Shown here: in pieces, positions 1 to 64,000 of the stretch | How positions within the stretch are numbered: the stretch's first letter is position 1 | How the letters are laid out: each line of letters opens with the position of its first letter | Assembly (NCBI RefSeq): GCF_054482595.1 | Contig: NZ_CM137008.1 | Length of the DNA: 64,000 nt | Strand: one strand, 5' to 3' | Translations under genes and position numbers: made by a program | The notes under the pieces: model-generated | Told to the model about the DNA's origin: nothing | The model's database searches: none | Seen by the model: the letters and a program-made list of their open reading frames with translations, nothing else

Positions 1-79
1 TTAATCGCTATATAAATATGTTTATAACCATTTGAAATGTGAGCGAAAGCCCGTTTTTGCCACGCTTCCCGCCACTCTT

Positions 80-93
80 TTGATCCTGCTACA
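80..93 (+). promoter_or_regulatory. Putative FNR half-site region (TTGAT-N4-CTACA) in napF promoter
   Basis: TTGAT at 80..84, centred about 20 bp upstream of the NarP palindrome; spacing matches the known napF promoter layout (FNR then NarP). Right half-site is degenerate. Confidence 0.45.
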
Positions 94-98
94 GGTTT

Positions 99-114
99 TA
101 CCCCGATCGGGGTA
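99..114 (+). promoter_or_regulatory. NarP/NarL 7-2-7 heptamer inverted repeat (TACCCCGATCGGGGTA) of napF promoter
   Basis: Perfect 16-bp palindrome TACCCC-GA-TCGGGGTA about 120 bp upstream of the napF start; matches the NarL/NarP heptamer pair consensus. Confidence 0.7.
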
Positions 115-227
115 TGCATCTTTGACACATCCTTTAATATCTTAGCGGCTATAAAAATGGCTTATTAATTATGCGGTTTATTTGGTCGCTCTCAATTTTC
201 AGAGCGCGTTAATGATGGAAGGTCAAT

Positions 228-722
228 GTGAAGATTGATGCATCCCGTCGGGGCATACTCACTGGTCGCTGGCGCAAAGCCAGTAACGGTATCCGTCCGC
301 CCTGGTCCGGTGATGAATCTCATTTTCTGACCCATTGCACCCGCTGCGATGCCTGTATTAATGCTTGTGAAAACAACATTCTGCAACGCGGCGCGGGCGG
401 CTATCCGAGCGTTAATTTCAAAAACAACGAGTGCAGCTTCTGTTACGCCTGCGCGCAGGCTTGCCCCGAATCGCTATTTTCTCCGCGCCACACCAGGGCC
501 TGGGATTTGCAGTTCACCATTGGGGACGCGTGCCTGGCGTATCAGTCAGTTGAATGCCGCCGCTGTCAGGATAGCTGTGAGCCAATGGCAATTATCTTTC
601 GCCCGACGCTCTCCGGGATCTACCAGCCGCAACTTAATAGCCAACTTTGCAACGGATGTGGAGCATGTGCAGCCAGCTGTCCGGTATCAGCCATAACTGC
701 GGAGTATCTCCATGCACACTAA
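228..722 (+). CDS. napF: Ferredoxin-type protein NapF (4Fe-4S)
   Basis: 164-aa ORF with GTG start, several CxxCxxCxxxCP ferredoxin motifs; sequence recognised as E. coli NapF; first gene of the nap operon. Confidence 0.93.
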   Translation: MKIDASRRGILTGRWRKASNGIRPPWSGDESHFLTHCTRCDACINACENNILQRGAGGYPSVNFKNNECSFCYACAQACPESLFSPRHTRAWDLQFTIGDACLAYQSVECRRCQDSCEPMAIIFRPTLSGIYQPQLNSQLCNGCGACAASCPVSAITAEYLHAH

Positions 723-975
723 CTGGCAAGTTTGCAGCCTGGTCGTGCAGGCCAAAAGCGAACGAATTTCAGACATCAGCACCCAACTGAACGCCTTTCC
801 CGGCTGTGAAGTTGCTGTCAGCGACGCGCCGAGCGGTCAGTTGATTGTGGTGGTGGAAGCAGAAGACAGCGAAACGCTGATCCAAACCATTGAGTCAGTA
901 CGCAACGTAGAGGGCGTGCTGGCGGTGTCGCTGGTTTATCACCAGCAGGAAGAGCAAGGTGAGGAAACACCATGA
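712..975 (+). CDS. napD: NapA chaperone NapD
   Basis: 87-aa ORF overlapping napF end and napA start; recognised as NapD. Confidence 0.9.
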
Positions 976-3458
976 AACTCAGTCGTCGTAGCTTTATGAA
1001 AGCTAACGCCGTTGCGGCCGCTGCGGCGGCTGCCGGTCTCAGCGTGCCGGGCGTTGCCCGCGCCGTTGTTGGTCAGCAGGAAGCCATTAAATGGGATAAA
1101 GCGCCGTGCCGTTTCTGCGGTACTGGTTGCGGCGTTCTGGTCGGAACGCAGCAGGGGCGTGTGGTGGCCTGTCAGGGCGACCCGGACGCACCGGTTAACC
1201 GTGGCCTGAACTGCATTAAGGGCTATTTCCTGCCCAAGATCATGTACGGTAAAGACCGTTTGACGCAGCCGCTGCTGCGTATGAAAAACGGTAAATATGA
1301 CAAAGAAGGCGAATTTACCCCAATCACCTGGGATCAGGCCTTCGATGTGATGGAAGAGAAATTCAAAACCGCCCTGAAAGAAAAAGGGCCGGAATCGATC
1401 GGTATGTTCGGTTCTGGTCAGTGGACTATCTGGGAAGGTTATGCCGCGTCCAAACTGTTTAAAGCGGGCTTCCGTTCGAACAACATCGACCCGAACGCGC
1501 GTCACTGTATGGCGTCGGCAGTAGTTGGCTTTATGCGTACCTTTGGTATGGATGAGCCGATGGGCTGCTATGACGACATCGAGCAGGCTGACGCGTTTGT
1601 GCTGTGGGGCGCAAACATGGCGGAAATGCACCCGATCCTCTGGTCGCGCATCACTAACCGTCGTCTCTCTAACCAGAACGTCACCGTGGCGGTGCTTTCT
1701 ACCTACCAGCATCGTAGCTTCGAGCTGGCGGATAACGGCATCATCTTTACGCCGCAATCTGACCTGGTGATCCTGAACTACATCGCCAACTATATCATTC
1801 AAAACAATGCGATAAATCAGGACTTCTTTAGCAAACACGTTAACCTGCGCAAAGGTGCGACGGACATCGGCTACGGTTTACGTCCGACCCATCCGCTGGA
1901 AAAAGCAGCGAAGAATCCGGGTTCTGATGCTTCCGAACCGATGAGCTTTGAAGATTACAAAGCCTTCGTTGCTGAGTATACGCTGGAAAAAACCGCTGAA
2001 ATGACCGGCGTGCCGAAAGACCAGTTAGAACAACTGGCGCAGCTGTATGCCGATCCGAACAAGAAAGTCATCTCCTACTGGACGATGGGCTTCAACCAGC
2101 ATACCCGTGGTGTATGGGCCAACAACCTGGTCTACAACCTGCACCTGCTGACCGGCAAAATTTCCCAGCCGGGTTGCGGTCCGTTCTCCCTGACCGGGCA
2201 GCCTTCTGCGTGTGGTACTGCGCGTGAAGTGGGCACCTTTGCTCACCGTCTGCCTGCGGACATGGTGGTGACTAACGAGAAACATCGTGATATCTGCGAG
2301 AAGAAGTGGAATATCCCGAGTGGCACCATTCCGGCAAAAATCGGTCTGCACGCGGTGGCACAAGACCGTGCGCTGAAAGACGGCAAGCTGAATGTTTACT
2401 GGACCATGTGTACCAACAACATGCAGGCCGGGCCGAACATCAATGAAGAGCGTATGCCGGGCTGGCGCGATCCGCGCAACTTCATCATCGTCTCCGATCC
2501 GTATCCGACAGTCAGTGCGCTGGCCGCCGACTTGATCCTGCCGACCGCAATGTGGGTAGAAAAAGAGGGCGCTTACGGTAACGCCGAACGCCGTACTCAG
2601 TTCTGGCGTCAGCAAGTACAGGCACCTGGTGAAGCGAAATCGGATCTCTGGCAGTTAGTTCAGTTCTCCCGTCGCTTCAAAACCGAAGAAGTATGGCCGG
2701 AAGAGCTGCTGGCGAAGAAACCGGAACTGCGTGGCAAAACGTTGTACGAGGTTCTGTATGCCACCCCGGAAGTGAGCAAATTCCCGGTATCCGAACTGGC
2801 GGAAGATCAGCTGAACGATGAATCCCGCGAGCTGGGCTTCTATCTGCAAAAAGGGCTGTTCGAAGAGTACGCATGGTTTGGTCGTGGTCACGGTCACGAT
2901 CTGGCACCGTTCGATGACTACCATAAAGCGCGCGGTCTGCGCTGGCCGGTGGTGAACGGTAAAGAAACTCAGTGGCGTTACAGCGAAGGTAACGACCCGT
3001 ACGTGAAAGCGGGCGAAGGCTACAAGTTCTACGGTAAACCGGATGGCAAAGCGGTGATCTTCGCACTGCCGTTCGAACCAGCGGCGGAAGCACCGGATGA
3101 AGAGTACGACCTGTGGCTCTCTACCGGACGCGTCCTGGAGCACTGGCACACCGGCAGTATGACTCGCCGTGTACCGGAACTGCACCGCGCCTTCCCGGAA
3201 GCGGTCCTGTTTATTCACCCGCTGGATGCGAAAGCGCGCGATCTGCGTCGTGGCGACAAAGTGAAAGTGGTTTCTCGCCGTGGCGAAGTGATCTCGATTG
3301 TCGAAACGCGCGGTCGTAACCGTCCGCCGCAGGGCCTGGTGTACATGCCGTTCTTCGACGCCGCACAGCTGGTTAACAAACTAACGCTGGACGCGACCGA
3401 TCCGCTCTCGAAAGAGACGGACTTCAAGAAGTGCGCGGTCAAACTGGAGAAGGTGTAA
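972..3458 (+). CDS. napA: Periplasmic nitrate reductase catalytic subunit NapA (molybdopterin)
   Basis: 828-aa ORF with Tat signal (SRRSFMKA...) and N-terminal Cys cluster CRFCGTGCG; recognised as NapA. Confidence 0.96.
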
Positions 3459-3464
3459 GCCATT

Positions 3465-4160
3465 ATGTCCCGGTCAGCGAAACCTCAAAATGGTCGCCGC
3501 CGCTTTCTGCGCGATGTTGTTCGCACAGCAGGCGGGCTGGCTGCCGTGGGTGTGGCGCTGGGGTTACAACAGCAAACCGCACGCGCATCTGGCGTGCGGT
3601 TGCGCCCGCCCGGAGCCATAAACGAGAACGCCTTTGCCAGTGCCTGTGTGCGTTGTGGTCAGTGTGTTCAGGCTTGCCCTTACGACACCTTAAAACTGGC
3701 GACGCTGGCCTCTGGTCTGTCGGCGGGCACGCCATATTTTGTCGCACGGGATATTCCTTGCGAAATGTGTGAGGACATTCCGTGCGCCAAAGTGTGCCCG
3801 AGCGGTGCGCTGGATCGTGAGATCGAATCGATCGACGACGCGCGGATGGGGCTGGCGGTGCTGGTAGACCAGGAAAACTGTCTCAACTTTCAGGGGCTGC
3901 GCTGCGATGTTTGTTATCGCGAATGCCCGAAAATTGATGAGGCCATCACCCTGGAGCTGGAGCGCAACACGCGTACCGGTAAGCACGCCCGCTTTCTGCC
4001 GACGGTTCACAGCGACGCCTGTACCGGCTGCGGTAAGTGCGAAAAAGTGTGCGTGCTGGAACAACCGGCAATCAAGGTGTTACCGCTGTCACTGGCGAAA
4101 GGGGAGTTAGGTCACCATTACCGCTTCGGCTGGCTGGAGGGGAACAATGGCAAATCGTAA
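3465..4160 (+). CDS. napG: Ferredoxin-type protein NapG
   Basis: 231 aa, Tat motif RRRFLR, four Cys clusters; recognised as NapG. Confidence 0.93.
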
Positions 4161-5010
4161 ACGTGACGCCGGGCGCGAGGCGCTGGAGAAAAAAGGCTGG
4201 TGGCGCAGTCACCGTTGGCTGGTGTTACGTCGCCTTTGTCAGTTCTTCGTGCTGGGGATGTTTTTGAGCGGTCCGTGGTTTGGTGTGTGGATCTTGCACG
4301 GCAACTACAGCAGTAGCCTGTTATTCGACACCGTTCCGCTGACCGATCCGCTGATGACGCTGCAAAGTCTTGCCAGTGGTCATCTGCCTGCCACGGTGGC
4401 GTTGACCGGTGCGGTGATTATCACCGTGCTCTACGCCCTGGCGGGAAAGCGATTATTTTGCAGCTGGGTCTGCCCGCTGAACCCGATTACCGACTTAGCG
4501 AACTGGTTACGCAGGCGCTTTGACCTCAATCAGTCTGCGACGATCCCTCGCCACATTCGCTACGTGCTGTTGGTGGTCATTCTGGTGGGATCAGCCTTAA
4601 CCGGCACGCTCATCTGGGAATGGATCAACCCCGTTTCCCTGATGGGGCGTAGCCTGGTAATGGGCTTCGGCAGCGGCGCGCTGCTTATTCTCGCGCTGTT
4701 TTTATTTGATCTACTGGTCGTTGAACACGGCTGGTGCGGGCACATTTGTCCGGTTGGCGCGCTTTATGGCGTGCTGGGTAGCAAAGGTGTGATTACCGTT
4801 GCGGCCAGCGATCGGCAGAAATGTAACCGCTGTATGGATTGTTTTCATGTTTGCCCGGAACCGCATGTGCTACGTGCCCCGGTGCTGGATGAACAAAGCC
4901 CGGTGCAGGTCACCAGCCGCGATTGCATGACGTGCGGTCGCTGCGTGGATGTCTGTTCTGAGGATGTATTTACAATAACTACACGATGGAGTTCGGGAGC
5001 GAAATCATGA
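4147..5010 (+). CDS. napH: Membrane-bound ferredoxin-type protein NapH
   Basis: 287 aa, hydrophobic N-terminal half and C-terminal Cys clusters; recognised as NapH. Confidence 0.93.
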
Positions 5011-5456
5011 AAAGCCATGACCTGAAGAAAGCGCTGTGTCAATGGACGGCGATGCTGGCCCTGGTGGTAAGCGGCGCGGTTTGGGCGGCTAATGGCGTCG
5101 ATTTTAGCCAGTCGCCGGAAGTATCCGGGACGCAGGAAGGGGCCATTCGGATGCCAAAAGAGCAGGATCGGATGCCGCTGAACTATGTGAATCAGCCGCC
5201 AATGATCCCGCATAGCGTTGAAGGTTATCAGGTAACGACCAATACCAACCGCTGCTTGCAGTGCCACGGTGTCGAAAGCTATCGCACCACTGGCGCGCCG
5301 CGTATCAGTCCTACTCACTTTATGGACAGCGACGGCAAAGTGGGCGCGGAAGTGGCTCCGCGTCGTTATTTCTGTCTGCAATGTCACGTACCGCAGGCCG
5401 ATACCGCGCCAATCGTGGGGAATACCTTTACCCCATCAAAAGGTTACGGGAAATAA
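5007..5456 (+). CDS. napB: Dihaem cytochrome c NapB
   Basis: Start set at MKSHDLKK (internal Met of the 156-aa ORF); two CxxCH haem motifs (CLQCH, CLQCH); recognised as NapB. Confidence 0.9.
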   Translation: MKSHDLKKALCQWTAMLALVVSGAVWAANGVDFSQSPEVSGTQEGAIRMPKEQDRMPLNYVNQPPMIPHSVEGYQVTTNTNRCLQCHGVESYRTTGAPRISPTHFMDSDGKVGAEVAPRRYFCLQCHVPQADTAPIVGNTFTPSKGYGK

Positions 5457-5465
5457 GAGGTTATT

Positions 5466-6068
5466 ATGGGAAATTCTGACCGTAAGCCTGGTCTGATTAA
5501 GCGCCTGTGGAAATGGTGGCGTACCCCCAGCCGTCTGGCGCTGGGGACGCTGCTGTTGATCGGTTTTGTCGGCGGCATCGTCTTCTGGGGCGGCTTTAAC
5601 ACCGGGATGGAAAAAGCCAATACCGAAGAGTTCTGCATTAGCTGCCACGAAATGCGTAACACGGTGTATCAGGAATACATGGATTCCGTGCACTACAACA
5701 ACCGTAGCGGCGTCCGTGCGACCTGTCCGGATTGTCACGTTCCGCACGAGTTTGTGCCGAAGATGATACGCAAGCTCAAAGCAAGTAAAGAGCTGTATGG
5801 TAAAATTTTTGGCGTTATTGACACGCCGCAGAAATTTGAAGCTCATCGTCTGACGATGGCACAGAATGAGTGGCGGCGCATGAAGGACAATAACTCGCAG
5901 GAGTGCCGTAACTGTCACAACTTCGAGTATATGGATACAACCGCCCAGAAATCGGTTGCCGCGAAGATGCATGACCAGGCGGTGAAAGATGGGCAAACCT
6001 GTATTGATTGCCATAAAGGGATAGCGCACAAGCTGCCCGATATGCGTGAAGTCGAGCCAGGTTTTTAA
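5466..6068 (+). CDS. napC: Tetrahaem cytochrome c NapC (NapC/NirT family)
   Basis: 200 aa, N-terminal TM anchor and four CxxCH motifs; recognised as NapC. Confidence 0.94.
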   Translation: MGNSDRKPGLIKRLWKWWRTPSRLALGTLLLIGFVGGIVFWGGFNTGMEKANTEEFCISCHEMRNTVYQEYMDSVHYNNRSGVRATCPDCHVPHEFVPKMIRKLKASKELYGKIFGVIDTPQKFEAHRLTMAQNEWRRMKDNNSQECRNCHNFEYMDTTAQKSVAAKMHDQAVKDGQTCIDCHKGIAHKLPDMREVEPGF

Positions 6069-6080
6069 CAAGGTTATTGC

Positions 6081-6704
6081 GTGGGTATGCTTGAAGCCAG
6101 AGAGTTACTTTGTGAGCGGGATGAACGAACCTTATTTAGTGGCTTGTCATTTACGCTGAACGCAGGAGAGTGGGTACAAATCACCGGTAGCAACGGCGCG
6201 GGGAAGACAACGCTTCTCCGTTTGCTGACGGGGTTGTCTCGCCCTGACGCAGGCGAGGTTCTCTGGCAAGGGCAGCCCTTGCATCAGGTACGTGACAGCT
6301 ACCATCAAAACCTGTTATGGATAGGCCATCAGCCGGGGATCAAAACCCGGCTGACGGCGTTAGAAAATCTGCACTTTTATCATCGCGATGGCGATACCGC
6401 ACAATGTCTGGAAGCCCTGGCGCAGGCCGGGCTTGCCGGATTCGAAGATATTCCGGTAAATCAACTTTCTGCCGGGCAACAACGCCGCGTCGCTTTAGCG
6501 CGTCTGTGGCTGACCCGTGCCACGTTATGGATCCTCGACGAGCCTTTTACCGCGATTGACGTCAACGGCGTCGATCGTCTGACCCAGCGTATGGCGCAGC
6601 ATACGGAGCAGGGGGGGATTGTGATTCTGACTACCCACCAGCCGCTCAACGTTGCTGAAAGTAAAATTCGCCGCATTTCACTGACGCAAACGAGGGCTGC
6701 ATGA
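6081..6704 (+). CDS. ccmA: Haem exporter ATP-binding protein CcmA
   Basis: 207 aa, Walker [13 protein letters not shown] signature [11 protein letters not shown] start. Confidence 0.93.
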
Positions 6705-7363
6705 TGTTCTGGCGCATTTTCCGTCTTGAGCTGCGCGTAGCGTTTCGCCATAGCGCCGAAATCGCCAACCCGCTGTGGTTCTTCCTGATTGTAATTACCC
6801 TTTTTCCGCTCAGTATCGGTCCGGAGCCGCAACTGCTGGCGCGTATTGCACCGGGCATTATCTGGGTTGCTGCGCTGCTTTCATCCTTGCTGGCGCTGGA
6901 ACGACTGTTCCGTGACGATTTGCAGGACGGCAGTCTTGAACAATTGATGTTGTTGCCGTTACCCTTGCCCGCCGTTGTGCTGGCGAAGGTGATGGCGCAC
7001 TGGATGGTAACCGGTCTGCCGTTACTCATCCTTTCGCCACTGGTAGCAATGCTACTGGGAATGGATGTTTATGGCTGGCAAGTGATGGCGCTGACGCTGC
7101 TGCTGGGAACGCCTACGCTTGGCTTTCTCGGTGCACCGGGCGTGGCGCTGACAGTGGGACTTAAGCGCGGTGGTGTGCTGCTCAGCATACTGGTGTTACC
7201 GCTGACTATCCCATTACTCATCTTTGCCACCGCCGCGATGGACGCGGCTTCTATGCATTTGCCCGTTGACGGGTATCTGGCAATTTTAGGCGCGTTGCTG
7301 GCAGGCACCGCGACATTAAGTCCTTTTGCGACGGCGGCAGCGTTACGAATCAGCATTCAATAA
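6701..7363 (+). CDS. ccmB: Haem exporter membrane protein CcmB
   Basis: 220-aa polytopic membrane protein overlapping ccmA stop; recognised as CcmB. Confidence 0.92.
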
Positions 7364-7404
7364 CGCTGGATTACTGATTTTTGTTCGAGTCTGGTATCGA
7401 AACT

Positions 7405-8142
7405 ATGTGGAAAACACTGCATCAACTGGCGATCCCACCACGGCTGTATCAAATCTGTGGCTGGTTTATACCGTGGCTGGCAATTGCCAGTGTGGTCGTG
7501 CTTACCGTTGGCTGGATCTGGGGATTCGGCTTTGCTCCGGCTGATTATCAGCAGGGAAATAGCTACCGCATTATCTACTTGCATGTACCTGCGGCGATCT
7601 GGTCGATGGGCATTTATGCATCAATGGCGGTGGCAGCGTTTATTGGCCTTGTCTGGCAGATGAAAATGGCCAACCTGGCGGTGGCGGCGATGGCCCCCAT
7701 TGGTGCCGTGTTTACCTTTATTGCCCTGGTTACCGGCTCTGCATGGGGAAAACCGATGTGGGGCACCTGGTGGGTATGGGATGCACGTCTGACTTCTGAA
7801 CTGGTGCTGCTGTTTCTGTATGTTGGTGTCATTGCCCTGTGGCACGCCTTCGATGACCGCCGTCTGGCGGGCCGTGCGGCAGGTATCCTGGTGCTGATTG
7901 GCGTGGTGAATCTGCCGATTATTCATTACTCCGTGGAGTGGTGGAACACCCTGCATCAGGGATCAACGCGGATGCAGCAAAGTATCGATCCGGCGATGCG
8001 TTCGCCGCTGCGCTGGTCGATTTTTGGCTTCCTGCTCCTGTCTGCCACGCTGACGCTGATGCGGATGCGGAATTTGATTTTGCTGATGGAAAAACGCCGT
8101 CCGTGGGTGAGTGAACTGATACTGAAAAGAGGCCGTAAATGA
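7405..8142 (+). CDS. ccmC: Haem exporter protein CcmC
   Basis: Start set at MWKTLHQLAIPPRLYQ; WGxxWxWD tryptophan-rich motif present (WGTWWVWDARL). Confidence 0.92.
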   Translation: MWKTLHQLAIPPRLYQICGWFIPWLAIASVVVLTVGWIWGFGFAPADYQQGNSYRIIYLHVPAAIWSMGIYASMAVAAFIGLVWQMKMANLAVAAMAPIGAVFTFIALVTGSAWGKPMWGTWWVWDARLTSELVLLFLYVGVIALWHAFDDRRLAGRAAGILVLIGVVNLPIIHYSVEWWNTLHQGSTRMQQSIDPAMRSPLRWSIFGFLLLSATLTLMRMRNLILLMEKRRPWVSELILKRGRK

Positions 8143-8348
8143 CCCCTGCATTTGCTTCCTGGAATGAATTTTTCGCAATGGGCGGTTACGCCTTTTTTGT
8201 CTGGCTGGCGGTGGTGATGACCGTTATTCCGCTGGTGGTTTTGGTCGTGCACTCGGTGATGCAACATCGCGCAATTCTGCGTGGCGTGGCGCAACAGCGG
8301 GCGCGTGAGGCGCGTTTACGTGCTGCGCAACAGCAGGAGGCTGCATGA
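8139..8348 (+). CDS. ccmD: Haem exporter protein CcmD
   Basis: 69-aa single-TM protein between ccmC and ccmE, overlapping both. Confidence 0.88.
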
Positions 8349-8824
8349 ATATTCGCCGTAAAAACCGCTTGTGGATTGTCTGTGCCGTGTTGGCAGGGCT
8401 GGCGCTGACTATCGGTCTGGTGCTATATGCGCTGCGCTCGAATATCGATCTCTTTTATACGCCGGGGGAAATTCTCTACGGCAAGCGTGAAACTCAGCAA
8501 ATGCCGGAAGTCGGTCAGCGTCTGCGCGTTGGCGGGATGGTGATGCCGGGTAGTGTGCAGCGCGATCCCAATTCGCTGAAAGTGACCTTCACCATTTACG
8601 ACGCTGAAGGCTCAGTGGATGTCTCTTACGAAGGCATTTTGCCGGATCTGTTCCGTGAAGGGCAGGGCGTTGTGGTGCAGGGCGAGCTGGAAAAAGGCAA
8701 TCATATCCTCGCGAAAGAAGTGCTGGCGAAACACGACGAAAACTACACGCCGCCAGAAGTTGAGAAAGCGATGGAAGCTAACCACCGTCGCCCGGCGAGT
8801 GTTTATAAGGACCCAGCATCATGA
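8345..8824 (+). CDS. ccmE: Cytochrome c-type biogenesis haem chaperone CcmE
   Basis: 159 aa, N-terminal TM anchor; recognised as CcmE. Confidence 0.93.
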
Positions 8825-10764
8825 TGCCGGAAATTGGTAACGGGCTGCTGTGCCTGGCGTTAGGGATTGCGCTGCTGCTGTCCGTGTATCCGCTATGGGG
8901 CGTGGCGCGCGGAGATGCGCGCATGATGGCGTCTTCCCGCTTGTTTGCCTGGCTGCTGTTTATGTCTGTGGCTGGCGCATTTCTGGTGCTGGTCAATGCT
9001 TTCGTGGTCAACGACTTTACCGTCACCTATGTTGCCAGCAACTCCAATACCCAGCTTCCGGTGTGGTATCGCGTGGCGGCTACCTGGGGCGCACATGAAG
9101 GCTCACTGCTGCTGTGGGTGCTGCTGATGAGCGGCTGGACCTTTGCGGTGGCGATTTTTAGTCAGCGTATTCCGCTGGATATTGTGGCCCGCGTACTGGC
9201 GATAATGGGGATGGTCAGTGTCGGCTTTTTGCTGTTCATTCTCTTTACTTCTAACCCGTTCTCACGCACGTTGCCGAATTTCCCGATTGAAGGTCGCGAT
9301 CTTAACCCGCTATTGCAGGATCCGGGGCTGATCTTCCATCCGCCTCTGCTTTATATGGGGTACGTGGGTTTCTCGGTGGCGTTTGCTTTTGCCATTGCTT
9401 CTTTGCTGAGCGGGCGTCTGGACAGCACTTATGCGCGTTTTACTCGTCCGTGGACGCTGGCAGCGTGGATCTTCCTGACGCTCGGCATCGTGCTCGGTTC
9501 CGCATGGGCCTATTACGAACTCGGCTGGGGTGGCTGGTGGTTCTGGGATCCGGTAGAAAACGCCTCGTTTATGCCGTGGCTGGTGGGGACTGCGCTGATG
9601 CACTCGCTGGCGGTGACTGAACAGCGTGCCAGCTTCAAAGCGTGGACATTACTGCTGGCAATCAGTGCCTTCTCGTTGTGTCTGTTGGGGACTTTCCTCG
9701 TGCGTTCCGGCGTGCTGGTATCGGTACACGCGTTTGCGTCTGATCCGGCGCGCGGTATGTTTATCCTCGCCTTTATGGTGCTGGTGATTGGCGGTTCGCT
9801 GCTGCTGTTTGCCGCGCGTGGACACAAAGTTCGCTCACGCGTAAACAATGCGCTGTGGTCGCGGGAATCTCTGCTGTTAGCGAACAACGTTTTGCTGGTC
9901 GCCGCGATGCTGGTGGTGTTGCTGGGGACGCTGCTGCCGCTGGTGCACAAGCAACTGGGACTGGGCAGTATTTCGATTGGCGAACCGTTCTTCAACACCA
10001 TGTTTACCTGGCTGATGGTGCCGTTTGCGCTACTGCTGGGTGTCGGTCCTCTGGTGCGCTGGGGGCGCGATCGCCCACGTAAAATCCGCAATTTATTGAT
10101 TATCGCCTTCATCTCTACGCTGGTGCTGTCTCTGCTGTTGCCGTGGCTGTTCGAAAGCAAAGTGGTGGCGATGACGGTGCTCGGCCTGGCAATGGCCTGC
10201 TGGATTGCGGTGCTGGCAATTGCGGAAGCTGCGCTACGTATTTCACGCGGCACGAAAACCACCTTCAGTTATTGGGGGATGGTGGCGGCTCACCTGGGGC
10301 TGGCAGTGACAATTGTTGGCATTGCCTTTAGCCAGAACTATAGCGTTGAGCGTGATGTGCGCATGAAGTCCGGCGATAGCGTCGATATTCATGAATATCG
10401 CTTCACCTTCCGTGATGTCAAAGAGGTGACTGGCCCGAACTGGCGTGGCGGTGTGGCGACTATCGGCGTAACGCGAGAGGGTAAACCGGAAACGGTGCTG
10501 TATGCGGAAAAACGTTATTACAACACTGCCGGGTCGATGATGACCGAAGCGGCAATTGACGGCGGCATCACGCGTGACCTGTACGCGGCCCTCGGTGAAG
10601 AGCTGGAAAACGGCGCGTGGGCCGTGCGTCTTTACTACAAACCATTTGTTCGCTGGATTTGGGCGGGCGGGCTGATGATGGCGTTGGGCGGACTGCTGTG
10701 TCTGTTTGATCCTCGCTATCGTAAGCGCGTGAGCCCGCAAAAAACTGCGCCGGAGGCTGTATGA
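8821..10764 (+). CDS. ccmF: Cytochrome c-type biogenesis protein CcmF (haem lyase)
   Basis: 647-aa polytopic membrane protein with [12 protein letters not shown] motif. Confidence 0.95.
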
Positions 10765-11318
10765 AGCGCAAAGTATTGTTAATTCCGTTGATTATCTTCC
10801 TGGCGATTGCCGCGGCGCTGCTGTGGCAGCTGGCGCGTAATGCCGAAGGGGATGATCCGACCAATCTGGAATCGGCGCTCATTGGCAAGCCAGTGCCGAA
10901 GTTTCGTCTCGAATCACTGGACAATCCGGGGCAGTTTTATCAGGCGGATGTGCTGACTCAGGGCAAACCAGTGCTGCTTAACGTCTGGGCGACCTGGTGT
11001 CCGACCTGCCGTGCGGAACATCAATATCTGAATCAGCTTTCTGCGCAGGGCATCCGCGTGGTCGGCATGAACTATAAAGACGATCGCCAGAAGGCAATCA
11101 GCTGGCTGAAAGAACTGGGCAATCCTTACGCGCTAAGCCTGTTTGATGGCGACGGCATGTTAGGGCTGGATCTCGGTGTCTATGGCGCGCCAGAAACGTT
11201 TCTTATTGACGGCAACGGCATCATTCGCTATCGCCATGCGGGCGATCTCAATCCTCGCGTCTGGGAAGAAGAGATCAAGCCGCTGTGGGAGAAATACAGT
11301 AAGGAGGCCGCACAATGA
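10761..11318 (+). CDS. ccmG: Thiol:disulfide interchange protein CcmG/DsbE
   Basis: 185 aa, thioredoxin fold with WCPTC active site. Confidence 0.94.
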   Translation: MKRKVLLIPLIIFLAIAAALLWQLARNAEGDDPTNLESALIGKPVPKFRLESLDNPGQFYQADVLTQGKPVLLNVWATWCPTCRAEHQYLNQLSAQGIRVVGMNYKDDRQKAISWLKELGNPYALSLFDGDGMLGLDLGVYGAPETFLIDGNGIIRYRHAGDLNPRVWEEEIKPLWEKYSKEAAQ

Positions 11319-12367
11319 GGTTTTTATTGGGCGTGCTGATGCTGATGATCTCCGGCTCAGCGCTGGCGACCATCGATGTGTTGCAGTTTAAAGATGAAGC
11401 ACAGGAACAACAGTTCCGTCAGCTCACTGAAGAACTGCGTTGCCCGAAATGCCAGAACAACAGCATTGCCGATTCCAACTCGATGATTGCCACCGACCTG
11501 CGCCAGAAAGTGTATGAACTGATGCAGGAAGGTAAAAGTAAGAAAGAGATTGTCGATTATATGGTGGCGCGTTACGGCAACTTCGTCACTTACGATCCGC
11601 CGTTAACGCCGCTGACCGTGCTGCTGTGGGTGCTGCCAGTAGTGGCTATTGGCATTGGCGGTTGGGTCATTTACGCCCGCTCGCGGCGTCGGGTACGCGT
11701 GGTGCTGGAAGCGTTTCCTGAACAAAGCGTGCCGGAAGGTAAGCGTGCCGGATATGTTGTTTATCTGCCGGGTATTGTGGTGGCGTTAATTGTGGCTGGC
11801 GTCAGCTACTACCAGACTGGCAATTATCAGCAGGTGAAAATCTGGCAGCAGGCCACGGCACAGGCTCCGGCGTTGCTGGACAGGGCGCTGGATCCGAAAG
11901 CCGATCCGCTCAACGAAGAAGAGATGTCGCGCCTTGCGCTGGGGATGCGTACTCAACTGCAAAAAAATCCGGGAGATATAGAAGGTTGGATTATGTTGGG
12001 TCGCGTTGGCATGGCGCTGGGTAACGCCAGTATCGCCACCGATGCATACGCTACTGCGTATCGCCTCGATCCGAAAAACAGCGATGCCGCACTGGGTTAT
12101 GCTGAAGCGTTGACACGTTCATCTGATCCCAACGACAACCGCCTCGGCGGCGAACTGCTGCGCCAGTTGGTGAGAACGGACCATAGCAATATTCGTGTGT
12201 TAAGCATGTATGCGTTTAATGCCTTTGAGCAGCAGCGATTTGGCGAAGCCGTTGCCGCGTGGGAGATGATGTTGAAACTCTTACCTGCCAACGATACTCG
12301 CCGTGCGGTGATTGAACGTAGTATCGCGCAGGCGATGCAACATTTGTCGCCGCAGGAGAGTAAATAA
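11315..12367 (+). CDS. ccmH: Cytochrome c-type biogenesis protein CcmH
   Basis: 350 aa, N-terminal CPKC motif (LRCPKCQNNSI) and C-terminal TPR-like region. Confidence 0.93.
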   Translation: MRFLLGVLMLMISGSALATIDVLQFKDEAQEQQFRQLTEELRCPKCQNNSIADSNSMIATDLRQKVYELMQEGKSKKEIVDYMVARYGNFVTYDPPLTPLTVLLWVLPVVAIGIGGWVIYARSRRRVRVVLEAFPEQSVPEGKRAGYVVYLPGIVVALIVAGVSYYQTGNYQQVKIWQQATAQAPALLDRALDPKADPLNEEEMSRLALGMRTQLQKNPGDIEGWIMLGRVGMALGNASIATDAYATAYRLDPKNSDAALGYAEALTRSSDPNDNRLGGELLRQLVRTDHSNIRVLSMYAFNAFEQQRFGEAVAAWEMMLKLLPANDTRRAVIERSIAQAMQHLSPQESK

Positions 12368-12397
12368 AAAGAGGCCCGATGGTGATTCCATCAGGCC
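12362..12397 (-). terminator. Rho-independent terminator (hairpin followed by U-run on minus strand)
   Basis: Imperfect 10-bp stem GGCCCGATGG/CCATCAGGCC preceded on the plus strand by AAATAAAAAGA (U-run on minus-strand RNA). Confidence 0.5.
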
Positions 12398-12426
12398 AGA
12401 CTGATGACAAAGTGCGCTTAGTTTAT

Positions 12427-12525
12427 GCCGGATGCGGCGTGAACGCCTTATCCGGCCTACACAATCGTGTGAATTCAATAAATTGATCGATCCGCGTAGG
12501 CCTGATAAGCGTAGCGCATCAGGCA
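12427..12525. repeat. REP/BIME elements (two REP-like palindromic units)
   Basis: GCCGGATGCGGCGTGAACGCCTTATCCGGCCTACA and CGTAGGCCTGATAAGCGTAGCGCATCAGGCA, the typical E. coli REP consensus, in the convergent ccmH/narP intergenic region. Confidence 0.8.
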
Positions 12526-12548
12526 GTTTTGCGTTTGTCATAAATCTC

Positions 12549-12580
12549 AGCCCGATGATAAATCCATCGGGCTATTTTTA
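12549..12580 (+). terminator. Rho-independent terminator
   Basis: Perfect 9-bp stem AGCCCGATG/CATCGGGCT, 7-nt loop, followed by ATTTTTATT; abuts the narP stop. Confidence 0.6.
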
Positions 12581-13225
12581 TTGTGCCCCGCGTTGTTGCA
12601 GGAACAGAATGGTGGCTGCCACGCGTGAGCGGACATTGAGTTTGCGCAGCAGATTGCGAATATGTACTTTTACTGTCTGCTCGGAAATATTCAACACCGA
12701 GGCAATCTGTTTATTTGACAGCCCCTGTGCCAGCTCGTGCAGAACATCCAGCTCGCGCTCCGTCAGCACGCTGAAGGGATCTTCTTCCGCGCCAAACATT
12801 TCACGTTCATGTAAGTACTGATTGACGCGTTCGCTAAAGACTTTGCTGCCTTTCGCTCCGGCACGAATCGCTTCCAGCAAAACTTCCGGGTCGCTGTCTT
12901 TCAACAGATAACCGTCTGCGCCTGCGTCTATCAGCGCAAAGACATCGCTGGAGGCATCTGATACGGTCAGGATAATAATTTGCGCGGTAACGCCATCCCT
13001 GCGCAAGGCATTGAGGGTATCCAGGCCACTCATACCTTTCATATTGAGATCCAGCAAGATCACGTCGATATCCAGTCTATTAGCCAGATCGATCGCGCTC
13101 GCGCCGTCGCCTGCTTCGGCGACCACTTCAAAGCCAGGATCAAGCTCCAGTAACTGACGAACACCGCGTCGCATAAGTGGATGATCATCCACAATCATCA
13201 CCTGAAAAGGCGTTGCTTCAGGCAT
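12578..13225 (-). CDS. narP: Nitrate/nitrite response regulator NarP
   Basis: Start set at MPEATPFQVMIVDDHP (215 aa); receiver domain plus LuxR-type HTH; recognised as NarP. Confidence 0.94.
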   Translation of the reverse strand: MPEATPFQVMIVDDHPLMRRGVRQLLELDPGFEVVAEAGDGASAIDLANRLDIDVILLDLNMKGMSGLDTLNALRRDGVTAQIIILTVSDASSDVFALIDAGADGYLLKDSDPEVLLEAIRAGAKGSKVFSERVNQYLHEREMFGAEEDPFSVLTERELDVLHELAQGLSNKQIASVLNISEQTVKVHIRNLLRKLNVRSRVAATILFLQQRGAQ

Positions 13226-13544
13226 AGTAGTCTCCTGAGGTTTTATTAGAATCATTATGTTTGAGCGTAGCGTTGGTATCGCTACCAGGCGCGTGAATGT
13301 TACCCCATTTTATGTATGGACATGTAGTGAAAACTACAACCTTGTCGTTCGTTTTGGCATCATTTTCATTATAAAGACGGAATTTTGCATCAGCTTCTCA
13401 TCAAGAAAAACAACTAAAAAATCAATCACAATACTTGTGCATTTCTTTAAACAGTTTTTAAAAACTGATTCCGGGTATGGAGCTATGGGTATTTTCTGTA
13501 CCCAATGCTTTTAACAGCAATTAATTTCATAGGATGAAAGCTCA

Positions 13545-16136
13545 ATGCATCAATCTGGTTCTGTTTCTCTTTGTCGTTCCGCAATATCTGTTCTGGTGGC
13601 TACAGCGTTATATTCACCCATAGCATTGGCATCAACAGTTGAGTATGGTGAGACAGTTGATGGTGTTGTCCTGGAAAAAGATATCCAGCTGGTTTATGGG
13701 ACCGCCAATAATACGAAAATCAATCCTGGCGGAGAACAGCATATTAAAGAATTTGGTATAAGTAGTAATACTGAAATTAACGGCGGGTATCAGTACATTG
13801 AAATGAATGGCACCGCAGAATACTCCGTATTAAATGATGGTTATCAAATTGTTCAAATGGGTGGCGCGGCAAACCAGACTACCCTCAATAATGGTGTGCT
13901 ACAGGTTTATGGCGCAGCGAATGATCCCACGATTAAAGGCGGGCGCTTAATCGTTGAAAAAGATGGGATTACCGTCCTTGCCGCTATCGAAAAGGGAGGA
14001 TTACTGGAGGTTAAAGAGGGGGGATTAGCGATTGCGGTAGATCAGAAAGCAGGCGGTGCTATTAAAGCAACCACGCGGGTCATGGAGGTATTCGGAACAA
14101 ACCGTCTCGGTCAGTTCGATATCAAGAATGGAATTGCAAACAATATGCTGTTGGAAAACGGCGGAAGTTTGCGAGTTGAAGAAAATGACTTCGCTTATAA
14201 TACTACTGTAGATAGTGGCGGCTTACTGGAGGTTATGGATGGCGGGACTGCAACTGGCGTTGATAAAAAAGCAGGCGGAAAATTAATTGTCTCAACGAAT
14301 GCGCTGGAAGTGAGTGGTACAAACAGTAAAGGCCAATTTAGTATAAAAGATGGTGTGTCAAAAAATTATGAACTGGATGATGGTTCCGGGCTTATTGTTA
14401 TGGAGGACACGCAGGCCATTGACACTATCCTTGATGAGCATGCCACTATGCAATCGCTGGGAAAGGATACTGGTACGAGAGTGCAGGCAAATGCGGTATA
14501 TGATCTCGGTCGATCAGATCAGAATGGAAGTATAACGTATTCCTCTAAAGCCATCTCTGAAAATATGGTTATCAACAATGGCCGCGCTAACGTCTGGGCT
14601 GGCACAATGGTTAACGTTTCAGTCAGAGGGAATGATGGCATTCTTGAGGTCATGAAGCCGCAAATAAATTATGCACCCGCAATGTTGGTGGGTAAGGTAG
14701 TGGTTTCTGAGGGCGCTTCTTTTAGAACGCATGGTGCCGTGGATACCAGCAAAGCGGACGTTTCGCTCGAAAATAGCGTATGGACCATCATTGCCGATAT
14801 CACTACGACGAACCAAAACACCCTCCTCAACTTAGCCAACCTTGCGATGTCTGACGCAAATGTGATTATGATGGATGAGCCAGTGACTCGTTCATCAGTG
14901 ACGGCAAGTGCGGAAAATTTCATTACGTTGACCACCAATACCCTGTCGGGAAACGGCAATTTTTATATGCGTACCGATATGGCTAATCATCAGAGCGATC
15001 AGCTCAACGTCACCGGTCAGGCAACAGGTGATTTCAAAATATTCGTGACGGACACCGGTGCCAGCCCGGCAGCAGGAGATAGCCTTACACTGGTAACAAC
15101 GGGCGGCGGTGATGCTGCATTTACGTTGGGCAATGCCGGAGGCGTTGTTGATATCGGTACGTATGAATATACCTTGCTGGATAATGGTAACCATAGCTGG
15201 AGTCTGGCAGAGAATCGCGCGCAAATTACCCCTTCAACCACTGATGTGCTGAATATGGCGGCCGCACAACCGCTGGTATTTGATGCAGAACTGGACACCG
15301 TGCGTGAGCGTCTTGGTAGCGTAAAAGGCGTTAGTTACGATACGGCGATGTGGAGTTCGGCAATTAACACCCGCAACAACGTGACCACTGATGCGGGAGC
15401 TGGTTTTGAGCAAACATTGACGGGCCTGACGCTCGGTATCGATAGCCGTTTCTCCCGTGAAGAAAGCAGCACAATTCGCGGCTTGTTCTTTGGTTACTCT
15501 CATTCTGATATTGGTTTTGATCGCGGCGGAAAAGGTAATATCGATAGCTATACCCTGGGGGCTTATGCCGGTTGGGAGCATCAGAACGGTGCCTATGTTG
15601 ATGGGGTGGTGAAAGTTGACCGTTTTGCCAACACCATCCATGGCAAGATGAGTAATGGGACAACAGCGTTTGGCGATTACAATAGTAACGGCGCGGGTGC
15701 TCATGTTGAGAGCGGGTTCCGTTGGGTTGACGGATTGTGGAGTGTTAGACCCTATCTGGCCTTTACCGGCTTTACCACAGATGGTCAGGACTACACGTTA
15801 TCAAACGGCATGCGCGCGGACGTGGGAAATACCCGGATATTACGCGCTGAAGCGGGAACGGCGGTAAGCTATCACATGGACCTGCAAAACGGTACGACGC
15901 TGGAACCCTGGCTGAAAGCCGCCGTACGTCAGGAATACGCCGATTCTAACCAGGTGAAAGTTAATGACGATGGCAAATTTAATAATGATGTGGCTGGAAC
16001 CCGTGGCGTTTATCAGGCTGGGATAAGGTCATCGTTTACCCCGACGTTAAGCGGTCATTTGTCAGTCAGCTATGGCAATGGCGCAGGGGTAGAATCGCCG
16101 TGGAATACTCAGGCGGGTGTGGTCTGGACGTTCTGA
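13545..16136 (+). CDS. yejO: Autotransporter adhesin YejO (intact)
   Basis: 863-aa ORF with signal peptide, repetitive passenger domain and C-terminal beta-barrel ending in W-T-F; recognised as yejO. Confidence 0.85.
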   Translation: MHQSGSVSLCRSAISVLVATALYSPIALASTVEYGETVDGVVLEKDIQLVYGTANNTKINPGGEQHIKEFGISSNTEINGGYQYIEMNGTAEYSVLNDGYQIVQMGGAANQTTLNNGVLQVYGAANDPTIKGGRLIVEKDGITVLAAIEKGGLLEVKEGGLAIAVDQKAGGAIKATTRVMEVFGTNRLGQFDIKNGIANNMLLENGGSLRVEENDFAYNTTVDSGGLLEVMDGGTATGVDKKAGGKLIVSTNALEVSGTNSKGQFSIKDGVSKNYELDDGSGLIVMEDTQAIDTILDEHATMQSLGKDTGTRVQANAVYDLGRSDQNGSITYSSKAISENMVINNGRANVWAGTMVNVSVRGNDGILEVMKPQINYAPAMLVGKVVVSEGASFRTHGAVDTSKADVSLENSVWTIIADITTTNQNTLLNLANLAMSDANVIMMDEPVTRSSVTASAENFITLTTNTLSGNGNFYMRTDMANHQSDQLNVTGQATGDFKIFVTDTGASPAAGDSLTLVTTGGGDAAFTLGNAGGVVDIGTYEYTLLDNGNHSWSLAENRAQITPSTTDVLNMAAAQPLVFDAELDTVRERLGSVKGVSYDTAMWSSAINTRNNVTTDAGAGFEQTLTGLTLGIDSRFSREESSTIRGLFFGYSHSDIGFDRGGKGNIDSYTLGAYAGWEHQNGAYVDGVVKVDRFANTIHGKMSNGTTAFGDYNSNGAGAHVESGFRWVDGLWSVRPYLAFTGFTTDGQDYTLSNGMRADVGNTRILRAEAGTAVSYHMDLQNGTTLEPWLKAAVRQEYADSNQVKVNDDGKFNNDVAGTRGVYQAGIRSSFTPTLSGHLSVSYGNGAGVESPWNTQAGVVWTF

Positions 16137-16197
16137 TAACAGAAAATAAACAGGCTGTGATGTGTCACGGTCTGTTTATCGAATTAATTGCAGATAT

Positions 16198-16228
16198 AAA
16201 AAAACCAACCGTAAGGGTTGGTTTTTTT
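16198..16228. terminator. Bidirectional rho-independent terminator (original proL/yejO terminator)
   Basis: Stem CCAACC/GGTTGG with loop GTAAG, flanked by an A-run upstream and T-run downstream. Confidence 0.65.
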
Positions 16229-16285
16229 GGGATTTTTGGTCGGCACGAGAGGATTTGAACCTCCGACCCCCGACACCCCATGACG
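16229..16285. repeat. attL: 57-bp direct repeat containing the displaced 3' 48 nt of tRNA-Pro
   Basis: Identical base-for-base to 55706..55762; positions 16237..16284 are the reverse complement of the tRNA-Pro 3' end including CCA. Confidence 0.85.
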
Positions 16286-16537
16286 CCGCTTGAAAAATGC
16301 TGAGAACCGCGCAATCGCTGGTGGTAGGTACTATTCGCATGTATAAACAAACAGTGCTTTTTTAGCAAAATCCGTTCTATATACATCAATGACTTAGGTG
16401 GTGGTTTCTCCCCATGCCACAAGTAGTGTTGAGCTTTACTGAAGCCACTCCATTGGCCTCTACATGGAAACTAACAAGAAAATGTCAGTTGAAGGAGTTT
16501 TATAAATTCATGTTTTCTTCTTCAGGACAACCCATCA

Positions 16538-16566
16538 CCCGCAGGCACCGCCTGCGGGAATTTTGC
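16538..16566 (+). terminator. Rho-independent terminator
   Basis: Stem CCCGCAGG/CCTGCGGG with loop CACCG, followed by AATTTTG. Confidence 0.5.
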
Positions 16567-16654
16567 GACTGTGTTCGTTTTAAATTATAGATGCATCACC
16601 TGATATTCGTGACATACAAACTATGCATTAGCCAGATCTATACTGGATAAGTAT

Positions 16655-18406
16655 TCATTCTAATGCCTTCTCAATGTTTGTATTTATTTCTGATAAACTA
16701 TTAATTACACCGTCAAATACAAAATCAAGAGCGTTACTATAACCAATTGCTAAAGTAGCTGAATCAAATCCTAGTTTTGCTAAATGCTCAATTGATTTGT
16801 TTACTGCTTCATGAGCTTCAGCATTTCTTAAATCATTATTTATAAAAAACGATGCCACTTTTTTATTTTGAGTTTTAAAATCTGCAAATTCTGTGGCGTG
16901 CTTAAGTACAGATGAGTCTTCATTCTGTTCAATAATTGGCTCGATAAGGTTAAGTAATGATTGAAGTAGTTTCAGAGTTTGGAATTTTTCGATGTCTGAT
17001 TTATTAACACCCATTGCAATTAATAATTTTTTTAAAGAGCCTGATTTAATCTTATTTAAAATCTCATTAATAGTCTTACATCTATTCAAAAAATCCGGTT
17101 CTTGCATGTCATTTGGCGCAACAAATGCTAGCTTCTGCAATACTGGATAGTTAGAGATTCCTTCTGATTCTAACTCTGTGCGATTAATTTCTAAAATGTC
17201 TGCATTGGATAAAGTAACACCAATACTTCTACCAAGTGCTACAAGATTATCGCTAAGTCTTGCTAGTTCTCTAGCGAATTTAAATGTTTTAGATACAATA
17301 TGTTCTCCGCTTAAATCATTTTCAGTGATTTGGTTTGGATCCTTAGCATAATCAAAAACATGATAAACCTCCTCTTCAGGAATTCCTCGATACAGCTCAT
17401 AAAACGGAATTCTGACTAAGTTTCTTCCAACCCTGATGCAATCCCTAAAGGACCATTGTCCACCGTAGCTTGGAGCAACCCTATAAGAATAGCCGTCATA
17501 AAATGGAATAGCATCATATGAAGAATCTTTTTCATATTTAGTAAGGAAAGAGTCATTAACCAAGACATATTCATTGTTTCTGATGTCTTTGGCTCTTGAA
17601 CTCGTCATAGGAGTATCATATCCCGGCCATATTAATTCATCTATATTTAATTTTTTACAAAGTTCAGGCTGAACAGATTGTACACTTCCCCATGCTTGCA
17701 ATAATATATTGTCCCCATTATCTACTATCTCAAAATCTATCCAAGGCAAATCAAACTTGAAATGTTTTGACCCAGACAATAAGTTAATTACTTCCGTCGT
17801 TCTTTGAATACGTGCTTCATAGTAAAAAACACGTACACCAACATAATTTCTCATCCAGAGGTATTTTCTTAGATAATCATTACGCATTGTCCATTTTACA
17901 TCTTTATTACTTCTAAAGTAATACTCGCTTGACACATCCCCTTGTGCGACTCCATAATCGGGCAAGCTTACCTCATCGAAAATGACTTTTTGCTCAGTGT
18001 CACCTATAAGTCTGGGTTTTAGACCAAGCATCATCCATACATCTTCAGCTAAAAAAAATGAAAAGTGAGAACTATCACCCCAAGAAGCTACAATATACTT
18101 ATAACCTGAAATTGATAAACTATAATCTCTTGCTCCGCCTTTAGACCTACAGTCAGGAGTCGAAAATGAAACTAAACCATTAGTAGACTCCTGGAGAACT
18201 TTGATATTATTGATATCTTCTTGTGGTACGGTAGCCATTGTCATATGAGCACACTCATGATTATCTTTAAAAAGATTTTTTTCGTATCTATGTGTGACAA
18301 TGACCTCTTTCTGTGGATTAGTAATATCCTCTATAGATAATAAATCTTTAAGACCTTGAGGGATCTGATCTACTGGTAAAGGTAATTGTGATATATAGTC
18401 AATCAT
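16655..18406 (-). CDS. Hypothetical 583-aa protein (prophage cargo between attL and int)
   Basis: Long uninterrupted ORF in an AT-rich segment with its own AT-rich upstream region; no motif I can assign (no Walker A, HNH or similar). Confidence 0.6.
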   Translation of the reverse strand: MIDYISQLPLPVDQIPQGLKDLLSIEDITNPQKEVIVTHRYEKNLFKDNHECAHMTMATVPQEDINNIKVLQESTNGLVSFSTPDCRSKGGARDYSLSISGYKYIVASWGDSSHFSFFLAEDVWMMLGLKPRLIGDTEQKVIFDEVSLPDYGVAQGDVSSEYYFRSNKDVKWTMRNDYLRKYLWMRNYVGVRVFYYEARIQRTTEVINLLSGSKHFKFDLPWIDFEIVDNGDNILLQAWGSVQSVQPELCKKLNIDELIWPGYDTPMTSSRAKDIRNNEYVLVNDSFLTKYEKDSSYDAIPFYDGYSYRVAPSYGGQWSFRDCIRVGRNLVRIPFYELYRGIPEEEVYHVFDYAKDPNQITENDLSGEHIVSKTFKFARELARLSDNLVALGRSIGVTLSNADILEINRTELESEGISNYPVLQKLAFVAPNDMQEPDFLNRCKTINEILNKIKSGSLKKLLIAMGVNKSDIEKFQTLKLLQSLLNLIEPIIEQNEDSSVLKHATEFADFKTQNKKVASFFINNDLRNAEAHEAVNKSIEHLAKLGFDSATLAIGYSNALDFVFDGVINSLSEINTNIEKALE

Positions 18407-18728
18407 TATAATTTATGCCTTCTATGCTCAGTATTAAATTAAATATTAAATCGAAGTCATCCCCTTGGCAACCTAAATCGTTTGCTGCTAGTACTTCAGT
18501 GTAAGATTAATTATGCAATAGTTTGCAATTGAAATATCTTAAGCTGTAGAAAAATCAATCATACTGATACCTTTTACTTAAGTTTCACTCCTAGGCATGA
18601 TGAACGCTTCCTCAAGATACAGTATTACGCTATGCCTGCAACTTTCACTTGTGGCATAGTAAACCTTTCAATTTAGGTTTAGCCCTGTATAGTAGTAATG
18701 CACGCTTCAAATCTGAGCTAATAAAATT

Positions 18729-19913
18729 TTAACTGGCTTTAATTTCTCCATGTGGTACGACAACCCAATCAATATGGTTTTGCGTATAAATCTTGGTTGA
18801 CTTGGAGTCGCTGTGCGCCATTCGTGCTTGCGGATCGATACCTTGCTGATCGAAAAGATACGCTGCTAATGCTCTAATTTCGTGAAAGGTTGGTCTTTCA
18901 TCTATCGGTAGATTGTCGCATAAACCTAGCTTGTCACGTGTGGCTGAAAACGACCGGCTCAAATAGTCCGGTGCAACTTGAGTAGGGTGTGAAACCTCTT
19001 TGCTGCGTTTAACCTGCCGTTCAGGGATCCTGTGAACGACAAACGGACTGGCCACATTATCTCGGCTATCATCAATTATTCGTTTCAACTCTTCACCAAT
19101 CGGTATTGCAACGTGTGATGCCTCTTTTTTTTGCACTTTTTGCCTGTGGATGTAAAGCGTCCCATATATGCCATTTTGTGGTTGTTCGAACCAGACACAT
19201 CCACATATACCGTCTTTAGGTTCGCGAATTGAGTAACGGATTCGCGATACTTCGAGTCGTGCATGTGTAGTCTGCAATGCTAGGTCCATTGCTGTTCTTA
19301 ACCATGGTGCAGCGGCCTGCCTGATAGCTATAAAATGCTCGAGTGACAGGCGCCGTCTTTTCTTCTCATCAGTCCTACGCATTTTTTTTCTGATGGCCGG
19401 GTTATCCAGCATTAGTGATTCATCGACCGCATAAGAGAACAACTTTTTAAGGAAGCTGACCTTTCTGTTCTGCACATTTGCGGATGCGCAGGCATGATAT
19501 TTATTGATGTAGGTATTAACGTGTTCAAGTGCAATATCGCATGCTGGAACATTTACGAAAAACGCTTTTACGCGTAGAGCGTCATTTTTCCAGTCATCTA
19601 AGGTGCTCTGGGAAGGACGTTCGTCTTCGATAATCCGGGTCATTATGTGATCAACATGTTCAGCAAATGGTTTTGCTTCTCCGATAACACCGCCAGATTC
19701 TCTAATAAGATTATCTACTGATGGAGATAATTCTGGTCGCATCCTCAGGTTGTACTCTCTGGCGATTGCAATGGCTATTGCCCTATCCTTACCTATATTT
19801 TTCTTCTTTCCGGTAATAAGTGTGAATTTATAAACACCTCGATCTTTATCAAAAATCAGATAATCAGGAAGATGTCTGTATTCTTTTTTACGTGGCCTTG
19901 CCGCCATGGTCAC
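18729..19913 (-). CDS. int: Tyrosine-type site-specific integrase (lambda Int family)
   Basis: 394 aa; C-terminal catalytic motifs HEIRAL (HxxR) and KIYTQNH (Tyr nucleophile); lies near attL. Confidence 0.88.
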   Translation of the reverse strand: MTMAARPRKKEYRHLPDYLIFDKDRGVYKFTLITGKKKNIGKDRAIAIAIAREYNLRMRPELSPSVDNLIRESGGVIGEAKPFAEHVDHIMTRIIEDERPSQSTLDDWKNDALRVKAFFVNVPACDIALEHVNTYINKYHACASANVQNRKVSFLKKLFSYAVDESLMLDNPAIRKKMRRTDEKKRRRLSLEHFIAIRQAAAPWLRTAMDLALQTTHARLEVSRIRYSIREPKDGICGCVWFEQPQNGIYGTLYIHRQKVQKKEASHVAIPIGEELKRIIDDSRDNVASPFVVHRIPERQVKRSKEVSHPTQVAPDYLSRSFSATRDKLGLCDNLPIDERPTFHEIRALAAYLFDQQGIDPQARMAHSDSKSTKIYTQNHIDWVVVPHGEIKAS

Positions 19914-20119
19914 CCCTCATTTATTAACTTGCGAACAGCTTGACTAACCATTGAGTCGACTCCCCATTTTTCTGTTTCGCAGACAAAAACAGAACCGTCC
20001 ACGATGCGTCCCATGAGTAGACCGTTCTCGACCCAACGTTTTATCGTTCGGTTGTCAGGAATTGAGCCATTAGAGAATTCACGGCGTCCCCATTGGCTCG
20101 CTTTCATTAGTTTTGCCAT
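19910..20119 (-). CDS. xis: Excisionase (Xis-like DNA-binding protein)
   Basis: Small ORF overlapping int start by 4 nt; RWVENGLL...G motif resembles lambda/HK022 Xis winged helix; start set at MAKLMKAS (ORF could extend to 20164). Confidence 0.65.
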   Translation of the reverse strand: MAKLMKASQWGRREFSNGSIPDNRTIKRWVENGLLMGRIVDGSVFVCETEKWGVDSMVSQAVRKLINEG

Positions 20120-20180
20120 GGCTGTTTCTCCACTTAGCCCGCTGCACACGGGTAGTAATATCAAATTCCAGTCCTGATAA

Positions 20181-20396
20181 TTAATTTTGTTCTCTGGTTG
20201 CTACTTGTTTTATTGGCCTGATGCTGTCCAGGAGCAGACGGCGGCGCATGTTTGGCGCGCCCCAACGGTAACCAGTCTTTTTGTCGTAGGATTCACAACG
20301 TCCGACAACCCAGGAGGTTTCAGTGGAATGTAATTTCATCCGCTTTTCACCGTCTCGGGTGATAACAATTCCTGTATGAGTTTTTATCACGCTCAT
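20181..20396 (-). CDS. Hypothetical small phage protein
   Basis: 71-aa ORF with GGAGA RBS 8 nt upstream; co-oriented with xis and int. Confidence 0.45.
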   Translation of the reverse strand: MSVIKTHTGIVITRDGEKRMKLHSTETSWVVGRCESYDKKTGYRWGAPNMRRRLLLDSIRPIKQVATREQN

Positions 20397-20598
20397 TTTT
20401 TATTCTCCGGTGCTTTCGGCATTACTGCCCAGTGGGTAATATTGACGTTTTCAAGGTCCCCGACCTGAAATGTCCACTGCCATTCTCCGGTTTCTTTTTG
20501 CCCCCAATGTGTACCAGAGAGAACGCCAGCCAATCAGCCAGCCTTCTCCATTAGCATCAAATAACAGAACACTTTCATGTCTGTTTTGTAAAAAGGAC

Positions 20599-20633
20599 GG
20601 TACCAGCCGGAAGCAAGGGTACAAGCTGGTACC
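20599..20633. other. Strong hairpin (9-bp perfect stem) in a structured noncoding region
   Basis: GGTACCAGC ... GCTGGTACC inverted repeat with 17-nt loop, within the GC-rich, stop-codon-dense region 20400..20920. Confidence 0.4.
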
Positions 20634-20920
20634 TCCAAGACTACACACAGCATAAAGTTGTGGTGCCGGGTGCCTCCCGGTGCCTGGCGAAGGTTGCACA
20701 CCAGGCGGGTGGGTATCCACAGAAGGTCGACTGTCAGCCTCAACCTTTACCCGCGTGCGCTGAGCCGCATTCACCACAACGCTAAGGATTCTCTCTGGTT
20801 GAAAATACTTAGCTGTTATGTGCCTGCTTTTAGCCACATCAGGCGAGGTGGACCTAGTTATTCCCCAACAACAAGGATTTGGTTATTATGTAACCCTCCC
20901 CAACAACGATAAGGATTTAT

Positions 20921-21010
20921 ATGGAACGATGTGTAGATAAGTATGAGGAGAGGCATGTGCCGTTAAGGCAAAAGCCTCCAGTTCCTCCAAAACCACCCAA
21001 GGAAAACTGA
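20921..21010 (+). CDS. Micro-ORF (29 aa) encoding proline/lysine-rich peptide ending ...KPPVPPKPPKEN
   Basis: ATG preceded by AAGGA RBS at 6-nt spacing; stop 8 nt before the 21018 gene; shares the PP(K/R)P(K/R)PP motif with two micro-ORFs downstream. Confidence 0.4.
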   Translation: MERCVDKYEERHVPLRQKPPVPPKPPKEN

Positions 21011-21017
21011 GACTAAT

Positions 21018-21512
21018 ATGACCAGAGACGATTATAAATTTTATATTCACTACTCTTATGTATTGGAGAAGATGAATTACACGTTGTTAACTCGTATTGA
21101 TAAATTAATAACGTTGATGTTAATCGTTCTCGGTTTTTCAGTTTTCGCCCCGTACAGTAATTTATTTATTTTCGGTTTGTTTGTTGCCGTACTTTCGGTT
21201 CTTCAGTTGGTCTATCAGTTCGGCCAGGAGGCTGGGATGTCTAAAGAACAAGCGAGGCATTACAAAAGACTGCTGATTGAGTCTGATACTCTTTCTGAAG
21301 ATCAGTTGCAAGCTAGGTATTTAAAAATCCAAGATACCGATAGTAATCCATGGAAATCACTTGAACGAGCGGCTTTCATTCGGGCCTGCATTTTTGCTGG
21401 TGTTCCAACTAAGTACGATCTAACAACCAAAGAAAAATTTATTGCTTGGTGTGCGGGAGATCTACCTCTAGAGAATGAACTAACGGATATTAATGATGAC
21501 CAACAAGCATAA
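21018..21512 (+). CDS. Small membrane protein with two predicted TM helices (moron; possible abortive-infection/superinfection-exclusion effector)
   Basis: 164-aa ORF; two hydrophobic segments (LITLMLIVLGFSVFAP and LFIFGLFVAVLSVLQLVY) then a charged soluble C-terminus; AT-rich; opposite strand to int/xis/cI. Confidence 0.6.
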   Translation: MTRDDYKFYIHYSYVLEKMNYTLLTRIDKLITLMLIVLGFSVFAPYSNLFIFGLFVAVLSVLQLVYQFGQEAGMSKEQARHYKRLLIESDTLSEDQLQARYLKIQDTDSNPWKSLERAAFIRACIFAGVPTKYDLTTKEKFIAWCAGDLPLENELTDINDDQQA

Positions 21513-21567
21513 TCCAGTTCACGGACATGTACCTCCGAAGCCGAAACCACCGAAACCGAAGAAATGA
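21493..21567 (+). CDS. Micro-ORF (24 aa) encoding MMTNKHNPVHGHVPPKPKPPKPKK
   Basis: Overlaps the 3' end of the 21018 gene in another frame; proline/lysine-rich C-terminus. Confidence 0.35.
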   Translation: MMTNKHNPVHGHVPPKPKPPKPKK

Positions 21568-21586
21568 GACATAATAGGATTGGATA

Positions 21587-21655
21587 ATGAGTCGACCAAT
21601 AGAGCCTTTTCATATTCCACCTCGTCCCAGGCCACCAGATCCAGGCCCAAAGTGA
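21587..21655 (+). CDS. Micro-ORF (22 aa) encoding MSRPIEPFHIPPRPRPPDPGPK
   Basis: ATG preceded by AGGA RBS; proline/arginine-rich; followed by a terminator. Confidence 0.35.
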   Translation: MSRPIEPFHIPPRPRPPDPGPK

Positions 21656-21680
21656 GGGTTACTGATTTTTAAAGAGCGAA

Positions 21681-21702
21681 GCGTCCGGTAGGGCGCTTTT
21701 TT
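21681..21702 (+). terminator. Rho-independent terminator ending the small + strand moron operon
   Basis: GCGUCCGGUAGGGCGC 6-bp stem (one G-U pair) with GGUA tetraloop, followed by UUUUUUG. Confidence 0.5.
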
Positions 21703-21818
21703 GTTGCTAACGAATCATCTTGGACTTCATATGCCCCAGGCGGCTACTTCGTGAGCGTCCTGCCTGTTTGTTGTTTCTCTTGGGTACATTATGTATCTCA
21801 AAGGTACATTGTCAAGCA

Positions 21819-21842
21819 TAAAAAAACCTGCCGAAGCAGGTT
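21819..21842 (-). terminator. Rho-independent terminator downstream of cI
   Basis: Minus-strand RNA: ACCUGCUUCGGCAGGU hairpin followed by UUUUUUU, immediately after the cI stop. Confidence 0.65.
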
Positions 21843-21854
21843 CATAAACATTGA

Positions 21855-22529
21855 TTAGGCTTTGATTTTGTATCTTCTTGGTTTTCCTGAGAAAATCACA
21901 GTACCAATTATAGAGCAATTACCGTTGATCTTAATGTAAGGCTCAGGCCAGTTTGGGTTTAACGCTTTGAGATAACGCTGTGTCCCATCTTCTATCAACC
22001 TTTTGAAGGTGGTTTCACCTGTATCGTGCATCAATGCAATAACGTCGTCACCGTGGCAGGCAGGTACTTCAGGATCGACAAAAATCATGTCTCCCGGGCG
22101 GTACTCATCAATCATTGAATCACCTATCACCCGCAAGATATAAGTCATTTCCCCACAGGGTACAGGGCAGGGATACGTTTCTGCTGTGCTCAAATCAACC
22201 TCAGAATATCCAACTTCTTTCCATGCTCCGGCCTGTACCCATGATATGACAGGGACTAATGTGATTTGTTTATTAGTGATTGAAACATCAGGTTTTTTTG
22301 TGATGTTCGTTGTCTGGTGTTCTTGATCGAGCCATCCGACAGGCAGGTCGAAACATTTTTCGATGTGTCGTGCCATGCTGTCACCGATATTTTTAGTAGC
22401 ACCATCTCCCATAAACCTGCTGGTTTGGGTTGGCTCGCGATCAATCATAGTGGCAAAGGAAGAATTCCCGCCAACACCATCTCTCAGTTTTCTGGCGTTA
22501 GACCGCCGGATGTCATGGATTGTTTTCAT
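21855..22529 (-). CDS. Phage cI-like repressor (HTH plus S24 LexA-type peptidase domain)
   Basis: 224 aa; C-terminal part carries the S24 pattern (VIGDSM ... KR, Ser/Lys dyad context); divergent from the cro-like gene. Confidence 0.8.
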   Translation of the reverse strand: MKTIHDIRRSNARKLRDGVGGNSSFATMIDREPTQTSRFMGDGATKNIGDSMARHIEKCFDLPVGWLDQEHQTTNITKKPDVSITNKQITLVPVISWVQAGAWKEVGYSEVDLSTAETYPCPVPCGEMTYILRVIGDSMIDEYRPGDMIFVDPEVPACHGDDVIALMHDTGETTFKRLIEDGTQRYLKALNPNWPEPYIKINGNCSIIGTVIFSGKPRRYKIKA

Positions 22530-22544
22530 AACGAAATTAAAACC

Positions 22545-22565
22545 CTTGTACCGTTAAGGTACAAG
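22545..22565. promoter_or_regulatory. Putative operator palindrome (CTTGTACC-GTTAA-GGTACAAG) between cI and cro
   Basis: Perfect 8-bp inverted repeat in the 90-bp divergent intergenic region; further GGTACA half-sites at about 22606 and 21781..21810. Confidence 0.5.
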
Positions 22566-22619
22566 TATCTTGAAGGTTCATTTTAATCATGTAATATGTA
22601 TACCGGAGGTACATATTGT

Positions 22620-22820
22620 ATGAAAGCGTATTGGGACTCTTTAACCAAAGAACAGCAGGGCGAGTTGGCCGGAAAAGTTGGCTCAACACCTGGCTACTTA
22701 CGGCTGGTTTTCAATGGCTATAAAAAAGCCAGTTTTGTGCTGGCTAAAAAACTTGAGCAATGCACGTCAGGTGCAATTACGAAATCTGACTTAAGACCGG
22801 ATATCTATCCGAAAGATTAG
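22620..22820 (+). CDS. Cro-like HTH transcriptional regulator
   Basis: 66-aa product from ATG with GGAGG RBS; divergent from cI; HTH-like segment ELAGKVGSTPGYLRLVFNG. Confidence 0.7.
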   Translation: MKAYWDSLTKEQQGELAGKVGSTPGYLRLVFNGYKKASFVLAKKLEQCTSGAITKSDLRPDIYPKD

Positions 22821-22851
22821 CAGAACACTTTCAATTTTTAACCACAGAACG

Positions 22852-23415
22852 ATGAGGCTAATCGTGGGTAAGCATCACTGGAAAATAGAAAAACAGCCTG
22901 AGTGGTACATGAAAGCTGTCAGAAAAACTATCGCGGCGTTGCCGGGTGGTTACGCTGAAGCCGCTGACTGGCTGGATGTAACAGAGAACGCATTATTTAA
23001 CCGCCTTCGTGCCGATGGCGATCAGATTTTCCCGCTGGGATGGGCAATGATTTTGCAACGTGCTGGTGGAACTCACTTCATTGCTGATGCTGTGGCGCAG
23101 TCTGCAAATGGCGTCTTTGTGTCTCTTCCTGACGTCGAGGATGTGGACAACGCCGATATTAACCAGCGTCTGCTGGAAGTCATTGAACAGATTGGCAGTT
23201 ATTCAAAACAGATTCGTTCAGCAATCGAAGACGGTGTAGTGGAACCGCATGAGAAGACAGCAATTAATGACGAGCTGTACCTCTCAATTTCGAAGCTGCA
23301 GGAGCATGCAGCACTGGTCTACAAAATTTTTTGCATTTCAGAAAGTAATGACGCCCGCGAGTGTGCAGCTCCGGGCGCCGTGGCGTGTCGTGACTGTGGA
23401 GAAACTAACGCATGA
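22852..23415 (+). CDS. Phage early regulatory protein (CII-like position; family uncertain)
   Basis: 187-aa ORF immediately after cro, coupled (ATGA) to the next ORF; possible GTG start at 22864 with GAGG RBS. Confidence 0.45.
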
Positions 23416-23750
23416 ACAGTTTAACAACACATTACCGTCGCTCGCAACTGATTGCACTTCCTGTACCGGGTGGAAAAGCGAAGGTGGAGTATTGCTATGC
23501 AGTGAATGTACCAGGTGACAGGGAAATTGTAACCCACAGCTTTGCAGAGTGGGCTGTGGGCGATTTCAACCGGCAAAAGGAGACAGTCCTTTGCGACAAG
23601 TTAACCGCTGGTTCAAAGATCACTACGGAGTGCCCGTCAGAGTCATTCGTTGGGAGCCGGAAACACAACGGGTTATCTACCTCCGCGAAGGCTATGAGCA
23701 TGAGTGCTTCAGCCCGCTCGAACAGTTTCGTCGTAAATTCAGGGAAATAG
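23412..23750 (+). CDS. Hypothetical phage protein (possibly frameshifted with 23549..23770)
   Basis: ORF start coupled to the upstream gene (ATGA overlap); C-terminal half is low-complexity and overlaps a more protein-like ORF in another frame. Confidence 0.3.
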
Positions 23751-23770
23751 AGGTCGGTCATGAGCACTAA
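23549..23770 (+). CDS. Hypothetical phage protein
   Basis: 73-aa ORF whose stop overlaps the start of the replication gene; globular-looking sequence ([33 protein letters not shown]). Confidence 0.35.
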
Positions 23771-24701
23771 ATTAACCGGCTATGTATGGGATGGTTGCGC
23801 TGCGTCAGGCATGAAGTTATCCAGCGTGGCAATTATGGCCCGCCTGGCTGATTTCAGTAATGACGAAGGTGTGTGCTGGCCATCAATTGAAACCATTGCC
23901 CGCCAGATTGGCGCGGGGATGAGCACCGTCAGAACGGCTATCGCACGGCTGGAAGCAGAAGGCTGGTTAACTCGTAAGGCGCGTCGCCAGGGTAACCGCA
24001 ATGCGTCGAATGTTTATCAGCTTAACGTTGCGAAGCTTCAGGCAGCGGCATTTTCTCAACTGTCAGATTCTGACCCGTCAAAATCTGACGCATCAAAATC
24101 TGACCCGTCAAAATTTGATGCGTCGAAATCTGGCAAAAAAGCGGGTTTTCACCCGTCAGAATCTGGCGGGGATCCGTCAGTAAAATCAAAACATGATCCG
24201 TCAGATAAAAAAAACTCTCGTCCGGACGCTTCGCAACCGGACACGCAGATGGATGAACAGGATTTTTTAACTCGCCATCCTGATGCGGTTGTATTCAGCC
24301 CTAAAAAGCGCCAGTGGGGGACGCAGGATGATTTGACCTGCGCACAGTGGCTCTGGAAAAAAATCATCGCCCTGTACGAGCAGGCTGCCGAATGTGACGG
24401 CGAGGTGGTTCGTCCCAAAGAACCGAACTGGACAGCCTGGGCAAACGAAATTCGCCTGATGTGTGTGCAGGATGGTCGTACTCACAAACAAATCTGCGAG
24501 ATGTACAGCCGCGTCAGCCGCGATCCGTTCTGGTGCCGTAACGTGCTCAGCCCGTCGAAGCTGCGGGAAAAATGGGATGAGCTTTCCCTGCGCTTATCGC
24601 CGTCCGTAAGCACGTACACCGAAAAACGCGAAGACCCGTACTTCAAATCCAGTTACGACAACGTGGACTACAGCCAGATCCCGGCAGGATTCAGGGGGTG
24701 A
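23760..24701 (+). CDS. Phage replication initiation protein (N-terminal HTH, central SKSD repeat linker, DnaT-like C-terminus)
   Basis: 313 aa; N-terminal winged-helix-like region (IARQIGAGMSTVRTAIARLEAEGWL); repeat peptide DPSKSDASKSDPSKFDASKSG encoded by DNA iterons; position equivalent to lambda O. Confidence 0.7.
   Translation: MSTKLTGYVWDGCAASGMKLSSVAIMARLADFSNDEGVCWPSIETIARQIGAGMSTVRTAIARLEAEGWLTRKARRQGNRNASNVYQLNVAKLQAAAFSQLSDSDPSKSDASKSDPSKFDASKSGKKAGFHPSESGGDPSVKSKHDPSDKKNSRPDASQPDTQMDEQDFLTRHPDAVVFSPKKRQWGTQDDLTCAQWLWKKIIALYEQAAECDGEVVRPKEPNWTAWANEIRLMCVQDGRTHKQICEMYSRVSRDPFWCRNVLSPSKLREKWDELSLRLSPSVSTYTEKREDPYFKSSYDNVDYSQIPAGFRG
24069..24128. repeat. Four tandem 15-bp iterons (TCTGACNCNTCAAAA) inside the replication gene, putative ori
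   Basis: Direct repeats, each with internal dyad GTCA-AAAT-CTGAC, followed by further CCGTCAG motifs and an A-rich tract; same layout as lambda ori inside O. Confidence 0.55.
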
Positions 24702-25192
24702 TCATGAGTCTTTTGAATGACGTTCAGAAATTCATTGAAGCCCATCCGGGGTGTACTTCCGGAGACATTGCGGATGCTTTTGCTGGTTACTCACGGCAGC
24801 GCGTTCTGCAGTCAGCAAGCAAGTTACGTCAGAGTGGGCGTGTGGCTCACCGTTGTGAAGGGGATACACGCAGACATTTCCCGCGCCTGACTGAGAGAGC
24901 GCAGGAACTGGAACCACAACCAGTTCGAGAAACCAGATCTGTGCGCAATTTCTATGTCGGCACTAACGATCCCCGGGTGATTTTGTGCCTGACCCGCCAG
25001 GCTGAAAAACTGGAGTCCAGGGGCTTATACCGTCGTGCTGCAACGGTGTGGATGGCGGCATTCCGTGAAAGCCACTCCCAGCCAGAACGAAACAATTTTC
25101 TGGCGCGTCGTGAGCAGTGTTTACGGAAAAGCAGCAAGCGCGCTGTATCGAGTGATGAGTGGTATCTGTCAGGGAATTACGTGGGGGCGTAA
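24698..25192 (+). CDS. Hypothetical phage protein, possibly PerC/Pch-like regulator
   Basis: 164 aa; motif AEKLESRGLYRRAATVWMAA resembles the PerC-family signature as I recall it; low certainty. Confidence 0.4.
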   Translation: MIMSLLNDVQKFIEAHPGCTSGDIADAFAGYSRQRVLQSASKLRQSGRVAHRCEGDTRRHFPRLTERAQELEPQPVRETRSVRNFYVGTNDPRVILCLTRQAEKLESRGLYRRAATVWMAAFRESHSQPERNNFLARREQCLRKSSKRAVSSDEWYLSGNYVGA

Positions 25193-25518
25193 TGACGACG
25201 TTAACTCAATGCCAGCAGCAGGTGCTGGATATGCTGATTTCTTATCAGAAAGAGCGTGGCTTTCCGCCAACCAATCAGGAGGTGGCAACCATGCTGGGAT
25301 ACCGTTCAGTGAATGCAGCGGTAGAGCATCTTCGCGCACTGGAGAAAAAAGGCGTCATCACGATAAAGCGTGGCGTGGCCCGGGGGATAACGCTTCATAC
25401 CGCGGTGAAGGACGACGACAGCGAGGCGGTCGGGATTATCCGCGCACTGCTTGCCGGTGAGGAAAACGCAAGGCTGCGTGCAACCCACTGGTTACATGAG
25501 AGGGGCCTGAAAGTATGA
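25192..25518 (+). CDS. LexA N-terminal DNA-binding-domain-like protein (no S24 peptidase domain)
   Basis: MTTLTQCQQQVLDMLISYQKERGFPPTNQEVATMLGYRSVNAAVEHLRALEKKGVI parallels the LexA N-terminal winged helix (MKALTARQQEV...[26 protein letters not shown]); only about 108 aa. Confidence 0.65.
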   Translation: MTTLTQCQQQVLDMLISYQKERGFPPTNQEVATMLGYRSVNAAVEHLRALEKKGVITIKRGVARGITLHTAVKDDDSEAVGIIRALLAGEENARLRATHWLHERGLKV

Positions 25519-25904
25519 AGCTGATCCTGCCTTTTCCGCCCAGCGTGAACACGTACTGGCGACACCCCAACAAAGGGGCGTTTGCTGGTAAGAGCCTGAT
25601 AAGCGCGGCGGGGCGAAAATTCCAGAGCGCGGCGTGTGCAGCAATAGTTGAGCAGTTACGTCGTCTGCCGAAACCAACGTCGGCACCTGCTTCAGTGGAG
25701 ATCGTGTTGTTTCCTCCGGATAACCGGATCCGCGATCTGGACAACTATAACAAGGCGCTGTTTGACGCCCTGACCCACGCGGGTGTGTGGGAAGACGACA
25801 GCCAGGTGAAAAGAATGTTGGTGGAGTGGGGACCGGTTATCCCGGAAGGGAAGGTCGAGATCACTATCAGTAAGTACGAGAAAACGGCGGGTGCAGCCGC
25901 CTGA
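25515..25904 (+). CDS. rusA: Holliday junction resolvase RusA
   Basis: 129 aa; N-terminal LPFPPSVNTYWR and conserved acidic residues (DLDNYNKALFDAL) typical of RusA. Confidence 0.8.
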   Translation: MKLILPFPPSVNTYWRHPNKGAFAGKSLISAAGRKFQSAACAAIVEQLRRLPKPTSAPASVEIVLFPPDNRIRDLDNYNKALFDALTHAGVWEDDSQVKRMLVEWGPVIPEGKVEITISKYEKTAGAAA

Positions 25905-25923
25905 TCAAGAGGAGAAACGAAGT

Positions 25924-26721
25924 ATGAATAATCTGATGGTCATTGATGGTATTGAAGTTCGTCGTGATGCTTATGGGCGTTACAGCCTGAACGATCTGCA
26001 CAGGGCTGCCGGTTCTCTGGATAAGCATAAGCCTGCATTCTGGCTCCGCAATGAGCAAACTGAACGTTTAATAAGCGAGTTGCAGATTTGCAACTCGGTC
26101 AATATAGAGCCAGTTAACGTTATTCGCGGCGGAAATAATCAGGGGACGTATGTCTGTAAGGAACTGGTGTATGCCTATGCAATGTGGATCAGCCCGTCAT
26201 TCCATCTGAAGGTGATCCGTACTTTCGACATGGTAACCAGCGCACCGGAAAAATTATCCGGACAGGCTGCTGACAAGATGCAGGCTGGAGTGATTCTGCT
26301 GGACTTTATGCGTCGGGAGTTAAACCTGTCTAACTCATCTGTGCTTGGGGCCTGTCAAAAACTCCAGGAGGCTGTTGGCTTACCGAATCTGGCACCGCGC
26401 TATGCCATTGATGCTCCTGCTGATGCACACGATGGCTCAAGTCGCCCCACGCTGTCGCTGAGTGCACTGCTGAAGCAGTATGGTATCCGCCTGACGGCTA
26501 ATCAGGCATATCACCAGATGGTGAAGCTGGGGATCGTTGAACAACGCGAACGATACAGCCGTACCGCGATTAACAACATCAAAAAATTCTGGTCGCTGAC
26601 AGCGAAAGGCTGCATGTTCGGCAAGAACATCACCAGTCCCGCAAATCCGCGCGAGACGCAGCCGCATTTCTTCGAATCCCGATTCCCTGAGCTGTTAAAG
26701 CTGCTCGATACCGTTCATTGA
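25924..26721 (+). CDS. KilA-N domain-containing protein (putative antirepressor-like)
   Basis: Start set at MNNLMVIDG; N-terminal region has KilA-N character (YSLNDLHRAAG ... TYVCKELVYAYAMWISPSFHLKVI). Confidence 0.6.
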   Translation: MNNLMVIDGIEVRRDAYGRYSLNDLHRAAGSLDKHKPAFWLRNEQTERLISELQICNSVNIEPVNVIRGGNNQGTYVCKELVYAYAMWISPSFHLKVIRTFDMVTSAPEKLSGQAADKMQAGVILLDFMRRELNLSNSSVLGACQKLQEAVGLPNLAPRYAIDAPADAHDGSSRPTLSLSALLKQYGIRLTANQAYHQMVKLGIVEQRERYSRTAINNIKKFWSLTAKGCMFGKNITSPANPRETQPHFFESRFPELLKLLDTVH

Positions 26722-26722
26722 G

Positions 26723-27718
26723 GTGACCGTGAGAGCACTACTGACCCCTGAAATTGCCCCGCGTATGGGGATCGTATTGTTCAGACCAGGTTCAGAACTG
26801 ATGCCCCTGTTTATGCAGGGGCGTGTCCTGCTGGAGCCTGAGCCGGAACGTTATTCATCTTTCGCCAGTGGTGCCGTTCCGGCAGCATCACAACCGCTGG
26901 CGGATGATCCTGCCGTTCGGGCCGTGTTCCGCAATGAGGCAGTGATCCGTCGTGCTGGTGGCGTGGAATGTCTTGAAAGCTGGTTACTTCGTGAAAAAGG
27001 CTGTCAGTGGCCTCACTCCGACTGGCACAGCGAAAACATGACCACAACGCGCCATGCGCCGGGCGCAATCCGTCTGTGCTGGCACTGCGATAACCAGTTG
27101 CGTGACCAGTTCACGGAACGGCTGGAATCAATGGCAACGGATAACTGTGCCCGCTGGGTGTTATCTGTTGTGCGCCGTGATCTCGGTTTTGATGATAGTC
27201 ACGTTGTGACAATGCCGGAACTGTGCTGGTGGCTGGTTCGTAATGACCTGGCGGATGCCTTACCGGAAAGTGCAGCCCGTAAGGCACTGAGATTACCGAA
27301 GCCTGTTGTGCCGTCTGTCACCCGGGAAAGTGACCTTGTTCCTTCGGTTCCTGCCACCAGCATCATCCAGGATAAGGCGAAAAAGGTGCTGGCGCTGAAA
27401 GTGGATCCGGAGTCACCGGAGTCTTTTATGTTACGCCCAAAACGTCGCCGCTGGGTTAATGAAAAGTACACGCGCTGGGTTAAGACACAGCCGTGTGCAT
27501 GTTGTGGAAAGCCCGCTGATGATCCCCACCACCTGATAGGCCATGGTCAGGGTGGAATGGGGACAAAAGCGCATGACCTCTTTGTGTTGCCTTTGTGCAG
27601 AAAGCATCACGACGAGCTGCATGCGGATACCGTGGCATTTGAAGAGATGTATGGCTCCCAGCTGGAGCTGATATTTCGTTTTATCGATCGTGCGCTGGCA
27701 ATTGGTGTGCTGGCCTGA
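26723..27718 (+). CDS. Phage protein, DUF968-like with C-terminal His/Cys-rich putative HNH-like motif
   Basis: 331 aa; C-terminal CACCGKPADDPHHLIGHGQGGMGTKAHDLFVLPLCRKHHDELH; position between rusA/KilA-N and Q is typical of this lambdoid family. Confidence 0.5.
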   Translation: MTVRALLTPEIAPRMGIVLFRPGSELMPLFMQGRVLLEPEPERYSSFASGAVPAASQPLADDPAVRAVFRNEAVIRRAGGVECLESWLLREKGCQWPHSDWHSENMTTTRHAPGAIRLCWHCDNQLRDQFTERLESMATDNCARWVLSVVRRDLGFDDSHVVTMPELCWWLVRNDLADALPESAARKALRLPKPVVPSVTRESDLVPSVPATSIIQDKAKKVLALKVDPESPESFMLRPKRRRWVNEKYTRWVKTQPCACCGKPADDPHHLIGHGQGGMGTKAHDLFVLPLCRKHHDELHADTVAFEEMYGSQLELIFRFIDRALAIGVLA

Positions 27719-27735
27719 TTTTGTGGAGAAAGTTG

Positions 27736-28083
27736 ATGCGTGATATGTATGAAGTAATGGATCGTTGGGGAGCTTGGGCTGCTTCAGACAATAGCGGAGT
27801 GGACTGGCAACCGGTAGCCGCTGGCTTCAAGGGACTTTTACCTCATGGCAAAAAGTCCCGGATTCAGTGTGATGATGACGAAGGCATTATGATAGACAGT
27901 TGTGTGGCTCGGTTGCGTAAATATAGGCCTGAAGAATATGAGCTAATCATTGCTCACTTTGTTATCGGTATCTCATTACGCACTATTGCGAAGAAGAGAA
28001 AATGCTCTGATGGGACTATAAGAAAAAAGTTGCAAGCTGCATTGGGATTTATTGATGCAGTTATATATATAATACATGGGTAA
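27736..28083 (+). CDS. Late-gene regulator, Q-like antitermination protein
   Basis: About 115 aa; MRDMYEVMDRWGAWAA ... AAGFKGLL ... CSDGTIRKKLQAALGFIDAV resembles small Q-type antiterminators with a sigma region-4-like HTH; last early gene before the lysis cassette. Confidence 0.6.
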   Translation: MRDMYEVMDRWGAWAASDNSGVDWQPVAAGFKGLLPHGKKSRIQCDDDEGIMIDSCVARLRKYRPEEYELIIAHFVIGISLRTIAKKRKCSDGTIRKKLQAALGFIDAVIYIIHG

Positions 28084-28107
28084 TTTATTAGACGGCCATA
28101 TTGGCCG

Positions 28108-46895: not shown

Positions 46896-47971
46896 ACGAC
46901 AATGTCACGCTACGGGTAAATGGCCGGGAGTGGAATGGCTGGACATCGGTGCGCATCGGTGCCGGTATTGAACGGCTGGCACGGGATTTCAGTGTGGAGA
47001 TCACCCGCCAGTGGCCGGGAGATGAGGGTATCACCACGCTTCAGCCGCGTATTAAAAACGGTTCAAAAGTGGAAGTTCTGATTAGTGATGAACTGGTGAT
47101 CACCGGCTGGGTGGAGGCGACGCCCGTTCGTTACGATGCCCGTTCGGTCAGCACCGGTATTGCCGGACGCAGTCTGACCGCTGACCTGATTGACTGTGCA
47201 GCCGAACCGACACAGTTTAACGGACGATCGCTGGTACAGATTGCGCAGGCGCTTGCTGCGCCTTTCGGCATTGAGGTGGTGAACAACGGTGCGCCGTCGG
47301 GCGTTATTCCTGATGTCCAGCCTGATCACGGCGAAACGGTGATTGAGGTGATCAACAAAATACTCGGTCAGCAGCAGGCACTGGCTTACGACGACCCGCA
47401 CGGCAGGCTGGTGATTGGCGGTATTGGCTCAACGCGGGCACATACCGCGCTTGTACTCGGGGAAAACATCCTTTCCTGCGATACGGAGAAGAGTATCCGG
47501 GAGCGGTTTTCTGTTTACCAGGTGGCGGGGCAGCGTGCCGGAAACGACGATGATTTCGGTGAGGCCACCACCACCGCGCTGCGGGCCCGCACAGAGGACG
47601 CATTTATTTCCCGTTACCGTCCGATGTATATCAGGCAGACAGGGCAGGCCACGGGGGCAGGCTGTATTGCCCGTGCTGACTTTGAAGCCCGACAACGGGC
47701 GGCGCGGACGGATGAAACCACCTATGTGGTGCAGGGCTGGCGACAGGGTAACGGTACGCTGTGGCAGCCCAACCAGCGGGTGATTGTCTTCGATCCGGTC
47801 TGTGGTTTCGACAATACCGAACTGCTTGTCTCGGAAGTCACGTTTACTCTGGACCAGAACGGCACCCTGACGGAAATCCGTGTCGGCCCACCTGATGCTT
47901 ATCTGCCTGAACCCGAAGCCCCCGGCGCGCGGAAAAAGAAAAAAGCCAGAGTACAGGAGGACCCGTTCTGA
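46892..47971 (+). CDS. Baseplate hub protein (Mu gpP-like)
   Basis: 359 aa; conserved Mu-like tail gene order. Confidence 0.65.
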   Translation: MNDNVTLRVNGREWNGWTSVRIGAGIERLARDFSVEITRQWPGDEGITTLQPRIKNGSKVEVLISDELVITGWVEATPVRYDARSVSTGIAGRSLTADLIDCAAEPTQFNGRSLVQIAQALAAPFGIEVVNNGAPSGVIPDVQPDHGETVIEVINKILGQQQALAYDDPHGRLVIGGIGSTRAHTALVLGENILSCDTEKSIRERFSVYQVAGQRAGNDDDFGEATTTALRARTEDAFISRYRPMYIRQTGQATGAGCIARADFEARQRAARTDETTYVVQGWRQGNGTLWQPNQRVIVFDPVCGFDNTELLVSEVTFTLDQNGTLTEIRVGPPDAYLPEPEAPGARKKKKARVQEDPF

Positions 47972-48519
47972 TGAGTACGATTGAAGCCATGCAGCGACAA
48001 CTCCTCGGCCTGATTGGGCGGGCCGTGGTGAAAAGCATCAGTGCCGCCACGAAATGTCAGACCGTGGATGTGTCCCTGATTGCCGGTGAACCCAAAGCCG
48101 GGGTTGAACATCTTGAACCCTACGGTTTTACCGCAAGGGCAAACAGCGGTGCGGAAGCGGTGGTGTTGTTTCCGGATGGCGACCGTTCTCATGCGGTGGT
48201 TGTTACGGTGTCGGACCGGCGCTACCGCCTGAAAGGGCTGCAGACGGGTGAGGTGGCTGTCTATGACGATCAGGGGCAGTCCGTGACACTGACCCGGGAG
48301 GGGATCGTGGTGGACGGTGCAGGTAAAACGATCACGTTTTGCAATTCACCTAAAGCACGTTTTGAAATGGACCTTGAAGTGACCGGACAGGTGAAAGACC
48401 TGTGCGACTCCGGCGGCACCACCATGTCAGCGATGCGGCTTGCCTATAACGGGCATCGTCACAGAGAGAACGGTCAGGGCAGTAACACCGACAAACCTGA
48501 TAAAGCGATGGAGGCATGA
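47971..48519 (+). CDS. Baseplate assembly protein V / spike (Mu gp45-like)
   Basis: 182 aa; conserved position. Confidence 0.65.
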   Translation: MSTIEAMQRQLLGLIGRAVVKSISAATKCQTVDVSLIAGEPKAGVEHLEPYGFTARANSGAEAVVLFPDGDRSHAVVVTVSDRRYRLKGLQTGEVAVYDDQGQSVTLTREGIVVDGAGKTITFCNSPKARFEMDLEVTGQVKDLCDSGGTTMSAMRLAYNGHRHRENGQGSNTDKPDKAMEA

Positions 48520-48944
48520 TGGAACTGTGGCTGACGGTGAACGGTAAACGCACCTGCGCCAGCGCACCGCTGGATCCGCTGACCCGCGCCGTGGTGATTT
48601 CCATGTTTACCTGGCGGCGGGCGGAGCCTGATGACAATGCCGACGTCCCGATGGGATGGTGGGGGGATACCTGGCCTGCGGTACAGAATGACCGTTACGG
48701 CTCCCGACTGTGGCTGCTTCAGCGCAGCAAACTGACCAATCAACTGGTGCAGACGGTAAGGGGGTATATCCGCGAATGCCTGCAATGGATGATTGATGAC
48801 GGCGTGGTGTCCCGTATTGATCTGGATATCCGCCGCACCGGGATTAATGAACTGGGTAACAGTATCACTCTCTGGCGTCGTGACGGACCGGTAATGATTT
48901 CTTTTGATGATCTGTGGAGTGCGATAACGCATGGCGGACAGTGA
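48516..48944 (+). CDS. Baseplate protein (GP46 family)
   Basis: 142 aa; conserved position. Confidence 0.6.
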   Translation: MMELWLTVNGKRTCASAPLDPLTRAVVISMFTWRRAEPDDNADVPMGWWGDTWPAVQNDRYGSRLWLLQRSKLTNQLVQTVRGYIRECLQWMIDDGVVSRIDLDIRRTGINELGNSITLWRRDGPVMISFDDLWSAITHGGQ

Positions 48945-49989
48945 ATTTCAGCGCCCGACGCTGGCAGAAAATATCAGTATGCTCCGTAACGATTTATTCG
49001 CCAGGCTGGACGTCAGCGACACGCTCCGGCGCATGGATGAAGACGTGCGGGCAAAGGTGTATGCGGCGGCGCTGCATACGGTTTACGGGTACATCGATTA
49101 TCTGGCAATGAACATGCTGCCTGATCTGTGCGATGAGTCCTGGCTGGCGCGACATGCTGCGATGAAACGGTGTCCGCGCAAGGGGGCCACGGCTGCCAGC
49201 GGGTATATGCGCTGGGAAGGTGTCAGCGATGGCCTGAAGGTGACCGCCGGAAGTGTTATTCAGCGCGATGACCTGGTTCAGTACACGGCAACTGCCGATG
49301 CAACCAGCACCGGTGGTGTCCTGCGCGTGCCGATCGCCTGCTCAAGTGCAGGCGCGGTCGGTAACGCTGACGACGGTACGTCATTAATTTTGGTCACGCC
49401 GGTTAATGGTCTGCCGTCTTCCGGCGAGGCAGATACCCTGACAGGTGGATTTGATACTGAAGAGCTGGAAACGTGGCGCGCCCGCGTCATTGAGCGGTAT
49501 TACTGGACGCCTCAGGGCGGGGCTGACGGGGACTATGTCGTCTGGGCTAAAGAAGTGCCCGGCATTACCCGCGCATGGACATACCGACACTGGATGGGAA
49601 CGGGGACTGTCGGTGTGATGATTGCCAGCAGTGACCTGATTAACCCCATTCCGGAAGAATCAACGGAAACGGCGGCAAGACAACATATCGAGCCACTGGC
49701 CCCGGTGGCAGGCTCTGATTTGTATGTATTCAGGCCGGTGGCGCACAAAGTGGATTTTCATATCCGCGTGACGCCGGACACACCGGAAATACGGGCTGCC
49801 ATCACCGCGGAGTTGCGTTCATTCCTGCTACGTGATGGTTATCCGCAGGGAGAGCTGAAGGTATCGCGTATCAGTGAAGCGATTTCCGGTGCGAACGGGG
49901 AATACAGCCATCAGTTGCTTGCTCCGGCGGACAATATCTCCATTGCAAAAAATGAACTGGCGGTTCTGGGGACGATTTCATGGACGTGA
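48931..49989 (+). CDS. Baseplate J-like protein (Mu gp47-like)
   Basis: 352 aa; conserved position. Confidence 0.7.
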
Positions 49990-50564
49990 CAAACGATGAT
50001 TACATCCGTCTGTTGTCGGCACTGTTGCCCCCTGGTCCGGCGTGGTCAGCCAGCGATCCGGCGATTGCCGGTGCGGCACCGTCATTAACCCGTGCTCATC
50101 AGCGTGCGGATGCCCTGATGCGGGAGCTGGATCCGCGCACCACCACCGAACTGATAAACCGCTGGGAGCGTCTGTGCGGCCTGCCGGATGAATGTATTCC
50201 GGCAGGGACGCAGACCCTTCGCCAGCGTCAGCAACGGCTGGATGCGAAGGTTAACCTGGCGGGCGGCATCAATGAGGATTTTTACCTTGCGCAGCTTGCT
50301 GCCCTGGGCAGACCAGATGCCACCATCACGCGATACGACAAAAGCACGTTCACCTGCTCATCGGCCTGTACTGACGCGGTGAATGCGCCGGAATGGCGGT
50401 ATTACTGGCAGGTCAATATGTCAGCTGCCACCAACACCACCTGGATGACATGTGGCGATCCCTGCGATTCCGCACTGCGTATCTGGGGGGACACCGTTAT
50501 CGAGTGCGTGCTTAACAAACTCTGCCCATCGCATACCTACGTAATTTTTAAATATCCGGAGTAA
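49980..50564 (+). CDS. Tail protein (Mu gp48 / YmfQ-like, DUF2313)
   Basis: 194 aa directly preceding the tail fibre gene, as e14 ymfQ precedes stfP. Confidence 0.6.
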
Positions 50565-50567
50565 TCC

Positions 50568-51494
50568 ATGCATCGTATAGACACGAAAACCGCGCAAAAG
50601 GATAAGTTCGGCGCGGGTAAGAACGGTTTTACCCGTGGTAACCCCCAGACAGGCACGCCTGCCACCGATCTGGATGATGACTACTTTGACATGTTGCAGG
50701 AAGAGCTCTGCAGCGTGGTGGAGGCATCCGGTGCCAGCCTGGAGAAGGGGCGGCATGACCAGCTGCTTACCGCGCTTCGTGCGCTGCTGTTAAGTCGCAA
50801 AAATCCGTTTGGCGATATCAAATCGGACGGCACGGTGAAAACGGCTCTTCAAAACCTTGGTTTGGGAGATACAAGCGGATACGTGGGACGCCGGCTGAGT
50901 ACCCGGGTTTTCACGTCATCAGGTACGTACACCCCGACGCCAGGAACAAAACGGATCAGGGTCACAATAACGGGCGGCGGTGGCGGAGGGGGCGGCTGCA
51001 AGGCTATATCCAATAATGAAACGTTTTTCGGTGCTGGCGGTGGGGCCGGTGGAACAATAATTTCAATAATGACCCCGACACAGAATAGTTATCCAGTCAC
51101 TATCGGCGCAGGTGGGGCCGGTGGTGTTAGTGCGACGAACGGCACCAGGGGCGGGAATAGCGTATTCGCATCGTTAATTGCTCCTGGTGGCGCAGGCGGC
51201 GGAAAGTCAGGAGTCACAAACACAAACGGTGGTAACGGCGGCGTGCCAAGTACTGGCGGTATCAACATCATTGGTGGAAATGGAGGCGACGGTCAGTCCG
51301 GAAATATCGGCGTCAGCGGTGAAGGCGGAACATCGTACTGGGGGGGCGGTGGACGCGCAGGCGCTGGCGGTGGTGTTAGTGGTAAGGCATATGGTTCAGG
51401 TGGCGGTGGCGCATACGATGCCGGTTATAGCGGAACCAGTATGACAGGCGGGAAAGGTGCTGCTGGGATTTGTATTATCGAGGAGTTTGCATAA
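50568..51494 (+). CDS. Tail fibre protein (constant N-terminus plus glycine-rich variable C-terminus in active orientation)
   Basis: 308 aa; conserved N-terminal about 95 aa, then Gly-rich repeats ([26 protein letters not shown]); inversion crossover site lies inside at 50852..50869. Confidence 0.8.
50852..50869. repeat. Invertase crossover site (left), AAACC-TT-GGTTTGGGAGA
   Basis: hix/gix-like core AAACC-NN-GGTTT; 17 of 18 nt match the reverse complement of 52678..52695. Confidence 0.65.
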
Positions 51495-51904
51495 TGAATG
51501 CGTCATATGCAGTTATTGAAAATGGGATGGTTGTGAATGTCATTGTCTGGGATGGCGAGGCTGAATTCACAGTGCCGGATAATCAGCAGCTCATTGATAT
51601 TTCTGATATCAGTGAGCATCCCGGAATCGGCTGGGGGTATTCAGACGGGGTATTTACTGCGCCGCTCCCTCCGGAACGTTCTCATGATGAACTGGTAGCT
51701 GACGCTGAACAGAAAAAACAGTCGCTGATAGACGCAGCAATGGCCAATATCAGCGTGATTCAGTTAAAGCTGCAGGCCGGGCGCAAACTGACGCAAGAAG
51801 AAACTACCCGACTTAACGTTGTGCTGGATTACATTGACGCGGTGACAGCAACTGATACCAGCACCGCGCCAGATGTCATCTGGCCTGAACTGCCGGAGGC
51901 GTAG
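51494..51904 (+). CDS. Tail fibre assembly protein (Tfa), active orientation
   Basis: ATG overlaps fibre stop (TAATG) with AGGAG RBS; C-terminal conserved Tfa tail (W/PELPE); mirrored by a convergent Tfa paralogue. Confidence 0.75.
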   Translation: MNASYAVIENGMVVNVIVWDGEAEFTVPDNQQLIDISDISEHPGIGWGYSDGVFTAPLPPERSHDELVADAEQKKQSLIDAAMANISVIQLKLQAGRKLTQEETTRLNVVLDYIDAVTATDTSTAPDVIWPELPEA

Positions 51905-52316
51905 GCCATTCAATATCTGGCCCACTGGAAGTATCGACCAGCTCCAGTGCGTCCAGATAATCCAGCCACAAATTATATTGCGCCAGTTCCTCACCTTTCA
52001 GACGACCAATAGCCGCTTTACCAGCCCATTGTTTACTGTTCATATAATCGTTAGCCTGATTAATCAATTGCTGCTTTTCCAGTTCGGCTGCAGCAATCTG
52101 TTCCTCATGTGTTGGTGGTGGAATTTCAGACCATGCAGGAAAACCATTTTCTCCAGCGATACGGATTTTTCCTTTCGGCGGTAATCCGGAAAACTCAATA
52201 TACGCTTGCTCATCAACTTCAACAGCATCATCTGGCCATGAGTCAGCTTGAGTGTAATCCTCTTTCATTTCCAGTGGATAGAAAGAGTTTGTAGTCGCGG
52301 AATATATGTAATTCAT
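51876..52316 (-). CDS. Tail fibre assembly protein (Tfa'), alternative, in inverted orientation
   Basis: 146 aa; convergent with tfa; C-terminus DIEWPTPPAVQAR similar to the active Tfa. Confidence 0.7.
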   Translation of the reverse strand: MNYIYSATTNSFYPLEMKEDYTQADSWPDDAVEVDEQAYIEFSGLPPKGKIRIAGENGFPAWSEIPPPTHEEQIAAAELEKQQLINQANDYMNSKQWAGKAAIGRLKGEELAQYNLWLDYLDALELVDTSSGPDIEWPTPPAVQAR

Positions 52317-52337
52317 TTTTCACTCCATATAGCTAAA

Positions 52338-52700
52338 TTAACAGCCTAACGCTAAAAATGAAGCGCCGAGACCTGGAGTACTGGCTCTGGATATAAATTT
52401 AACCGGGTCGGAACTAAAACCTGCGCAGGCAATATAACCAACAGACCCGCTATCTGGTGTGTAGTCTTGTGAGACCAAAACACGCAGACATCGGTTTGGA
52501 AATGCAATCGGAAAATGGGTTACCACATCCTGTGCAATGCCTGGTGCGCCGATTGAGCCCCACTGAAGAATAAAACCAGATGGTAATTTTTGATATCCAG
52601 TACCTGAAACAGAAAGCGTGAAGCTACCCATATCAGGTATCTGATTCGTCCCTGTCCCCACATTCCTTTTTGCCGCTTCTCCCAAACCAACGTTTATGAA
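52338..52700 (-). other. Alternative tail-fibre variable C-terminal coding segment (promoterless, inverted orientation)
   Basis: Open frame on minus strand from the right crossover site to 52338, Gly/Ser-rich like fibre tips; would be fused to the constant fibre N-terminus after inversion. Confidence 0.6.
52678..52695. repeat. Invertase crossover site (right), inverted relative to 50852..50869
   Basis: Reverse complement AAACGTTGGTTTGGGAGA matches the left site with one mismatch. Confidence 0.65.
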
Positions 52701-52756
52701 AATGCAGAAATAACAAGCAAATGGCATCATTCCTGCTTTTGTCAGGGAGATCTATC

Positions 52757-52885
52757 ATGCTTATTGGTTATGTACGCGTATCAACAAATGACCAGAATAC
52801 CGATCTACAACGCAATGCGCTGAACTGTGCAGGGTGTGAGCTGATTTTTGAAGACAAGATAAGCGGTACAAAGTCCGAGACCTAG
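52757..52885 (+). pseudogene. Truncated serine DNA invertase (Pin/Gin/Hin family), N-terminal 42 codons only
   Basis: MLIGYVRVSTNDQNTDLQRNALNCAGCELIFEDKISGTKSET then stop; matches the invertase N-terminus including the catalytic Ser region; remainder replaced by unrelated AT-rich DNA. Confidence 0.8.
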
Positions 52886-52980
52886 GGCTGACACTGCTGT
52901 TCTTGATGCAAATTAAAGGATTTAATAGTGAGTAGCGGCCTTACTAATGTAAGGCCGCTATAATCATTTTATTAATTGCA

Positions 52981-54930
52981 TTAATCGTGTTTTGGCCATA
53001 CTTTCAATGCAATTTCCCCCAACTTTTTACCCCGCTCCAGGATTTCATCCTCATCCCATTTATCCTTAACTATAAGTGGAATGTTCAGTCGTAGATTGGT
53101 GTGGACGATGAGAGCATCACGTTTTTTCAGAAATACAGCATTCTGAACAGAACGGTTTACGCTAAGGTTAAGCAAAGTTAGATTTCCCAACGTAGCTATC
53201 GCTTGTTGCCGTTTCCTTACCAGTAGCTGTTCAGGGGTAAGATCGGTTCCAGACAGAACAATTTGGTTCAATACCGTAGCATCTGAATTTGTCACCATAT
53301 GACCATTTTCGAGAGGCCAACAGGAAAACCAACTTTGAGGCATAAGATGATCGATATCGAGATTGGAAAGATTTGGACCATCAGGCTTCTCTGTCTTCAC
53401 TTGGCGACAAAGTTCTCTTTCAAGTTCCGTTAACATTGAGCGCATTTTCGGTGCGTCGAGCCTGCCAGGATAAAGTGGAGCATTGATGCAAGCATTGAGA
53501 AATTCTGAGTCACCAGGCCAACGTGAGGCTTCGCCATTTAAGCTATTGAGGATATTACGTAACTCAACACTGGAAATTTCCGTTTTAGACAAGTGCCGCA
53601 ATACATTCATAAATACATTGTTGTAATTCTTTGGCGTCAGGCCACATACGGCTCTTCGTACTACGTAGGAGACAAGATCATTATACATGGCTGCTTTCTC
53701 ATCATCAGCGATGTTAGCTATCGAAATGAACAAAGCAAGCGGATAAAGTGTCGTCACATCATAGTCTGCGATGCGATATCCAAAGTGTGAGATGGGGGTT
53801 GTGCCAAAACCATCAACCAATTCTTTATATTGTGATGCATATTGTTTGAGGCGCTTTACTTGCAGATCTGCTCGTTGTGAAGACAAGTCCTTACTTACAT
53901 AATCACGATACTCATTGTAAAGGCGAGACAGATCAATTTCACGCTGCCTTTCTGATTGCAATGTCGCATGTACTAGCCACTCCATGCGTGGTTTATTAAT
54001 ACGTCCACGGCGTTGCTTTTCCGACCAGTATTTATCTTCAAAGCTCTTCCACTCATTTTCATATAATTCAATAGCATTAATATTTTCATGCTCAGCGCAC
54101 ATAAAGATATAGTTGCGAATAAGATCCGTGGCATGAAGTTCCGCCCCTCGCCCATTTAATGTTTCAAAAATTATTTGGGCATCATCTTCAGCTTCGAGAA
54201 ATATGCTTACCAGTTTCAGATCTGTTAAGACAGCCTCAATTAGAGCTACAGCATTTTCTTGTGGTGAGTGGTTTTCTATTTTAATCCATTTTATAAAGGC
54301 TTCAGTAAAAAAACATAATGCTTCTAGTGATGGCGGGTGATTAAAATGCTTACGCAACGTACCATGCTGCGTGAAACTATCAGAGAATACGTCCCGGAGA
54401 TCGTCAATATTTTCAACATTAAAACTTTGAATAAAATGAGTTTGATCCCGAAAAGTTGGCCATAGTTTGAAGCGTTCTACTTCTTTATTTCGCATTGTGT
54501 CTTCGTTTGAGTTTTTCAGGCAAGGCGAAATGAGAGCCTCTAAGCTGAAAAGATCCGTAGCACGTAATGCTAATCGGATGGATGCCAGAACATATTGAAG
54601 AGTGGTCAATCGTTGCTGACCATCAATAATATGTATGGAATCTACACCTAATAATCCTTTTTTTGATTGAGGTTCCAGTACAACCGCACCAAGGAAATGG
54701 GGAGTTGGTTTTGTACCCGAGAGCCGGGATTGTGCTTTCTCTAGGATATCCTCCAGTAGAGCTGACCATTGGTCTTGCTGAGTCCATACATAGGCACGTT
54801 GATAGAATGGAACACAGTATTGTCGGCGGTCTTGAAAAAGTTGTTGGACAGTTAGCGTCTCGGATTTCATGGTATACCTGTAAGCGACATTGTACAAAAG
54901 TGAGGAGTTAATCTGATTTAGAACAATCAT
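52981..54930 (-). CDS. GmrSD-like type IV restriction endonuclease family protein (N-terminal DUF262, C-terminal DUF1524/HNH-like)
   Basis: 649 aa; DUF262 motifs (YCVPFYQRAYVW, IIDGQQRLTTL) and C-terminal His-Me finger region (LDIDHLMPQSW ... NLTLLNLSVNRS); AT-rich. Confidence 0.75.
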   Translation of the reverse strand: MIVLNQINSSLLYNVAYRYTMKSETLTVQQLFQDRRQYCVPFYQRAYVWTQQDQWSALLEDILEKAQSRLSGTKPTPHFLGAVVLEPQSKKGLLGVDSIHIIDGQQRLTTLQYVLASIRLALRATDLFSLEALISPCLKNSNEDTMRNKEVERFKLWPTFRDQTHFIQSFNVENIDDLRDVFSDSFTQHGTLRKHFNHPPSLEALCFFTEAFIKWIKIENHSPQENAVALIEAVLTDLKLVSIFLEAEDDAQIIFETLNGRGAELHATDLIRNYIFMCAEHENINAIELYENEWKSFEDKYWSEKQRRGRINKPRMEWLVHATLQSERQREIDLSRLYNEYRDYVSKDLSSQRADLQVKRLKQYASQYKELVDGFGTTPISHFGYRIADYDVTTLYPLALFISIANIADDEKAAMYNDLVSYVVRRAVCGLTPKNYNNVFMNVLRHLSKTEISSVELRNILNSLNGEASRWPGDSEFLNACINAPLYPGRLDAPKMRSMLTELERELCRQVKTEKPDGPNLSNLDIDHLMPQSWFSCWPLENGHMVTNSDATVLNQIVLSGTDLTPEQLLVRKRQQAIATLGNLTLLNLSVNRSVQNAVFLKKRDALIVHTNLRLNIPLIVKDKWDEDEILERGKKLGEIALKVWPKHD

Positions 54931-55673
54931 TTTATTTTGCTATGATACAACGTATTTGTTACCGGTTAAGCAAAAAACGCGTCTGAACGCTGACGTTTTA
55001 GGGCTTTACTGGTTATTCTTTCTTATCTCTTCATCATCCCATCGGCATCCTGTCGAGGTTGTTGACTTGTTGTTATTTATTTTGTCTAGGCGCTGTTTAA
55101 TTATTATTGATAGAACTGATGGTGAGAGGTGATTGAAACCGTAGGCACGTCGTTTGCAAGGACGTGCTACGACTGGCTGGTGAATTTCCGATAGTGCGAG
55201 TATTGAATGATTTCCTACGTGCTAACTAGTGAACAAACAACTCTTCAGTAGACTCTCAGGTATCATTCAGAGTTTCCTGAACGAAAGTTTTAGCTCAATC
55301 TTTATCTGCAGTATGTCTAACTGAAAAACTATCGTTGCTGGTGGCTTTTACGATCATCTCCACATCGTCATAACGCTTGCCAATGTGTTGGGTTAATTCT
55401 TCCTTTAACGCGTCCACAGCGCCGTTTGGCATTTGGTCATTTGTCTTTGGCTATGGAGATCTCAATACGCATAACACTTCTTTTGTACTGCGTTTGTAGA
55501 CAGTATTATTCTTATCTGTGTAAATAAACAGTATCAAGACTTCGTTTTAGCTGCATAAGAAAAAAGAGATGGATACATTCGGAAAGCTTTTGATGGTGGT
55601 AGGCTAAGTGAATAGCCTAAAGGTGTTTTACCCCAATTATTCCCCGGTATTTCTCCGCATAAAAAACAATCAT

Positions 55674-55703
55674 AAAAAAACCAGCCATAATAGGCTGGTT
55701 TTT
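55674..55703. terminator. Bidirectional rho-independent terminator (phage-borne homologue of the proL terminator)
   Basis: Stem CCAGCC/GGCTGG with loop ATAATA flanked by A-run and T-run; lies just 3' of the restored tRNA-Pro. Confidence 0.65.
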
Positions 55704-55705
55704 AA

Positions 55706-55762
55706 GGGATTTTTGGTCGGCACGAGAGGATTTGAACCTCCGACCCCCGACACCCCATGACG
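55706..55762. repeat. attR: 57-bp direct repeat (overlaps 3' part of intact proL)
   Basis: Identical to 16229..16285. Confidence 0.85.
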
Positions 55763-55790
55763 GTGCGCTACCAGGCTGCGCTACGTGCCG
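55714..55790 (-). tRNA. proL: tRNA-Pro (anticodon GGG)
   Basis: 77 nt; reverse complement reads CGGCACGTAGCGCAGCCTGGTAGCGCACCGTCATGGGGTGTCGGGGGTCGGAGGTTCAAATCCTCTCGTGCCGACCA with T-loop GGTTCAAATCC and CCA end. Confidence 0.92.
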
Positions 55791-55864
55791 ACTCGTGGCT
55801 GTTAATACTACCGTTTTCCACACCGATTGCAAGTAAGATATTTCGCTAACTGATTTATAATTAA

Positions 55865-64000: not shown

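Follow-up and report, generated by a model that had tools for sequence, protein, structure and literature searches.

An e14-type invertible tail-fibre segment beside a truncated invertase, and its inverted isoforms in public genomes

The locus described here belongs with the e14/Mu/P1 family of invertible tail-fibre switches, a textbook kind of system, and it raises the question of whether an invertible segment is fixed once the invertase gene beside it has been truncated. It lies in a stretch of 64,000 nt of contig NZ_CM137008.1 (assembly GCF_054482595.1), which was analysed at its full length and is referred to as the window. A preliminary description of this DNA regarded the switch as probably locked, that is, frozen unless an invertase elsewhere in the genome acts in trans. 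Our analysis leads to another answer, namely that a truncated invertase beside an invertible segment does not amount to a fixed segment. The region is very probably a host-range switch of a prophage, homologous to the P segment of e14, which has had its own invertase gene cut and which still inverts, more rarely, by means of an invertase supplied in trans.

The prophage, the crossover sites and the two fibre cassettes

The host element is an E. coli prophage of the myovirus type, of about 39.5 kb, inserted at tRNA-Pro (proL), flanked by the att repeats listed in Table 1. The homology to the prophage of strain 50EVA begins at 16229, and past 55802 the identity falls from about 100% to 98.6%. 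No sequenced phage record combined this cassette pair with the truncated invertase; coverage was 38% at most.

Table 1. Features of the switch, of its neighbours and of the prophage ends (positions in the window)
Feature	Position	Strand	Remarks
attL	16229-16285		57-nt direct repeat of the tRNA-Pro 3' region; longest exact repeat in common with 55706-55762
YmfQ / Mu gp48-like baseplate wedge gene	49980-50564	+	Directly 5' of the fibre gene; phrog_203, E 3e-84
Fibre ORF, intact, 308 aa	50568-51494	+	Constant part and glycine-rich tip
Constant fibre N-terminus, codons 1-97, StfP-like	50568-50858	+	Outside the invertible segment
Left crossover site (pix/hix-type, 26 bp)	50845-50870	+	CTCTTCAAAACC-TT-GGTTTGGGAGAT; core 50857-50858
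Variable cassette 1, glycine-rich fibre C-terminus	50859-51494	+	Currently joined to the constant part
Tfa, tail-fibre assembly chaperone of cassette 1, 136 aa	51494-51904	+	phrog_188, E 5e-30; Pfam Caudo_TAP on identical genes
Tfa', tail-fibre assembly chaperone of cassette 2, 146 aa	51876-52316	-	phrog_188, E 1e-64; Pfam Caudo_TAP
Variable cassette 2, silent gp53-like fibre C-terminus	52338-~52690	-	PHROG tail-fibre and virion-protein families
Right crossover site (26 bp)	52677-52702	+	TTCTCCCAAACC-AA-CGTTTATGAAAA; core 52689-52690
Serine invertase stub, 42 codons and stop	52757-52885	+	PHROG DNA invertase, E 5e-30
Putative enhancer-equivalent stretch, invertase nt 19-90, inside the stub	52775-52846	+	Homology to the annotated cin enhancer
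G+C-rich hairpin, just beyond the truncation point	52932-52961		Perfect 12-bp inverted repeat, 4-nt loop; terminator-like match
GmrSD-type Type IV methyl-directed restriction enzyme gene	52981-54870	-	Neighbour, outside the switch
attR	55706-55762		Overlaps tRNA-Pro(GGG) at 55714-55790

Inverted copies of an 18-nt motif lie at 50852-50869 on the plus strand (AAACCTTGGTTTGGGAGA) and at 52678-52695 on the minus strand (AAACGTTGGTTTGGGAGA), exactly where hix/gix-like sites had been noticed before; they are complementary at 17 of 18 positions and are separated by 1,808 nt. With up to three mismatches allowed, these two were the only matches of the motif in the 64-kb window, and in 100 dinucleotide shuffles the expected number of matches was 0.05, with two or more in 0/100. 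Failure of the two sites to align had been named beforehand as a reason to give up the reading, and they do align. Extended to 26 bp and compared with gixL/R, cixL and the e14 sites, both have the hix/gix layout of the Hin/Gin/Cin/Pin systems: they are imperfect palindromes of about 26 bp in inverted orientation, built on AAACC/GGTTT half-site cores, with a central dinucleotide that is the same when read in inverted orientation (TT/AA). The distance from the right core to the ATG of the invertase is 67 nt.

The invertible segment delimited by the sites measures 1.83 kb (50859-52688), and its genes, identified from the ORFs and from profile matches, are laid out as first described, with the fibre variable region and Tfa on the plus strand and Tfa' with a second fibre C-terminus on the minus strand. 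The baseplate wedge gene upstream is named ymfQ by PGAP in the relatives, and Pfam Phage_Mu_Gp48 was found on identical genes. Cassette 1 matched PHROG tail-fibre families and Pfam Gly_rich_2 (residues 117-305, E 6e-14). The mechanical ORF of cassette 2 extends to an ATG at 52730, beyond the segment. When the segment was inverted in silico, the constant N-terminus was joined in frame to cassette 2, giving a fibre of 213 aa and thus bearing out the fusion that had been predicted; Pfam Gp53-like_C was found on this fused protein in genomes with the inverted state. The locus, therefore, has two in-frame alternative fibre C-termini (308 and 213 aa), each with its own chaperone and in convergent arrangement, as is typical of the e14 type. 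Scanning 50300-53100 for promoters gave two promoter-like matches against a mean of 3.5 in shuffled sequence, which lends no support to a promoter inside the segment. The automated annotation splits the expressed fibre into an 'StfP pseudogene' and a 'glycine-rich' or 'carbohydrate kinase' protein, and thus orientation-aware annotation is needed for such loci.

We propose that a serine invertase of the Hin/Gin/Cin/Pin family would pair the inverted 26-bp sites, exchange strands at the central TT/AA and so flip the segment. In the present orientation the 97-codon constant N-terminus is joined to the glycine-rich tip, followed by the chaperone of that tip; in the flipped orientation it is joined to the gp53-like tip, followed by the other chaperone. 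We infer that the two tips change the receptor specificity.

The truncated invertase and the stretch that it keeps

The preliminary description had also noticed that the adjacent invertase is truncated, and the extent of the loss can now be given. The homology of the stub to pinE covers nt 1-122 (52757-52878), after which the DNA alignment ends, and a tblastn search with PinE matched residues 1-44 only; the same search detected no invertase other than the stub within the 64-kb window. Hence, where the Hin/Gin/Cin/Pin systems have an intact small serine invertase beside the segment, only codons 1-42 are left here. NCBIfam gave weak matches only for the 42-aa stub, and no family for the fibre, chaperone or GmrSD proteins. 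Since the gene is cut after nt 122, the element cannot encode its own enzyme.

The cut was probably made by the insertion of the GmrSD-type gene, which would have removed the 3' part of the invertase. This gene was recognised by PADLOC as mREase_IV with 1418 bits (residues 21-649 against positions 1-629 of the 629-position profile), Pfam GmrSD_N and GmrSD_C were found on identical genes, and PGAP reports a DUF262 protein of 1,890 bp. The hairpin between the stub and the restriction gene is likely the terminator of the latter, which is convergent to the stub. The same hairpin marks the end of the inserted DNA.

The part of the invertase gene that was spared is the one that bears the enhancer in related systems. 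In the P1 record, the 'enhancer of Cin-mediated C-segment inversion' is annotated at nt 19-90 of cin; over these nucleotides the stub is identical to cin at 56/72 positions and to pinE at 69/72, and the block GTATCAACAAATGA is identical. On these grounds, nt 19-90 of the stub can be considered a putative Fis-dependent recombinational enhancer. Scanning 52690-52960 with the strict Fis consensus (GNNYRNNWNNYRNNC) returned no match, and with a relaxed consensus candidate sites at wrong spacing. For comparison, the hin enhancer measures 65 bp and is found some 100 bp away from hix (PMC3798978). All the cis elements would therefore be kept, namely both sites and, by homology, a Fis-binding enhancer in nt ~19-90 of the invertase, so that the segment could still invert with a related invertase provided by another prophage or by a plasmid, although inversion would be rarer than in elements with their own enzyme. 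This makes the locus a natural test case for the idea that an enhancer at the 5' end of the invertase gene keeps 'orphan' segments switchable.

Inverted isoforms in public genomes

The inversion of 50859-52688 in silico yielded the sequence of strain 50EVA, with a single mismatch in 2,601 bases that is far from the junctions; 50EVA has the same 42-codon stub and an identical junction between the stub and the GmrSD gene. The prophages of the window and of 50EVA are 99.98% identical (8 mismatches in 33 kb), while the chromosomal flanks differ by 1.4%. In a second lineage, the sequence of strain 127, once inverted in silico, agreed with that of T2 at every position over about 6 kb (0 differences). 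Moreover, contigs in the inverted state, with the 42-aa resolvase fragment and the GmrSD gene, are present in at least six further assemblies, and each of two haplotypes is represented in both orientations. These are exact products of inversion by exchange at the site cores: at the ends of the half-sites the marker bases have changed partners in the inverted isoforms, so that the crossover can be narrowed to 13 nt that take in the core (50857-50869). These comparisons point to three or more independent flips since the truncation and contradict the view that the switch is locked.

It could be objected that the segment is a relic which has not inverted since the truncation, both orientations being older than that event. 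In fact, a stub of 42 codons is certainly non-functional, one orientation strongly predominates (127:3 at the right junction, and 17:3 among the full-length truncated loci), and it has been reported that in a pinE deletion mutant of K-12 the P segment is locked despite native-level pinQ (PMC12529663). However, the truncation junction is base-for-base identical in both orientations, within prophages that are 99.98% identical, and a single truncation starts in one orientation, so that the other must be later. In addition, both orientations are found again in the second lineage and on the two haplotypes, which leaves the idea of a relic scarcely credible. The skew suggests that flipping was slowed rather than abolished: in the sister element with an intact pinE the orientations are 14:18, against 17:3 here (Fisher p = 0.004, uncorrected for relatedness, the counts not being phylogenetically independent), and flipping of the truncated element thus seems slowed and trans-dependent.

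The precision of the exchange also bears on whether an invertase is needed at all. RecA-dependent recombination, or template switching during replication, between inverted repeats of 13-18 bp would invert the segment without a site-specific enzyme, and would agree with the rarity of the inverted isoforms and with the fact that no acting invertase has been identified. Nevertheless, RecA recombines efficiently only over much more homology than 13 identical bases, and each of the three or more independent events was resolved within one and the same stretch of 13 nt, where the canonical crossover dinucleotide of sites identical to e14 pix is located. Inverted repeats about as long as these occur elsewhere in the window, e.g., I5 (17 nt, 94%), and inversion at them was neither seen nor looked for. 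Recombination of this type appears, on balance, very improbable.

Equally improbable, in our opinion, is that the flipped segment was imported, by homologous recombination with a co-infecting relative that had an intact invertase and the opposite orientation. It is true that fibre cassettes are clearly exchanged among prophages, that the homology to SfV-like phages and to e14 ends exactly at the sites, that a prophage at the icd site (L026) has this 308-aa fibre too, and that the baseplate haplotypes are mosaic. But segment and flanks are the same in both orientations, to the extent of the one mismatch and the zero differences given above, and any donor would have to match them along their whole length. 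An intact-invertase element with this cassette pair was not found at ≥80% query coverage in 5,426 genomes, and the closest candidate, EC102, reaches only 91.8% identity. Finally, an assembler confronted with a mixed population gives a single orientation, and one of the two could have been mis-assembled; yet a repeat of 18 bp does not mislead assemblers, the inverted state appears not only in a complete genome but also in six or more independent assemblies and read sets, and mixed cultures would themselves prove active inversion. The probability of such an artefact is negligible.

The flips are best explained, we infer, by a trans-acting invertase from another prophage or from a plasmid. In reported experiments, the e14 segment was inverted by PinQ of prophage Qin (PMC12529663). 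A query consisting of the anchor and the 3' part of pin had matches in 4,741 of 5,426 genomes, whereas the anchor itself was present in only 294; most E. coli genomes thus appear to contain pin-like genes. According to place counts, there is one further matching chromosomal place, putatively pin-like, in each of 50EVA, T2 and ET474, and some genomes with the same locus, e.g., EC20-4B-2, have none. The lock of the K-12 deletion mutant implies that inversion in trans may depend on enzymes that are induced or of a particular kind; the enhancer, too, is presumably lost in that deletion. The proviso in the preliminary description that an invertase may act in trans is thus in agreement with the flips beside the stub and with the skewed orientations, while the word frozen has to be abandoned. 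The flips after truncation, at least three, fit a cross-talk among prophages through shared invertases.

The truncation might have consequences beyond simple decay. The restriction gene left the cis parts in place (the sites and the enhancer-bearing first 122 nt), and the switch could have become a 'client' of the invertases of other prophages. In the flipped state a 224-aa ORF, a fusion to the glycine-rich tip, arises on the invertase side, and it may be analogous to the StfE2 chimera, which reportedly blocks the adsorption of phage T2 after PinQ-driven inversion of e14 (PMC12529663). If so, the element would serve its host as an inducible anti-phage device, instead of or besides the phage as a host-range switch. 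We consider this extended reading unlikely.

Comparison with e14, Mu, Hin and P1

The preliminary description had compared the segment with the G segment of Mu. This holds for the general class, a tail-fibre switch of the Hin/Gin/Cin/Pin type; as judged from the sites, from the identity to StfP and from the lack of similarity to Mu S/S', however, the closest relative is the P segment of e14 (Pin). The right site is identical to that of e14 at 26/26 positions and the left one at 23/26, with the same TT core, and the published e14 repeats TTGGTTTGGGAGAAGG share their 13-nt core with them (PMC12529663). Between the constant fibre part and residues 1-101 of K-12 StfP the identity is 97%; the DNA identity is 95% from ymfQ, which is 5' of the fibre gene in both elements, to the left site. 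The order fibre-tfa / tfa'-tip'-invertase and the 67-nt spacing from site to ATG are the same, the segment is of about 1.83 kb against the 1,797 bp reported for e14, and a Type IV restriction gene lies just past the invertase in both, mcrA in e14 and the GmrSD-type gene here.

By contrast, the variable cassettes, for which a comparison with e14 StfP/StfE had been suggested, are different. Where the left site ends (50869), the DNA ceases to be homologous to e14 and to phages SfV/SfI/SfII/SfIV; the homology to e14 stops exactly at the sites and returns through nt 1-122 of pinE. Compared with StfP and StfE, the fibres showed no significant similarity past the constant part or the first ~24 residues. 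Where e14 carries the StfP and StfE C-termini there are here glycine-rich and gp53-like tips, and one tfa only has DNA similarity, at 83%. The locus would thus represent a different cassette pair on the same e14-type chassis. In addition, e14 has PinE where only the 42-codon remnant is left here, and it is a 15-kb remnant at icd, whereas the present element is a complete-looking prophage at proL.

The Mu G segment shares the architecture, with a constant fibre N-terminus, two convergent tip and chaperone cassettes and an invertase just outside the right site. Its 26-bp sites follow the same AAACC-NN-GGTTT pattern (AAACC-AA-CGTTT in the right site of the window), and the invertase again starts 67 nt from the right boundary. 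The stub is 85% identical to residues 1-41 of Gin, and the baseplate genes are Mu-like (gp45-gp48). On the other hand, the G segment is of about 3 kb with a TC/GA core, against 1.8 kb and a TT core here, where the invertase is not intact. In BLASTP comparisons with Mu S/S' neither fibre tip nor the constant part gave a match, and with S, U, S' and U' the only match was that of Tfa' to U', weak, at 33% over 73 aa. Membership of the Mu G group was rejected on the basis of these protein comparisons.

The Hin system of Salmonella has the same enzyme family and the same 26-bp site design, but Hin flips the promoter of flagellin genes instead of fibre cassettes, and its invertase gene lies within the segment. 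Its Fis enhancer is inside the invertase gene, about 100 bp from the site (PMC3798978). In the C segment of P1, cixL (CAATCCTAAACC-TT-GGTTTAAGAGAA) is very similar to the sites described here and has the same TT core; the site layout and the 67-nt spacing of the window agree with both Mu and P1. The C segment is longer, 4.2 kb, and the 3' end of cin adjoins cixL. As in the Hin system, the annotated P1 enhancer is inside the invertase gene, at nt 19-90 of cin, the very stretch that the stub has kept.

Crossover sites and genes of the segment

The inverted hix/gix-like copies proposed in the preliminary description are present (Table), and in the computational alignment suggested there as a check they were complementary at 17 of 18 positions. 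They are the sole pair in the window, since no third 18-nt copy was found there at ≤3 mismatches; by chance 0.05 matches are expected in shuffled sequence, and two or more occurred in none of 100 shuffles. The copies form the centres of 26-bp sites with the hix/gix layout, whose central dinucleotide is identical once both are read in inverted orientation. The ORFs, families and domains between and around them also agree with what had been described, including the truncation of the adjacent invertase gene, of which only the 42-codon stub remains.

Table. Coordinates of the switch, the prophage ends and neighbouring features.
Feature	Coordinates	Strand	Detail
Prophage end, 57-nt direct repeat	16229-16285
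Bor/Iss lipoprotein gene, 97 aa	31897-32190	-
Fibre ORF, intact, 308 aa	50568-51494	+	C-terminal two thirds, Pfam Gly_rich_2
Left 26-bp site	50845-50870		CTCTTCAAAACC-TT-GGTTTGGGAGAT
Left 18-nt copy	50852-50869	+
Assembly chaperone, 136 aa	51494-51904	+
Chaperone, 146 aa	51876-52316	-
gp53-like tip without own N-terminus	52338-~52690	-
ORF crossing the right site	52338-52730	-
Right 26-bp site	52677-52702		TTCTCCCAAACC-AA-CGTTTATGAAAA
Right 18-nt copy	52678-52695	-
Serine invertase fragment (stub), 42 codons	52757-52885
Stub/GmrSD junction	~52878-52960
Terminator-like hairpin at the joint	52932-52961
GmrSD-type gene	52981-54870	-	PADLOC mREase_IV, 1418 bits; Pfam GmrSD_N/C
Prophage end, 57-nt direct repeat	55706-55762

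The expressed fibre is mishandled by automated annotation: PGAP breaks its continuous ORF (6169-7095 in locus L001) into a 'StfP pseudogene' and a 'glycine-rich domain-containing protein', and many GenBank entries name the 308-aa product 'carbohydrate kinase'. The ORF crossing the right site begins beyond the segment, on the side of the invertase gene, like K-12 'stfE'; in flipped genomes the glycine-rich tip is joined to it, giving a 224-aa ORF (L015 6486-7160 (-)). This predicted product would be an analogue of the StfE2 chimera, for which a block of T2 adsorption has been reported (PMC12529663).

Inversion on the truncated background

Because of the truncated invertase, the segment had been considered probably frozen. 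We inverted 50859-52688 in silico and searched the construct in 5,426 complete E. coli genomes. Strain 50EVA matched it over 2,601/2,601 bases with one mismatch (window 50421), distant from both junctions, and the predicted 213-aa fusion of the constant N-terminus to the alternative tip is annotated in that genome, as the preliminary description had anticipated. The rest of the 50EVA prophage is 99.98% identical to the window (8 mismatches in 33 kb), with an identical stub/GmrSD junction, and the chromosomes past tRNA-Pro differ by 1.4%. A single truncation starts in one orientation; both orientations on identical truncated backgrounds thus place inversion after the truncation, and a relic frozen since that event is excluded.

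In the flipped genome the inner half-site marker (T at 50870, A at the equivalent of 52677) swaps partner and the outer marker bases are unmoved, so that the crossover falls within the common 13 nt TTGGTTTGGGAGA, core included. A second lineage carries another pair of alternative tip and chaperone at another chromosomal site (near ydfV/flxA), with the same stub and GmrSD gene; here the in-silico inversion of strain 127 reproduces strain T2 with 0 differences over ~6 kb. Among the contigs of a larger assembly collection, 27 encode the 308-aa isoform exactly and 5 the 213-aa isoform exactly, and all flipped contigs with sufficient flank carry the 42-aa resolvase fragment, GmrSD and yejM. With orientation normalised, the window-type haplotype is found in the window's state in L027, L028 and L030 as well, and flipped in 50EVA, L014 and L018 (0-6 differences per 10.6 kb). 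A second segment haplotype also exists in both states (EC20-4B-2 vs L016, L017 and L019). Two haplotypes each in both states, together with the second-lineage pair, indicate a minimum of three independent flips after the truncation, which contradicts the locked state.

That all three of these events resolved within one 13-nt stretch of canonical pix sites makes recombination at short homologies an unlikely source of the flips. Import of a pre-flipped segment from a relative with an intact invertase would require a donor of identical sequence, and no intact-invertase element with the window's cassette pair was found at 80% coverage in the 5,426 genomes. An assembly artefact is not credible either, the repeat being just 18 bp and the flipped state present in many assemblies.

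By the right junction only, 127 stub-GmrSD loci had the window's orientation and 3 were flipped, although the 127 include many deletion remnants without the left site (e.g. L004). By the full 2,601-nt isoform (≥80% coverage) the counts were 17 and 3; the same method gave 14 and 18 for a sister element with intact pinE (L007 type), for which an exact in-silico inversion match was obtained as well. The comparison of 17:3 with 14:18 (Fisher p = 0.004), which would suggest slowed flipping of the truncated element, ignores relatedness and is indicative only. For e14, 33% of 562 sequences were reported inverted (PMC12529663).

A candidate enzyme in trans and a putative enhancer

The stub keeps the active-site serine region; as its predicted product lacks ~140 of 184 residues, it cannot be catalytic. 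The best explanation for flipping is catalysis in trans, in which a related invertase from elsewhere in the genome would act on the orphan segment, because the family cross-acts on sites, pin-like genes seem to be common and the stub apparently still supplies what is needed in cis. Invertases of the Hin/Gin/Cin/Pin family act on one another's sites: in experiments the e14 segment was inverted by PinQ, from prophage Qin (PMC12529663). A query joining a single-copy anchor to the pinE portion missing from the stub matched 4,741 of the 5,426 genomes. As the anchor is present in just 294 of these, the pin part probably accounts for most matches, and pin-like genes appear to be very common in E. coli. 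One extra chromosomal match, a candidate pin-like gene, was present in each of 50EVA, T2 and ET474.

The 5' end of invertase genes in this family harbours a Fis-dependent enhancer, annotated in the P1 record at cin nt 19-90. The hin enhancer measures 65 bp and lies ~100 bp from hix (PMC3798978). The stub retains invertase nt 1-122, and its nt 19-90 are identical to cin at 56/72 and to pinE at 69/72 positions, with the block GTATCAACAAATGA unchanged; it thus appears to supply a putative enhancer in cis. A K-12 pinE deletion was reported locked despite native pinQ (PMC12529663), a caution that inversion in trans may be infrequent or need particular conditions. Unlike the truncation here, which spared the putative enhancer in the stub, that deletion presumably took the enhancer away as well.

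The prophage and its relation to e14 and Mu

The segment belongs to a ~39.5-kb prophage between yejO and tRNA-Pro(GGG)/yejM in an E. coli chromosome. The near-identical 50EVA copy is annotated with a full lysogeny, lysis, head, contractile-tail and Mu-like baseplate gene set. The prophage looks complete, and such similar copies on diverged flanks suggest a recent transfer of the phage between backgrounds; it may still be active. It carries Bor/Iss, a known virulence-associated moron, annotated in 50EVA as iss ('increased serum survival'). Left of attL the window runs directly into yejO (nap-ccm-narP-yejO, 1-16228); 50EVA has at the tRNA site an additional ~17-kb island with integrases, a relaxase and ABC-three-component-system genes (L005 1-16950). 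Deletion derivatives of this prophage exist in L004 (NZ_CP063459, 4863-5118) and, around the fibre start, in L014 and L018. One class, common in avian strains, has a deletion that begins at an HNH gene, takes in the left site and stops where the glycine-rich cassette ends, which makes inversion impossible; in the other, in the flipped state, the terminase large-subunit gene is joined almost directly to the fibre gene.

The 'DUF262' gene between the stub and the prophage end encodes a full-length GmrSD-type Type IV methyl-directed restriction enzyme, whose insertion truncated the invertase gene. In 50EVA an IS3-family element, absent from the window, lies in its 5' end (L006 5488-6716 = window ~54748-54752). 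In e14 of K-12 the equivalent position is occupied by mcrA, also a Type IV enzyme, and the right end of this prophage family looks like a hot spot for defence cargo. The identical 308-aa fibre also occurs in L026 (GCA_022584615.1), where the prophage occupies the icd (e14) site and its right-hand side differs (a GIY-YIG protein, no GmrSD), which shows that whole fibre cassettes are exchanged between prophages of different attachment sites.

The right and left sites are identical to those of K-12 e14 at 26/26 and 23/26 positions, and fibre residues 1-101 share 97% identity with StfP. The DNA is 95% identical to e14 from ymfQ up to the final base of the left site; the match breaks there and restarts with base 1 of the right site, on through pinE nt 1-122, whereas the variable cassettes of e14 are not those of the window. 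Homology to Shigella phages SfV, SfI, SfII and SfIV likewise stops at 50869, and the sites are thus module boundaries. The published e14 repeats (TTGGTTTGGGAGAAGG, 1,797-bp segment; PMC12529663) include the same 13-nt core. Judged by these identities, the system is homologous to the e14 P segment. It agrees with Mu G in architecture, in site pattern and in the distance of 67 nt from right site to invertase start; its fibre proteins gave no BLASTP similarity to Mu S or S'. The preliminary description, whose observation is confirmed, was hence correct on structure and class, imprecise on the nearest family and wrong in leaning to a locked switch. This kind of system is already well known, and the modest twist would be an orphaned yet still switchable segment whose stub retains a putative enhancer region. 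'Mu G-like' fits the system's mode of working, 'e14 P-type' its family membership.

What the first reader, a model, noticed from the sequence alone, without database searches (positions are those of the whole stretch)
52757..54930. GmrSD-like type IV restriction gene replacing most of the tail-fibre invertase gene
The Pin-family invertase ORF stops after 42 codons (MLIGYVRVSTNDQNTDLQRNALNCAGCELIFEDKISGTKSET) and is followed by unrelated AT-rich DNA carrying a convergent 649-aa DUF262/DUF1524 protein (DGQQR motif plus C-terminal His-Me finger), the architecture of GmrSD/BrxU-type modification-dependent restriction enzymes. A defence gene appears to have been acquired at the prophage right end at the expense of the invertase.
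Basis: partly seen in the sequence, partly recalled or inferred. Interest (0 to 1): 0.55.

Follow-up and report, generated by a model that had tools for sequence, protein, structure and literature searches.

The report
Known GmrSD restriction gene in prophage
This is the already-characterised GmrSD enzyme, which cuts the sugar-modified DNA of T4-like phages; it is carried as cargo at the end of a common E. coli prophage, next to the dead stump of the gene that used to flip the prophage's tail-fibre switch, so it is real but ordinary.

Summary
Window 52757-52885 is the first 41 codons of a Pin-family invertase, identical to K-12 PinE residues 1-41, followed by T and a stop. No other invertase sequence occurs in the 64 kb. 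A convergent gene at 52981-54870(-) has Pfam GmrSD_N and GmrSD_C domains and matches PADLOC mREase_IV end to end. It is not merely GmrSD-like. The 629-aa product starts at M21 of the 649-aa ORF. It is 98.7% identical to the published UTI89 "UT" GmrSD and 93.3% identical to the biochemically characterised Eco94GmrSD and CT596 GmrSD, with the D507/H508/N522 catalytic residues conserved. He et al. 2015 already placed these genes in SfII-like prophages directly after the tail-fibre genes. Bair et al. 2007, as cited by Machnicka 2015, noted the invertase neighbour.

New details are minor:
- The invertase/gmrSD junction is the same in all 39 loci examined, so it arose once.
- The true breakpoint is near codon 49, and this lineage carries an extra 1-nt deletion.
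- The tail-fibre crossover sites are intact, and one near-identical strain has the segment cleanly inverted.
- The slot after pin is a variable cargo site that elsewhere holds McrA, PD-T4-3, a type II RM system or gtr genes.

Verdict: already known, low interest.

The parts
16229..16285 (.). attL: a 57-bp exact direct repeat of the 3' part of tRNA-Pro, marking the left end of the ~39.5-kb prophage
   Evidence: Pattern search and exact-repeat extension. The repeat is 0 expected by chance.
50568..51494 (+). Tail-fibre gene in its current configuration: a constant N-terminal part joined to a glycine-rich variable C-terminal part inside the invertible segment
   Evidence: ORF list. RefSeq annotation of relatives names it StfP or a glycine-rich domain protein.
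50852..50869 (.). Left crossover site (pix/gix-like) inside the tail-fibre gene
   Evidence: An 18-nt inverted repeat, 94% complementary to 52678-52695. The inversion end point in strain 50EVA maps here.
51494..51904 (+). Tail-fibre assembly gene of the expressed orientation
   Evidence: ORF list and annotation of relatives.
51876..52316 (-). Alternative tail-fibre assembly gene, in the silent orientation
   Evidence: ORF list and annotation of relatives.
52338..52686 (-). Alternative tail-fibre C-terminal exon (gp53-like), in the silent orientation
   Evidence: ORF list. It becomes the 3' part of the tail-fibre gene in strain 50EVA.
52678..52695 (.). Right crossover site (pix/gix-like), 70 bp upstream of the invertase ATG
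52757..52905 (+). Pin-family serine-invertase remnant. Codons 1-41 are intact. A 1-nt deletion follows, giving TAG at 52883-52885. Decayed homology continues to about codon 49. The C-terminal ~135 codons are absent.
52932..52961 (.). Hairpin with a 13-bp stem lying between the convergent invertase stump and gmrSD. It is probably the terminator of the cassette.
   Evidence: Terminator scan. The hairpin is conserved in all aligned alleles, with a few single-base stem differences.
52981..54870 (-). gmrSD: a 629-aa single-chain type IV modification-dependent restriction endonuclease, UT-type allele, identical to RefSeq WP_000834400.1
54871..55137 (-). Upstream region of gmrSD that travels with the cassette. 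It contains a weak sigma-70-like site at 54969-54942. The in-frame ATG at 54930 is probably not used.
   Evidence: The promoter match is no better than chance.
55229..55474 (-). DinI-like pseudogene with two in-frame stops and a disrupted N-terminus. It forms the conserved right flank of the cargo slot.
   Evidence: tblastn and RefSeq annotation of relatives.
55706..55762 (.). attR core: the 57-bp repeat overlapping the 3' end of tRNA-Pro
55714..55790 (-). tRNA-Pro(GGG), proL, the integration target. yejM follows at 55865-57625(-).
   Evidence: ARAGORN, Rfam and annotation.

Best explanation
Window 52981-54870(-) encodes an intact allele of GmrSD, the prototype type IV modification-dependent restriction endonuclease. 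It is carried as a single-gene cargo cassette of about 2.2 kb at 40.6% GC. The cassette comprises a terminator hairpin, the gene and about 270 bp of upstream DNA. It lies at the right end of an SfII-like myovirus prophage integrated in tRNA-Pro (proL).

Mechanism, by homology with enzymes that are 93-99% identical. The N-terminal DUF262/ParB-like NTPase domain (DGQQR motif) and the C-terminal DUF1524 His-Me-finger nuclease (D507, H508, N522) together recognise and cut DNA containing glucosyl-5-hydroxymethylcytosine or 5-hydroxymethylcytosine. Cleavage is stimulated by NTP. The lysogen is thereby protected against T-even phages. The allele here is of the UTI89 'UT' type. That type is reported to be insensitive to the T4 inhibitor IPI* and to act on T2 and T6 rather than T4.

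History of the locus. The cassette replaced the invertase from about codon 49 onward, in one ancestral event. The junction has since spread among related prophages at different att sites. The tail-fibre inversion switch keeps both crossover sites but has no invertase of its own. It can therefore change orientation only rarely, presumably through a Pin-family invertase supplied in trans.

What is shown: domain content, near-identity to characterised enzymes, catalytic residues, purifying selection, the junction and its universality, the prophage ends, and inversion between strains.

What is inferred: substrate range, IPI* insensitivity, expression in the lysogen, and the trans-acting invertase.
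For: Family and identity:
- Pfam GmrSD_N 7e-34 and GmrSD_C 2e-19.
- PADLOC mREase_IV at 1418 bits, with model positions 1-629 of 629 matched.
- 621 of 629 residues identical to UTI89 GmrSD and 587 of 629 identical to Eco94GmrSD and to CT596 GmrSD, using the sequences in Fig. S1 of PMC4437046.
- D507, H508 and N522 are at the same positions as the residues whose alanine mutants abolish Eco94GmrSD activity.

The gene is under selection and widespread:
- dN/dS is 0.14-0.23 against three allele classes.
- The exact protein is seen on at least 1000 contigs.
- The module is present in 298 of 5426 complete E. coli genomes.

Published location:
- He et al. state that Eco94, UTI89 and APEC O1 gmrSD lie in SfII-like prophages directly after the tail-fibre genes, and that the enzyme cuts glc-5hmC and 5hmC DNA with ATP stimulation.
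- Machnicka et al., citing Bair 2007, give tail-fibre assembly genes and an invertase as the CT596 neighbours.

Junction and prophage:
- The pin remnant lies at a fixed 227-228 nt from the gmrSD stop in the window and all 38 other loci. These are 34 IMG/VR contigs (two holding only part of the gene) plus MLI107, UTI89, 50EVA and APEC O78.
- The prophage ends are set.
- The invertible segment is exactly inverted in strain 50EVA, which has the same dead invertase.
Against: - No experiment bears on this exact allele. It differs from the UT enzyme at 8 residues, including H524 (R in UT) two positions after the catalytic N522.
- The purified UT enzyme was inactive in vitro under all conditions tried.
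- UTI89 also carries PD-T4-3 about 1 kb beyond the gmrSD/DinI' module and a second GmrSD homologue. Strain-level phenotypes are therefore not cleanly attributable to this gene.
- No convincing promoter was found. The one sigma-70-like match is within chance expectation.
- Many close relatives carry an IS2 163-167 bp upstream. 50EVA has an IS inside the gene. Expression may be altered or selected against in some lineages.
- No sequenced phage record carries this DNA.
Confidence: 0.9

Rival explanations
1. The protein is a DUF262/DUF1524 enzyme of a different functional type. It might be BrxU-like with broad specificity for modified DNA, or SspE-like and sensing phosphorothioate, or part of a multi-gene system, rather than a stand-alone GmrSD that targets glc-hmC.
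For: PADLOC also reports weaker matches to Orf5, HEC-06 and SspE models over the shared domains. The only solved-structure match by sequence is a distant DUF262 protein, 9jfl, at E = 9e-8.
Against: These matches score 35-262 bits, against 1418 bits for mREase_IV. The protein is 93-99% identical to the prototype GmrSD enzymes. No BREX, Ssp or Dnd genes flank it; the neighbours are an invertase stump, a DinI pseudogene and a tRNA.
Confidence: 0.04
2. The gene is a decaying or silenced passenger that no longer provides defence in this lysogen.
For: It sits among pseudogenes: the invertase stump, the DinI-like pseudogene, and yejO outside the prophage. IS elements lie just upstream of it or inside it in many relatives. 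Over-expressed GmrSD is toxic. The purified UT enzyme was inactive. No clear promoter was found.
Against: The reading frame is intact and all catalytic residues are present. dN/dS is about 0.2. The identical protein occurs on at least 1000 contigs. In this window there is no IS, and the upstream region is contiguous.
Confidence: 0.1
3. The invertase is really complete, and the early stop is a sequencing or assembly frameshift.
For: A 1-nt deletion relative to sister alleles does create the stop at codon 43.
Against: Correcting the frameshift adds only about 7 recognisable codons. Residues 50-184 of Pin have no counterpart anywhere in the window. The same truncated junction is found in 38 independent loci and is annotated as partial in RefSeq.
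Confidence: 0.01
4. gmrSD first landed downstream of an intact invertase, as mcrA does in e14. The invertase 3' end was then lost in a separate, unrelated deletion. On this reading the defence gene did not itself displace the invertase.
For: In e14, and in the UTAK-10 and ET490 prophages, cargo genes sit after an intact pinE. Other prophages show pin truncated at other positions next to other cargo.
Against: No locus with intact pin plus this gmrSD clade was seen among the 38 other loci or the 13 gmrSD-bearing rows of an evenly spaced sample of complete genomes. This holds even for alleles about 9% divergent at the DNA level. If there were two events, both predate all sampled diversity.
Confidence: 0.2

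Closest known systems
EcoUTI89GmrSD ('UT enzyme', UTI89_C2960, WP_000834402.1)
   Same: 621 of 629 residues are identical. The local context is the same: truncated recombinase, gmrSD, then a DinI-like pseudogene at the tail-fibre end of an SfII-like prophage.
   Different: There are 8 substitutions: V46A, S108F, A428S, N443S, V498G, Y515F, R524H and S559A, written UT to window. The UTI89 element lies next to ssrA and is followed by PD-T4-3. The window element is at proL with no PD-T4-3.
Eco94GmrSD and CT596 GmrSD (the prototype, biochemically characterised)
   Same: 93.3% identity, the same length, the same D507/H508/N522 and DGQQR motifs, the same pin-remnant junction and the same kind of prophage location.
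   Different: The first ~190 codons and the upstream DNA are much more divergent than the rest: dS is 0.67 against 0.05, and the upstream region is about 72% identical. The CT/Eco94 type is inhibited by T4 IPI*. The UT type is reported not to be.
BrxU (GmrSD-family enzyme embedded in BREX loci)
   Same: The same two-domain DUF262 + DUF1524 architecture and the same modification-dependent cleavage (PMC8565348 and PMC12409352 listed; PMC12373910).
   Different: It is a distant relative and did not reach E = 0.001 in the sequence search of solved structures. It lies inside a BREX operon, not in a prophage cargo slot. It has broader substrate tolerance.
McrA of cryptic prophage e14 (E. coli K-12)
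   Same: It is also a type IV, HNH-type, modification-dependent nuclease. It occupies the same slot, directly after the pin invertase at the right end of a prophage with the same ymfQ/stf/tfa/pin module.
   Different: It is an unrelated protein that targets 5-methylcytosine. The invertase pinE is intact, and the element is integrated in icd.
PD-T4-3 (GIY-YIG anti-T-even defence protein)
   Same: It occupies the same cargo slot in sister prophages. It follows an intact pinE in UTAK-10 and ET490, lies at proL in LD91-1, and lies beside gmrSD in UTI89.
   Different: It has a different fold and family, and it is absent from this window.

Membership tests
GmrSD family (type IV restriction endonucleases) | N-terminal DUF262 / GmrSD_N (ParB-like NTPase) domain with the DGQQR motif | tested here: met
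   PF03235 at 7.4e-34, full model 1-199 matched. DGQQR lies at residue 83 of the 629-aa protein.
GmrSD family (type IV restriction endonucleases) | C-terminal DUF1524 / GmrSD_C His-Me-finger nuclease domain with the catalytic D-H...N residues | tested here: met
   PF07510 at 2.2e-19. D507, H508 and N522 are at the positions mutated in Eco94GmrSD.
GmrSD family (type IV restriction endonucleases) | Full-length sequence relatedness to experimentally characterised members | tested here: met
   98.7% identity to UTI89 GmrSD and 93.3% to Eco94/CT596 GmrSD with no gaps. PADLOC mREase_IV scores 1418 bits over the whole model.
GmrSD family (type IV restriction endonucleases) | Cleaves glc-5hmC or 5hmC DNA but not unmodified DNA, with NTP stimulation | not testable with these tools
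   Known for Eco94GmrSD. Purified UT enzyme was inactive in vitro. This allele has never been tested.
GmrSD family (type IV restriction endonucleases) | Restricts T-even phages in vivo, with a defined sensitivity to an injected inhibitor (IPI*, Ip2 or Ip3) | not testable with these tools
   Literature only. The UT-type behaviour is assumed from 98.7% identity.
Pin/Gin/Cin/Hin serine DNA invertases | Complete catalytic domain plus C-terminal helix-turn-helix DNA-binding domain (about 184-190 aa) | tested here: not met
   Only residues 1-41 (up to about 49) are present. Nothing else in the window matches Pin. It is a pseudogene, not a functional member.
Din-type invertible tail-fibre segment (Mu G, P1 C, e14 P) | Two inverted crossover sites flanking alternative tail-fibre C-termini and assembly genes, next to the invertase gene | tested here: met
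   An 18-nt inverted repeat at 50852-50869 and 52678-52695, with convergent stf/tfa pairs between the arms.
Din-type invertible tail-fibre segment (Mu G, P1 C, e14 P) | The segment actually inverts | tested here: inconclusive
   Strain 50EVA has the exact reverse complement between the two sites, with the same dead invertase. However, only 1 near-identical genome and 3 overall show that orientation, against 146 in the window orientation. The timing and the enzyme are unknown.
Din-type invertible tail-fibre segment (Mu G, P1 C, e14 P) | Fis-dependent recombinational enhancer in the 5' part of the invertase gene | tested here: inconclusive
   In the Hin system the 65-bp enhancer lies about 100 bp from a hix site. 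By position it would fall inside the retained stump. A strict Fis-consensus scan found no site there, and the consensus is too degenerate to decide.

The most novel reading that the evidence does not exclude
The interval between the tail-fibre invertase and the DinI/att end of e14/SfII-like prophages may be a dedicated, recurrently exchanged slot for defences against modified-DNA (T-even) phages. About a quarter of complete E. coli genomes carry such a prophage. The slot holds McrA, GmrSD, PD-T4-3 or type II RM systems. Cargo swaps repeatedly break inside pin, at codon ~49 here and at ~79, ~134 or leaving a C-terminal remnant elsewhere. The retained 5' stump would keep the Fis enhancer. Trans-acting Pin paralogues could then still flip the tail-fibre switch after its own invertase has been sacrificed.
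Probability: 0.35. Interest if true: 0.35.

Novelty: already known. Interest (0 to 1): 0.13.

Why it matters
The finding adds little that is new. GmrSD is the founding type IV enzyme against glucosyl-hmC phages. Its prophage location after the tail-fibre genes and beside an invertase is already published.

The practical value is annotation. RefSeq calls this gene only a "DUF262 domain-containing protein", yet it is a UT-type GmrSD present in about 5% of complete E. coli genomes, including APEC O78 lineages. That is relevant to the choice of T-even phages for therapy or typing.

The side observations could seed a small comparative study. They are the single ancestral pin/gmrSD junction, the orphaned but still invertible tail-fibre switch, and a right-end cargo slot that collects anti-T-even nucleases. 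None of them is surprising given known prophage defence hotspots.

Tried and rejected
- **NCBIfam:** no model hit the GmrSD protein. Only a weak XisF match to the invertase stump appeared.
- **Phage collection:** a megablast search found no phage record carrying this gmrSD DNA. Only tail-fibre, invertase and DinI pieces matched.
- **Bair & Black 2007 papers:** the two primary papers could not be retrieved. What they say about the invertase neighbour is known only through Machnicka et al..
- **Rfam:** a scan of 52600-55900 found only the tRNA and one sub-threshold chance match.
- **Promoter scan:** the number of sites was no higher than in shuffles, so no promoter is claimed.
- **Fis consensus scan:** uninformative.
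- **649-aa reading from ATG 54930:** rejected. There is no Shine-Dalgarno sequence, and RefSeq, PADLOC and the expressed enzymes all start at M21.
- **Breakpoint exactly at 52878:** considered, because blast against intact pinE ends there. It was revised to about 52905 after sister alleles proved to stay in frame to codon ~49.
- **Diversifying selection in the N-terminal third:** considered and rejected. dN/dS there is 0.12, so the pattern is recombination mosaicism, not positive selection.
- **Other cargo ORFs in the window:** PADLOC and Pfam were negative for 16655-18406 and PADLOC was negative for 28108-30310.
- **Structure prediction:** not run, because 93-99% identity to characterised enzymes makes it unnecessary.
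Full report
**1. What is in the sequence**

The ORF at 52757-52885(+) reads MLIGYVRVSTNDQNTDLQRNALNCAGCELIFEDKISGTKSET followed by a stop. Its first 41 residues are identical to residues 1-41 of K-12 e14 PinE, which is 184 aa long. tblastn of the full PinE against all 64 kb finds only 52757-52888. The missing three-quarters of the invertase is therefore truly absent, and a frameshift is not hiding it.

A 649-codon ORF lies on the opposite strand at 52981-54930. Pfam assigns GmrSD_N (PF03235, 7.4e-34) to residues 28-276 and GmrSD_C (PF07510, 2.2e-19) to residues 471-639. The PADLOC model mREase_IV matches residues 21-649 to model positions 1-629 of 629 at 1418 bits. RefSeq annotates the same gene in other genomes as a 629-aa "DUF262 domain-containing protein", WP_000834400.1. 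There is no ribosome-binding site before the upstream ATG. The product therefore starts at M21, with its ATG at 54870.

The cassette is 40.6% GC. The rest of the prophage is 50.1% and the chromosomal flank is 51.1%.

**2. Where it sits**

- ARAGORN finds one tRNA, tRNA-Pro(GGG), at 55714-55790(-). yejM follows it.
- A 57-bp exact copy of the tRNA 3' end lies at 16229-16285 and repeats 55706-55762.
- The element is thus a prophage of about 39.5 kb integrated in proL. It has an integrase near attL, lambdoid regulatory genes and Mu-like tail genes.
- Its right end carries a Mu G / e14 P-type invertible tail-fibre segment. This comprises convergent stf/tfa pairs between 18-nt inverted crossover sites at 50852-50869 and 52678-52695.
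- After the segment come, in order: the invertase stump, a 13-bp-stem hairpin at 52932-52961, gmrSD, about 270 bp of upstream DNA, a DinI-like pseudogene with two in-frame stops, and attR.

**3. Identity of the gene**

Supplementary Fig. S1 of He et al. 2015 (PMC4437046) gives the sequences of CT596 GmrSD, Eco94GmrSD and UTI89 GmrSD. The window protein aligns without gaps to all three:

| Enzyme | Identical residues | Identity |
|---|---|---|
| UTI89 "UT" GmrSD | 621/629 | 98.7% |
| Eco94GmrSD | 587/629 | 93.3% |
| CT596 GmrSD | 587/629 | 93.3% |

D507, H508 and N522 are in place. Alanine mutants of those residues abolish Eco94GmrSD cleavage. DGQQR is at residue 83.

The exact protein is on record from at least 1000 contigs. 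The module 52700-55300 is at least 80% covered in 298 of 5426 complete E. coli genomes. dN/dS against three allele classes is 0.14-0.23, so the gene is maintained by selection.

**4. Mechanism (inferred by homology)**

Eco94GmrSD cleaves T4 DNA carrying glc-5hmC and T4gt DNA carrying 5hmC. ATP stimulates the cleavage, and unmodified DNA is spared. The enzyme restricts T4 lacking IPI* more than a million-fold.

The UT enzyme is reported to be insensitive to IPI*. It does not restrict T4 but does restrict T2, T6 and other T-even phages.

Recent work shows that T4 Ip1, Ip2 and Ip3 each neutralise a different GmrSD variant. CT596 GmrSD represents cluster CLS_006 there. At 93% identity the window enzyme would most likely fall into that cluster; this is my inference, not a tested assignment.

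I therefore expect the window enzyme to protect the lysogen against T-even phages in the UT manner. Three caveats apply:

- Purified UT protein was inactive in vitro.
- The window allele differs at 8 residues, including H524 where UT has R, two positions after N522. H524 is the residue found in the active Eco94 enzyme.
- UTI89 also carries PD-T4-3 about 1 kb beyond the gmrSD/DinI' module and a second GmrSD homologue. Strain-level phenotypes are therefore not cleanly assignable to this gene.

**5. The invertase junction**

Blast against intact pinE genes stops at window 52878. Alignment with the closest longer allele, from TUM12357, is perfect up to 52876.

I examined 34 IMG/VR contigs (two hold only part of the gene) together with MLI107, UTI89, 50EVA and APEC O78. 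In all of them, as in the window, the pin ATG lies 227 or 228 nt beyond the gmrSD stop. In the CT/Eco94-type alleles the stump stays in frame and reads ...SGTKSESLGLTLLFLMQIK. This still resembles Pin ...SGTKSERPGLKKLLRTL up to about codon 49. The UT-type alleles, including the window, lack one G after 52878, which creates TAG at codon 43.

The junction therefore arose once, at about pin codon 49 (window ~52905). The frameshift came later. An evenly spaced sample of the complete-genome hits agrees: all 13 gmrSD-bearing rows, at 90.6-100% identity, align continuously from the pin stump into gmrSD.

On the other side, homology with a gmrSD-less sister prophage at proL (LD91-1) resumes at about 55138. 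Other gmrSD alleles share sequence up to about 55215.

**6. Is the switch dead?**

Both crossover sites are intact. Strain 50EVA is 99.9% identical in the flanks and has the same stump. It carries the 1.8-kb segment as an exact reverse complement, with the exchange inside the crossover sites. Inversion has therefore happened in a lineage that lacks its own invertase, presumably through a Pin-family enzyme acting in trans. Cross-complementation among Gin, Cin, Pin and Hin is established knowledge; I did not test it here.

Orientation is nevertheless strongly skewed. 146 complete genomes show the window orientation of this segment. Three show the inverted junction, and only one of those is near-identical. 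The genomes are not independent, because many belong to related lineages. The skew suggests a largely locked switch with rare flips.

In the Hin system the 65-bp Fis enhancer lies about 100 bp from a hix site. By position it would fall inside the retained 148-bp stump. A Fis-consensus scan was uninformative, so this remains conjecture.

**7. The slot is a variable cargo site**

The ymfQ-stf module occurs in 1399 of 5426 complete genomes. The sampled right ends were as follows:

| Strain / element | Invertase | Cargo after it |
|---|---|---|
| K-12 e14 | pinE intact | McrA, another type IV nuclease |
| UTAK-10 | pinE intact | PD-T4-3, then a type II RM pair |
| ET490 | pinE intact | PD-T4-3 |
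| LD91-1 (at proL) | no invertible segment | acyltransferase plus PD-T4-3 |
| DG342-2 | none annotated | gtrABC-like operon |
| LR-50 | cut at about 134 codons | autotransporter |
| TUM12357 | cut at 79 codons | 365-aa unknown protein, then an intact DinI |
| Strain 1428 | only a partial helix-turn-helix CDS, possibly a C-terminal invertase remnant (not tested) | none annotated before DinI |

"A defence gene acquired at the expense of the invertase" is therefore one instance of a general pattern.

**8. Comparison with what is known, and novelty**

He et al. 2015 state that the Eco94, UTI89 and APEC O1 gmrSD genes lie in SfII-like prophages immediately downstream of the tail-fibre genes. Machnicka et al. 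2015, citing Bair et al. [quoted passage not shown] The enzyme, its family, its mechanism and its genomic setting are all published.

What I could not find in the text I could read is an explicit statement of three points:

- The invertase is a stump with a single conserved breakpoint.
- The switch is still found in both orientations.
- The slot also holds McrA, PD-T4-3 and RM systems.

These are incremental, and they fit the known behaviour of prophage defence hotspots.

Noticed in passing
window 55033-55037 (equivalent site in APEC O78, L011:3238-4569): An IS2 lies 163-167 bp upstream of the gmrSD start, on the same strand as gmrSD, in APEC O78 and in most of the closest complete genomes (22 of the 26 best hits were split by it). 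The overlap between the two aligned pieces is 5 bp, consistent with a target duplication. The IS2 could either silence the gene or drive it.
   Followed up: partly
L009 (strain 50EVA) 3804-6815: An IS3-family element has replaced the first ~39 codons of gmrSD in 50EVA. This is the same strain whose tail-fibre segment is inverted relative to the window.
   Followed up: partly
window 54300-55215 versus L030 and L040: gmrSD is a recombination mosaic. Against CT/Eco94-type alleles, synonymous divergence is 0.67 in codons 1-190 but 0.05 in codons 191-629, and the upstream DNA is only about 72% identical. dN/dS in the divergent part is 0.12, so this is not positive selection. The region may carry the IPI*-sensitivity determinant.
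   Followed up: partly
L004 (UTI89) 4004-5900: UTI89 carries PD-T4-3 (PADLOC 7e-137) about 1 kb beyond the gmrSD/DinI' module. The module is followed there by a remnant of the proL 3' end, even though the element lies next to ssrA. This suggests a tandem or composite island, and it confounds strain-level assignment of T-even restriction to the UT enzyme.
   Followed up: partly
L010 (TUM12357) 4058-5888: A different prophage has pin cut after 79 codons. The stump is followed by a 365-aa protein with a hydrophobic N-terminus and no PADLOC hit, and then by an intact DinI. It may be an uncharacterised cargo or defence gene in the same slot.
   Followed up: partly
window 55229-55474 (-): The DinI-like gene next to attR is a pseudogene with two in-frame stops and a damaged N-terminus. 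RefSeq flags it as frameshifted with an internal stop in MLI107, UTI89, LD91-1, 50EVA and APEC O78, so the inactivation is old.
   Followed up: yes
window 16655-18406 (-): A 583-aa ORF lies between attL and the integrase gene. It has no significant Pfam domain and no PADLOC match. The corresponding position in MLI107 holds a different 289-aa hypothetical gene, so the left end is also a variable cargo slot.
   Followed up: partly
window 28108-30310 (-): Two overlapping reverse-strand ORFs (395 and 344 aa) lie between the late-regulator region and the lysis genes. Neither has a PADLOC match. In MLI107 the equivalent position holds a hypothetical protein and a 'nucleoid-associated protein'. This may be another moron pair.
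   Followed up: partly
window 55676-55703 versus 16197-16228: The terminator hairpin downstream of tRNA-Pro is supplied by the phage at attR. It differs from the displaced chromosomal copy at attL by paired substitutions that keep the stem. This is a small natural example of compensatory change in a tRNA terminator.
   Followed up: no

Follow-up and report, generated by a model that had tools for sequence, protein, structure and literature searches.

A decayed DinI-like unit at the attR end of a lambdoid prophage in proL of Escherichia coli

The interval between positions 54,931 and 55,705 is the right end of a ~39.5-kb lambdoid prophage that resides in the 3' end of proL (all positions refer to the window, i.e. 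the whole 64-kb stretch of DNA that was analyzed). This attR end very probably consists of the P arm, a dead DinI-like SOS unit and the upstream region of a GmrSD-type restriction gene, with the joint located directly after the terminator of the DinI-like unit. The feature as such is ordinary and already known, as the pseudogene is annotated in RefSeq. That DinI-like genes are found beside attP, that they are accompanied by LexA boxes and that phages integrate in the 3' ends of tRNA genes had likewise been established. The original prediction had taken the interval for a noncoding tail of the prophage with a hairpin and the remnant of an ORF; to this can be added that the hairpin is the dinI-like terminator, that a promoter with a LexA box has survived and that the last ~165 bp make up the P arm of the attachment site.

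Results and discussion

Integration of the prophage in proL

The window covers the E. coli chromosome around yejK-yejL-yejM-proL. It contains a lone tRNA gene, recovered by both ARAGORN and Rfam, and a 70-nt direct repeat (16216-16285 and 55693-55762) that flanks the prophage. The elements that define the right end are the following:

55714-55790, minus strand: tRNA-Pro (GGG), proL, the integration target (ARAGORN, Rfam, PGAP)
55705-55762, no strand: exact att core, shared by attL (16228-16285), attR and attB; made up of the 3' part of proL and the next 9 nt
55676-55703, minus strand: phage-supplied intrinsic terminator for tRNA-Pro, an 11-bp stem followed by Ts (terminator scan, folding)
55538-55704, no strand: P arm of attR, of phage origin (~99% conservation among four proL-type copies)

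Alignment showed that the 58-bp core is identical in attL, attR and the attB of the empty site in BL21(DE3), which is the identity that characterizes a lambda-type attachment site. The tyrosine integrase, encoded near attL at 18729-19913, has an arm-binding domain of the lambda type (PF09003). The bracketing repeat, the shared core and the position of the integrase together identify 54931-55705 as the attR-proximal end of the prophage. The arrangement is like that of other temperate phages that integrate in tRNA genes (an exact core over the 3' part of the tRNA gene that is duplicated in attL and attR, a tRNA that is rebuilt from phage DNA and an Int with the lambda arm-binding domain) and there is nothing unusual about it, the notable detail being the phage-borne tRNA terminator with its paired stem changes.

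Various other elements were observed within the window: i) a 583-aa ORF between attL and the integrase gene (16655-18406, minus strand), uncharacterized cargo at the other end of the prophage for which no match was found in Pfam or PADLOC; ii) a ~224-aa ORF (21855-22529) within the prophage that, judging from its sequence, appears to encode a CI/LexA-type repressor; iii) six tandem repeats of ~15 bp (TCAAAATCTGACCCG-like) at 24048-24170, also within the prophage, that resemble the iterons of replication origins; and iv) a REP-like pair of 40-nt repeats (90% identical) in the chromosomal flanks, at 12425-12464 and 59079-59118.

The P arm and the replacement of the tRNA terminator

The P arm (55538-55704) was found ~99% conserved even where the dinI part diverges more (in one copy the overall match to the query is 89%). 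It contains the 10-mer TGGTGGTAGG at 55594-55603, for which the sole other exact copy in the window is located in the P' arm (16319). We consider this 10-mer a candidate arm-type Int site with a putative function in Int binding; it is shared once per arm, and the chance of a match between the arms was roughly estimated at ~0.06. A small hairpin is present within the same arm (55600-55619).

The hairpin at 55676-55703 folds with -16.7 kcal/mol (z -5.8). Its stem reads CCAGCC..GGCTGG in the phage copy, versus CCAACC..GGTTGG in the native attB and in attL. Since the hairpin of the empty site differs and the native one is now found at attL, the phage provides not only the 3' end of the tRNA but also a substitute terminator. 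A scan with Rfam (E ≤ 1) over 54000-56500 yielded the tRNA as the sole real match; a hit to rnk_pseudo (24.5/55 bits) was rejected, as it merely represented the tRNA terminator.

The ORF belongs to a DinI-like pseudogene

The next elements, on the minus strand, are the remains of a gene of the DinI-like family:

55226-55472, minus strand: DinI-like family pseudogene (Pfam PF06183, alignment to intact genes, PGAP)
55295-55432, minus strand: 45-codon ORF, an internal open stretch of the pseudogene (ORF list, translation, Pfam)
55172-55225, minus strand: 3' UTR of the dinI-like gene, with a 15-bp deletion compared to the intact homologues (alignments)

The small minus-strand ORF had been predicted correctly, including its translation, though it encodes 45 aa and was listed as having 44 codons, and with its stop codon it runs from 55432 to 55295, i.e. 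1-2 nt off from the positions given for it before. The ORF matches PF06183 with 31.9 bits (gathering cut-off 24.2), so that its description as a gene fragment was right: it is the central part of the pseudogene. The minus-strand translation through the ORF and past it is a DinI-like sequence with stops. The family start codon is found at 55472 and the stop at 55228-55226, which corresponds to a frame of 82 codons. The repaired 82-aa translation scores 43.8 bits against PF06183 (cut-off 24.2), shares 79% identity with the DinI-like protein of mEp460 (82 aa, without gaps) and matches residues 1-81 of E. coli DinI (PDB 1GHH) with an E-value of 2.4e-07.

The lesions were mapped by aligning the DNA to two intact genes, that of mEp460 and that of a prophage integrated in dusA. 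They comprise two deletions of 1 bp each within runs of A just past codon 11 (around codons 11-15), two nonsense codons (TCA to TGA and TGG to TGA) and a Trp to Leu change near the C-terminus. The intact frame of ~80 codons that marks the PF06183 family is thus interrupted by two frameshifts and two in-frame TGA codons, and we therefore regard the sequence as a pseudogene of the DinI-like family and not as a functional member. The same conclusion is found in RefSeq: PGAP labels the 100%-identical sequence of strain 50EVA "DinI-like family protein; frameshifted; internal stop" and likewise annotates the 99%-identical copy of UTI89, which has just one of the two 1-bp deletions, as a DinI-like pseudogene.

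Decayed dinI-like copies are present in further proL-integrated prophages as well. In mEp460, Lys8385Vzw and the KN13-4 prophage an intact gene is found directly beside int/attP, which bears out the earlier suggestion that decayed remnants of a neighbor of attP might be retained here. The ~400-bp module to which the gene belongs (window 55136-55537) was recovered in 173 phage records at 80-84% identity, and 969 of the 5426 complete E. coli genomes match some part of the query. The window copy resembles the DinI-like genes of lambdoid phages (mEp460_021, phage cdtI orf30, Lys8385Vzw dinI) in length, in its place beside attP/int, in the promoter with two LexA boxes, in the 3' stem-loop and, after repair, in amino acid sequence (79% identity). 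It differs from the intact genes in that it has been inactivated (two frameshifts, two TGA codons), in that the Shine-Dalgarno sequence, the -35, the -10 and LexA box 2 have been weakened, and in that the 3' UTR is 15 bp shorter and the T-tract reduced.

It had also been proposed that the 45-codon ORF represents a small protein, which would then be a shortened DinI-like peptide with an independent function. The frame is indeed open, starts with ATG and holds the N-terminal two-thirds of the DinI Pfam domain. Yet, it arises only via two frameshifts relative to the family start codon, the rest of the family sequence continues in frame with two TGA codons interrupting it, a Shine-Dalgarno-like motif was not seen before the ATG when the sequence was read by eye, and the upstream frame context is not conserved (UTI89 differs by one frameshift). 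The product would moreover be devoid of the C-terminal segment of the family, which is reportedly the helix by which DinI contacts RecA. We consider a genuine small protein highly improbable and take the ORF to be part of the pseudogene.

The PGAP annotation of some genomes has an 81-bp pseudogene fragment of a "capsid protein" opposite the dinI 3' UTR and terminator (L003 2492-2572 and L004 3025-3105 among the loci compared; window ~55133-55218, plus strand). It is probably a spurious similarity call on a widespread noncoding element.

A putative LexA-box promoter precedes the pseudogene

Upstream of the pseudogene the control elements of an SOS gene can still be recognized:

55508-55537, minus strand: dinI-like promoter, TTGATA-18-AAGAAT (consensus scan, homologue alignment, mEp460 annotation)
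55516-55531, no strand: LexA box 1, perfect CTGT-N8-ACAG, between the -35 and the -10, invariant in 9 homologues
55488-55503, minus strand: LexA box 2, degenerate CTGT-N8-GCAG, one mismatch (homologue alignment)

Box 1 is the sole exact match to CTGT-N8-ACAG in the 64-kb window and as such agrees with the LexA-box consensus that marks genes under SOS control. Box 2 overlies the presumed start site and is perfect in the intact homologues (TACTGTATACAAACACAGTA); both boxes are conserved in the 9 homologues. The intact homologues have a -35 TTGACA and a -10 region TAAAAAT, and the mEp460 record annotates a promoter at this position. The total number of sites in the promoter scan was not above that in shuffled sequence. 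From its sequence and conservation, the dinI-like unit would have had promoter activity and would have been bound by LexA.

Several changes are shared by the lineage to which the window belongs: the -35 went from TTGACA to TTGATA, the -10 was altered, box 2 went from ACAG to GCAG and the Shine-Dalgarno from GAGGGA to AAGAAG. Judging by these substitutions the expression signals are decaying together with the reading frame, and since the promoter is weaker than in the intact relatives, the dinI unit may be transcriptionally dead too.

For the dinI homologues of the Salmonella Gifsy prophages that have adjacent LexA boxes, SOS regulation has been shown experimentally (PMC3121763). The dinI-antirepressor operons of these prophages (Lemire et al. 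2011, PMC3121763) are like the unit described here in that a prophage dinI gene is preceded by a LexA box and has co-directional genes after it. They differ in that in the Gifsy prophages the locus is found behind the replication genes and serves to express a small antirepressor, whereas the window unit occupies the attR end and finishes in a terminator of its own. No minus-strand ORF of at least 25 aa is present between 54931 and 55135 according to the ORF list. A Gifsy-type antirepressor behind dinI was rejected, as there is no such ORF; the prophage appears, from its sequence, to have a CI-type repressor.

The hairpin descends from the dinI-like terminator

55140-55171, minus strand: dinI-like terminator hairpin, 11-bp stem with one bulge, 9-nt loop, poor T-tract GTTTCAAT (folding, conservation)

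The 7-bp stem that had been noticed in this region is real (GCACGTC at 55145-55151 and GACGTGC at 55161-55167, around a 9-nt loop); it ends at 55167 instead of 55170 and is part of a longer stem, as CGTA/TACG lengthen it to 11 bp (55140-55171), one G being bulged. The 41-nt minus-strand RNA folds with -15.2 kcal/mol (z -3.0) and 2 of 200 shuffled sequences fold equally well; folding of the whole 116-nt dinI 3' region gave no signal besides the hairpin (z -0.59). The hairpin is located at the 3' end of the dinI-like gene in all of the 11 aligned loci, ~55 nt past the stop codon on the minus strand. It was recovered by RNAalifold, with compensatory two-sided changes for 5 of the 14 predicted pairs in at least one sequence (e.g. 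at column pair 121/148, where C-G has become U-A in the window).

In the intact phages the stem reads CCGCAG..CTGCGG and is followed by TTTTT. The presence of the TTTTT run after the stem in mEp460, PhiR63_1 and KN13-4 identifies the hairpin of these phages as a canonical intrinsic terminator. The window and its relatives have GTTTCA at this position. The window hairpin thus has the stable and G+C-rich stem-loop of an intrinsic terminator but not the U-run 3' of the stem (window GUUUCAAU versus GGUUUUU/GCUUUUU in the intact phages), and the terminator scan did not detect it at 55140-55171. The sequence comparison suggests that the hairpin descends from a terminator that may be leaky here, and any termination activity that it has retained would be that of a weakened element. 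The homology between lineages stops exactly after the stem, from which we infer a mosaic joint with the next module at this point.

The hairpin could in principle be read differently, namely as part of a plus-strand sRNA related to Shigella CssrB. The last ~42 positions of Rfam RF02799 align to 55114-55171 (plus strand) with high similarity in the stem, but the match scores 20.8 bits against a gathering cut-off of 76 (E 0.24), the alignment is confined to the terminal hairpin and lacks 135 of the 180 model positions, and the plus strand is without a U-tract. Moreover, the near-palindromic stem is located at the position of the dinI-like terminator in every homologue. A literature search on CssrB yielded only unrelated subjects (perovskite, wastewater). 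The CssrB-like sRNA was rejected, as the score was below threshold and the near-palindromic stem alone was aligned; there is very little chance that such an RNA is encoded here, and we retain the reading of the hairpin as a former dinI-like terminator.

The upstream region of the GmrSD restriction gene

Beyond the joint lies the region upstream of the DUF262/GmrSD gene, with two putative elements:

54942-54969, minus strand: candidate sigma-70 promoter of the GmrSD gene, TTAACC-16-TATCAT (9/12 in a consensus scan)
54871-54930, minus strand: probably the 5' leader of the restriction gene (GmrSD, type IV; PGAP start); with the upstream ATG at 54930 as start, and only then, it would make up the first 20 codons

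The start that PGAP assigns to the gene in UTI89 and p10A corresponds to 54870 in the window (MKSETL...). The PADLOC profile mREase_IV aligns over its full length (1-629 of 629) to the version that starts at this position, and the Pfam domain GmrSD_N begins at residue 8 of the 629-aa version. The restriction gene therefore most likely starts at 54870 and not at 54930, and consequently the untranslated gap is ~834 bp long (54871-55704). The tail had been put at 780 bp, which is too short; its noncoding nature was confirmed, as ORFs between the tRNA and the GmrSD-like gene do not exceed 58 aa, the length of one on the plus strand (54956-55132, TTG start). This ORF was dismissed as a gene on the basis that it has no Pfam match and that a stop interrupts its homologue in p10A. 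The AT-richness ascribed to the tail is mild (GC 0.39-0.42): it holds in comparison with the chromosome at yejM (0.50-0.55) but not in comparison with the GmrSD gene (0.38-0.44).

The sequence between 54871 and 55139 (~265 bp) travels with the GmrSD gene at ~97% identity or better in three genomic contexts (compared with the window were the ssrA-linked island of UTI89 and p10A), and presumably it represents the promoter and leader of the gene. The suggestion that the region holds the promoter of the restriction gene is therefore plausible; its candidate position, 54969-54942, was derived from a single consensus match of 9/12. At ~54974-54999, upstream of this candidate promoter, a possible weak hairpin with Ts behind it did not reach significance (z -0.59) and was not retained.

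A number of observations concern the surroundings of the gene here and in other strains. UTI89 (L006, NZ_CP062985.1, 1051-3870) contains the GmrSD gene, the dinI pseudogene and the P arm at 99% identity, and its copy includes the 3' half of tRNA-Pro (to window ~55762); the island is located by ssrA and is followed by unrelated genes. This suggests that the UTI89 island is a recombinant or tandem element that has kept a proL-type attP remnant. In strain 50EVA (L001 4498-5726) the 5' end of the DUF262/GmrSD gene is separated from the 100%-identical studied region by an IS3-family element that is absent from the window. On the other side of the GmrSD gene in the window there is a truncated Hin/Pin-type invertase gene (52721-52885, plus strand; recombinase family protein, missing C-terminus, according to PGAP) with oppositely oriented fragments of tail-fibre and tail-fibre-assembly genes beside it (51876-52730, minus strand). 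The whole looks like a decayed invertible tail-fibre switch that abuts the GmrSD gene.

Cargo behind the dinI-like terminator and possible read-through

The cargo that is found between the tail-fibre genes and the dinI-like terminator differs among related prophages (window 52981-55139; L012 147-2349; L013 1138-2163; L004 422-2814; L010 1-388). It consists of: GmrSD/mREase_IV in the window, UTI89 and p10A; DUF4236 and DUF2971 or an acyltransferase in other proL-type prophages; a LEM-3-like GIY-YIG protein and an acyltransferase at another locus; and cdtC in phage cdtI. In the E. coli chromosomal loci that were examined the cargo is co-directional with dinI, and the homology breaks right after the hairpin.

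One might argue that the SOS promoter has been co-opted, in the sense that read-through from the LexA-controlled dinI promoter past the weakened terminator (GTTTCAAT versus TTTTT) raises the expression of the GmrSD gene when DNA is damaged or the prophage is induced. Despite the ruined coding frame the promoter has been kept, as have LexA box 1 and the -35 (5/6 matches); the GmrSD gene lies 270 bp from the dinI unit in the same orientation, and all members of the lineage with minus-strand cargo have the short T-tract CGGTTTCA where phages without such cargo have TTTTT. In the Gifsy prophages a LexA-regulated operon opens with dinI and drives the genes behind it (PMC3121763). However, the degrading substitutions in the promoter, box 2 and the Shine-Dalgarno are found throughout the lineage and look like neutral decay and not like selection, the hairpin is intact and stable (-15.2 kcal/mol), the GmrSD gene has its own ~265 bp of conserved upstream sequence with a candidate promoter, and minus-strand cargo is to be expected anyway for genes that are expressed from a repressed prophage. 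We consider such read-through improbable and favor a decayed unit next to a restriction gene with its own upstream region. For the same reading extended to a slot for cargo exchange in proL-type and related lambdoid prophages, with co-directional cargo behind a LexA-controlled promoter and a terminator poor in Ts, and with read-through if any, the prospects are equally slim.

Conclusions

The organization of the attR end can be summarized as follows. Reading the minus strand from the tRNA inward, the P arm comes first, with the phage terminator substituting for the displaced native one of the tRNA. It is followed by a complete but dead DinI-like unit, i.e. a sigma-70 promoter, two putative LexA operators, a weakened ribosome binding site, the 82-codon frame and a stem-loop terminator. 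With the frame destroyed by two frameshifts and two nonsense codons, a functional protein cannot arise here; in the intact relatives the unit would yield a small SOS-induced protein that, by homology to E. coli DinI, is predicted to modulate RecA filaments. The junction between the dinI module and the restriction cargo lies immediately after the terminator stem, and then come the ~265 bp upstream of the GmrSD-type (type IV, modification-dependent) gene, presumably its promoter and leader.

What was a vague "noncoding tail" can now be replaced by named parts, and the prophage boundary was confirmed. Of practical use are the exact structure of attR with the tRNA terminator that the phage brings along, the revised start of the restriction gene (54870), and the recognition of the dinI-like terminator as a mosaic joint where cargo, including defence genes, entered related prophages. 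Added biological interest would come only from SOS read-through into the restriction gene, if true: SOS would then boost defence or conversion cargo, and anti-phage restriction would become coupled to damage of the DNA or induction of the prophage.
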